Positions 1 through 64,000 of a stretch of DNA of 64,000 nt are shown here, in pieces. The stretch's first letter is position 1. The number at the start of each line of letters is the position of its first letter. A program made the translations under genes and the position numbers. The DNA lies in NCBI GenBank assembly GCA_964057225.1, contig OZ059899.1:16740001-16804000 (forward strand). Direction: 5' to 3'. This stretch comes from Auanema rhodensis. Lineage: Eukaryota > Animalia > Nematoda. The notes under the pieces were generated by a model, which did no database searches, was not told the DNA's origin, and was given only the letters and a program-made list of their open reading frames with translations.

Positions 1-3000
1 GATGATTATTGAGAAAAATTGACAATCACCGGACACAACGTGCCTACAGCCTGAACTTTTTTGTGAACAAATCTTTTGGATGGGGTTGATCTAAACCTGT
101 TTTCCGGAAAACTGAGAAGTCACAGCCGAATCTTATTCGGAATATCAGATTCTACACATCTGAATACCCAACTTAGGATTATTTATTTTTCATTATTGTT
201 GATGATTATTGAGAAAAATTGACAATCACCGGACACAACGTGCCTACAGCCTGAACTTTTTTGTGAACAAATCTTGTGGATGGGGTTGAGATAAACCTTT
301 TTTCCGAAAAACTGAGAAGTCACAGCCGAATCGTACTTGGAATATCAGATTCTACACATCTGAATACCCAACTTAGGATTATTTATTTTTCATTATTGTT
401 GATGATTATTGAGAAAAATTGACAATCACCGGACACAACGTGCCTACAGCCTGAACTTTTTTGTGAACAAATCTTTTGGATGGGGTTGATCTAAACCTGT
501 TTTCCGGAAAACTGAGAAGTCACAGCCGAATCTTATTCGGAATATCAGATTCTACACATCTGAATACCCAACTTAGGATTATTTATTTTTCATTATTGTT
601 GATGATTATTGAGAAAAATTGACAATCACCGGACACAACGTGCCTACAGCCTGAACTTTTTTGTGAACAAATCTTTTGGATGGGGTTGATCTAAACCTGT
701 TTTCCGGAAAACTGAGAAGTCACAGCCGAATCGTACTTGGAATATCAGATTCTACACATCTGAATACCCAACTTAGGATTATTTATTTTTCATTATTTTT
801 GATGATTATTGAGAAAAATTGACAATCACCGGACACAATGTGCCTACAGCCTGAACTTTTTTGTGAACAAATCTTTTGGATGGGGTTGATATAAACTTTT
901 TTTCCGAAAAATTGAGAAGTCACAGCCAAATCACACCAAGTAATTCAGATTCTCCACATCTGAATACCCAACTTAGGATTATTTATTTTTCATTATTGTT
1001 GATGATTATTGAGAAAAATTGACAATCACCGGACACAACGTGCCTACAGCCTGAACTTTTTTGTGAACAAATCTTTTGGATGGGGTTGATCTAAACCTGT
1101 TTTCCGGAAAACTGAGAAGTCACAGCCGAATCGTACTTGGAATATCAGATTCTACACATCTGAATACCCAACTTAGGATTATTTATTTTTCATTATTTTT
1201 GATGATTATTGAGAAAAATTGACAATCACCGGACACAACGTGCCTACAGCCTGAACTTTTTTGTGAACAAATCTTTTGGATGGGGTTGGTATAAACCTTT
1301 TTCCGGAAAACTGAGAAGTCACAGCCAAATCACACCAAGTAATTCAGATTCTACACATCTGAATACCCAACTTAGGATTATTTATTTTTCATTATTGTTG
1401 ATGATTATTGAGAAAAATTGACAATCACCGGACACAACGTGCCTACAGCCTGAACTTTTTTGTGAACAAATCTTTTGGATGGGGTTGATCTAAACCTGTT
1501 TTCCGGAAAACTGAGAAGTCACAGCCGAATCGTACTTGGAATATCAGATTCTACACATCTGAATACCCAACTTAGGATTATTTATTTTTCATTATTTTTG
1601 ATGATTTTTGAGAAAAAGGAACATTCACCGAGCACAACGTGCCTACAGCCTGAACTTTTTTGTGAACAAATCTTTTGGATGGGGTTGATCTAAACCTGTT
1701 TTCCGGAAAACTGAGAAGTCACAGCCGAATCGTACTTGGAATATCAGATTCTACACATCTGAATACCCAACTTAGGATTATTTATTTTTCATTATAGTTG
1801 ATGATTTTTGAGAAAAATTGACAATCATCGGACACAACGTGCCTACAGCCTGAACTTTTTTGTGAACAAAACTTTTGGATGGGGTTGATCTAAACCTGTT
1901 TTCCGGAAAACTGAGAAGTCACAGCCGAATCGTACTTGGAATATCAGATTCTACACATCTGAATACCCAACTTAGGATTATTTATTTTTCATTATAGTTG
2001 ATGATTTTTGAGAAAAATTGACAATCACCGGACACAACGTGCCTACAGCCTGAACTTTTTTGTGAACAAATCTTTTGGATGGGGTTGGTATAAACCTTTT
2101 TCCGGAAAACTGAGAAGTCACAGCCAAATCACACCAAGTAATTCAGATTCTACACATCTGAATACCCAACTTAGGATTATTTATTTTTCATTATAGTTGA
2201 TGATTTTTGAGAAAAAGGAACATTCACCGAGCACAACGTGCCTACAGCCTGAACTTTTTTGTGAACAAATCTTTTGGATGGGGTTGATCTAAACCTGTTT
2301 TCCGGAAAACTGAGAAGTCACAGCCGAATCGTACTTGGAATATCAGATTCTACACATCTGAATACCCAACTTAGGATTATTTATTTTTCATTATAGTTGA
2401 TGATTTTTGAGAAAAAGGAACATTCACCGGACACAACGTGCCTACAGCCTGAACTTTTTTGTGAACAAATCTTTTGGATGGGGTTGATCTAAACCTGTTT
2501 TCCGGAAAACTGAGAAGTCACAGCCGAATCGTACTTGGAATATCAGATTCTACACATCTGAATACCCAACTTAGGATTATTTATTTTTCATTATAGTTGA
2601 TGATTTTTGAGAAAAATTGACAATCACCGGACACAATGTGCCTACAGCCTGAACTTTTTTGTGAACAAATCTTTTGGATGGGGTTGATCTAAACCTGTTT
2701 TCCGGAAAACTGAGAAGTCACAGCCGAATCGTACTTGGAATATCAGATTCTACACATCTGAATACCCAACTTAGGATTATTTATTTTTCATTATTTTTGA
2801 TGATTATTGAGAAAAATTGACAATCACCGGACACAATGTGCCTACAGCCTGAACTTTTTTGTGAACAAATCTTTTGGATGGGGTTGATCTAAACCTGTTT
2901 TCCGGAAAACTGAGAAGTCACAGCCAAATCACACCAAGTAATTCAGATTCTCCACATCTGAATACCCAACTTAGGATTATTTATTTTTCATTATTGATGA

Positions 3001-6000
3001 TGATTATTGAGAAAAATTGACAATCACCGGACACAACGTGCCTACAGCCTGAACTTTTTTGTGAACAAATCTTTTGGATGGGGTTGATCTAAACCTGTTT
3101 TCCGGAAAACTGAGAAGTCACAGCCGAATCGTACTTGGAATATCAGATTCTACACATCTGAATACCCAACTTAGGATTATTTATTTTTCATTATAGTTGA
3201 TGATTTTTGAGAAAAATTGACAATCACCGGACACAATGTGCCTACAGCCTGAACTTTTTTGTGAACAAATCTTTTGGATGGGGTTGATCTAAACCTGTTT
3301 TCCGGAAAACTGAGAAGTCACAGCCGAATCGTACTTGGAATATCAGATTCTACACATCTGAATACCCAACTTAGGATTATTTATTTTTCATTATTTTTGA
3401 TGATTATTGAGAAAAATTGACAATCACCGGACACAATGTGCCTACAGCCTGAACTTTTTTGTGAACAAATCTTTTGGATGGGGTTGATCTAAACCTGTTT
3501 TCCGGAAAACTGAGAAGTCACAGCCAAATCACACCAAGTAATTCAGATTCTCCACATCTGAATACCCAACTTAGGATTATTTATTTTTCATTATTGATGA
3601 TGATTATTGAGAAAAATTGACAATCACCGGACACAACGTGCCTACAGCCTGAACTTTTTTGTGAACAAATCTTTTGGATGGGGTTGATCTAAACCTGTTT
3701 TCCGGAAAACTGAGAAGTCACAGCCGAATCGTACTTGGAATATCAGATTCTACACATCTGAATACCCAACTTAGGATTATTTATTTTTCATTATAGTTGA
3801 TGATTTTTGAGAAAAATTGACAATCACCGGACACAATGTGCCTACAGCCTGAACTTTTTTGTGAACAAATCTTTTGGATGGGGTTGATCTAAACCTGTTT
3901 TCCGGAAAACTGAGAAGTCACAGCCGAATCGTACTTGGAATATCAGATTCTACACATCTGAATACCCAACTTAGGATTATTTATTTTTCATTATAGTTGA
4001 TGATTTTTGAGAAAAATTGACAATCACCGGACACAATGTGCCTACAGCCTGAACTTTTTTGTGAACAAATCTTTTGGATGGGGTTGATCTAAACCTGTTT
4101 TCCGGAAAACTGAGAAGTCACAGCCGAATCGTACTTGGAATATCAGATTCTACACATCTGAATACCCAACTTAGGATTATTTATTTTTCATTATTTTTGA
4201 TGATTATTGAGAAAAATTGACAATCACCGGACACAATGTGCCTACAGCCTGAACTTTTTTGTGAACAAATCTTTTGGATGGGGTTGATCTAAACCTGTTT
4301 TCCGGAAAACTGAGAAGTCACAGCCAAATCACACCAAGTAATTCAGATTCTCCACATCTGAATACCCAACTTAGGATTATTTATTTTTCATTATTGATGA
4401 TGATTATTGAGAAAAATTGACAATCACCGGACACAACGTGCCTACAGCCTGAACTTTTTTGTGAACAAATCTTTTGGATGGGGTTGATCTAAACCTGTTT
4501 TCCGGAAAACTGAGAAGTCACAGCCGAATCGTACTTGGAATATCAGATTCTACACATCTGAATACCCAACTTAGGATTATTTATTTTTCATTATAGTTGA
4601 TGATTTTTGAGAAAAATTGACAATCACCGGACACAATGTGCCTACAGCCTGAACTTTTTTGTGAACAAATCTTTTGGATGGGGTTGATCTAAACCTGTTT
4701 TCCGGAAAACTGAGAAGTCACAGCCGAATCGTACTTGGAATATCAGATTCTACACATCTGAATACCCAACTTAGGATTATTTATTTTTCATTATAGTTGA
4801 TGATTTTTGAGAAAAATTGACAATCACCGGACACAATGTGCCTACAGCCTGAACTTTTTTGTGAACAAATCTTGTGGATGGGGTTGATATAAACCTTTTT
4901 TCCGGAAAATTGAGAAGTCACAGCCAAATCACACCAAGTAATTCAGATTCTCCACATCTGAATACCCAACTTAGGATTATTTATTTTTCATTATTGATGA
5001 TGATTATTGAGAAAAATTGACAATCACCGGACACAATGTGCCTACAGCCTGAACTTTTTTGTGAACAAATCTTTTGGATGGGGTTGGTATAAACCTTTTT
5101 CCGGAAAACTGAGAAGTCACAGCCAAATCACACCAAGTAATTCAGATTCTCCACATCTGAATACCCAACTTAGGATTATTTATTTCTCATTATTGATGAT
5201 GATTATTGAGAAAAATTGACAATCACCGGACACAACGTGCCTACAGCCTGAACTTTTTTGTGAACAAATCTTGTGGATGGGGTTGATCTAAACCTGTTTT
5301 CCGGAAAACTGAGAAGTCACAGCCGAATCGTACTTGGAATATCAGATTCTACAGATCTGAATACCCAACTTAGGATTATTTATTTTTCATTATTGTTGAT
5401 GATTTTTGAGAAAAATTGACAATCACCGGACACAATGTGCCTACAGCCTGAACTTTTTTGTGAACAAATCTTGTGGATGGGGTTGATCTAAACCTGTTTT
5501 CCGGAAAACTGAGAAGTCACAGCCAAATCACACCAAGTAATTCAGATTCTCCACATCTGAATACCCAACTTAGGATTATTTATTTTTCATTATTGTTGAT
5601 GATTTTTGAGAAAAATTGACAATCATCGGACACAACGTGCCTACAGCCTGAACTTTTTTGTGAACAAAACTTGTGGATGGGGTTGGTATAAACCTTTTTC
5701 CGGAAAACTGAGAAGTCACAGCCAAATCACACCAAGTAATTCAGATTCTACACATCTGAATACCCAACTTAGGATTATTTATTTTTCATTATAGTTGATG
5801 ATTTTTGAGAAAAAGGAACATTCACCGAGCACAACGTGCCTACAGCCTGAACTTTTTTGTGAACAAATCTTGTGGATGGGGCTGGTATAAACCTTTTTCC
5901 GGAAAACTGAGAAGTCACAGCCAAATCACACCAAGTAATTCAGATTCTACACATCTGAATACCCAACTTAGGATTATTTATTTTTCATTATTGTTGATGA

Positions 6001-9000
6001 TTTTTGAGAAAAAGGAACATTCACCGAGCACAACGTGCCTACAGCCTGAACTTTTTTGTGAACAAATCTTGTGGATGGGGTTGGTATAAACCTTTTTCCG
6101 GAAAACTGAGAAGTCACAGCCAAATCACACCAAGTAATTCAGATTCTACACATCTGAATACCCAACTTAGGATTATTTATTTTTCATTATTGATGATGAT
6201 TATTGAGAAAAATTGACAATCACCGGACACAATGTGCCTACAGCCTGAACTTTTTTGTGAACAAATCTTTTGGATGGGGTTGGTATAAACCTTTTTCCGG
6301 AAAACTGAGAAGTCACAGCCAAATCACACCAAGTAATTCAGATTCTCCACATCTGAATACCCAACTTAGGATTATTTATTTCTCATTATTGATGATGATT
6401 ATTGAGAAAAATTGACAATCACCGGACACAACGTGCCTACAGCCTGAACTTTTTTGTGAACAAATCTTGTGGATGGGGTTGATCTAAACCTGTTTTCCGG
6501 AAAACTGAGAAGTCACAGCCGAATCGTACTTGGAATATCAGATTCTACAGATCTGAATACCCAACTTAGGATTATTTATTTTTCATTATTGTTGATGATT
6601 TTTGAGAAAAATTGACAATCACCGGACACAATGTGCCTACAGCCTGAACTTTTTTGTGAACAAATCTTGTGGATGGGGTTGATCTAAACCTGTTTTCCGG
6701 AAAACTGAGAAGTCACAGCCAAATCACACCAAGTAATTCAGATTCTCCACATCTGAATACCCAACTTAGGATTATTTATTTTTCATTATTGTTGATGATT
6801 TTTGAGAAAAATTGACAATCATCGGACACAACGTGCCTACAGCCTGAACTTTTTTGTGAACAAAACTTGTGGATGGGGTTGGTATAAACCTTTTTCCGGA
6901 AAACTGAGAAGTCACAGCCAAATCACACCAAGTAATTCAGATTCTACACATCTGAATACCCAACTTAGGATTATTTATTTTTCATTATAGTTGATGATTT
7001 TTGAGAAAAAGGAACATTCACCGAGCACAACGTGCCTACAGCCTGAACTTTTTTGTGAACAAATCTTGTGGATGGGGCTGGTATAAACCTTTTTCCGGAA
7101 AACTGAGAAGTCACAGCCAAATCACACCAAGTAATTCAGATTCTACACATCTGAATACCCAACTTAGGATTATTTATTTTTCATTATTGTTGATGATTTT
7201 TGAGAAAAAGGAACATTCACCGAGCACAACGTGCCTACAGCCTGAACTTTTTTGTGAACAAATCTTGTGGATGGGGTTGGTATAAACCTTTTTCCGGAAA
7301 ACTGAGAAGTCACAGCCAAATCACACCAAGTAATTCAGATTCTACACATCTGAATACCCAACTTAGGATTATTTATTTTTCATTATTGTTGATGATTTTT
7401 GAGAAAAAGGAACATTCACCGAGCACAACGTGCCTACAGCCTGAACTTTTTTGTGAACAAATCTTGTGGATGGGGTTGGTATAAACCTTTTTCCGGAAAA
7501 CTGAGAAGTCACAGCCAAATCACACCAAGTAATTCAGATTCTACACATCTGAATACCCAACTTAGGATTATTTATTTTTCATTATAGTTGATGATTTTTG
7601 AGAAAAATTGACAATCACCGGTCACAACGTGGCTACAGCCTGAACTTTTTTGTGAACAAATCTTGTGGATGGGGTTGATATAAACCTGTTTTCCGGAAAA
7701 CTGAGAAGTCACAGCCGAATCTTACTCGGAATATCAGATTCTACACATCTGAATACCCAACTTAGGATTATTTATTTTTCATTATAGTTGATGATTTTTG
7801 AGAAAAATTGACAATCACCGGACACAACGTGCCTACAGCCTGAACTTTTTTGTGAACAAATCTTGTGGATGGGGTTGAGATAAACCTTTTTTCCGAAAAA
7901 CTGAGAAGTCACAGCCAAATCACACCAAGTAATTCAGATTCTACACATCTGAATACCCAACTTAGGTTTATTTATTTTTTATTATAGTTGATGATTTTTG
8001 AGAAAAATTGACAATCACCGGACACAACGTGCCTACAGCCTGAACTTTTTTGTGAACAAATCTTGTGGATGGGGTTGAGATAAACCTTTTTTCCGAAAAA
8101 CTGAGAAGTTACAGCCGAATCACACCAAGTAATTCAGATTCTACACATCTGAATAGCCAACTTAGGTTTATTTATTTTTTATTATAGTTGATGATTTTTG
8201 AGAAAAATTGACAATCACCGGACACAATGTGCCTACAGCCTGAACTTTTTTGTGAACAAATCTTGTGGATGGGGTTGAGATAAACCTTTTTTCCGAAAAA
8301 CTGAGAAGTTACAGCCGAATCACACCAAGTAATTCAGATTCTACACATCTGAATAGCCAACTTAGGTTTATTTATTTTTTATTATAGTTGATGATTTTTG
8401 AGAAAAATTGACAATCACCGGACACAATGTGCCTACAGCCTGAACTTTTTTGTGAACAAATCTTGTGGATGGGGTTGGTATAAACTTTTTTTCCGAAAAA
8501 CTGAGAAGTTACAGCCAAATCACACCAAGTAATTCAGATTCTCCACATCTGAATACCCAACTTAGGATTATTTATTTTTCATTATAGTTGATGATTTTTG
8601 AGAAAAAGGAACATTCACCGGTCACAACGTGGCTACAGCCTGAACTTTTTTGTGAACAAATCTTGTGGACGGGGTTGGTATAAACTTTTTTTCCGAAAAA
8701 CTGAGAAGTTACAGCCAAATCACACCAAGTAATTCAGATTCTCCACATCTGAATACCCAACTTAGGTTTATTTATTTTTTATTATAGTTGATGATTTTTG
8801 AGAAAAATTGACAATCACCGGACACAACGTGCCTACAGCCTGAACTTTTTTGTGAACAAATCTTGTGGACGGGGTTGGTATAAACTTTTTTTCCGAAAAA
8901 CTGAGAAGTTACAGCCAAATCACACCAAGTAATTCAGATTCTCCACATCTGAATACCCAACTTAGGATTATTTATTTTTCATTATAGTTGATGATTTTTG

Positions 9001-12000
9001 AGAAAAATTGACAATCACCGGACACAATGTGCCTACAGCCTGAACTTTTTTGTGAACAAATCTTGTGGATGGGGTTGAGATAAACCTTTTTTCCGAAAAA
9101 CTGAGAAGTTACAGCCGAATCACACCAAGTAATTCAGATTCTACACATCTGAATAGCCAACTTAGGATTATTTATTTTTCATTATAGTTGATGATTTTTG
9201 AGAAAAAGGAACATTCACCGGTCACAACGTGGCTACAGCCTGAACTTTTTTGTGAACAAATCTTGTGGACGGGGTTGGTATAAACTTTTTTTCCGAAAAA
9301 CTGAGAAGTTACAGCCAAATCACACCAAGTAATTCAGATTCTCCACATCTGAATACCCAACTTAGGTTTATTTATTTTTTATTATAGTTGATGATTTTTG
9401 AGAAAAATTGACAATCACCGGACACAACGTGCCTACAGCCTGAACTTTTTTGTGAACAAATCTTGTGGACGGGGTTGGTATAAACTTTTTTTCCGAAAAA
9501 CTGAGAAGTTACAGCCAAATCACACCAAGTAATTCAGATTCTCCACATCTGAATACCCAACTTAGGATTATTTATTTTTCATTATAGTTGATGATTTTTG
9601 AGAAAAATTGACAATCATCGGACACAACGTGCCTACAGCCTGAACTTTTTTGTGAACAAAACTTGTGGATGGGGTTGGTATAAACCTTTTTCCGGAAAAC
9701 TGAGAAGTCACAGCCAAATCACACCAAGTAATTCAGATTCTACACATCTGAATACCCAACTTAGGATTATTTATTTTTCATTATTGTTGATGATTTTTGA
9801 GAAAAAGGAACATTCACCGAGCACAACGTGCCTACAGCCTGAACTTTTTTGTGAACAAATCTTGTGGATGGGGTTGATATAAACCTGTTTTCCGGAAAAC
9901 TGAGAAGTCACAGCCGAATCGTACTTGGAATATCAGATTCTACACATCTGAATACCCAATTTAGGATTATTTATTTTTCATTATTGTTGATGATTTTTGA
10001 GAAAAAGGAACATTCACCGAGCACAACGTGCCTACAGCCTGAACTTTTTTGTGAACAAATCTTGTGGATGGGGTTGATATAAACCTGTTTTCCGGAAAAC
10101 TGAGAAGTCACAGCCGAATCGTACTTGGAATATCAGATTCTACACATCTGAATACCCAACTTAGGATTATTTATTTTTCATTATAGTTGATGATTTTTGA
10201 GAAAAATTGACAATCACCGGACACAACGTGCCTACAGCCTGAACTTTTTTGTGAACAAATCTTGATTCTACACATCTGAATACCCAACTTAGGATTATTT
10301 ATTTTTCATTATAGTTGATGATTTTTGAGAAAAAGGAACATTCACCGAGCACAACGTGCCTACAGCCTGAACTTTTTTGTGAACAAATCTTGTGGATGGG
10401 GTTGATCTAAACCTGTTTTCCGGAAAACTGAGAAGTCACAGCCGAATCGTACTTGGAATATCAGATTCTACACATCTGAATACCCAGCTTAGGATTATTT
10501 ATTTTTCATTATAGTTGATGATTTTTGAGAAAATATGACAATCACCGGACACAACGTGCCTACAGCCTGAACTTTTTTGTGAACAAATCTTGTGGATGGG
10601 GTTGATCTAAACCTTTTTTCCGGAAAACTGAGAAGTCACAGCCGAATCTTACTCGGAATATCAGATTCTACACATCTGAATACCCAACTTAGGATTATTT
10701 ATTTTTCATTATTGTTGATGATTTTTGAGAAAAAGGAACATTCACCGAGCACAACGTGCCTACAGCCTGAACTTTTTTGTGAACAAATCTTGTGGATGGG
10801 GTTGATCTAAACCTGTTTTCCGGAAAACTGAGAAGTCACAGCCGAATCTTATTCGGAATATCAGATTCTACACATCTGAATACCCAACTTAGGATTATTT
10901 ATTTTTCATTATTGTTGATGATTTTTGAGAAAAAGGAACATTCACCGAGCACAACGTGCCTACAGCCTGAACTTTTTTGTGAACAAATCTTGTGGATGGG
11001 GTTGATATAAACCTGTTTTCCGGAAAACTGAGAAGTCACAGCCGAATCTTATTCGGAATATCAGATTCTACACATCTGAATACCCAACTTAGGATTATTT
11101 ATTTTTCATTATTGTTGATGATTTTTGAGAAAAATTGACAATCACCGGACACAACGTGCCTACAGCCTGAACTTTTTTGTGAACAAATCTTGTGGATGGG
11201 GTTGATATAAACCTGTTTTCCGGAAAACTGAGAAGTCACAGCCGAATCTTATTCGGAATATCAGATTCTACACATCTGAATACCCAACTTAGGATTATTT
11301 ATTTTTCATTATTGTTGATGATTTTTGAGAAAAAGGAACATTCACCGAGCACAACGTGCCTACAGCCTGAACTTTTTTGTGAACAAATCTTGTGGATGGG
11401 GTTGATATAAACCTGTTTTCCGGAAAACTGAGAAGTCACAGCCGAATCTTATTCGGAATATCAGATTCTACACATCTGAATACCCAACTTAGGATTATTT
11501 ATTTTTCATTATTGTTGATGATTTTTGAGAAAAATTGACAATCACCGGACACAACGTGCCTACAGCCTGAACTTTTTTGTGAACAAATCTTGTGGATGGG
11601 GTTGATATAAACCTGTTTTCCGGAAAACTGAGAAGTCACAGCCGAATCTTACTCGGAATATCAGATTCTACACATCTGAATACCCAGCTTAGGATTATTT
11701 ATTTTTCATTATTGTTGATGATTTTTGAGAAAAAGGAACATTCACCGAGCACAACGTGCCTACAGCCTGAACTTTTTTGTGAACAAATCTTGTGGATGGG
11801 GTTGATATAAACCTGTTTTCCGGAAAACTGAGAAGTCACAGCCGAATCTTATTCGGAATATCAGATTCTACACATCTGAATACCCAACTTAGGATTATTT
11901 ATTTTTCATTATTGTTGATGATTTTTGAGAAAAAGGAACATTCACCGAGCACAACGTGCCTACAGCCTGAACTTTTTTGTGAACAAATCTTGTGGATGGG

Positions 12001-15000
12001 GTTGATATAAACCTGTTTTCCGGAAAACTGAGAAGTCACAGCCGAATCTTATTCGGAATATCAGATTCTACACATCTGAATACCCAACTTAGGATTATTT
12101 ATTTTTCATTATTGTTGATGATTTTTGAGAAAAATTGACAATCACCGGACACAACGTGCCTACAGCCTGAACTTTTTTGTGAACAAATCTTGTGGATGGG
12201 GTTGATATAAACCTGTTTTCCGGAAAACTGAGAAGTCACAGCCGAATCTTACTCGGAATATCAGATTCTACACATCTGAATACCCAGCTTAGGATTATTT
12301 ATTTTTCATTATTGTTGATGATTTTTGAGAAAAAGGAACATTCACCGAGCACAACGTGCCTACAGCCTGAACTTTTTTGTGAACAAATCTTGTGGATGGG
12401 GTTGATATAAACCTGTTTTCCGGAAAACTGAGAAGTCACAGCCGAATCTTACTCGGAATATCAGATTCTACACATCTGAATACCCAACTTAAGATTATTT
12501 ATTTTTCATTATAGTTGATGATTTTTGAGAAAAATTGATAATCACCGGACACAACGTGACTACAGCCTGAACTTTTTTGTGAACAAATCTTGTGGATGGG
12601 GTTGATATAAACCTTTTTTCCGGAAAACTGAGAAGTCACAGCCAAATCTCACCAAGTGATTCAGATTCTACACATCTGAATACCCAACTTAAGATTATTT
12701 ATTTTTCATTATAGTTGATGATTTTTGAGAAAAATTGATAATCACCGGACACAACGTGCCTACAGCCTGAACTTTTTTGTGAACAAATCTTGTGGATGGG
12801 GTTGATATAAACTTTTTTTCCGGAAAACTGAGAAGTCACAGCCGAATCTTACTCGGAATATCAGATTCTACACATCTGAATACCCAACTTAAGATTATTT
12901 ACTTTTCATTATAGTTGATGATTTTTGAGAAAAATTGACAATCACCGGACACAACGTGCCTACAGCCTGAACTTTTTTGTGAACAAATCTTGTGGATGGG
13001 GTTGATATAAACCTTTTTTCCGGAAAACTGAGAAGTCACAGCCAAATCTCACCAAGTGATTCAGATTCTACACATCTGAATACCCAACTTAAGATTATTT
13101 ATTTTTCATTATAGTTGATGATTTTTGAGAAAAATTGATAATCACCGGACACAACGTGCCTACAGCCTGAACTTTTTTGTGAACAAATCTTGTGGATGGG
13201 GTTGATATAAACCTTTTTTCCGAAAAACTGAGAAGTTACAGCCGAATCTTACTCGGAATATCAGATTCTACACATCTGAATACCCAACTTAAGATTTTTT
13301 ATTTTTCATTATAGTTGATGATTTTTGAGAAAAAGTGACAATCACCGGACACAACGTGCCTACAGCCTGAACTTTTTTGTGAACAAATCTTGTGGATGGG
13401 GTTGATATAAACCTTTTTTCCGAAAAACTGAGAAGTTACAGCCGAATCTTACTCGGAATATCAGATTCTACACATCTGAATACCCAACTTAAGATTATTT
13501 ACTTTTCATTATAGTTGATGATTTTTGAGAAAAATTGACAATCACCGGACACAACGTGCCTACAGCCTGAACTTTTTTGTGAACAAATCTTGTGGATGGG
13601 GTTGATATAAACTTTTTTTCCGGAAAACTGAGAAGTCACAGCGAAATCACACCAAGTAATTCAGATTCTACACATCTGAATACCCAACTTAGGATTATTT
13701 ATTTTTCATTATAGTTGATGATTTTTGAGAAAAATTGACAATCACCGGACACAACGTGCCTACAGCCTGAACTTTTTTGTGAACAAATCTTGTGGATGGG
13801 GTTGATATAAACCTTTTTTCCGAAAAACTGAGAAGTTACAGCCGAATCTTACTCGGAATATCAGATTCTACACATCTGAATACCCAACTAAGGATTATTT
13901 ACTTTTCATTATAGTTGATGATTTTTGGGAAAAATTGACAATCACCGGACACAACGTGCCTACAGCCTGAACTTTTTTGTGAACAAATCTTGTGGATGGG
14001 GTTGATATAAACTTTTTTTCCGGAAAACTGAGAAGTCACAGCCGAATCTTACTTGGAATATCAGATTCTACACATCTGAATACCCAACTAAGGATTATTT
14101 ACTTTTCATTATAGTTGATGATTTTTGGGAAAAATTGACAATCACCGGACACAACGTGCCTACAGCCTGAACTTTTTTGTGAACAAATCTTGTGGATGGG
14201 GTTGATATAAACTTTTTTTCCGGAAAACTGAGAAGTCACAGCCGAATCTTACTTGGAATATCAGATTCTACACATCTGAATACCCAACTAAGGATTATTT
14301 ACTTTTCATTATAGTTGATGATTTTTGGGAAAAATTGACAATCACCGGACACAACGTGCCTACAGCCTGAACTTTTTTGTGAACAAATCTTTTGGATGGG
14401 GTTGAGATAAACCTTTTTTCCGAAAAACTGAGAAGTTACAGCCGAATCTTACTCGGAATATCAGATTCTACACATCTGAATACTCAACTTAAGATTATTT
14501 ATTTTTCATTATTGTTGATGATTTTTGAGAAAAATTGATAATCACCGGACACAACGTGCCTACAGGCTGAACTTTTTTGTGAACAAATCTTGTGGATGGG
14601 GTTGAGATAAACCTTTTTTCCGAAAAACTGAGAAGTTACAGCCGAATCTTACTATGAATATCAGATTCTACACATCTGAATACCCAATTTAAGATTATTT
14701 ACTTTTCATTATAGTTGATGATTTTTGAGAAAAATTGACAATCACCGGACACAACGTGCCTACAGCCTGAACTTTTTTGTGAACAAATCTTGTGGATGGG
14801 GTTGATATAAACCTTTTTTCCGAAAAACTGAGAAGTTACAGCCGAATCTTACTCGGAATATCAGATTCTACACATCTGAATACCCAACTTAAGATTATTT
14901 ACTTTTCATTATAGTTGATGATTTTTGAGAAAAATGACAATCACCGGACACAACGTGCCTACAGCCTGAACTTTTTTGTGAACAAATCTTGTGGATGGGG

Positions 15001-18000
15001 TTGATATAAACCTTTTTTCCGAAAAACTGAGAAGTTACAGCCGAATCTTACTCGGAATATCAGATTCTACACATCTGAATACCCAATTTAAGATTATTTA
15101 CTTTTCATTATAGTTGATGATTTTTGAGAAAAATTGACAATCACCGGACACAACGTGCCTACAGCCTGAACTTTTTTGTGAGCAAATCTTGTGGATGGGG
15201 TTGATATAAACCTTTTTTCCGAAAAACTGAGAAGTTACAGCCGAATCTTACTCGGAATATCAGATTCTACACATCTGAATACCCAACTTAAGATTATTTA
15301 TTTTTCATTATAGTTGATGATTTTTGAGAAAAATTGACAATCACCGGACACAACGTGCCTACAGCCTGAACTTTTTTGTGAACAAATCTTGTGGATGGGG
15401 TTGATATAAACCTTTTTTCCGAAAAACTGAGAAGTTACAGCCGAATCTTACTCGGAATATCAGATTCTACACATCTGAATACCCAACTTAAGATTATTTA
15501 TTTTTCATTATAGTTGATGATTTTTGAGAAAAATTGACAATCACCGGACACAACGTGCCTACAGCCTGAACTTTTTTGTGAACAAATCTTGTGGATGGGG
15601 TTGATATAAACCTTTTTTCCGAAAAACTGAGAAGTTACAGCCGAATCTTACTCGGAATATCAGATTCTACACATCTGAATACCCAACTTAAGATTATTTA
15701 CTTTTCATTATAGTTGATGATTTTTGAGAAAAATGACAATCACCGGACACAACGTGCCTACAGCCTGAACTTTTTTGTGAACAAATCTTGTGGATGGGGT
15801 TGATATAAACTTTTTTTCCGGAAAACTGAGAAGTCACAGCGAAATCACACCAAGTAATTCAGATTCTACACATCTGAATACCCAACTTAGGATTATTTAT
15901 TTTTCATTATAGTTGATGATTTTTGAGAAAAAGTGACAATCACCGGACACAACGTGCCTACAGCCTGAACTTTTTTGTGAACAAATCTTGTGGATGGGGT
16001 TGATATAAACTTTTTTTCCGGAAAACTGAGAAGTCACAGCCGAATCTTACTTGGAATATCAGATTCTACACATCTGAATACCCAACTAAGGATTATTTAC
16101 TTTTCATTATAGTTGATGATTTTTGGGAAAAATTGACAATCACCGGACACAACGTGCCTACAGCCTGAACTTTTTTGTGAACAAATCTTTTGGATGGGGT
16201 TGAGATAAACCTTTTTTCCGAAAAACTGAGAAGTTACAGCCGAATCTTACTCGGAATATCAGATTCTACACATCTGAATACTCAACTTAAGATTATTTAT
16301 TTTTCATTATTGTTGATGATTTTTGAGAAAAATTGACAATCACCGGACACAACGTGCCTACAGGCTGAACTTTTTTGTGAACAAATCTTGTGGATGGGGT
16401 TGAGATAAACCTTTTTTCCGAAAAACTGAGAAGTTACAGCCGAATCTTACTCGGAATATCAGATTCTACACATCTGAATACCCAATTTAAGATTATTTAC
16501 TTTTCATTATAGTTGATGATTTTTGAGAAAAATTGACAATCACCGGACACAACGTGCCTACAGCCTGAACTTTTTTGTGAACAAATCTTGTGGATGGGGT
16601 TGATATAAACCTTTTTTCCGAAAAACTGAGAAGTTACAGCCGAATCTTACTCGGAATATCAGATTCTACACATCTGAATACCCAACTTAAGATTATTTAT
16701 TTTTCATTATAGTTGATGATTTTTGAGAAAAATTGACAATCACCGGACACAACGTGCCTACAGCCTGAACTTTTTTGTGAACAAATCTTGTGGATGGGGT
16801 TGATATAAACCTTTTTTCCGAAAAACTGAGAAGTTACAGCCGAATCTTACTCGGAATATCAGATTCTACACATCTGAATACCCAACTTAAGATTTTTTAT
16901 TTTTCATTATAGTTGATGATTTTTGAGAAAAAGTGACAATCACCGGACACAACGTGCCTACAGCCTGAACTTTTTTGTGAACAAATCTTGTGGATGGGGT
17001 TGATATAAACCTTTTTTCCGAAAAACTGAGAAGTTACAGCCGAATCTTTTTCGGAATATCAGATTCTACACATCTGAATACCCAACTTAAGATTATTTAC
17101 TTTTCATTATAGTTGATGATTTTTGAGAAAAATGACAATCACCGGACACAACGTGCCTACAGCCTGAACTTTTTTGTGAACAAATCTTGTGGATGGGGTT
17201 GATATAAACTTTTTTTCCGGAAAACTGAGAAGTCACAGCGAAATCACACCAAGTAATTCAGATTCTACACATCTGAATACCCAACTTAGGATTATTTATT
17301 TTTCATTATAGTTGATGATTTTTGAGAAAAAGTGACAATCACCGGACACAACGTGCCTACAGCCTGAACTTTTTTGTGAACAAATCTTGTGGATGGGGTT
17401 GATATAAACTTTTTTTCCGGAAAACTGAGAAGTCACAGCCGAATCTTACTTGGAATATCAGATTCTACACATCTGAATACCCAACTAAGGATTATTTACT
17501 TTTCATTATAGTTGATGATTTTTGGGAAAAATTGACAATCACCGGACACAACGTGCCTACAGCCTGAACTTTTTTGTGAACAAATCTTGTGGATGGGGTT
17601 GATATAAACTTTTTTTCCGGAAAACTGAGAAGTCACAGCCGAATCTTACTTGGAATATCAGATTCTACACATCTGAATACCCAACTAAGGATTATTTACT
17701 TTTCATTATAGTTGATGATTTTTGAGAAAAAGTGACAATCACCGGACACAACGTGCCTACAGCCTGAACTTTTTTGTGAACAAATCTTTTGGATGGGGTT
17801 GATATAAACCTTTTTTCCGAAAAACTGAGAAGTTACAGCCGAATCTTACTCGGAATATCAGATTCTACACATCTGAATACCCAACTAAGGATTATTTACT
17901 TTTCATTATAGTTGATGATTTTTGGGAAAAATTGACAATCACCGGACACAACGTGCCTACAGCCTGAACTTTTTTGTGAACAAATCTTGTGGATGGGGTT

Positions 18001-21000
18001 GATATAAACTTTTTTTCCGGAAAACTGAGAAGTCACAGCGAAATCACACCAAGTAATTCAGATTCTACACATCTGAATACCCAACTTAGGATTATTTATT
18101 TTTCATTATAGTTGATGATTTTTGAGAAAAATTGACAATCACCGGACACAACGTGCCTACAGCCTGAACTTTTTTGTGAACAAATCTTGTGGATGGGGTT
18201 GATATAAACCTTTTTTCCGAAAAACTGAGAAGTTACAGCCGAATCTTACTCGGAATATCAGATTCTACACATCTGAATACCCAACTAAGGATTATTTACT
18301 TTTCATTATAGTTGATGATTTTTGGGAAAAATTGACAATCACCGGACACAACGTGCCTACAGCCTGAACTTTTTTGTGAACAAATCTTGTGGATGGGGTT
18401 GATATAAACTTTTTTTCCGGAAAACTGAGAAGTCACAGCCGAATCTTACTTGGAATATCAGATTCTACACATCTGAATACCCAACTAAGGATTATTTACT
18501 TTTCATTATAGTTGATGATTTTTGGGAAAAATTGACAATCACCGGACACAACGTGCCTACAGCCTGAACTTTTTTGTGAACAAATCTTGTGGATGGGGTT
18601 GATATAAACTTTTTTTCCGGAAAACTGAGAAGTCACAGCCGAATCTTACTTGGAATATCAGATTCTACACATCTGAATACCCAACTAAGGATTATTTACT
18701 TTTCATTATAGTTGATGATTTTTGGGAAAAATTGACAATCACCGGACACAACGTGCCTACAGCCTGAACTTTTTTGTGAACAAATCTTTTGGATGGGGTT
18801 GAGATAAACCTTTTTTCCGAAAAACTGAGAAGTTACAGCCGAATCTTACTCGGAATATCAGATTCTACACATCTGAATACTCAACTTAAGATTATTTATT
18901 TTTCATTATTGTTGATGATTTTTGAGAAAAATTGATAATCACCGGACACAACGTGCCTACAGGCTGAACTTTTTTGTGAACAAATCTTGTGGATGGGGTT
19001 GAGATAAACCTTTTTTCCGAAAAACTGAGAAGTTACAGCCGAATCTTACTATGAATATCAGATTCTACACATCTGAATACCCAATTTAAGATTATTTACT
19101 TTTCATTATAGTTGATGATTTTTGAGAAAAATTGACAATCACCGGACACAACGTGCCTACAGCCTGAACTTTTTTGTGAACAAATCTTGTGGATGGGGTT
19201 GATATAAACCTTTTTTCCGAAAAACTGAGAAGTTACAGCCGAATCTTACTCGGAATATCAGATTCTACACATCTGAATACCCAACTTAAGATTATTTACT
19301 TTTCATTATAGTTGATGATTTTTGAGAAAAATGACAATCACCGGACACAACGTGCCTACAGCCTGAACTTTTTTGTGAACAAATCTTGTGGATGGGGTTG
19401 ATATAAACCTTTTTTCCGAAAAACTGAGAAGTTACAGCCGAATCTTACTCGGAATATCAGATTCTACACATCTGAATACCCAATTTAAGATTATTTACTT
19501 TTCATTATAGTTGATGATTTTTGAGAAAAATTGACAATCACCGGACACAACGTGCCTACAGCCTGAACTTTTTTGTGAACAAATCTTGTGGATGGGGTTG
19601 ATATAAACCTTTTTTCCGAAAAACTGAGAAGTTACAGCCGAATCTTACTCGGAATATCAGATTCTACACATCTGAATACCCAACTTAAGATTATTTATTT
19701 TTCATTATAGTTGATGATTTTTGAGAAAAATTGACAATCACCGGACACAACGTGCCTACAGCCTGAACTTTTTTGTGAACAAATCTTGTGGATGGGGTTG
19801 ATATAAACCTTTTTTCCGAAAAACTGAGAAGTTACAGCCGAATCTTACTCGGAATATCAGATTCTACACATCTGAATACCCAACTTAAGATTTTTTATTT
19901 TTCATTATAGTTGATGATTTTTGAGAAAAAGTGACAATCACCGGACACAACGTGCCTACAGCCTGAACTTTTTTGTGAACAAATCTTGTGGATGGGGTTG
20001 ATATAAACCTTTTTTCCGAAAAACTGAGAAGTTACAGCCGAATCTTACTCGGAATATCAGATTCTACACATCTGAATACCCAACTTAAGATTATTTACTT
20101 TTCATTATAGTTGATGATTTTTGAGAAAAATGACAATCACCGGACACAACGTGCCTACAGCCTGAACTTTTTTGTGAACAAATCTTGTGGATGGGGTTGA
20201 TATAAACTTTTTTTCCGGAAAACTGAGAAGTCACAGCGAAATCACACCAAGTAATTCAGATTCTACACATCTGAATACCCAACTTAGGATTATTTATTTT
20301 TCATTATAGTTGATGATTTTTGAGAAAAAGTGACAATCACCGGACACAACGTGCCTACAGCCTGAACTTTTTTGTGAACAAATCTTGTGGATGGGGTTGA
20401 TATAAACTTTTTTTCCGGAAAACTGAGAAGTCACAGCCGAATCTTACTTGGAATATCAGATTCTACACATCTGAATACCCAACTAAGGATTATTTACTTT
20501 TCATTATAGTTGATGATTTTTGGGAAAAATTGACAATCACCGGACACAACGTGCCTACAGCCTGAACTTTTTTGTGAACAAATCTTGTGGATGGGGTTGA
20601 GATAAACCTTTTTTCCGAAAAACTGAGAAGTTACAGCCGAATCTTACTCGGAATATCAGATTCTACACATCTGAATACTCAACTTAAGATTATTTATTTT
20701 TCATTATTGTTGATGATTTTTGAGAAAAATTGACAATCACCGGACACAACGTGCCTACAGGCTGAACTTTTTTGTGAACAAATCTTGTGGATGGGGTTGA
20801 GATAAACCTTTTTTCCGAAAAACTGAGAAGTTACAGCCGAATCTTACTCGGAATATCAGATTCTACACATCTGAATACCCAATTTAAGATTATTTACTTT
20901 TCATTATAGTTGATGATTTTTGAGAAAAATTGACAATCACCGGACACAACGTGCCTACAGCCTGAACTTTTTTGTGAACAAATCTTGTGGATGGGGTTGA

Positions 21001-24000
21001 TATAAACCTTTTTTCCGAAAAACTGAGAAGTTACAGCCGAATCTTACTCGGAATATCAGATTCTACACATCTGAATACCCAACTTAAGATTATTTACTTT
21101 TCATTATAGTTGATGATTTTTGAGAAAAATGACAATCACCGGACACAACGTGCCTACAGCCTGAACTTTTTTGTGAACAAATCTTGTGGATGGGGTTGAT
21201 ATAAACCTTTTTTCCGAAAAACTGAGAAGTTACAGCCGAATCTTACTCGGAATATCAGATTCTACACATCTGAATACCCAACTTAAGATTATTTACTTTT
21301 CATTATAGTTGATGATTTTTGAGAAAAATGACAATCACCGGACACAACGTGCCTACAGCCTGAACTTTTTTGTGAACAAATCTTGTGGATGGGGTTGATA
21401 TAAACTTTTTTTCCGGAAAACTGAGAAGTCACAGCGAAATCACACCAAGTAATTCAGATTCTACACATCTGAATACCCAACTTAGGATTATTTATTTTTC
21501 ATTATAGTTGATGATTTTTGAGAAAAAGTGACAATCACCGGACACAACGTGCCTACAGCCTGAACTTTTTTGTGAACAAATCTTGTGGATGGGGTTGATA
21601 TAAACTTTTTTTCCGGAAAACTGAGAAGTCACAGCCGAATCTTACTTGGAATATCAGATTCTACACATCTGAATACCCAACTAAGGATTATTTACTTTTC
21701 ATTATAGTTGATGATTTTTGGGAAAAATTGACAATCACCGGACACAACGTGCCTACAGCCTGAACTTTTTTGTGAACAAATCTTGTGGATGGGGTTGATA
21801 TAAACTTTTTTTCCGGAAAACTGAGAAGTCACAGCCGAATCTTACTTGGAATATCAGATTCTACACATCTGAATACTCAACTTAAGATTATTTTTTTTAC
21901 ATTATAGTTGATGATTTTTGAGAAAAATTGACAATCACCGGACACAACGTGCCTACAGGCTGAACTTTTTTGTGAACAAATCTTGTGGATGGGGTTGAGA
22001 TAAACCTTCTTTCCGAAAAACTGAGAAGTTACAGCCGAATCTTACTCGGAATATCAGATTCTACACATCTGAATACCCAATTTAAGATTATTTACTTTTC
22101 ATTATAGTTGATGATTTTTGAGAAAAATTGACAATCACCGGACACAACGTGCCTACAGCCTGAACTTTTTTGTGAACAAATCTTGTGGATGGGGTTGATA
22201 TAAACCTTTTTTCCGAAAAACTGAGAAGTTACAGCCGAATCTTACTCGGAATATCAGATTCTACACATCTGAATACCCAACTTAAGATTATTTACTTTTC
22301 ATTATAGTTGATGATTTTTGAGAAAAATTGACAATCACCGGACACAACGTGCCTACAGCCTGAACTTTTTTGTGAACAAATCTTGTGGATGGGGTTGATA
22401 TAAACTTTTTTTCCGGAAAACTGAGAAGTCACAGCGAAATCACACCAAGTAATTCAGATTCTACACATCTGAATACCCAACTTAGGATTATTTATTTTTC
22501 ATTATAGTTGATGATTTTTGAGAAAAAGTGACAATCACCGGACACAACGTGCCTACAGCCTGAACTTTTTTGTGAACAAATCTTTTGGATGGGGTTGAGA
22601 TAAACTTTTTTTCCGGAAAACAAAGAAGTCACAGCCAAATCACACCAAATAATTCAGATTCTACACGTCTGAATACCCAACTGAGGATTATTTACTTTTC
22701 ATTATAGTTGATGATTTTTGGGAAAAATTGACAATCACCGGACACAACGTGCCTACAGCCTGAACTTTTTTGTGAACAAATCTTGTGGATGGGGTTGATA
22801 TAAACTTTTTTTCCGGAAAACTGAGAAGTCACAGCCGAATCTTACTTGGAATATCAGATTCTACACATCTGAATACCCAACTAAGGATTATTTACTTTTC
22901 ATTATAGTTGATGATTTTTGGGAAAAATTGACAATCACCGGACACAACGTGCCTACAGCCTGAACTTTTTTGTGAACAAATCTTGTGGATGGGGTTGATA
23001 TAAACTTTTTTTCCGGAAAACTGAGAAGTCACAGCCGAATCTTACTTGGAATATCAGATTCTACACATCTGAATACCCAACTAAGGATTATTTACTTTTC
23101 ATTATAGTTGATGATTTTTGAGAAAAAGTGACAATCACCGGACACAACGTGCCTACAGCCTGAACTTTTTTGTGAACAAATCTTTTGGATGGGGTTGATA
23201 TAAACCTTTTTTCCGAAAAACTGAGAAGTTACAGCCGAATCTTACTCGGAATATCAGATTCTACACATCTGAATACTCAACTTAAGATTATTTATTTTTC
23301 ATTATAGTTGATGATTTTTGAGAAAAAGTGACAATCACCGGACACAACGTGCCTACAGCCTGAACTTTTTTGTGAACAAATCTTTTGGATGGGGTTGATA
23401 TAAACCTTTTTTCCGAAAAACTGAGAAGTCACAGCCGAATCTTACTTGGAATATCAGATTCTACACATCTGAATACCCAACTAAGGATTATTTACTTTTC
23501 ATTATAGTTGATGATTTTTGAGAAAAAGTGACAATCACCGGACACAACGTGCCTACAGCCTGAACTTTTTTGTGAACAAATCTTTTGGATGGGGTTGATA
23601 TAAACTTTTTTTCCGGAAAACTGAGAAGTCACAGCCGAATCTTACTTGGAATATCAGATTCTACACATCTGAATACCCAACTTAGGATTATTTATTTTTC
23701 ATTATAGTTGATGATTTTTGAGAAAAAGTGACAATCACCGGACACAACGTGCCTACAGCCTGAACTTTTTTGTGAACAAATCTTTTGGATGGGGTTGAGA
23801 TAAACTTTTTTTCCGGAAAACAAAGAAGTCACAGCCAAATCACACCAAATAATTCAGATTCTACACGTCTGAATACCCAACTGAGGATTATTTACTTTTC
23901 ATTATAGTTGATGATTTTTGGGAAAAATTGACAATCACCGGACACAACGTGCCTACAGCCTGAACTTTTTTGTGAACAAATCTTGTGGATGGGGTTGATA

Positions 24001-27000
24001 TAAACTTTTTTTCCGGAAAACTGAGAAGTCACAGCCGAATCTTACTTGGAATATCAGATTCTACACATCTGAATACCCAACTAAGGATTATTTACTTTTC
24101 ATTATAGTTGATGATTTTTGGGAAAAATTGACAATCACCGGACACAACGTGCCTACAGCCTGAACTTTTTTGTGAACAAATCTTGTGGATGGGGTTGATA
24201 TAAACTTTTTTTCCGGAAAACTGAGAAGTCACAGCCGAATCTTACTTGGAATATCAGATTCTACACATCTGAATACCCAACTAAGGATTATTTACTTTTC
24301 ATTATAGTTGATGATTTTTGAGAAAAAGTGACAATCACCGGACACAACGTGCCTACAGCCTGAACTTTTTTGTGAACAAATCTTTTGGATGGGGTTGATA
24401 TAAACCTTTTTTCCGAAAAACTGAGAAGTTACAGCCGAATCTTACTCGGAATATCAGATTCTACACATCTGAATACTCAACTTAAGATTATTTTTTTTAC
24501 ATTATAGTTGATGATTTTTGAGAAAAATTGACAATCACCGGACACAACGTGCCTACAGGCTGAACTTTTTTGTGAACAAATCTTGTGGATGGGGTTGAGA
24601 TAAACCTTTTTTCCGAAAAACTGAGAAGTTACAGCCGAATCTTACTCGGAATATCAGATTCTACACATCTGAATACCCAATTTAAGATTATTTACTTTTC
24701 ATTATAGTTGATGATTTTTGAGAAAAATTGACAATCACCGGACACAACGTGCCTACAGCCTGAACTTTTTTGTGAACAAATCTTGTGGATGGGGTTGATA
24801 TAAACCTTTTTTCCGAAAAACTGAGAAGTTACAGCCGAATCTTACTCGGAATATCAGATTCTACACATCTGAATACCCAACCTAAGATTATTTATTTTTC
24901 ATTATAGTTGATGATTTTTGAGAAAAAGTGACAATCACCGGACACAACGTGCCTACAGCCTGAACTTTTTTGTGAACAAATCTTGTGGATGGGGTTGATA
25001 TAAACCTTTTTTCCGGAAAACTGAGAAGTCACAGCCAAATCTCACCAAGTGATTCAGATTCTACACATCTGAATACCCAACTTAAGATTATTTATTTTTC
25101 ATTATAGTTGATGATTTTTGAGAAAAATTGATAATCACCGGACACAACGTGCCTACAGCCTGAACTTTTTTGTGAACAAATCTTGTGGATGGGGTTGATA
25201 TAAACCTTTTTTCCGAAAAACTGAGAAGTTACAGCCGAATCTTACTCGGAATATCAGATTCTACACATCTGAATACCCAACTTAAGATTATTTATTTTTC
25301 ATTATAGTTGATGATTTTTGAGAAAAATTGACAATCACCGGACACAACGTGCCTACAGCCTGAACTTTTTTGTGAACAAATCTTGTGGATGGGGTTGATA
25401 TAAACCTTTTTTCCGAAAAACTGAGAAGTTACAGCCGAATCTTACTCGGAATATCAGATTCTACACATCTGAATACCCAACTTAAGATTTTTTATTTTTC
25501 ATTATAGTTGATGATTTTTGAGAAAAAGTGACAATCACCGGACACAACGTGCCTACAGCCTGAACTTTTTTGTGAACAAATCTTGTGGATGGGGTTGATA
25601 TAAACCTTTTTTCCGAAAAACTGAGAAGTTACAGCCGAATCTTACTCGGAATATCAGATTCTACACATCTGAATACCCAACTTAAGATTATTTATTTTTC
25701 ATTATAGTTGATGATTTTTGAGAAAAATTGACAATCACCGGACACAACGTGCCTACAGCCTGAACTTTTTTGTGAACAAATCTTGTGGATGGGGTTGATA
25801 TAAACCTTTTTTCCGAAAAACTGAGAAGTTACAGCCGAATCTTACTCGGAATATCAGATTCTACACATCTGAATACCCAACTTAAGATTATTTATTTTTC
25901 ATTATAGTTGATGATTTTTGAGAAAAAGTGACAATCACCGGACACAACGTGCCTACAGCCTGAACTTTTTTGTGAACAAATCTTGTGGATGGGGTTGATA
26001 TAAACCTTTTTTCCGAAAAACTGAGAAGTTACAGCCGAATCTTACTCGGAATATCAGATTCTACACATCTGAATACCCAACTTAAGATTATTTACTTTTC
26101 ATTATAGTTGATGATTTTTGGGAAAAATTGACAATCACCGGACACAACGTGCCTACAGCCTGAACTTTTTTGTGAACAAATCTTTTGGATGGGGTTGAGA
26201 TAAACTTTTTTTCCGGAAAACAAAGAAGTCACAGCCAAATCACACCAAATAATTCAGATTCTACACGTCTGAATACCCAACTGAGGATTATTTACTTTTC
26301 ATTATAGTTGATGATTTTTGGGAAAAATTGACAATCACCGGACACAACGTGCCTACAGCCTGAACTTTTTTGTGAACAAATCTTGTGGATGGGGTTGATA
26401 TAAACTTTTTTTCCGGAAAACTGAGAAGTCACAGCGAAATCACACCAAGTAATTCAGATTCTACACATCTGAATACCCAACTTAAGATTATTTACTTTTC
26501 ATTATAGTTGATGATTTTTGAGAAAAATTGACAATCACCGGACACAACGTGCCTACAGCCTGAACTTTTTTGTGAACAAATCTTTTGGATGGGGTTGAGA
26601 TAAACTTTTTTTCCGGAAAACAAAGAAGTCACAGCCAAATCACACCAAGTAATTCAGATTCTACACATCTGAATACCCAACTTAAGATTATTTACTTTTC
26701 ATTATAGTTGATGATTTTTGGGAAAAATTGACAATCACCGGACACAACGTGCCTACAGCCTGAACTTTTTTGTGAACAAATCTTGTGGATGGGGTTGAGA
26801 TAAACCTTTTTTCCGAAAAACTGAGAAGTTACAGCCGAATCTTACTCGGAATATCAGATTCTACACATCTGAATACCCAACTTAAGATTATTTACTTTTC
26901 ATTATAGTTGATGATTTTTGAGAAAAATTGACAATCACCGGACACAACGTGCCTACAGCCTGAACTTTTTTGTGAACAAATCTTTTGGATGGGGTTGAGA

Positions 27001-30000
27001 TAAACTTTTTTTCCGGAAAACAAAGAAGTCACAGCCAAATCACACCAAGTAATTCAGATTCTACACATCTGAATACCCAACTTAGGATTATTTATTTTTC
27101 ATTATAGTTGATGATTTTTGAGAAAAATTGACAATCACCGGACACAACGTGCCTACAGCCTGAACTTTTTTGTGAACAAATCTTTTGGATGGGGTTGAGA
27201 TAAACTTTTTTTCCGGAAAACTGAGAAGTCACAGCGAAATCACACCAAGTAATTCAGATTCTACACATCTGAATACCCAACTTAGGATTATTTATTTTTC
27301 ATTATAGTTGATGATTTTTGAGAAAAAGTGACAATCACCGGACACAACGTGCCTACAGCCTGAACTTTTTTGTGAACAAATCTTTTGGATGGGGTTGAGA
27401 TAAACTTTTTTTCCGGAAAACTGAGAAGTCACAGCGAAATCACACCAAGTAATTCAGATTCTACACATCTGAATACCCAACTTAGGATTATTTATTTTTC
27501 ATTATAGTTGATGATTTTTGAGAAAAAGTGACAATCACCGGACACAACGTGCCTACAGCCTGAACTTTTTTGTGAACAAATCTTTTGGAAGGGGTTGAGA
27601 TAAACTTTTTTTCCGGAAAACTGAGAAGTCACAGCGAAATCACACCAAGTAATTCAGATTCTACACATCTGAATACCCAACTTAGGATAATTTACTTTTC
27701 ATTATAGTTGATGATTTTTGAGAAAAAGTGACAATCACCGGACACAACGTGCCTACAGCCTGAACTTTTTTGTGAACAAATCTTTTGGATGGGGTTGAGA
27801 TAAACTTTTTTTCCGGAAAACTGAGAAGTCACAGCGAAATCACACCAAGTAATTCAGATTCTACACATCTGAATACCCAACTTAGGATTATTTATTTTTC
27901 ATTATAGTTGATGATTTTTGAGAAAAAGTGACAATCACCGGACACAACGTGCCTACAGCCTGAACTTTTTTGTGAACAAATCTTTTGGATGGGGTTGAGA
28001 TAAACTTTTTTTCCGGAAAACAAAGAAGTCACAGCCAAATCACACCAAGTAATTCAGATTCTACACATCTGAATACCCAACTTAGGATTATTTATTTTTC
28101 ATTATAGTTGATGATTTTTGAGAAAAATTGACAATCACCGGACACAACGTGCCTACAGCCTGAACTTTTTTGTGAACAAATCTTTTGGATGGGGTTGAGA
28201 TAAACTTTTTTTCCGGAAAACAAAGAAGTCACAGCCAAATCACACCAAGTAATTCAGATTCTACACATCTGAATACCCAACTTAGGATTATTTATTTTTC
28301 ATTATAGTTGATGATTTTTGAGAAAAAGTGACAATCACCGGACACAACGTGCCTACAGCCTGAACTTTTTTGTGAACAAATCTTTTGGATGGGGTTGAGA
28401 TAAACTTTTTTTCCGGAAAACAAAGAAGTCACAGCCAAATCACACCAAGTAATTCAGATTCTACACATCTGAATACCCAACTTAGGATTATTTATTTTTC
28501 ATTATAGTTGATGATTTTTGAGAAAAATTGACAATCACCGGACACAACGTGCCTACAGCCTGAACTTTTTTGTGAACAAATCTTTTGGATGGGGTTGAGA
28601 TAAACTTTTTTTCCGGAAAACAAAGAAGTCACAGCCAAATCACACCAAGTAATTCAAATTCTACACATCTGAATACCCAACTTAAGATTATTTATTTTTC
28701 ATTATAGTTGATGATTTTTGGGAAAAATTGACAATCACCGGACACAACGTGCCTACAGCCTGAATTTTTTTGTGAACAAATCTTGTGGATGGGGTTGATC
28801 TAAACCTTTTTTCCGGAAAACTGAGAAGTCACAGCCGAATCTTACTTGGAATATCAGATTCTACACATCTGAATACCCAACTTAGGATAATTTACTTTTC
28901 ATTATAGTTGATGATTTTTGAGAAAAATTGAAAATCACCGGACACAACGTGCCTACAGCCTGAACTTTTTTGTGAACAAATCTTGTGGATGGGGTTGATC
29001 TAAACCTTTTTTCCGGAAAACTGAGAAGTCACAGCCGAATCTTACTTGGAATATCAGATTCTACACATCTGAATACCCAACTTAGGATTATTTACTTTTC
29101 ATTATAGTTGATGATTTTTGAGAAAAATTGACAATCACCGGACACAACGTGCCTACAGCCTGAACTTTTTTGTTAACAAATCTTGTGGATGGGGTTGAGA
29201 TAAACCTTTTTTCCGGAAAACTGAGAAGTCACAGCCGAATCTTACTTGGAATATCAGATTCTACACAACTGAATACCCAACCTAGAATTATTTATTTTTC
29301 ATTATAGTTGATGATTTTTGAGAAAAAGTGACAATCACCGGACACAACGTGCCTACAGCCTGAACTTTTTTGTGAACAAATCTTGTGGATGGGGTTGATC
29401 TAAACCTTTTTTCCGGAAAACTGAGAAGTCACAGCCGAATCTTACTTGGAATATCAGATTCTACACAACTGAATACCCAACCTAGAATTATTTATTTTTC
29501 ATTATAGTTGATGATTTTTGAGAAAAAGTGACAATCACCGGACACAACGTGCCTACAGCCTGAACTTTTTTGTGAACAAATCTTGTGGATGGGGTTGATC
29601 TAAACCTTTTTTCCGGAAAACTGAGAAGTCACAGCCGAATCTTACTTGGAATATCAGATTCTACACAACTGAATACCCAACCTAGAATTATTTATTTTTC
29701 ATTATAGTTGATGATTTTTGAGAAAAAGTGACAATCACCGGACACAACGTGCCTACAGCCTGAACTTTTTTGTGAACAAATCTTGTGGATGGGGTTGATC
29801 TAAACCTTTTTTCCGGAAAACTGAGAAGTCACAGCCGAATCTTACTTGGAATATCAGATTCTACACAACTGAATACCCAACCTAGAATTATTTATTTTTC
29901 ATTATAGTTGATGATTTTTGAGAAAAAGGAACATTCACCGAGCACAACGTGCCTACAGCCTGAACTTTTTTGTGAACAAATCTTGTGGATGGGGTTGATC

Positions 30001-33000
30001 TAAACCTTTTTTCCGGAAAACTGAGAAGTCACAGCCGAATCTTACTTGGAATATCAGATTCTACACAACTGAATACCCAACCTAGAATTATTTATTTTTC
30101 ATTATAGTTGATGATTTTTGAGAAAAAGTGACAATCACCGGACACAACGTGCCTACAGCCTGAACTTTTTTGTGAACAAATCTTGTGGATGGGGTTGATA
30201 TAAACTTTTTTTCCGGAAAACTGAGAAGTCACAGCCGAATCTTACTTGGAATATCAGATTCTACACATCTGAATACCCAGCTAAGGATTATTTACTTTTC
30301 ATTATAGTTGATGATTTTTGAGAAAAAGTGACAATCACCGGACACAACGTGCCTACAGCCTGAACTTTTTTGTGAACAAATCTTGTGGATGGGGTTGAGA
30401 TAAACCTTTTTTCCGAAAAACTGAGAAGTTACAGCCGAATCTTACTCGGAATATCAGATTCTACCCATCTGAATACCCAACTTAAGATTATTTATTTTTC
30501 ATTATAGTTGATGATTTTTGAGAAAAAGTGACAATCACCGGACACAACGTGCCTACAGCCTGAACTTTTTTGTGAACAAATCTTTTGGATGGGGTTGAGA
30601 TAAACTTTTTTTCCGGAAAACTAAGAAGTCACAGCCAAATCACACCAAGTAATTCAGATTCTACACATCTGAATACTCCACTTAGGACTATTTAGTTTTC
30701 ATTATAGTTGATGATTTTTGAGAAAAATTGACAATCACCGGACACCACGTGCCTACAGCCTGAACTTTTTTGTGAACAAATCTTGTGGATGAGGTTGATA
30801 TAAACTTTTTTTCCGGAAAACTAAGAAGTCACAGCCAAATCACACCAAGTAATTCAGATTCTACACATCTGAATACCCAACTTAAGATTATTTATTTTTC
30901 ATTATAGTTGATGATTTTTGAGAAAAAGTGACAATCACCGGACACCACGTGCCTACAGCCTGAACTTTTTTGTGAACAAATCTTGTGGATGAGGTTGAGA
31001 TAAACCTTTTTTCCGAAAAACTGAGAAGTTACAGCCGAATCTTACTCGGAATATCAGATTCTACCCATCTGAATACCCAACTTAAGATTATTTATTTTTC
31101 ATTATAGTTGATGATTTTTGAGAAAAAGTGACAATCACCGGACACAACGTGCCTACAGCCTGAACTTTTTTGTGAACAAATCTTTTGGATGGGGTTGAGA
31201 TAAACTTTTTTTCCGGAAAACTAAGAAGTCACAGCCAAATCACACCAAGTAATTCAGATTTTACACATCTGAATACTCCACTTAGGACTATTTAGTTTTC
31301 ATTATAGTTGATGATTTTTGAGAAAAATTGACAATCACCGGACACCACGTGCCTACAGCCTGAACTTTTTTGTGAACAAATCTTGTGGATGAGGTTGATA
31401 TAAACTTTTTTTCCGGAAAACTAAGAAGTCACAGCCAAATCACACCAAGTAATTCAGATTCTACACATCTGAATACCCAACTTAAGATTATTTATTTTTC
31501 ATTATAGTTGATGATTTTTGAGAAAAAGTGACAATCACCGGACACCACGTGCCTACAGCCTGAACTTTTTTGTGAACAAATCTTGTGGATGAGGTTGATA
31601 TAAACTTTTTTTCCGGAAAACTAAGAAGTCACAGCCAAATCACACCAAGTAATTCAGATTCTACACATCTGAATACCCAACTTAGGATTATTTATTTTTC
31701 ATTATAGTTGATGATTTTTGAGAAAAATTGACAATCACCGGACACCACGTGCCTACAGCCTGAACTTTTTTGTGAACAAATCTTGTGGATGAGGTTGATA
31801 TAAACTTTTTTTCCGGAAAACTAAGAAGTCACAGCCAAATCACACCGAGTAATTCAGATTCTACACATCTGAATACCCAACTTAGGATTATTTATTTTTC
31901 ATTATCGTCGATGATTTTTGAGAAAAAGGAACATTCACCGGACACAACGTGCCTACAGCCTGAACTTTTTTGTGAACAAATCTTGTGGATGGGGATGATA
32001 TAAACTTTTTTTTCGAAAAACTGAGAAGTGACAGCCAAATCACACCAAGTAATTCAGATTTTACACATCTGAATACCCAACATAGGATTATTTATTTTTC
32101 ATTATCGTTGATGATTTTTGAGAAAAAGGAACATTCACCGGGCACAACGTGCCTACAGCCTGAACTTTTTTGTAAACAAATCTTGTGGATGGGGATGATA
32201 TAAACTTTTTTTTCGAAAAACTGAGAAGTGACAGCCAAATCACACCAAGTAATTCAGATTTTACACATCTGAATACCCAACATAGGATTATTTATTTTTC
32301 ATTATAGTTGATGATTTTTGAGAAAAATTGACAATCACCGGACACAACGTGCCTACAGCCTGAACTTTTTTGTGAACAAATCTTGTGGATGGGGTTGATA
32401 TAAACTTTTTTACCGGAAAACTAAGAAGTCACAGCCAAATCACACCAAGTAATTCAGATTCTACACATCTGAATACCCAACTTAGGATTATTTATTTTTC
32501 ATTATCGTTGATGATTTTTGAGAAAAAGGAACATTCACCGGGCACAACGTGCCTACAGCCTGAACTTTTTTGTAAACAAATCTTGTGGATGGGGATGATA
32601 TAAACTTTTTTTTCGAAAAACTGAGAAGTGACAGCCAAATCACACCAAGTAATTCAGATTTTACACATCTGAATACCCAACTTAGGATTATTTATTTTTC
32701 ATTATAGTTGATGATTTTTGAGAAAAATTGACAATCACCGGACACAACATGCCTACACCCTGAACTTTTTTGTAAACAAATCTTGTGGATGGGGATGATA
32801 TAAACTTTTTTTTCGAAAAACTGAGAAGTCACAGCCAAATCACACCAAGTAATTCAGATTCTACACATCTGAATACCCAACATAGGATTATTTATTTTTC
32901 ATTATAGTTGATGATTTTTGAGAAAAATTGACAATCACCGGACACAACGTGCCTACAGCCTGAACTTTTTTGTAAACAAATCTTGTGGATGGGGATGATA

Positions 33001-34343
33001 TAAACTTTTTTTTCGAAAAACTGAGAAGTCACAGCCAAATCACACCAAGTAATTCAGATTCTACACATCTGAATACCCAACATAGGATTATTTATTTTTC
33101 ATTATAGTTGATGATTTTTGAGAAAAATTGACAATCACCGGACACAACGTGCCTACAGCCTGAACTTTTTTGTGAACAAATCTTGTGGATGAGGTTGATA
33201 TAAACTTTTTTTCCGGAAAACTAAGAAGTCACAGCCAAATCACACCAAGTAATTCAGATTCTACACATCTGAATACCCAACTTAAGATTATTTATTTTTC
33301 ATTATAGTTGATGATTTTTGAGAAAAAGTGACAATCACCGGACACCACGTGCCTACAGCCTGAACTTTTTTGTGAACAAATCTTGTGGATGAGGTTGAGA
33401 TAAACCTTTTTTCCGAAAAACTGAGAAGTTACAGCCGAATCTTACTCGGAATATCAGATTCTACCCATCTGAATACCCAACTTAAGATTATTTATTTTTC
33501 ATTATAGTTGATGATTTTTGAGAAAAAGTGACAATCACCGGACACAACGTGCCTACAGCCTGAACTTTTTTGTGAACAAATCTTTTGGATGGGGTTGAGA
33601 TAAACTTTTTTTCCGGAAAACTAAGAAGTCACAGCCAAATCACACCAAGTAATTCAGATTCTACACATCTGAATACCCAACTTAAGATTATTTATTTTTC
33701 ATTATAGTTGATGATTTTTGAGAAAAAGTGACAATCACCGGACACCACGTGCCTACAGCCTGAACTTTTTTGTGAACAAATCTTGTGGATGAGGTTGAGA
33801 TAAACCTTTTTTCCGAAAAACTGAGAAGTCACAGCCAAATCACACCAAGTAATTCAGATTCTACACATCTGAATACCCAACTTAAGATTATTTATTTTTC
33901 ATTATAGTTGATGATTTTTGAGAAAAAGTGACAATCACCGGACACCACGTGCCTACAGCCTGAACTTTTTTGTAAACAAATCTTGTGGATGGGGATGATA
34001 TAAACTTTTTTTTCGAAAAACTGAGAAGTCACAGCCAAATCACACCAAGTAATTCAGATTCTACACATCTGAATACCCAACTTAAGATTATTTATTTTTC
34101 ATTATAGTTGATGATTTTTGAGAAAAATTGACAATCACCGGACACAACGTGCCTACAGCCTGAACTTTTTTGTGAACAAATCTTGTGGATGAGGTTGATA
34201 TAAACTTTTTTTCCGGAAAACTAAGAAGTCACAGCCAAATCACACCAAGTAATTCAGATTCTACACATCTGAATACCCAACTTAAGATTATTTATTTTTC
34301 ATTATAGTTGATGATTTTTGAGAAAAAGTGACAATCACCGGAC
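1..34343. repeat. 200-bp tandem satellite array, left arm (~172 monomers; continues beyond the window start)
   Basis: Near-identical units recur every 200 bp (occasionally 199), e.g. GACAATCACCGGACACAACGTGCCTACAGCCTGAACTTTTTTGTGAACAAATC. One monomer near 10201-10328 is 128 bp. The arm ends at the LTR insertion. Confidence 0.99.
34339..34343 (+). other. Target-site duplication CGGAC (left copy; right copy at 44577-44581)
   Basis: The satellite reads ...CAC CGGAC [element] CGGAC ACCACGT... A 5-bp TSD is typical of BEL/Pao integrases. Confidence 0.95.
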
Positions 34344-34792
34344 TGTGCTTGAGCACTCTATATTCCTAAAAAACCTTAAAAACTCTATCTTTTTCTAATA
34401 CTTCATAATTCTTTATAAATCTCTTTTAACTGATCAATATTCGTGTAAGTTGAACCTAAGGCTCTTTTTACTCATGACTCATAGGCTACTCATCCCCCAC
34501 GCATATCTCCGCAGAATAAGCATGAGATAACGTTTGCTTCTCCTCCCCCTTTTTGTATCTCTGAATTCTCTAAGTTAACATTATATCTTGCCTCTCGCGT
34601 TAGTATATAAGCCGAGAGGATTCCTCAAATTCTTATGTGTCAATAGTGTAAAAGAATTTATTCTTGTTACCGTTGCATAATAAATATTCTCTCCATATTC
34701 TCTTCGATCAAGAGCACTACAAAAATCTACCACTGAACCAACTATGCCACTGCTCCGCTCACCCATTTCTAAGGACACGACGGCGCAAAACA
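34344..34792 (+). repeat. 5' LTR (449 bp)
   Basis: Runs TGTGCTTGAG...CGCAAAACA and is identical by eye to 44128-44576. Confidence 0.98.
34603..34611 (+). promoter_or_regulatory. LTR TATA box (GTATATAAG)
   Basis: Fits the nematode-type GTATAWWAG consensus and lies ~70 bp upstream of the LTR AATAAA. Confidence 0.7.
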
Positions 34793-37700
34793 TGGTGCAT
34801 CAGGCCGAGCCTAGTGAAGCAGCCCGCGCCGAAGCGTGGATTGGAAAATGCTACCAACTATTGGAAAAGATTCGCGAATCGGACAACAAAAGGAAATCGT
34901 TCGTCAACCGAACGGTTAACTATCATTCTAACCGTGCCTCCAATATGATTGAAATTCGTCTCACGGAAATAAGATCTATCCAAGAGGACACCGAAGCAAT
35001 CCAAAACTTGATCGAGGAAATGAGAAACATAACGGACAACCTAACGGCAGAGGATCAAGAACGCCTAACCGCCAACGAGTGTACTCTCAGAAGACACATC
35101 AAATCTCTCACGGACTACAAAATCCATATCGAAGGACAAATCGAGTTTCTTCGCAACTCGAGACAAGATCAGGACCTGAGAGGAACAATTCCTCGTCTAC
35201 AAACTCCACAACTTGAAGAGTCAATTGGAGGATTTCCCTCGAACCAGGACACCAACATCAATCAAGGACATCCTATGATAGTCCAAGATAATTACCGCTA
35301 TCGCCAGACAGTGAAACCAGTTGACATTCCAAAGTTTGATGGTAACATCAAGAACTGGACCAATTTCTGGACACTTTTCAACCGGCTTATCCATACCGCC
35401 AACATACAGGACATTGAGAAGTTCAATTACCTTCGCCAATCACTCACGGGTGAAGCAGCCTCATTGATTTCCTCATTTTCAACTGATGAAGAGTCGTACC
35501 ACCCAGCGGTAAGCTACCTGAGAAGTGTCTACGATCACGAAGACAAAATTCTCCGATATCTCATGCTCGATTTCATACAACTGAAAGCGCAATCTCCGAG
35601 CAACAAGGACTTATTGCTCCTTATGAGAAAAATTAATGGGATAGCAAGACAAACTGAAAGGAACAATGAAGCTGCCCTCAATGCACTTGCCATCGTCCTT
35701 ATTCAACAAAAACTGCCTGGACACATCCTGCAAGAAGTCTACCGCTCAGGATCCAACTCGAACATGAACTGGAGACAACTAGTGGACAATACCGAAAAAT
35801 ACCTCCAACATGAACAAGAGGTTAAAAACATTTCATCGGACCTGCAGACGAAACCGGTTCCAAGAACCATGCATCAATCATACAACAGACAAAACTTTGT
35901 CACCAATAACCGTCCAAAACCGGATAACAAAAAACCTTCCGGTAAGCAAACCTCGAACAGCTGCATATTTTGTCAAAAACCACACGCCCCATGGACCTGT
36001 GACACTCCAAAGACAAGGAAAGAGAGACTGACCATACTGAATCAGGACAAAAGATGCATAAACTGTCTCAGAAAATCTCACGCAACAGAAGCATGCCCAA
36101 GCAAGCGCTTATGTTCGAACTGTGGAGGAAAACATATTGACCTTCTCTGCTTCAAAAAGAAAACGACAAAAGTCAACTTAACGAACAGCTTCCCCATGGA
36201 AGACGAGGACGAAGAGGAACACGTTATACAGTTTTCAACTCAAACGAAAACTAACCAATACCACAGCGCATTGTTACCCATTGGACAAATAGAGCTCCTT
36301 CATAAGGACAGGACCATATCAATCCCAGCCCTACTAGACTGTGGATCAGACACTTCATTTATCGACGAGGACCTATCTAAGGAACTGGAACTCCCAATAG
36401 TGGAATCCAAAAGAGTCAAAATCAAAACATTTGGTAACACAGCATCAATCGAAAGACTCAACAAAGTGGAAACAATGTTCAAAGGACACAATTCCCACAT
36501 CCTCGCACAACTTTGGACTAAGAAAGTCCTAACAGGACCTATTTCTACCGTCCGATTCTCTAAACCGACCAACACGTGCTACAAGCTGAACAAAAATATG
36601 AAGATAACTCCAAGAATCCTCATAGGATCTGACCTCATGTGGCAAGCATTAATCTCAGTCGAACCATTATCCAAGGAACACATGGTAGTACACACCCAGT
36701 TCGGAGACTTTATTACCGGCCAAGCCACAAACCAGAAGTCGTTGAATGCTCACTCAGTAATATCGGAAGACTTATCCATTTCAATTCCAATATGGAACAA
36801 AAGCTTTGTAGAAGAACAAAGCGAATTCACCGGAACAGAAGCTGAGGAAAAAACCGCCAGAGACAAACTAATTCTGGATCAATTCAAGGAAACAATCCAA
36901 CAAAAAGAAGATGGTTACTACGTATCATTCCCATGGAAAGACAACGCCCATCTACTCCCCGACAACAAAGTTTTAGCACTCAAAAGACTCACCAGTCTTG
37001 TACTAAAACTATCCCAACAACCAACATTACTCGAAGGATACAACAAAATAATTGAAGAACAGTTGGACCTAGGAATAATCGAAGAAGCTAAGGACCCTTA
37101 TCCCAACGCATACAGGATCCATTACATAGCTCACCAAGCAGTAGTAACTCCTCAGAAAGAGACTACTAAAATCAGGATTGTCTACGATGCTTCTGGACAT
37201 TATCAAAACAAGCCTAGCTTGAACGACGTCATACACCAAGGACCACTAATCTTACCATCACTAATTGGAATGATTCTAAGATTCAGATGCGGAAACACAG
37301 CTATGATAGCGGACGTACAAAAAGCCTTCTTACAAATTCGACTCCATGAGTCAGAAAGAGATGCTACTCGTTTCTTTTGGCTCAGAGATATTCATCAACC
37401 ACTAAGCACGGACAACACCAGAACTCTACGATTCTGCCGAGTACCATTTGGCATCAATGCATCACCATTCCTTCTCGGAGCCACCATACGACACCACCTA
37501 CAGAAGAAAAGCTCAGAAAGTCTTCTAGCACATAAAATCAAAGACAATCTTTATGTGGACAACTTACTCCTTGCCTCTGACTCAGCAGACCAAGTCAGAA
37601 TGTGGTATTCCGAAACAAAGGATATATTCCAGGAAATGAATATGAAACTCCAAGAGTTCATATCCAACGATCAGATATTCAATTCAAATCTGACTCCTGA

Positions 37701-40700
37701 AGAACGGAATGCCTCCACAACACCTAAAATATTAGGACTTCCCTGGGACACATTATCAGACCAATGGATAATTCAAGCTCAAATCCCGGAAACCAAGCTA
37801 ACAAAGAGAGGAGTCACACAAGCTATCGCATCAATCTTCGATCCAATGGGTATGATCTGCCCAAGTTTACACCCACTACGAATCTTCCTTCAAAATCTAT
37901 GGACAGAAAGTTTCGATTGGGACACTACACTACCAATGGAAATCCAAACCAGATGGAAACAATTATGCGAAAATTTTCACATCAACATAAGGATCCCCCG
38001 TCCCCTACCATCGGATACCAATGGACAATACCATCTGGTAACATGTACCGATTCTAGCGGCAATGCATTAGGATTCTGCTGCTACTTAATCGCAGCATCA
38101 ACACGACAATTAGCCTTAATATTCGCAAAATCTAAATTGCATTCCAAAAACTCAACAATAACAATTCCAAAGGCTGAAATCTCGGCACTAACGATTGGAG
38201 TTTTTAACACGCTAAAAATCGTGAAGGAAATACAGGACAACATCAAGATTCTAACAGCTACATTCCTCTCCGACTCAGAAATAACACTTGCTTGGATTCG
38301 CAAAAAACCAGACCAAAAAACGACAGGAGTTTTAGTACAGAACCGAATCAAGGAAATTTCTAATCACATTGAAGAGCTCGAAGATCTGGACATAAAAACT
38401 TCATTTGGATACATCCACACCAAAGACAACCCAGCGGACCTAGCCACAAGAGGCTGCACAACTGAAGAACTTGAGGATCACTTTTGGTGGAACCCAAAAG
38501 CACAGCTAGAAAAAGCTTTAAACGGACCTCTGTTTTCACTCTGTGACGAAGAAATACGGATACACGCAGCCACTACAGAAACAAGCGATGAAGAACCTTG
38601 GATATCAGACTGCTCATCCTGGATTGAAGCTCAACAAAAATGGATATCCGTACACTACCCACTCACAACAACTCATACGCCTTCCATGTATGAAGAAGCA
38701 GAAACCAATCTTCTTCACCTTCATCAAAACAATTTAATGGTCAGGCTATCAGCAGCCCAAAGGAACGATTTGCGACCTTTACTTAGAAACCATTTATGGT
38801 ATAGTAGAGGACGTATGAACAATGCTGAACTCGAAGAGAGTGCAAAACTACCGATTATAATCTTACCTAAAACAAAAACGGCAAGATTATTAATCGAACA
38901 TGTTCACGGACAACTCCACAAGAGCACAGCACACACAATGGCTGATATTCGCCAAAAATACTGGATACCGCAACTTCGCTCACAAACTCAATCCGTAATA
39001 AGGAAATGCCCTGATTGTCAAAAGATGAACAATCGGCCATACATCTACCCACCTTCAGGAGATGTACCAAGCAGACGTATAAGGAAAAGTCGCCCATTTC
39101 AACACGTTGGACTAGACTACTTCGGACCCATAACAACACAGGACCGAAACCAGAAAGCTTGGGGCTGCATCTACACCTGTACCGTCACAAGACTCATTCA
39201 CTTGGAAGTGATTGAAGATTTAACTACTAAATCTTTCTTGAGTTGCTTGAGAAAAATTTGGGCCAGACGAGGATGCCCAGAAAGCATCACATGTGACAAT
39301 GCATCTACCTTCGAGCTAGGACAGAAAATCGCCAACAAGCTCATCGTAACAGCCACTACTAACACTTCCGAGAATCAGCATCGAATCAAATGGTACAACA
39401 TAACTCCATACGCCCCATGGCAAGGAGGATTTTATGAACGACTCATAAGATCAGTAAAAAATGCCTTATACAAAACACTTCACGGCACACCATCAACAGA
39501 AGAATTGTCAATCACATTGGCAGAATGTGAAGCGACAATCAACACACGACCACTAACCTATATTGGATCAGACACGACCAGAGACGAAATCATTCGACCA
39601 TGCGACTTCATCCATAAGGACATAGATCTGAACATCTACATTGAATCTGAAGATGAAGATTCAGAATACATCGACAATCCAGCTCTTCAAACACAAGCAG
39701 ATACGGAACTAGCCTTACACTCTTCCCGTAAACGGACAAACAAATTTTGGGAACTATGGTCTGAACTCTACCTCAAAGAACTCCGAGAGTCTCATCACCA
39801 CACAATATCCGTGAAGAAAGCAGGCACCAACACAAAACCAGAAATTGGACAAATCGTTTTGATCAACGATAGCCCAATTCCTAGACACAAATGGCCAACA
39901 GGACGAATTACGAATATTCACCCCGACTCAGCGGGTAATATAAGGGAAGTCACACTTCTATCAGAGAATGGAAGAGAATTGAAAAGACCAGTCAACTTAC
40001 TACACCCAATGGAACTATCCACGGACAATATTCCACAAACTCTTCAGAAATTGGAAACTATAAGCCCCGCAGTCACTCAACGACAACAAAATCCTCGCAA
40101 TCTTGAAAGAAAATGGTACGGAGAAACTGCATCAATACTCACTCTTCTAACAATATTCACTATATTCCTACCTACAACGATGGCCAATCCAACTATCTCC
40201 TGCAATCCAAAGGGAGTCTTGATACAAGGAATGAACACGGATAATCAACAAGTATGCTCACACAACACTTGTTACAACAGTAGTGAAGGAGGATTGATAA
40301 CTCTTCCTCTTGAGGACATCCTATCAGACTACGAAGTAACTTGGACCTTTAATCACAACTCCAGACTACAATACATGACATTAAACTGTCCAGCAGTTCA
40401 TTTTTGCTCTACAGTGTCATGCACGTTCTGCTCAGCCACATTATTTAACCCATCTTGCTGGCCCTGGACCTCTATGTTACTATTCAGCTTCATAACCTAC
40501 ATAATCACAGCCATTTGCTACGGACTATTGCATTCACCATGGGTCATTGGAAAAGCCATCAGACTTTGGACCAACTTCATATACGCAATATGCACATCGT
40601 TATTCGGACAGCTATACATCCGGACAAATAGATTTAACAAGAAAACAGTTATCCCATTAATAACGCTTCTGTTAATTCACCAATCAATGGCTTGCCAAGA

Positions 40701-43038
40701 ACTTAGTATGAGCACTTCCCAAGAATCCTCATGCAACAAAGAAACATGCAAGATACAGACTGGACAATCTCTCACTATCAGCCCGTACACACAAGAAGCA
40801 TGCCTAACGTTCACTAACAATCAGAACAAGTTCTCCTTTCTGCGCATACAATGGATCAAAACAACATATTTCTGTGAAATCCGTTCACTCTTCTTCACCC
40901 GAGCAACCAGTACTCATGTAAAGAATAGCAAAAGATGCGCAAGAACTGGATCTTGCCAAGAAAACAAATGCAGCACCATTCAATCGGACACCATGGTTCA
41001 CGAACTAGAACTAGCCAACCAATATCCTGGATCTACACACTGCACAGAATCCTGCGGAGGATTTGGCTGTGGCTGCTTCTATCCATCTTCAGGATGCCTC
41101 TTCTACCGCACCTACATGAAACCTATAGACAAATCTGTTTACGAAGTCTTTTCATGTAACGAATGGATACCTTCCACACAACTACATATCACCTATCTGA
41201 ACGGAACCACAACCACTTCACGGAACATCACGCTTCATTCGGACATTCAAACAGACGTACATCCTTTCAAATTCTCCGCAATCAGTCTAACACCTCCTAT
41301 TATTCCAAGAATGCAAGGACAATTTATTAGAAATTTGACAAGACTGGCCATATGGAACATGAAGTCTACACTGACATGCTCATCTCATGAAAAAGCAAAG
41401 AAATTGGACTGTAAAGCAAACCCTCAGTGTGAATGCACTCCTGCAGAAGACTCAGTCAACTGCCATTGTGAAAACCAGAACATTCAATCAGTCTTTAACA
41501 GTGTTCAAACCATTTTACCTATATTCACACCTGCTTACTCAATCGAACAGTCACAACGGAACCTTGAAATCAACATCTATCGCAACATGATGGCAGAAAT
41601 TTATGTAACAGTGGATGGAATCTTCAATGTATCATCATCGCACGACGACTCGACATGTTTAATCCATGACTCAATGGTTAGAGGATGCTACAACTGCCAA
41701 AACGGAGCACAAGCCAACATCATATGTACTTCACCCATAAATGCTTTAGCTGCCACGAACTGCGGTGACACAGCCTTTATGCTACAATGCAGTCCAAAAG
41801 GAACATCAAACAATATTCGATTACCTATCACTACAGCATCACCATGGATCAACTGTTCATATTCATGCGGACACAATATACAATATTTCTCTCTAACAGG
41901 AATATTATATTACGTCAGCAATATTCAGGACCTGCAGAAACACTACATAGAAGGAAACCACTCCTCACTTCACGAAACAGCTATTACCTTTCAATGGCCC
42001 GATATTACCCATTTCTACAACATCTACCTAGGCTGGTACAAAGAAATTGCAATCTGCATCCTTATAGTAATGCTAGCCCTTGCTGTTTCTTATCACATCA
42101 TCGCGGCTTACGCAACAAAATTCACCGTCAGCTCCGCCCATGTCATCATTCACCTCGTAAAAATTATTCTCTGGTTACCCATCGCTGTCACCAGCTTCTT
42201 CGCCCGCCAGCTCTTTCTTCTATACAAAAGAAAGACTCACATCCTTCTCGTATTCATACTCACTATAATGTCTATTCCTACTACTCGCTGCTCCGATATT
42301 CAAGGTGTCATTGATCGCTCCAATCATAGATGCCAGAAATACATCCGACTTCCCTTGGAAAAGAGGACCGAATGCCTCAAAGAACTGACTAGGACCATGG
42401 ACTCCACCCTGAAGCTTCTCTTTAGCTTAGAGGAGAACAAGGAAACCCCCACCGGAAAGGTCAACGATGTCGCAGCTAATGCTTTAATAGCATACATCAA
42501 GCTCAAAGATTTCCTATCTACAGCTAAAACATCTTATGTTTTTAATATGGAAAAGGAAAAGCTTAGAATTTTTGGCAATGAGAAGCGCCTCACAGACCTC
42601 GTCCGCAACATTCAGAAGGACCATCTTAGCTCTATCGAACTTAAGAACATGCCTTATGGATTTACAAAGGTCCAGAAGGAAAGGGATCCAGCTCCCACTA
42701 CAAAGAGCAACATTATAGTCGTAGAAGCTATGCCCGAACTCAAAAGGATAGATCTCACAACCCGCAACATCGGTGAGGATCTTACAACTTTGACTCGAAT
42801 TATTATGAGATCAAACAATGACGACAAAGGCAAGGACATATTGGATGAACTCCGACAGATCAAGGACCTATTGAAGCAAATGGTCCCAAAGACCATTCAG
42901 CCAACCTTATCAAAGGACACCCAAACACCACCAAGAAAACTGAGAACAAAAAGGACAGAAACAGACCTACCACCAGCCAAGCAGTCACGAACATCACCCA
43001 GTAAGGACAGTACGATCGAGTTCCAGGACATCTTCTAA
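34744..43038 (+). CDS. Gag-Pol-Env polyprotein (2764 aa) with an extra C-terminal domain
   Basis: Uninterrupted ORF. Gag: IPKFDG ~35326 and three Cys-His knuckles 35962-36150. Protease LLDCGS 36331-36348. RT YVDN 37552-37563. RNase H TDSS ~38047 and DNPADLATRG ~38425. Integrase HHCC ~38900-39018, GLDYFGP ~39109, CDNA ~39292, GGFYERL ~39424. Env starts at ~40135. Confidence 0.97.
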   Translation: MPLLRSPISKDTTAQNMVHQAEPSEAARAEAWIGKCYQLLEKIRESDNKRKSFVNRTVNYHSNRASNMIEIRLTEIRSIQEDTEAIQNLIEEMRNITDNLTAEDQERLTANECTLRRHIKSLTDYKIHIEGQIEFLRNSRQDQDLRGTIPRLQTPQLEESIGGFPSNQDTNINQGHPMIVQDNYRYRQTVKPVDIPKFDGNIKNWTNFWTLFNRLIHTANIQDIEKFNYLRQSLTGEAASLISSFSTDEESYHPAVSYLRSVYDHEDKILRYLMLDFIQLKAQSPSNKDLLLLMRKINGIARQTERNNEAALNALAIVLIQQKLPGHILQEVYRSGSNSNMNWRQLVDNTEKYLQHEQEVKNISSDLQTKPVPRTMHQSYNRQNFVTNNRPKPDNKKPSGKQTSNSCIFCQKPHAPWTCDTPKTRKERLTILNQDKRCINCLRKSHATEACPSKRLCSNCGGKHIDLLCFKKKTTKVNLTNSFPMEDEDEEEHVIQFSTQTKTNQYHSALLPIGQIELLHKDRTISIPALLDCGSDTSFIDEDLSKELELPIVESKRVKIKTFGNTASIERLNKVETMFKGHNSHILAQLWTKKVLTGPISTVRFSKPTNTCYKLNKNMKITPRILIGSDLMWQALISVEPLSKEHMVVHTQFGDFITGQATNQKSLNAHSVISEDLSISIPIWNKSFVEEQSEFTGTEAEEKTARDKLILDQFKETIQQKEDGYYVSFPWKDNAHLLPDNKVLALKRLTSLVLKLSQQPTLLEGYNKIIEEQLDLGIIEEAKDPYPNAYRIHYIAHQAVVTPQKETTKIRIVYDASGHYQNKPSLNDVIHQGPLILPSLIGMILRFRCGNTAMIADVQKAFLQIRLHESERDATRFFWLRDIHQPLSTDNTRTLRFCRVPFGINASPFLLGATIRHHLQKKSSESLLAHKIKDNLYVDNLLLASDSADQVRMWYSETKDIFQEMNMKLQEFISNDQIFNSNLTPEERNASTTPKILGLPWDTLSDQWIIQAQIPETKLTKRGVTQAIASIFDPMGMICPSLHPLRIFLQNLWTESFDWDTTLPMEIQTRWKQLCENFHINIRIPRPLPSDTNGQYHLVTCTDSSGNALGFCCYLIAASTRQLALIFAKSKLHSKNSTITIPKAEISALTIGVFNTLKIVKEIQDNIKILTATFLSDSEITLAWIRKKPDQKTTGVLVQNRIKEISNHIEELEDLDIKTSFGYIHTKDNPADLATRGCTTEELEDHFWWNPKAQLEKALNGPLFSLCDEEIRIHAATTETSDEEPWISDCSSWIEAQQKWISVHYPLTTTHTPSMYEEAETNLLHLHQNNLMVRLSAAQRNDLRPLLRNHLWYSRGRMNNAELEESAKLPIIILPKTKTARLLIEHVHGQLHKSTAHTMADIRQKYWIPQLRSQTQSVIRKCPDCQKMNNRPYIYPPSGDVPSRRIRKSRPFQHVGLDYFGPITTQDRNQKAWGCIYTCTVTRLIHLEVIEDLTTKSFLSCLRKIWARRGCPESITCDNASTFELGQKIANKLIVTATTNTSENQHRIKWYNITPYAPWQGGFYERLIRSVKNALYKTLHGTPSTEELSITLAECEATINTRPLTYIGSDTTRDEIIRPCDFIHKDIDLNIYIESEDEDSEYIDNPALQTQADTELALHSSRKRTNKFWELWSELYLKELRESHHHTISVKKAGTNTKPEIGQIVLINDSPIPRHKWPTGRITNIHPDSAGNIREVTLLSENGRELKRPVNLLHPMELSTDNIPQTLQKLETISPAVTQRQQNPRNLERKWYGETASILTLLTIFTIFLPTTMANPTISCNPKGVLIQGMNTDNQQVCSHNTCYNSSEGGLITLPLEDILSDYEVTWTFNHNSRLQYMTLNCPAVHFCSTVSCTFCSATLFNPSCWPWTSMLLFSFITYIITAICYGLLHSPWVIGKAIRLWTNFIYAICTSLFGQLYIRTNRFNKKTVIPLITLLLIHQSMACQELSMSTSQESSCNKETCKIQTGQSLTISPYTQEACLTFTNNQNKFSFLRIQWIKTTYFCEIRSLFFTRATSTHVKNSKRCARTGSCQENKCSTIQSDTMVHELELANQYPGSTHCTESCGGFGCGCFYPSSGCLFYRTYMKPIDKSVYEVFSCNEWIPSTQLHITYLNGTTTTSRNITLHSDIQTDVHPFKFSAISLTPPIIPRMQGQFIRNLTRLAIWNMKSTLTCSSHEKAKKLDCKANPQCECTPAEDSVNCHCENQNIQSVFNSVQTILPIFTPAYSIEQSQRNLEINIYRNMMAEIYVTVDGIFNVSSSHDDSTCLIHDSMVRGCYNCQNGAQANIICTSPINALAATNCGDTAFMLQCSPKGTSNNIRLPITTASPWINCSYSCGHNIQYFSLTGILYYVSNIQDLQKHYIEGNHSSLHETAITFQWPDITHFYNIYLGWYKEIAICILIVMLALAVSYHIIAAYATKFTVSSAHVIIHLVKIILWLPIAVTSFFARQLFLLYKRKTHILLVFILTIMSIPTTRCSDIQGVIDRSNHRCQKYIRLPLEKRTECLKELTRTMDSTLKLLFSLEENKETPTGKVNDVAANALIAYIKLKDFLSTAKTSYVFNMEKEKLRIFGNEKRLTDLVRNIQKDHLSSIELKNMPYGFTKVQKERDPAPTTKSNIIVVEAMPELKRIDLTTRNIGEDLTTLTRIIMRSNNDDKGKDILDELRQIKDLLKQMVPKTIQPTLSKDTQTPPRKLRTKRTETDLPPAKQSRTSPSKDSTIEFQDIF
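34793..34809 (+). promoter_or_regulatory. Primer binding site, tRNA-Gly type
   Basis: TGGTGCATCAGGCCGAG directly follows the LTR. TGGTGCATC is complementary to the ...GAUGCACCA 3' end of invertebrate tRNA-Gly(GCC). Confidence 0.8.
40186..40692 (+). other. Gn-like envelope subunit within the polyprotein
   Basis: Follows the signal-like ILTLLTIFTIFLPTTMA|N. It has a short Cys-rich ectodomain (CSTVSCTFC...NPSCWP), a TM segment, and then the signal for Gc (KKTVIPLITLLLIHQSMA|C). Confidence 0.75.
40693..42114 (+). other. Phlebovirus Gc-like class II fusion glycoprotein within the polyprotein
   Basis: KRC...GSC motif, fusion-loop-like CTESCGGFGCGCFYPSSGCLF (41041-41103), GCYNCQNGA motif, several N-x-S/T sites, and a TM anchor at ~42046-42114. 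Confidence 0.9.
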
Positions 43039-43052
43039 CTCGTCGGCCGGAG

Positions 43053-43221
43053 TGTGCTTGAGCACTCTATATTCCTAAAAAACCTTAAAAACTCTATCTT
43101 TTTCTAATACTTCATAATTCTTTATAAATCTCTTTTAACTGATCAATATTCGTGTAAGTTGAACCTAAGGCTCTTTTTACTCATGACTCATAGGCTACTC
43201 ATCCCCCACGCATATCTCCGC
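43053..43221 (+). repeat. Internal truncated LTR (first 169 bp, U3 part only)
   Basis: Matches the LTR from TGTGCTTGAG to CATATCTCCGC, then switches to env-tail sequence (CATTCACCTCG). It lacks the TATA box and AATAAA. Confidence 0.97.
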
Positions 43222-43342
43222 CATTCACCTCGTAAAAATTATTCTCTGGTTACCCATCGCTGTCACCAGCTTCTTCGCCCGCCAGCTCTTTCTTCTATAC
43301 AAAAGAAAGACTCACATCCTTCTCGTATTCATACTCACTATA

Positions 43343-44113
43343 ATGTCTATTCCTACTACTCGCTGCTCCGATATTCAAGGTGTCATTGATCGCTCCAATC
43401 ATAGATGCCAGAAATACATCCGACTTCCCTTGGAAAAGAGGACCGAATGCCTCAAAGAACTGACTAGGACCATGGACTCCACCCTGAAGCTTCTCTTTAG
43501 CTTAGAGGAGAACAAGGAAACCCCCACCGGAAAGGTCAACGATGTCGCAGCTAATGCTTTAATAGCATACATCAAGCTCAAAGATTTCCTATCTACAGCT
43601 AAAACATCTTATGTTTTTAATATGGAAAAGGAAAAGCTTAGAATTTTTGGCAATGAGAAGCGCCTCACAGACCTCGTCCGCAACATTCAGAAGGACCATC
43701 TTAGCTCTATCGAACTTAAGAACATGCCTTATGGATTTACAAAGGTCCAGAAGGAAAGGGATCCAGCTCCCACTACAAAGAGCAACATTATAGTCGTAGA
43801 AGCTATGCCCGAACTCAAAAGGATAGATCTCACAACCCGCAACATCGGTGAGGATCTTACAACTTTGACTCGAATTATTATGAGATCAAACAATGACGAC
43901 AAAGGCAAGGACATATTGGATGAACTCCGACAGATCAAGGACCTATTGAAGCAAATGGTCCCAAAGACCATTCAGCCAACCTTATCAAAGGACACCCAAA
44001 CACCACCAAGAAAACTGAGAACAAAAAGGACAGAAACAGACCTACCACCAGCCAAGCAGTCACGAACATCACCCAGTAAGGACAGTACGATCGAGTTCCA
44101 GGACATCTTCTAA
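43343..44113 (+). CDS. Stand-alone duplicate of the polyprotein C-terminal domain (256 aa, unknown function)
   Basis: Identical to the last 256 aa of the polyprotein. There is an in-frame upstream TGA at 43184-43186 and no earlier in-frame ATG. Expression is not shown. Confidence 0.55.
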   Translation: MSIPTTRCSDIQGVIDRSNHRCQKYIRLPLEKRTECLKELTRTMDSTLKLLFSLEENKETPTGKVNDVAANALIAYIKLKDFLSTAKTSYVFNMEKEKLRIFGNEKRLTDLVRNIQKDHLSSIELKNMPYGFTKVQKERDPAPTTKSNIIVVEAMPELKRIDLTTRNIGEDLTTLTRIIMRSNNDDKGKDILDELRQIKDLLKQMVPKTIQPTLSKDTQTPPRKLRTKRTETDLPPAKQSRTSPSKDSTIEFQDIF

Positions 44114-44115
44114 CT

Positions 44116-44127
44116 CGTCGGCCGGAG
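44116..44127 (+). promoter_or_regulatory. Plus-strand priming region (atypical PPT, CGTCGGCCGGAG); also duplicated at 43041-43052
   Basis: Assigned by position immediately 5' of the 3' LTR. Only the last 4 nt (GGAG) are purines. Confidence 0.5.
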
Positions 44128-44576
44128 TGTGCTTGAGCACTCTATATTCCTAAAAAACCTTAAAAACTCTATCTTTTTCTAATACTTCATAATTCTTTAT
44201 AAATCTCTTTTAACTGATCAATATTCGTGTAAGTTGAACCTAAGGCTCTTTTTACTCATGACTCATAGGCTACTCATCCCCCACGCATATCTCCGCAGAA
44301 TAAGCATGAGATAACGTTTGCTTCTCCTCCCCCTTTTTGTATCTCTGAATTCTCTAAGTTAACATTATATCTTGCCTCTCGCGTTAGTATATAAGCCGAG
44401 AGGATTCCTCAAATTCTTATGTGTCAATAGTGTAAAAGAATTTATTCTTGTTACCGTTGCATAATAAATATTCTCTCCATATTCTCTTCGATCAAGAGCA
44501 CTACAAAAATCTACCACTGAACCAACTATGCCACTGCTCCGCTCACCCATTTCTAAGGACACGACGGCGCAAAACA
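44128..44576 (+). repeat. 3' LTR (449 bp)
   Basis: Identical to the 5' LTR and followed by the TSD CGGAC. Confidence 0.98.
44463..44468 (+). terminator. LTR polyadenylation signal AATAAA (5' LTR copy at 34679-34684)
   Basis: Canonical hexamer downstream of the TATA box, in the expected R region. Confidence 0.6.
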
Positions 44577-47500
44577 CGGACACCACGTGCCTACAGCCTG
44601 AACTTTTTTGTGAACAAATCTTGTGGATGAGGTTGAGATAAACCTTTTTTCCGAAAAACTGAGAAGTTACAGCCGAATCTTACTCGGAATATCAGATTCT
44701 ACCCATCTGAATACCCAACTTAAGATTATTTATTTTTCATTATAGTTGATGATTTTTGAGAAAAAGTGACAATCACCGGACACAACGTGCCTACAGCCTG
44801 AACTTTTTTGTGAACAAATCTTTTGGATGGGGTTGAGATAAACTTTTTTTCCGGAAAACTAAGAAGTCACAGCCAAATCACACCAAGTAATTCAGATTCT
44901 ACACATCTGAATACCCAACTTAAGATTATTTATTTTTCATTATAGTTGATGATTTTTGAGAAAAAGTGACAATCACCGGTCACCACGTGCCTACAGCCTG
45001 AACTTTTTTGTGAACAAATCTTTTGGATGGGGTTGAGATAAACTTTTTTTCCGGAAAACTAAGAAGTCACAGCCAAATCACACCAAGTAATTCAGATTCT
45101 ACACATCTGAATACTCCACTTAGGACTATTTAGTTTTCATTATAGTTGATGATTTTTGAGAAAAATTGACAATCACCGGACACCACGTGCCTACAGCCTG
45201 AACTTTTTTGTGAACAAATCTTGTGGATGAGGTTGATATAAACTTTTTTTCCGGAAAACTAAGAAGTCACAGCCAAATCACACCAAGTAATTCAGATTCT
45301 ACACATCTGAATACCCAACTTAAGATTATTTATTTTTCATTATAGTTGATGATTTTTGAGAAAAAGTGACAATCACCGGACACCACGTGCCTACAGCCTG
45401 AACTTTTTTGTGAACAAATCTTGTGGATGAGGTTGAGATAAACCTTTTTTCCGAAAAACTGAGAAGTTACAGCCGAATCTTACTCGGAATATCAGATTCT
45501 ACCCATCTGAATACCCAACTTAAGATTATTTATTTTTCATTATAGTTGATGATTTTTGAGAAAAAGTGACAATCACCGGACACAACGTGCCTACAGCCTG
45601 AACTTTTTTGTGAACAAATCTTTTGGATGGGGTTGAGATAAACTTTTTTTCCGGAAAACTAAGAAGTCACAGCCAAATCACACCAAGTAATTCAGATTCT
45701 ACACATCTGAATACCCAACTTAAGATTATTTAGTTTTCATTATAGTTGATGATTTTTGAGAAAAATTGACAATCACCGGACACAACGTGCCTACAGCCTG
45801 AACTTTTTTGTGAACAAATCTTGTGGATGAGGTTGATATAAACTTTTTTTCCGGAAAACTAAGAAGTCACAGCCAAATCACACCAAGTAATTCAGATTCT
45901 ACACATCTGAATACCCAACTTAAGATTATTTATTTTTCATTATAGTTGATGATTTTTGAGAAAAATTGACAATCACCGGACACAACGTGCCTACAGCCTG
46001 AACTTTTTTGTGAACAAATCTTGTGGATGGGGATGATATAAACTTTTTTTTCGAAAAACTGAGAAGTCACAGCCAAATCACACCAAGTAATTCAGATTCT
46101 ACACATCTGAATACCCAACATAGGATTATTTATTTTTCATTATAGTTGATGATTTTTGAGAAAAATTGACAATCACCGGACACAACGTGCCTACAGCCTG
46201 AACTTTTTTGTGAACAAATCTTGTGGATGAGGTTGATATAAACTTTTTTTCCGGAAAACTAAGAAGTCACAGCCAAATCACACCAAGTAATTCAGATTCT
46301 ACACATCTGAATACCCAACTTAAGATTATTTATTTTTCATTATAGTTGATGATTTTTGAGAAAAAGTGACAATCACCGGACACCACGTGCCTACAGCCTG
46401 AACTTTTTTGTGAACAAATCTTGTGGATGAGGTTGAGATAAACCTTTTTTCCGAAAAACTGAGAAGTTACAGCCGAATCTTACTCGGAATATCAGATTCT
46501 ACCCATCTGAATACCCAACTTAAGATTATTTATTTTTCATTATAGTTGATGATTTTTGAGAAAAAGTGACAATCACCGGACACAACGTGCCTACAGCCTG
46601 AACTTTTTTGTGAACAAATCTTTTGGATGGGGTTGAGATAAACTTTTTTTCCGGAAAACTAAGAAGTCACAGCCAAATCACACCAAGTAATTCAGATTCT
46701 ACACATCTGAATACCCAACTTAAGATTATTTATTTTTCATTATAGTTGATGATTTTTGAGAAAAAGTGACAATCACCGGACACCACGTGCCTACAGCCTG
46801 AACTTTTTTGTGAACAAATCTTGTGGATGAGGTTGATATAAACTTTTTTTCCGGAAAACTAAGAAGTCACAGCCAAATCACACCAAGTAATTCAGATTCT
46901 ACACATCTGAATACCCAACTTAGGATTATTTATTTTTCATTATAGTTGATGATTTTTGAGAAAAATTGACAATCACCGGACACCACGTGCCTACAGCCTG
47001 AACTTTTTTGTGAACAAATCTTGTGGATGAGGTTGATATAAACTTTTTTTCCGGAAAACTAAGAAGTCACAGCCAAATCACACCGAGTAATTCAGATTCT
47101 ACACATCTGAATACCCAACTTAGGATTATTTATTTTTCATTATAGTTGATGATTTTTGAGAAAAATTGACAATCACCGGACACAACGTGCCTACAGCCTG
47201 AACTTTTTTGTGAACAAATCTTGTGGATGGGGTTGATATAAACTTTTTTTCCGGAAAACTAAGAAGTCACAGCCAAATCACACCAAGTAATTCAGATTCT
47301 ACACATCTGAATACCCAACTTAGGATTATTTATTTTTCATTATCGTCGATGATTTTTGAGAAAAAGGAACATTCACCGGACACAACGTGCCTACAGCCTG
47401 AACTTTTTTGTGAACAAATCTTGTGGATGGGGATGATATAAACTTTTTTTTCGAAAAACTGAGAAGTGACAGCCAAATCACACCAAGTAATTCAGATTTT

Positions 47501-50500
47501 ACACATCTGAATACCCAACATAGGATTATTTATTTTTCATTATAGTTGATGATTTTTGAGAAAAATTGACAATCACCGGACACAACGTGCCTACAGCCTG
47601 AACTTTTTTGTGAACAAATCTTGTGGATGGGGTTGATATAAACTTTTTTTCCGGAAAACTAAGAAGTCACAGCCAAATCACACCAAGTAATTCAGATTCT
47701 ACACATCTGAATACCCAACTTAGGATTATTTATTTTTCATTATCGTTGATGATTTTTGAGAAAAAGGAACATTCACCGGGCACAACGTGCCTACAGCCTG
47801 AACTTTTTTGTAAACAAATCTTGTGGATGGGGATGATATAAACTTTTTTTTCGAAAAACTGAGAAGTGACAGCCAAATCACACCAAGTAATTCAGATTTT
47901 ACACATCTGAATACCCAACTTAGGATTATTTATTTTTCATTATAGTTGATGATTTTTGAGAAAAATTGACAATCACCGGACACAACATGCCTACACCCTG
48001 AACTTTTTTGTAAACAAATCTTGTGGATGGGGATGATATAAACTTTTTTTTCGAAAAACTGAGAAGTCACTGCCAAATCACACCAAGTAATTCAGATTCT
48101 ACACATCTGAATACCCAACATAGGATTATTTATTTTTCATTATAGTTGATGATTTTTGAGAAAAATTGACAATCACCGGACACAACGTGCCTACAGCCTG
48201 AACTTTTTTGTAAACAAATCTTGTGGATGGGGATGATATAAACTTTTTTTTCGAAAAACTGAGAAGTCACAGCCAAATCACACCAAGTAATTCAGATTCT
48301 ACACATCTGAATACCCAACATAGGATTATTTATTTTTCATTATAGTTGATGATTTTTGAGAAAAATTGACAATCACCGGACACAACGTGCCTACAGCCTG
48401 AACTTTTTTGTGAACAAATCTTGTGGATGAGGTTGATATAAACTTTTTTTCCGGAAAACTAAGAAGTCACAGCCAAATCACACCAAGTAATTCAGATTCT
48501 ACACATCTGAATACCCAACTTAAGATTATTTATTTTTCATTATAGTTGATGATTTTTGAGAAAAAGTGACAATCACCGGACACCACGTGCCTACAGCCTG
48601 AACTTTTTTGTGAACAAATCTTGTGGATGAGGTTGAGATAAACCTTTTTTCCGAAAAACTGAGAAGTTACAGCCGAATCTTACTCGGAATATCAGATTCT
48701 ACCCATCTGAATACCCAACTTAAGATTATTTATTTTTCATTATAGTTGATGATTTTTGAGAAAAAGTGACAATCACCGGACACAACGTGCCTACAGCCTG
48801 AACTTTTTTGTGAACAAATCTTTTGGATGGGGTTGAGATAAACTTTTTTTCCGGAAAACTAAGAAGTCACAGCCAAATCACACCAAGTAATTCAGATTCT
48901 ACACATCTGAATACCCAACTTAAGATTATTTATTTTTCATTATAGTTGATGATTTTTGAGAAAAAGTGACAATCACCGGACACCACGTGCCTACAGCCTG
49001 AACTTTTTTGTGAACAAATCTTGTGGATGAGGTTGATATAAACTTTTTTTCCGGAAAACTAAGAAGTCACAGCCAAATCACACCAAGTAATTCAGATTCT
49101 ACACATCTGAATACCCAACTTAGGATTATTTATTTTTCATTATAGTTGATGATTTTTGAGAAAAATTGACAATCACCGGACACCACGTGCCTACAGCCTG
49201 AACTTTTTTGTAAACAAATCTTGTGGATGGGGATGATATAAACTTTTTTTTCGAAAAACTGAGAAGTGACAGCCAAATCACACCAAGTAATTCAGATTTT
49301 ACACATCTGAATACCCAACTTAGGATTATTTATTTTTCATTATAGTTGATGATTTTTGAGAAAAATTGACAATCACCGGACACAACATGCCTACACCCTG
49401 AACTTTTTTGTAAACAAATCTTGTGGATGGGGATGATATAAACTTTTTTTTCGAAAAACTGAGAAGTCACAGCCAAATCACACCAAGTAATTCAGATTCT
49501 ACACATCTGAATACCCAACATAGGATTATTTATTTTTCATTATAGTTGATGATTTTTGAGAAAAATTGACAATCACCGGACACAACGTGCCTACAGCCTG
49601 AACTTTTTTGTAAACAAATCTTGTGGATGGGGATGATATAAACTTTTTTTTCGAAAAACTGAGAAGTCACAGCCAAATCACACCAAGTAATTCAGATTCT
49701 ACACATCTGAATACCCAACATAGGATTATTTATTTTTCATTATAGTTGATGATTTTTGAGAAAAATTGACAATCACCGGACACAACGTGCCTACAGCCTG
49801 AACTTTTTTGTGAACAAATCTTGTGGATGAGGTTGATATAAACTTTTTTTCCGGAAAACTAAGAAGTCACAGCCAAATCACACCAAGTAATTCAGATTCT
49901 ACACATCTGAATACCCAACTTAAGATTATTTATTTTTCATTATAGTTGATGATTTTTGAGAAAAAGTGACAATCACCGGACACCACGTGCCTACAGCCTG
50001 AACTTTTTTGTGAACAAATCTTGTGGATGAGGTTGAGATAAACCTTTTTTCCGAAAAACTGAGAAGTTACAGCCGAATCTTACTCGGAATATCAGATTCT
50101 ACCCATCTGAATACCCAACTTAAGATTATTTATTTTTCATTATAGTTGATGATTTTTGAGAAAAAGTGACAATCACCGGACACAACGTGCCTACAGCCTG
50201 AACTTTTTTGTGAACAAATCTTTTGGATGGGGTTGAGATAAACTTTTTTTCCGGAAAACTAAGAAGTCACAGCCAAATCACACCAAGTAATTCAGATTCT
50301 ACACATCTGAATACCCAACTTAAGATTATTTATTTTTCATTATAGTTGATGATTTTTGAGAAAAAGTGACAATCACCGGACACCACGTGCCTACAGCCTG
50401 AACTTTTTTGTGAACAAATCTTGTGGATGAGGTTGATATAAACTTTTTTTCCGGAAAACTAAGAAGTCACAGCCAAATCACACCAAGTAATTCAGATTCT

Positions 50501-53500
50501 ACACATCTGAATACCCAACTTAGGATTATTTATTTTTCATTATAGTTGATGATTTTTGAGAAAAATTGACAATCACCGGACACCACGTGCCTACAGCCTG
50601 AACTTTTTTGTGAACAAATCTTGTGGATGAGGTTGATATAAACTTTTTTTCCGGAAAACTAAGAAGTCACAGCCAAATCACACCGAGTAATTCAGATTCT
50701 ACACATCTGAATACCCAACTTAGGATTATTTATTTTTCATTATAGTTGATGATTTTTGAGAAAAATTGACAATCACCGGACACAACGTGCCTACAGCCTG
50801 AACTTTTTTGTGAACAAATCTTGTGGATGGGGTTGATATAAACTTTTTTTCCGGAAAACTAAGAAGTCACAGCCAAATCACACCAAGTAATTCAGATTCT
50901 ACACATCTGAATACCCAACTTAGGATTATTTATTTTTCATTATCGTCGATGATTTTTGAGAAAAAGGAACATTCACCGGACACAACGTGCCTACAGCCTG
51001 AACTTTTTTGTGAACAAATCTTGTGGATGGGGATGATATAAACTTTTTTTTCGAAAAACTGAGAAGTGACAGCCAAATCACACCAAGTAATTCAGATTTT
51101 ACACATCTGAATACCCAACATAGGATTATTTATTTTTCATTATAGTTGATGATTTTTGAGAAAAATTGACAATCACCGGACACAACGTGCCTACAGCCTG
51201 AACTTTTTTGTGAACAAATCTTGTGGATGGGGTTGATATAAACTTTTTTTCCGGAAAACTAAGAAGTCACAGCCAAATCACACCAAGTAATTCAGATTCT
51301 ACACATCTGAATACCCAACTTAGGATTATTTATTTTTCATTATCGTTGATGATTTTTGAGAAAAAGGAACATTCACCGGGCACAACGTGCCTACAGCCTG
51401 AACTTTTTTGTAAACAAATCTTGTGGATGGGGATGATATAAACTTTTTTTTCGAAAAACTGAGAAGTGACAGCCAAATCACACCAAGTAATTCAGATTTT
51501 ACACATCTGAATACCCAACTTAGGATTATTTATTTTTCATTATAGTTGATGATTTTTGAGAAAAATTGACAATCACCGGACACAACATGCCTACACCCTG
51601 AACTTTTTTGTAAACAAATCTTGTGGATGGGGATGATATAAACTTTTTTTTCGAAAAACTGAGAAGTCACAGCCAAATCACACCAAGTAATTCAGATTCT
51701 ACACATCTGAATACCCAACATAGGATTATTTATTTTTCATTATAGTTGATGATTTTTGAGAAAAATTGACAATCACCGGACACAACGTGCCTACAGCCTG
51801 AACTTTTTTGTGAACAAATCTTGTGGATGGGGTTGATATAAACTTTTTTTCCGGAAAACTAAGAAGTCACAGCCAAATCACACCAAGTAATTCAGATTCT
51901 ACACATCTGAATACCCAACATAAGACTATTTATTTTTCATTATAGTTGATGATTTTTGAGAAAAATTGACAATCACCGGACACAACGTGCCTACAGCCTG
52001 AACTTTTTTGTGAACAAATCTTGTGGATGGGGTTGATATAAACTTTTTTTCCGGAAAACTAAGAAGTCACAGCCAAATCACACCAAGTAATTCAGATTCT
52101 ACACATCTGAATACCCAACATAGGACTATTTATTTTTCATTATAGTTGATGATTTTTGAGAAAAATTGACAATCACCGGACACAACGTGCCTACAGCCTG
52201 AACTTTTTTGTGAACAAATCTTGTGGATGGGGTTGATATAAACTTTTTTTCCGGAAAACTAAGAAGTCACAGCCAAATCACACCGAGTAATTCAGATTCT
52301 ACACATCTGAATACCCAACATAGGACTATTTATTTTTTATTATAATTTATGATTTTTGAGAAAAATTGACAATCACCGGACACAACGTGCCTACAGCCTG
52401 AACTTTTTTGTGAACAAATCTTGTGGATGGGGTTGATATAAACTTTTTTTCTGGAAAACTAAGAAGTCACAGCCAAATCACACCAAGTAATTCAGATTTT
52501 ACACATCTGAATACCCAACATAGGACTATTTATTTTTTATTATAATTTATGATTTTTGAGAAAAATTGACAATCACCGGGCACAACGTGCCTACAGCCTG
52601 AACTTTTTTGTGAACAAATCTTGTGGATGGGGTTGATATAAACTTTTTTTCTGGAAAACTAAGAAGGCACAACCAAATCACACTAAGTAATTCAGATTCT
52701 ACACATCTGAATACCCAACTTAGGATTATTTATTTTTCATTATAGGTGATGATTTTTGAGAAAAATTGACAATCACCGGACACAACGTGCCTACAGCCTG
52801 AACTTTTTTGTGAACAAATCTTGTGGATGGGGTTGACATAAACTTTTTTTCCGGAAAACTAAGAAGTCACAGCCAAATCACACCAAGTAATTCAGATTCT
52901 ACACATCTGAATGCCCAACATAGGATTATTTATTTTTCATTATAATTTATGATTTATGATTTTTGAGAAAAATTGACAATCACCGGACACAACGTGCCTA
53001 CAGCCTGAACTTTTTTGTGAACAAATCTTGTGGATGGGGATGATATAAACTTTTTTTCCGGAAAACTAAGAAGTCACAGCCAAATCACACCAAGTAATTC
53101 AGATTTTACACATCTGAATACCCAACATAGGATTATTTATTTTTCATTATTTTTTATGATTTTTGAGAAAAATTGACAATCACCGGACACAATGTGCCTA
53201 CAGCCTGAACTTTTTTGTGAACAAATCTTGTGGATGGGGATGATATAAACTTTTTTTCCGGAAAACTAAGAAGTCACAGCCAAATCACACCAAGTAATTC
53301 AGATTCTACACATCTGAATACCCAACTTAGCAATATTTATTTTTCATTATTTTTTATGATTTTTGAGAAAAATTGACAATCACCGGACACAACGTGCCTA
53401 CAGCCTGAACTTTTTTGTGAACAAATCTTGTGGATGGGGTTGATATAAACTTTTTTTCCGGAAAACTAAGAAGTCACAGCCAAATCACACTAAGTAATTC

Positions 53501-56500
53501 AGATTCTACACATCTGAATACCCAACTTAGGATTATTTATTTTTCATTATAGGTGATGATTTTTGAGAAAAATTGACAATCACCGGACACAACGTGCCTA
53601 CAGCCTGAACTTTTTTGTGAACAAATCTTGTGGATGGGGATGATATAAACTTTTTTTCCGGAAAACTAAGAAGTCACAGCCAAATCACACCAAGTAATTC
53701 AGATTCTACACATCTGAATACCCAACTTGGGAATATTTATTTTTCATTATTTTTTATGATTTTTGAGAAAAATTGACAATCACCGGACACAACGTGCCTA
53801 CAGCCTGAACTTTTTTGTGAACAAATCTTGTGGATGGGGTTGATATAAACTTTTTTTCCGGAAAACTAAGAAGTTACAGCCAAATCACACCAAGTAATTC
53901 AGATTCTACACATCTGAATACCCAACTTGGGAATATTTATTTTTCATTATAGTTGATGATTTTTGAGAAAAATTGACAATCACCGGACACCACGTGCCTA
54001 CAGCCTGAACTTTTTTGTGAACAAATCTTGTGGATGGGGTTGATATAAACTTTTTTTCCGGAAAACTAAGAAGTCACAGCCAAATCACACCAAGTAATTC
54101 AGATTCTACACATCTGAATACCCAACTTGGGAATATTTATTTTTCATTATTTTTTATGATTTTTGAGAAAAATTGACAATCACCGGACACAATGTGCCTA
54201 CAGCCTGAACTTTTTTGTGAACAAATCTTGTGGATGGGGATGATATAAACTTTTTTTCCGGAAAACTAAGAAGTCACAGCCAAATCACACCAAGTAATTC
54301 AGATTCTACACATCTGAATACCCAACTTAGCAATATTTATTTTTCATTATTTTTTATGATTTTTGAGAAAAATTGACAATCACCGGACACAACGTGCCTA
54401 CAGCCTGAACTTTTTTGTGAACAAATCTTGTGGATGGGGTTGATATAAACTTTTTTTCCGGAAAACTAAGAAGTCACAGCCAAATCACACTAAGTAATTC
54501 AGATTCTACACATCTGAATACCCAACTTAGGATTATTTATTTTTCATTATAGGTGATGATTTTTGAGAAAAATTGACAATCACCGGACACAACGTGCCTA
54601 CAGCCTGAACTTTTTTGTGAACAAATCTTGTGGATGGGGATGATATAAACTTTTTTTCCGGAAAACTAAGAAGTCACAGCCAAATCACACCAAGTAATTC
54701 AGATTCTACACATCTGAATACCCAACTTGGGAATATTTATTTTTCATTATTTTTTATGATTTTTGAGAAAAATTGACAATCACCGGACACAACGTGCCTA
54801 CAGCCTGAACTTTTTTGTGAACAAATCTTGTGGATGGGGTTGATATAAACTTTTTTTCCGGAAAACTAAGAAGTTACAGCCAAATCACACCAAGTAATTC
54901 AGATTCTACACATCTGAATACCCAACTTGGGAATATTTATTTTTCATTATAGTTGATGATTTTTGAGAAAAATTGACAATCACCGGACACCACGTGCCTA
55001 CAGCCTGAACTTTTTTGTGAACAAATCTTGTGGATGGGGTTGATATAAACTTTTTTTCCGGAAAACTAAGAAGTCACAGCCAAATCACACCAAGTAATTC
55101 AGATTCTACACATCTGAATACCCAACTTGGGAATATTTATTTTTCATTATTTTTTATGATTTTTGAGAAAAATTGACAATCACCGGACACAACGTGCCTA
55201 CAGCCTGAACTTTTTTGTGAACAAATCTTGTGGATGGGGATGATATAAACTTTTTTTCCGGAAAACTAAGAAGTCACAGCCAAATCACACCAAGTAATTC
55301 AGATTCTACACATCTGAATACCCAACTTAGGATTATTTATTTTTCATTATAGTTGATGATTTTTGAGAAAAAGGAACATTCACCGGGCACACAGTGCCCC
55401 CAGCCTGAACTTTTTTGTGAACAAATCTTGTGGATGGGGTTGATATAAACCTTTTTTCCGAAAAACTGAGAAGTCACAGCCAAATCACACCAAGTAATTC
55501 AGATTTTACACATCTGAATACCCAAGTTGTAACTATTTGTGTTCGGTTATAGTTGATAATCTTGGAGAGAAATTGACAATCACCGGACACAACGTGCCTA
55601 CAGCCTGAACTTTTTTGTGAACAAATCTTGTGGATGGGGTTGATATAAACTTTTTTTCCGGAAAACTAAGAAGTTACAGCCAAATCACACCAAGTAATTC
55701 AGATTCTACACATCTGAATACCCAACTTGGGAATATTTATTTTTCATTATAGTTGATGATTTTTGAGAAAAATTGACAATCACCGGACACAACGTGCCTA
55801 CAGCCTGAACTTTTTTGTGAACAAATCTTGTGGATGGGGTTGATATAAACCTTTTTTCCGAAAAACTGAGAAGTCACAGCCAAATCACACCAAGTAATTC
55901 AGATTCTACACATCTGAATACCCAAGTTGTAACTATTTGTGTTCGGTTATAGTTGATAATCTTGGAGAGAAATTGACAATCACCGGACACAACGTGCCTA
56001 CAGCCTGAACTTTTTTGTGAACAAATCTTGTGGATGGGGTTGATATAAACTTTTTTTCCGGAAAACTAAGAAGTCACAGCCAAATCACACCAAGTAATTC
56101 AGATTCTACACATCTGAATACCCAACTTGGGAATATTTATTTTTCATTATTTTTTATGATTTTTGAGAAAAATTGACAATCACCGGACACAACGTGCCTA
56201 CAGCCTGAACTTTTTTGTGAACAAATCTTGTGGATGGGGATGATATAAACTTTTTTTCCGGAAAACTAAGAAGTCACAGCCAAATCACACCAAGTAATTC
56301 AGATTCTACACATCTGAATACCCAACTTGGGAATATTTATTTTTCATTATTTTTTATGATTTTTGAGAAAAATTGACAATCACCGGACACAACGTGCCTA
56401 CAGCCTGAACTTTTTTGTGAACAAATCTTGTGGATGGGGTTGATATAAACTTTTTTTCCGGAAAACTAAGAAGTTACAGCCAAATCACACCAAGTAATTC

Positions 56501-58487
56501 AGATTCTACACATCTGAATACCCAACTTGGGAATATTTATTTTTCATTATAGTTGATGATTTTTGAGAAAAATTGACAATCACCGGACACCACGTGCCTA
56601 CAGCCTGAACTTTTTTGTGAACAAATCTTGTGGATGGGGTTGATATAAACTTTTTTTCCGGAAAACTAAGAAGTCACAGCCAAATCACACCAAGTAATTC
56701 AGATTCTACACATCTGAATACCCAACTTGGGAATATTTATTTTTCATTATTTTTTATGATTTTTGAGAAAAATTGACAATCACCGGACACAACGTGCCTA
56801 CAGCCTGAACTTTTTTGTGAACAAATCTTGTGGATGGGGATGATATAAACTTTTTTTCCGGAAAACTAAGAAGTCACAGCCAAATCACACCAAGTAATTC
56901 AGATTCTACACATCTGAATACCCAACTTAGGATTATTTATTTTTCATTATAGTTGATGATTTTTGAGAAAAAGGAACATTCACCGGGCACACAGTGCCCC
57001 CAGCCTGAACTTTTTTGTGAACAAATCTTGTGGATGGGGTTGATATAAACCTTTTTTCCGAAAAACTGAGAAGTCACAGCCAAATCACACCAAGTAATTC
57101 AGATTTTACACATCTGAATACCCAAGTTGTAACTATTTGTGTTCGGTTATAGTTGATAATCTTGGAGAGAAATTGACAATCACCGGACACAACGTGCCTA
57201 CAGCCTGAACTTTTTTGTGAACAAATCTTGTGGATGGGGTTGATATAAACCTTTTTTCCGAAAAACTGAGAAGTCACAGCCAAATCACACCAAGTAATTC
57301 AGATTCTACACATCTGAATACCCAAGTTGTAACTATTTGTGTTCGGTTATAGTTGATAATCTTGGAGAGAAATTGACAATCACCGGACACAACGTGCCTA
57401 CAGCCTGAACTTTTTTGTGAACAAATCTTGTGGATGGGGTTGATATAAACCTTTTTTCCGAAAAACTGAGAAGTCACAGCCAAATCACACCAAGTAATTC
57501 AGATTCTACACATCTGAATACCCAAGTTGTAACTATTTGTGTTCGGTTATAGTTGATAATCTTGGAGAGAAATTGACAATCACCGGACACAACGTGCCTA
57601 CAGCCTGAACTTTTTTGTGAACAAATCTTGTGGATGGGGTTGATATAAACCATTTTTCCGAAAAACTGAGAAGTCACAGCCAAATCACACCAAGTAATTC
57701 AGATTTTACACATCTGAATACCCAAGTTGTAACTATTTGTGTTCGGTTATAGTTGATAATCTTGGAGAGAAATTGACAATCACCGGACACAACGTGCCTA
57801 CAGCCTGAACTTTTTTGTGAACAAATCTTGTGGATGGGGTTGATATAAACCTTTTTTTCGAAAAACTGAGAAGTCACAGCCAAATCACACCAAGTAATTC
57901 AGATTCTACACATCTGAATACCCAAGTTGTAACTATTTGTGTTCGGTTATAGTTGATATTCTTGGAGAAAAATTGACAATCACCGGGCACACATTGCCTA
58001 CAGCCTGAACTTTTTTGTGAACAAATCTTGTGGATGGTCTTGTTATAAACCTTTTTTCCGGAAAACTAAGAAGTAACAGCCAAATCTTACTTGGAATACC
58101 AGATTTTACACATCTGAATACCCAACTTAGGATTATTTATTTTTCAATATAGTTTGATGATTTTTGAGAAAAATTAACAATCACGGGACACAACGTGCCT
58201 ACAGCCTGATCTTTTTTGTGAACAATTCTTGTGGATGAGGTTGATATAAACCTTTTTTCCGGAAAACTAAGAAGTCACAGCCAAATCACACCAAGTAATT
58301 CAGATTCTACACATCTGAATACCTAAGTTGTAACTGTTTGTGTTCGGTTATAGTTGATATTCTTGGAGAAAAATTGACAATCACCGGGCACATAGTGCCT
58401 ACAGCCTGAACTTTTTTGTGAACAAATCTTGTGGATGGTCTTGTTATAAACCTTTTTTCCGGAAAATTGAAAAGTTCTTGCCAAATC
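44577..58487. repeat. 200-bp tandem satellite array, right arm (~70 monomers), degenerating at the right edge
   Basis: The monomer resumes in register after the 3' TSD (CGGAC ACCACGTG...). The last recognisable motif is GCCAAATC at ~58480-58487, so the right boundary is approximate. Confidence 0.98.
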
Positions 58488-59700
58488 TACCACTAGCAAC
58501 TAGTTGTCCAGAATCAAAGCCTCCGGTAAAGATGAAGCTATCGACAGTCTCAGGCTGCGCCGTTGCCAAGTATTTAGTGCTGTACTATGCTCTACAAATT
58601 ACTCAAAATAGATCTTTTGTTTTATATTTGAAATTGTCTGTGTTACATTACTGGTATTTGATTAATTGAAAAACTCACATTTGCTTTCAAATAGATTTTT
58701 TTGTATTATCACCATGAAGAGAATCCAAGAAAATGAAGCAAAAAAACAAAAGATTGCTGATGAAATACTGAGTATGAAAGCATATTATGAAGTTTTGAAA
58801 AAAAGTCATTAAGCACTAAGTGAAGCATTTAACATTCATCTTTACAAATTATCCCATTCAACTTCTTAATACGTTTGAAATGAATCCTAGCCTCCAACAA
58901 TTATTTATTCTCCATAACTTTAACCTATTCTATAAAACTTGTAATTTCCTTCGTAGAAATTAATCTTAAATAAATATTTTTAAATAGTTTATAAGTTATT
59001 AAATGTGATATATAATTATAATAGTTTTACGTTTCAATCATCAACGCACACGAAAGTATTATTACTAACCTAACCAAATCGAAGATAACTAAATGAACTT
59101 ATATTTAGTATTAAAAAGTTTTTTTTGTATTATCACCATAATAATAAAAATTGAAAAAACATTTTTCATAACATTGTTCATATTTGATTTTATAACAAAC
59201 AAACCGCTAATCTTTACAATCACATTTAAAATGATGATCGAAGTTTGATCCATTTTAGAATAACGAATCTCAAAGCACGGTTGTGTTCCATTTCATTTTT
59301 TTTAATTCCGATTAATAATGTTAAATTAAATGTTTCAGGCCTTACTTAACCAGTGAAGTAGGAAAACGGTTCGCAGAATGGAAAATAAAAGTAATTCTGA
59401 ACTGATGTAATTTTGATGAAATCAGGATACGCCATGAACTTTTATGAAAAGACGTTTATAATCAACTAAAAAAAGTAAGTTAGCTAAATGAACTGATATT
59501 TAGTATCAATAAGTTTAAATATAATATTGTAAGATAAATGAATCAAATATTTGAACCGGATTCTTGATTATCAGTGGAGCACGACTTCAAACAGAATTGC
59601 TCTCTGGTATGATGTTAAACAAAAGTTTGATTAACAACAATAACCTAAGTTATTTGGAACTTAAATATATGAAATCTAACCCGTACTTCCTGTATATCAG

Positions 59701-59872
59701 GAGATACCAGGAGCTGGAGAATTCGAGGAGTGGACAACCAGGAGAAACTAGGCTGATTCCTGCGCCAAAGCCTCCGTTAAAGCCAAAACTACATCATGTT
59801 GCCACCGCTCTTTATTCTTATGATGCACAAAGCACTAACGAATTATCATCTCTGTTCCGTAATAGAAGCTGA
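59701..59872 (+). pseudogene. Truncated Pro-rich plus SH3 N-terminal fragment, class I myosin tail-like
   Basis: PAPKPPLKPK...ALYSYDAQSTNELS matches the SH3 ALYxYxA...ELS signature preceded by a myosin-IE-like Pro/Lys linker. There is a possible acceptor ATATCAG ending at 59700. A stop occurs before the GWW and GxFPxNYV motifs. Confidence 0.55.
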
Positions 59873-60182
59873 ATTTTTTTTGGCAGCACAGGCATAGGGA
59901 TTTCTTTCCCTAGACGTTTTACGTTTTATGCTCATTCATATAATTGATTTAGTTTTCATTCATAGTAATTCCTCCTTTATATTATGGACCGCCTTTTCCA
60001 ACCAATCTCAAACGGTTTCCTTGGAAACAGCTATCTCATCACATCATTGACAATTGAAATGTTTTAGATTAGCTTATTTTTTATTCTAATATTGAATAAT
60101 ATTTCTATTTTTGATTATATTCTTGTATGAATGAAGCCTATTTTTCTTTTTTCTTCAAATTTAAATTAAAATAAAACTGTTA

Positions 60183-60189
60183 TTTTCAG
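60183..60189 (+). promoter_or_regulatory. TTTTCAG splice acceptor, probable SL trans-splice site or acceptor of an upstream intron
   Basis: Exact nematode consensus, preceded by AT-rich outron-like sequence and just upstream of the ATG. Confidence 0.55.
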
Positions 60190-60206
60190 ATTACTTCCCG
60201 TTCAAC

Positions 60207-61785
60207 ATGGTGGCTAATACTATTGCTCAGTATGCTTATCATGTTACACCGTTTGAGAGTAATGAGGTATTTCTGCTTTGTTCAACTTTACAATAAAATA
60301 TTGTTTTAGTCCCAACCAACCATAAACTCATTGATTCGCTCGAGCCCAATTCCTAATCATAGACCTTCGAAAGATATGCCAAGTGTTTTTTTGTCAACAA
60401 CGTTACATGAAGGTAAACTGCCTGATTATTCCATATATCCTGTAACAGGAGAAGAAGGATCATCCTATTATCGAGTGAAGATTCCATTGAACCGTTTCAA
60501 GGACTGTGACTTTTGGTTCTGCGGTCAGAGTGGTAACCAGGTCTTTTTGCTTGCAACCAAACGTTATACAGGACCTGAAGCATTCCATTTTATAACTAAA
60601 GAAGGAGATAAGTTGACCAAGATTGATATTGCACATAATACATTTCTCCGTTATGATCGAAGCAAAAACGTTTGGTATGCCAATGATTCAGCTCGGGAAT
60701 TTCTCGTCGTCACCTTAGCCGTTTGGCAAGATATCAACATTGAAGGCTGTGAATGGGATACTGTTGAGAAAAAATGCAATGCCGAGCCTCAGCCATATAC
60801 AGATACACCTGTACGTCTAACACATGCAGCAAGACGTCTGAAAAATGCTTACAGAATGCTTACAAACTTCTGTGCTCCTATAGACGATGCTGGCAAACTA
60901 ACCATTAGAGCATCTTCGCAATTGAATACTTCTAATTATATTGTTAAATGCTCTTCTAATCTTATGAAGAAAACCATGCAATCTCTGCGCGAAATTTATA
61001 ACTGCAGCTCAACCATTGCTGAAACTTTAAGAGAAGCCGGTAATTATCAGCAACCTGAGGTTGAAAATTCGGTCGATGTCGTATTACCAGCTTTAGAAAA
61101 GGCCAGTGGTCTGTTTACTAAAGCTGACGGTCCTATTCTCGAAGCTTGTCTTCTGTTGAATAGAGCACAGGACATAATGTCGAACATGGATCATACTTTA
61201 GATAACATTATATGCTTAGTGACTAGAGTAAATGTTTGTTTGAACTTGACTTTGAAACATCAAGATGAAATCCAACTTTCTGCTGTTAAGACTGCCAAGC
61301 TTGCGGAAAATACGTCCTTATTCATGGAGAAAATCACATTGTTCATGAGAAGTGCAGAAGTTCATATTGATTTGGGTATATTGTTGTCGTCCCAAATATC
61401 TATAAGTGATAGTATACTTAAAGCTTTGGAGGAAGTGAAAAGACTTCACAAACATTCGAGTAAAGATGAAACATCAAAACAAAAAATAGAAAACCTTATC
61501 AGTACGGCCGAGAAGTGTTGCGAACAACATAAAACGGTTTACGAACTCTCATCTTCTATTCGAAATCTAGGAATGTCCGCTAAACGAAAAGGAAGAAGCA
61601 TTGTGGATAAGGCTGTAGCAAACGTTGATGATGTAGCCAAATTGGTAATTCTCGTCGTTCCACAGAGGAAAATCCCTCGCCAATTTCATGAGAATGTTTC
61701 CAAGCTGAACAAGTGTGCTCGAGCTTATATGGACGATTCTGACGGAGCTAAAAGAATAAAACTGAGACCCGAAGAAAATGAGTAA
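60207..61785 (+). CDS. Two-exon gene, join(60207..60266,60310..61785), 511-aa protein of unknown function
   Basis: TTTTCAG at 60183-60189 lies 17 nt before ATG 60207. A 43-nt GT...TTTTAG phase-0 intron (60267-60309) joins in frame to the 484-aa ORF. AATAAA is at 61806-61811. No family recognised. Confidence 0.75.
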
Positions 61786-62229
61786 AACTCTAAAGCTAGG
61801 ATGCAAATAAAATCTTAATTAATCGTAAGAATTGATTTTTGAAAAAATAACAAACTTTTTTATGTATTAGATTAAGAAATTATATGTAAATAATTTATAT
61901 GAACAAATAAAATCAGTATTTTTCATTATTTCCCAAATCACTACATTCCTTTGCTTGTTATAAAATATATTTACTTGTTTCAATAATATGTATACATAAC
62001 TCATATTTAACTTAATTTAAACTCTTCTATTATTTTTTAAAATAAAATATATTTCCTATGATAAACAGTTTTATTATTGTTGCTACGGTATGGCCGTTGT
62101 TTACAGCTGTCCAAGTATACTATTCGTCGTAACACGAATATTGTAGTGAAAATCATTTTAATCGGAATACTACTTTCTTGATTATACAGCACTGAACACA
62201 TCATACAAACATCATGTACCTTTTGTATA

Positions 62230-64000
62230 GCGATTTAAACAATGCTTGATCAATTCTGTTACTACAACATGGCCTGTGTTCACTGCTCTAGCTGGTCTTC
62301 ATTTTTTATCAAATTATTCTTTCTCTTACAACCATTTCATTTGAATGTAATATGTATTATTTCTACTTTTTAAAAAGCATTGAACATTATACTATCTTAT
62401 AATGATCGATTTGAATATTGTTTGTTCAATTCTAAGATTTTTGCTACGGCTTGGCCTGTGTTCACTGCTCTAGCTTGTCTTCATTTTTTATAAAATTATT
62501 CTTTCTCTTACAACCATTTCATTTGAATGTAATATGTATTATTTCTACTTTTTAAAAAGCATCGAAAATCATCTTTTAATAATCGATTTGAATATTGCTT
62601 GCTCAGTTCTTAGATTTTTGCTACGGCTTGGCCTGTGTTCACTGCTCTAGCTTGCCTTCATTTTTTATAAAATCATTCTTTCTCTTACAACCAATTCATT
62701 CGAATCTAATTTGTATTATTTCTACTTTTTAAAAAGCATTGAACATTATACTTTCTTATAATAATCGATTTGAATATTGTTTGGTCAATTCTAAGATTTT
62801 TGCTACGGCTTGGCCTGTGTTCACTGCTCTAGCTTGTCTTCATTTTTTATAAAATTATTCTTTCTCTTATAACACATTCATTCGAATGTAATATGTATTA
62901 TTTCTACTTTTTAAAAAGCATCGAAAATCATCTTTTAATAATCGATTTGAATATTGTTTGGTCAATTCTAAGATTTTTGCTACGGCTTGGCCTGTGTTCA
63001 CTGCTCTAGCTTGTCTTCATTTTTTATAAAATCATTCTTTCTCTTACAACCAATTCATTCGAATCTAATTTGTATTATTTCTACTTTTTAAAAAGCATCG
63101 AAAATCATCTTTTAATAATCGATTTGAATATTGCTTGGTCAGTTCTAAGATTTTTGCTACGGCTTTGCCTGTATTCACTGCTCTAGCTGGTCTTCATTTT
63201 TTATAAAATCATTCTTTCTCTTACAACCAATTCATTCGAATCTAATTTGTATTATTTCTACTTTTTAAAAAGCATTGAACATTATACTTTCTTATAATAA
63301 TCGATTTGAATATTGTTTGGTCAATTCTAAGATTTTTGCTACGGCTTGGCCTGTGTTCACTGCTCTAGCTTGTCTTCATTTTTTATTAAATTATTCTTTC
63401 TCTTACAACCATTTCATTTGAATGTAATATGTATTATTTCTACTTTTTAAAAAGCATCGAAAATCATCTTTTAATAATCGATTTGAATATTGGTTGGTCA
63501 ATTCTAAGATTTTTGCTACGGCTTGGCCTGTGTTCACTGCTCTAGCTTGTCTTCATTTTTTATCAAATTATTCTTTCTCTTATAACACATTCATTCGAAT
63601 CTAATTTGTATTATTTCTACTTTTTAAAAAGCATCGAAAATCATCTTTTAATAATCGATTTGAATATTGTTTGGTCAATTCTAAGATTTTTGCTCCGGCT
63701 TCACCTGTATTCACTGCTCTAGCTGGTCTTCATTTTTTATCAAATTATTCTTTCTCTTATAACACATTCATTCGAATCTAATTTGTATTATTTCTACTTT
63801 TTAAAAAGCATCGAAAATCATCTTTTAATAATCGATTTGAATATTGGTTGGTCAATTCTAAGATTTTTGCTACGGCTTGGCCTGTGTTCACTGCTCTAGC
63901 TTGTCTTCATTTTTTATAAAATTATTCTTTCTCTTATAACACATTCATTCGAATCTAATTTGTATTATTTCTACTTTTTAAAAAGCATTGAACATTATAC
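62230..64000. repeat. Second satellite with 177/182-bp monomers (~10 copies, runs off the window end)
   Basis: The GGCCTGTGTTCACTGCTCTAGC motif, or close variants, occurs at 62271, 62453, 62630, 62812, 62989, 63166, 63348, 63525, 63702 and 63879. A decayed copy lies near 62082-62115. Confidence 0.97.

What the first reader, a model, noticed from the sequence alone, without database searches (positions are those of the whole stretch)
42115..43038. A third, signal-peptide-led protein encoded after Gc in the viral polyprotein
Seen: the ORF does not stop after the Gc TM anchor. It repeats the junction architecture used between Gn and Gc: TM, second hydrophobic/amphipathic helix, basic cluster, hydrophobic signal. 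Compare Gn/Gc NKKTVIPLITLLLIHQSMA|C with YKRKTHILLVFILTIMSIPTTRC|S here. A further 248 aa follow (42292-43035) that are Cys-poor, look helical/coiled-coil, and end in a basic low-complexity tail (PPRKLRTKR). Known: phlebovirus Gc normally ends in a short tail, and some nematode BEL elements carry extra 3' coding sequence of unknown function. Inference: signal peptidase could release a secreted or luminal accessory protein. Alternatively it is a matrix-like cytoplasmic domain. I do not recognise the domain.
Basis: partly seen in the sequence, partly recalled or inferred. Interest (0 to 1): 0.85.

Follow-up and report, generated by a model that had tools for sequence, protein, structure and literature searches.

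The report
Extra protein module after viral Gc
A young, intact retrovirus-like element of a nematode encodes, directly after its phlebovirus-type fusion protein Gc, a further 248-residue helical, highly charged module that matches no known family, recurs in a distant sister element, and may face either side of the membrane.

Summary
One uninterrupted 2764-codon Gag-Pol-Env reading frame (34744-43038) runs 307 residues past the Gc membrane anchor. After the anchor come an amphipathic helix, a basic cluster, a short strongly hydrophobic segment and a 248-residue tail (42292-43035) that ends 14 nt before the 3' LTR.

The tail is real coding sequence. A partial Auanema sp. JU1783 polyprotein, 46% identical in Gc, keeps the same layout in one frame. 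Its tail aligns on its own (31% over 109 residues, E 1e-10).

The tail matches no Pfam family, no solved structure and no fold. It has no true relative among 1.84 billion representative proteins. Published Atlas-type elements end about 50 residues after the anchor.

The signal-like segment is conserved in four lineages, which favours that reading. Against it, the tail's composition resembles the element's cytosolic Gag-Pol. In Caenorhabditis and strongylid relatives, tails at the same position carry nucleocapsid-type zinc knuckles.

I rate a cytosolic Gc endodomain at about 0.45, a cleaved luminal product at about 0.35 and separate expression at about 0.1. This copy holds the tail-coding sequence twice, through an exact internal duplication. 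It is a new variant of a known kind, of moderate interest.

The parts
34344..44576 (+). Whole LTR element (belpaovirus / BEL-Pao type with phlebovirus-like Env), inserted in a 200-bp satellite array and flanked by a 5-bp target-site duplication (CGGAC at 34339-34343 and 44577-44581).
   Evidence: The satellite array ends at 34343 and resumes at 44577. The LTR ends read TG...CA and the flanks were read directly.
34344..34792 (+). 5' LTR (449 bp), followed by a TGG... primer-binding-site-like sequence.
   Evidence: 100% identical to 44128-44576 at offset 9784.
44128..44576 (+). 3' LTR (449 bp).
34744..43038 (+). Single Gag-Pol-Env reading frame, 2764 codons, with no stop and no frameshift. A second in-frame ATG lies at 34792, at the LTR edge.
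   Evidence: Pfam: DUF1759 (Gag), RVT_1, Peptidase_A17, integrase domains, DUF5641, Phlebovirus_G2. YVDN in RT and three CCHC knuckles in Gag.
40126..40692 (+). Env N-terminal signal, a short Cys-rich Gn-like ectodomain (about 91 aa), its anchor, a cytosolic loop and the signal that leads Gc.
   Evidence: Hydrophobic segments and Cys/sequon counts. 44-48% identical to P0002.
40693..42033 (+). Gc ectodomain (class II fusion protein type).
   Evidence: PF07245, E 8e-81 to 1e-81. PF19019 is weak. 29 Cys and 6 sequons.
42034..42114 (+). Gc membrane anchor (aa 2431-2457).
   Evidence: Most hydrophobic segment of the protein (Kyte-Doolittle 2.70; simple-sum Hessa dG -2.2 for 19 residues).
42115..42234 (+). 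Second, amphipathic or marginally hydrophobic helix, ending in a basic cluster (aa 2458-2497). It is homologous to the C-terminal end of short-tailed relatives.
   Evidence: 19-mer dG +2.9. The BLASTP alignment with P0003 runs through this stretch to about 9 residues before that protein's C-terminus. Read by eye, P0005 and P0010 end just after the corresponding basic cluster.
42235..42291 (+).
   Evidence: 13-mer dG -1.36, against +3.38 for the Gn-Gc signal and a minimum of +0.83 anywhere in Gag-Pol. The same pattern occurs in P0002, P0015 and P0017.
42292..43035 (+). The 248-aa tail (stop codon at 43036-43038). It comprises a helical core (42292-42645), a predicted disordered linker (42646-42762), a helical hairpin (42763-42882) and a basic Pro/Ser/Thr-rich end (42883-43035) that holds one R-x-K-R motif.
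   Evidence: Conserved with P0002 over tail residues 25-127. No family, structure or fold match.
43039..43052 (+). 14-nt spacer between the stop codon and the LTR sequence, at the position of a polypurine tract.
   Evidence: Read directly.
43343..44113 (+). Exact second copy of the last 256 codons of the polyprotein, as a free-standing ATG ORF that begins inside the third hydrophobic segment. It lies in an exact internal tandem duplication of about 1.1 kb.

Best explanation
The 248 residues are a lineage-specific C-terminal module of the Env polyprotein. It is real and under coding constraint, and I think it most likely faces the cytosol (the particle interior) as a long endodomain of Gc.

Proposed mechanism:
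- Shown: Gc is anchored by its strongly hydrophobic helix.
- Inferred: the following amphipathic helix and the short hydrophobic segment sit in or on the cytosolic leaflet.
- Inferred: the helical core and the basic disordered end reach into the cytosol. There they would bind the element's capsid or its nucleic acid and so couple envelope to core. Bunyavirus Gn tails and long lentiviral Env tails do this job. Belpaovirus Gag, which lacks a membrane-targeting signal, may not do it.

In sister lineages the same position is filled by a tail that ends in nucleocapsid-type zinc knuckles, which suggests a shared role carried out by unrelated sequence. Shown here: the module exists, its place, its conservation in one sister, its orphan status, its composition and the zinc-knuckle tails in relatives. 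Inferred: sidedness and function.
For: - The tail is contiguous with Gc in raw DNA and free of stops, while the other frames hold 6-26 stops.
- P0002 (Auanema sp. JU1783) is one ORF filling its 4627-nt contig. A single BLASTP alignment covers the whole Env and continues about 175 residues into the tail. The tail alone gives E 1.3e-10, with a Smith-Waterman z of 13.7.
- Tail composition: K+R 18.5%, D+E 14.5%, Cys 0.8%, against 6.1%, 7.2% and 6.7% in the element's own ectodomains. The log-odds is +0.228 bits per residue. That is above every Gag-Pol window (0.08-0.19) and opposite to the Gc ectodomain windows (-0.09 to -0.12).
- The C-terminal third is predicted disordered and basic.
- Relatives from C. 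nigoni, C. remanei, Cylicostephanus goldi and A. ceylanicum have 320-450 residues after the Gc anchor region, ending in three CCHC knuckles. These are homologous to Gag NC (hhalign 98.4%, E 7e-15; BLASTP 25-41%).
- Two C. nigoni loci on different chromosomes share an identical tail, so the tail belongs to the element.
- P0015 and P0017 have the same hydrophobic segment before their tails.
- Atlas matrix lacks a myristoylation signal (bioRxiv 10.64898/2026.03.22.711591).
Against: - The third segment is uniformly hydrophobic, not amphipathic (muH 0.21). A basic cluster sits directly before it (five Arg in P0017). This is the textbook build of a signal that starts translocation.
- It is more hydrophobic than the Gn-Gc signal of the same protein, which must work.
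- Short-tailed relatives P0005 and P0010 end just after the basic cluster with KKxx-type ends, a cytosolic retrieval motif by textbook knowledge. The segment therefore starts in the cytosol. If it spans, the tail is luminal.
- A three-span model that would keep the tail cytosolic puts the basic cluster in the lumen, against the positive-inside rule.
- The zinc-knuckle tails are gene models whose DNA I did not inspect. They share no detectable sequence similarity with this tail (hhalign 0.1%).
- The tail shows no similarity to Gag (0.2%).
- No function was tested.
Confidence: 0.45

Rival explanations
1. The short hydrophobic segment after the basic cluster is an internal signal peptide. It re-starts translocation, and host signal peptidase cuts after it. 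The 248 residues are then released into the ER lumen as a third Env-derived product, soluble or bound to the spike, perhaps trimmed further at its single R-x-K-R site. The arrangement would work like flavivirus E followed by NS1, or like the Gn-Gc junction itself.
For: - The layout matches the Gn-Gc junction of the same protein.
- The hydrophobic core scores -1.36 (13-mer), against +3.38 for the working Gn-Gc signal, and no such stretch occurs in Gag-Pol.
- Its 19-mer score of +4.9 is too weak or short for a stable anchor, as in cleaved signals.
- The pattern 'basic cluster, 10-15 hydrophobic residues, Pro/Gly, small-x-small' recurs in the window, P0002, P0015 and P0017, although sequence identity there is only 23-29%.
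- The second helix is only marginally hydrophobic (+2.9). P0003 aligns through it almost to its own C-terminus. Read by eye, P0005 and P0010 end just after the basic cluster, with KKxx-type ends.
- There is one furin-type motif near the tail's end.
Against: - Composition is opposite to that of the element's luminal domains.
- Only 2 Cys are present, of which one aligns with a Cys in P0002.
- Sequon counts are uninformative: 0 observed against 1.9 expected.
- The -3/-1 rule is met by chance at about one site in two within such a stretch (my estimate).
- If the C. nigoni gene models are right, tails behind the same segment end in zinc knuckles, which would not be expected to work in the lumen.
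- No predictor and no experiment was available.
Confidence: 0.35
2. The tail is mainly made as a separate cytosolic or nuclear accessory protein. It would come from a spliced or internally initiated message, like the 3'-encoded regulators of complex retroviruses or CERV of Cer1. On this reading its being in frame with Gc is secondary.
For: - Cytosol-like composition and basic motifs that resemble nuclear localisation signals.
- A Met lies at the end of the hydrophobic segment in both the window and P0002.
- The region sits where retroelements keep accessory genes, right up to the polypurine-tract position.
- CERV shows that nematode LTR elements can encode such regulators (PMC10309623).
Against: - No TTTCAG-type acceptor lies within about 190 nt upstream of the tail. 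The nearest TTCAG is at 41924.
- The frame is continuous with Gc in two diverged elements, which a separate gene would not need.
- There is no similarity to CERV or to any other named protein.
- No transcript data were available.
Confidence: 0.1
3. The tail is meaningless read-through: a lost stop codon after Gc, an assembly artefact, or sequence on its way to decay.
For: - No family, fold or function could be assigned.
- Structure confidence is low.
- This copy carries an internal exact duplication at its 3' end.
Against: - 248 stop-free codons, against 6-26 stops in the other frames.
- Significant conservation, in frame, with an element only 44-55% identical in Gn and Gc.
- Base composition is codon-periodic (position-specific), broadly like the rest of the ORF.
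- The first copy of the tail and its join to Gc are read straight from the window, and P0002 has the same join independently.
Confidence: 0.04

Closest known systems
Atlas virus and Atlas-clade belpaoviruses of strongylid nematodes (PMC9094657; bioRxiv 10.64898/2026.03.22.711591)
   Same: LTR element with one Gag-Pol-Env frame, YVDN in RT, three Gag zinc knuckles, and a phlebovirus-type Gn-like plus Gc Env with signal-peptidase-type junctions.
   Different: Atlas Gc is the last 498 residues with one predicted anchor. Strongylid relatives found here stop about 50 residues after the anchor. This element goes on for 307 residues. Gc identity to those relatives is only 30-33%. I did not fetch Atlas itself.
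Partial polyprotein of Auanema sp. JU1783 (P0002), unnamed in its source
   Same: The only protein found with the same post-Gc layout and a homologous tail.
   Different: 40% identical over Env and 25-33% in the tail. It is cut off by the contig end, so the last 60-75 tail residues of the window's protein have no counterpart to compare. It is not described in any paper I could find.
Phenuivirus Gn-Gc junction (host signal peptidase; established knowledge, and as stated for Atlas in PMC9094657)
   Same: An anchor, a cytosolic stretch, a basic cluster, a short hydrophobic core and small residues before the next product. The post-Gc junction copies this layout.
   Different: It lies after Gc, where phenuiviruses and Atlas have only a short tail. 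What follows is not glycoprotein-like. There is no sequence similarity between the two junctions.
Flavivirus E followed by NS1 (established knowledge; analogy only)
   Same: A class II fusion protein whose last hydrophobic segment serves as the signal for a soluble luminal protein. The element would resemble this if the rival reading is right.
   Different: No homology. NS1 is Cys-rich and glycosylated, and this tail is neither.
Long cytoplasmic tails of viral glycoproteins: bunyavirus Gn tails, lentiviral gp41 tail (established knowledge; analogy only)
   Same: Membrane-proximal amphipathic or hydrophobic helices followed by a cytosolic part that contacts the core. The element would resemble this if the best explanation is right.
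   Different: No sequence or fold match came back from any search. There is no zinc-finger motif in this tail.
Post-Gc tails with nucleocapsid-type zinc knuckles in Caenorhabditis, Cylicostephanus and Ancylostoma gene models (P0012, P0014-P0017, P0007)
   Same: A long, highly charged extension at the same place. P0015 and P0017 share the signal-like segment.
   Different: Three CCHC knuckles homologous to Gag NC. There is no detectable similarity to this tail. They are gene models that may contain introns.
CERV of Cer1 (PMC10309623)
   Same: An orphan, nematode-restricted protein encoded in the 3' part of an LTR element, with helical regions and a basic motif.
   Different: Cer1 is a Ty3/gypsy-type element. 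CERV comes from a five-exon spliced message and has a Cys-rich region. No similarity was found.

Membership tests
Belpaoviridae (BEL/Pao LTR elements) with phlebovirus-like Env | LTRs with target-site duplication | tested here: met
   449-bp LTRs, 100% identical, TG...CA ends, 5-bp duplication.
Belpaoviridae (BEL/Pao LTR elements) with phlebovirus-like Env | Gag with DUF1759-type capsid and three CCHC knuckles; Pol with Pao-type domains; YVDN in RT | tested here: met
   Pfam hits. Knuckles at aa 407, 438 and 457, and YVDN at aa 937.
Belpaoviridae (BEL/Pao LTR elements) with phlebovirus-like Env | Env with a phlebovirus G2 (Gc) fusion domain | tested here: met
   PF07245, E 8e-81.
Atlas virus clade (as defined in bioRxiv 10.64898/2026.03.22.711591) | Capsid core more than 50% identical to Atlas capsid over more than 70% of its length | not tested
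   This would need the Atlas sequence, which I did not fetch because of the bar on fetching a virus of animals. Gc identity to A. ceylanicum relatives of 30-33% makes membership unlikely.
Atlas virus clade (as defined in bioRxiv 10.64898/2026.03.22.711591) | Gc is the C-terminal end of the polyprotein, with a single anchor | tested here: not met
   307 residues and two more hydrophobic segments follow the anchor.
Signal-peptidase junction of a viral glycoprotein precursor | Basic n-region, hydrophobic core of 7-15 residues, helix breaker, small residues at -3/-1 | tested here: met
   Heuristic reading only, and the -3/-1 match has low information.
Signal-peptidase junction of a viral glycoprotein precursor | Cleavage predicted by a trained predictor, or observed | not testable with these tools
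   No SignalP or DeepTMHMM was available, and there are no protein data.
Signal-peptidase junction of a viral glycoprotein precursor | The downstream product has the make-up of a luminal domain (Cys pairs, glycan sites, low charge) | tested here: not met
   Cys 0.8%, 33% charged, log-odds on the Gag-Pol side. Sequon count is uninformative.
Zinc-finger cytoplasmic tail (bunyavirus Gn type) or nucleocapsid-like tail (as in P0007, P0012, P0014-P0017) | CCHC / Cys-His motifs | tested here: not met
   Two Cys in 248 residues and no knuckle pattern. hhalign against the zinc-knuckle tails gives 0.1% and against Gag 0.2%.
Any described protein family or fold | Significant profile, sequence or fold match | tested here: not met
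   Pfam best E 0.044, below cut-off. PDB sequences best E 0.76. Foldseek best E 0.2-0.3 against PDB and 0.02 against the viral library, on low-confidence models. The one hit among 1.84 billion representatives is spurious.

The most novel reading that the evidence does not exclude
In one lineage of nematode belpaoviruses, the phlebovirus-type glycoprotein precursor yields three products rather than two. The third would be a soluble, helical, Cys-poor protein that an internal signal delivers into the secretory pathway and signal peptidase releases. It might act as a spike-associated or secreted accessory factor. No phenuivirus or described endogenous relative has a counterpart.
Probability: 0.35. 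Interest if true: 0.75.

Novelty: new variant of a known kind. Interest (0 to 1): 0.55.

Why it matters
Nematode belpaoviruses with phlebovirus-like Env are the only known retroelements with a proven class II fusion protein. They are now being studied structurally (Atlas Gc, Atlas capsids). How their envelope is coupled to a capsid whose Gag lacks a membrane-targeting signal is an open question.

A conserved extra module fused behind Gc bears on that question in either case. This holds whether the module is the orphan helical one seen here and in Auanema or the zinc-knuckle one seen in Caenorhabditis and strongylid gene models. If it is cytosolic, it is a candidate built-in adaptor between envelope and core. 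If it is luminal, Env makes a third, undescribed product. The finding also shows that the 3' end of env in these elements gains new coding sequence repeatedly. The claim can be tested with descriptive data on the isolated fragment and with host transcript and protein data.

Tried and rejected
1. Tail against Pfam and PDB sequences: nothing passes a cut-off. The DUF6674 and AcrIIA4 hits are noise.
2. Tail against 1.84 billion representative proteins: one hit, P0001. It is a translated satellite with about 22 copies of an 80-residue unit. Each copy matches at about 28 bits, so the summed score is a repeat artefact.
3. Word-indexed protein searches restricted to the tail (whole polyprotein as length frame) or to the end of Gc plus the tail (Env as length frame): no hits. 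They did not even return P0002, so these blanks say little.
4. AlphaFold2 of the tail and of its first 130 residues, with a two-sequence alignment: helical but low confidence. Foldseek against PDB and the viral library returned only generic helical bundles.
5. Is the post-Gc junction a sequence duplicate of the Gn-Gc junction? No (z = 0.03).
6. Is the tail an internal duplicate of another part of the polyprotein or of Gag? No.
7. Is the tail homologous to the long tails of Caenorhabditis and strongylid relatives? Not detectably.
8. Are those long tails read-through into an identical tandem copy's gag? No. They are only 25-36% identical to their own Gag NC, and they lack a DUF1759 capsid domain.
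9. Phlebovirus nucleoprotein as the origin of the tail (similar size, helical): no Pfam hit, so dropped.
10. Sequon depletion as evidence on sidedness: not significant.
11. Literature: no paper in the held library describes a post-Gc domain in Cer13, Atlas or other belpaoviruses. Malik et al. 2000 is not held.

Full report
THE ELEMENT. The window is almost wholly satellite DNA: a 200-bp unit over 1-34343 and 44577-58466, and a 177-bp unit at 62270-63992. A 10.2-kb stretch of higher G+C interrupts the array. It is an LTR element, 34344-44576. Its 449-bp LTRs are 100% identical and end in TG...CA, and a 5-bp target-site duplication flanks it. One frame, 34744-43038, is open for 2764 codons. No gene of the element is broken: 0 stops and 0 frameshifts.

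Pfam finds Gag (DUF1759), RT, Peptidase_A17, integrase domains, DUF5641 and Phlebovirus_G2 (E 8e-81). RT carries YVDN and Gag has three CCHC knuckles, the belpaovirus hallmarks named in PMC9094657 and in bioRxiv 10.64898/2026.03.22.711591. The element is therefore a young belpaovirus-type element with a phlebovirus-like Env, of the known Cer13/Atlas kind.

The host was not identified. The nearest protein comes from Auanema sp. JU1783. A 2026 preprint reports huge tandem-repeat blocks with 167-504-nt units in the germline genome of a congener. That is a lead, not a finding.

THE OBSERVATION. After the Gc ectodomain (aa 1984-2430) comes the strongest hydrophobic helix of the protein (aa 2431-2457). 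Then follow:
- a second helix of marginal hydrophobicity, ending in a basic cluster (aa 2458-2497);
- a short, uniformly hydrophobic core followed by Pro and small residues (aa 2498-2516);
- 248 further residues (42292-43035).

The stop codon lies 14 nt before the LTR sequence.

The tail has 2 Cys, no sequon (1.9 expected, so uninformative), 18.5% K+R and 14.5% D+E. Its end is basic and rich in Pro, Ser and Thr, with one R-x-K-R motif. AlphaFold2, with only two sequences, gives five helices in residues 1-118, a disordered linker, a helical hairpin (158-197) and a disordered end. Confidence is low, with pLDDT 42 for the whole tail and 57 for the first 130 residues.

The two junctions share layout but not sequence.

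IS IT REAL CODING SEQUENCE? Yes. The tail frame has no stop, and the other five frames have 6-26. Base composition is codon-periodic (position-specific), broadly like the rest of the ORF.

The best evidence is P0002, a partial 1542-aa protein of Auanema sp. JU1783 that fills its 4627-nt contig as one ORF. One BLASTP alignment (40% identity) runs from the Env signal through Gn, Gc, the anchor, the second helix, the basic cluster and the hydrophobic core. It continues about 175 residues into the tail, and P0002 itself stops 27 residues later, at the contig end. Identity is 44-55% in Gn and Gc, 23-29% in the second helix and the core, and 25-33% in the tail. The tail alone is significant: 31% over 109 residues, E 1.3e-10, z 13.7 against shuffles. 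The conserved part is the helical core.

IS IT KNOWN? No family, solved structure or fold matches. The one hit among 1.84 billion representatives is a translated satellite whose many weak repeats add up, so it is spurious. Two word-indexed searches that included the tail, one restricted to it alone, were blank but insensitive.

The Atlas paper states that Gc is the last 498 residues with a single predicted anchor. The strongylid relatives found here stop about 50 residues after the anchor. I found no paper that describes a post-Gc domain.

WHAT RELATIVES HAVE AT THIS POSITION. Six gene models carry long charged tails after the Gc anchor region: 324-451 residues in the five that are distinct there (C. 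nigoni P0015 and P0016/P0017, which share one C-terminal piece, C. remanei P0012, Cylicostephanus goldi P0014, A. ceylanicum P0007). These tails end in three CCHC knuckles that are homologous to Gag NC (hhalign 98.4%, E 7e-15).

They are only 25-36% identical to the NC of their own Gag, and they lack a capsid domain. So they are not read-through into a tandem twin. Two C. nigoni loci on different chromosomes share an identical tail. These tails show no detectable similarity to the window's tail, and the window's tail shows none to Gag. Because they are gene models, and I did not look at their DNA, whether they are contiguous with Gc is open.

WHICH SIDE OF THE MEMBRANE?

For a luminal tail, cleaved by signal peptidase:
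- A basic cluster sits directly before the hydrophobic core: three basic residues here, five Arg in P0017.
- The core is uniformly hydrophobic and is followed by Pro or Gly and small residues.
- This pattern recurs in the window, P0002, P0015 and P0017 despite low identity.
- Its 13-residue score (-1.36, simple sum on the Hessa scale, which I took from my own knowledge of the published values) beats the Gn-Gc signal of the same protein (+3.38). It also beats every stretch of Gag-Pol.
- Short-tailed relatives end at or just after the corresponding basic cluster, two of them with KKxx-type ends, which work only in the cytosol. The core therefore starts in the cytosol. If it spans, what follows is luminal.

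For a cytosolic tail:
- Its composition lies beyond the Gag-Pol range and opposite to the ectodomains of the same element.
- Its end is basic and disordered.
- The tails at the same position in other lineages carry a cytosolic type of RNA-binding module.

A three-span model would reconcile a spanning core with a cytosolic tail, but it puts the basic cluster in the lumen. I cannot settle this with the tools at hand. My estimates are cytosolic endodomain 0.45, cleaved luminal product 0.35, separate expression 0.10, and junk 0.04.

THE DUPLICATION. This copy contains one exact internal tandem duplication of about 1.1 kb. It covers the end of the ORF (from within the second helix), the spacer and the first part of the LTR. 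It breaks no gene. It creates an identical free-standing copy of the last 256 codons (43343-44113), which starts at a Met inside the hydrophobic core. I could not test whether it arose at reverse transcription, by later recombination, or in assembly. The first copy of the tail and its join to Gc are read straight from the window, and P0002 has the same join independently.

STEPS LEFT OUT, AND A SLIP. I fetched no DNA of sister elements and looked up no cluster members. That rules out look-up of encoding contigs, the search for related loci, collection scans, the listing of cluster members and any accession. As a result there is no dN/dS and no check of introns in the gene models.

In one search my script joined two separate Env ectodomain stretches into one in-memory string to count composition and to take calibration windows. 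The rule forbids that even for a statistic. Nothing from that string was saved or printed. I stopped, noted it and redid the count with numbers added per stretch. Only one search is cited for composition. The hydrophobic moments cited do not depend on the joined string.

An earlier count gave the bounds of the internal duplication. I wrote it before I had weighed whether the duplication counts as a break. In this report I give only its count and the bounds of the second ORF copy.

VERDICT. This is a new variant of a known kind. Interest is moderate, and it rises if either the secreted-product reading or the envelope-to-core adaptor reading is borne out.

Noticed in passing
window 43343-44113 (second ORF copy), within the element's 3' part: One exact (100% identical) internal tandem duplication of about 1.1 kb repeats the end of the polyprotein ORF, the spacer and the first part of the LTR. 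The tail-coding sequence is therefore present twice, and the second copy is a free-standing 256-codon ATG ORF. No gene is broken by it.
   Followed up: partly
proteins P0007, P0012, P0014, P0015, P0016, P0017 (relatives; no loci fetched): Caenorhabditis, Cylicostephanus and Ancylostoma gene models carry 324-451 residues after the Gc anchor region, ending in three CCHC zinc knuckles homologous to Gag nucleocapsid (hhalign 98.4%). They differ from their own Gag. Two C. nigoni chromosomes share an identical tail. An Env-nucleocapsid fusion would be unusual. Whether it is contiguous with Gc in the DNA was not checked.
   Followed up: partly
proteins P0005 and P0010 (relatives): Short-tailed Atlas-like Gc proteins end with KKxx-type C-termini just after an amphipathic helix and a basic cluster. 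This resembles a cytosolic dilysine retrieval motif.
   Followed up: no
window 1-34343 and 44577-58466; 62270-63992: The element sits inside a very large 200-bp satellite array (more than 240 units, about 95% alike). A second satellite of 177 bp lies at the window's end. The 5-bp target duplication shows a clean insertion into one satellite unit.
   Followed up: partly
window 40189-40461: The Gn-like ectodomain is only about 91 residues (8 Cys, 1 sequon). The paper assigns 421 residues to the Gn-like region of Atlas virus. The relatives found here align collinearly and seem to share the short form.
   Followed up: no
window 60331-61785 (+): A 484-codon ORF (TTG start) in the only non-satellite, non-element DNA of the window. 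It has no Pfam match.
   Followed up: partly
window 34744 and 34792: Two in-frame ATGs could start the polyprotein. The first lies inside the 5' LTR, and the second overlaps the LTR end and the TGG of the primer-binding-site-like sequence.
   Followed up: no
window 40043: A TTCAG lies about 80 nt upstream of the Env signal and could be a 3' splice site for an env message. It is a single weak motif and there are no transcript data.
   Followed up: no
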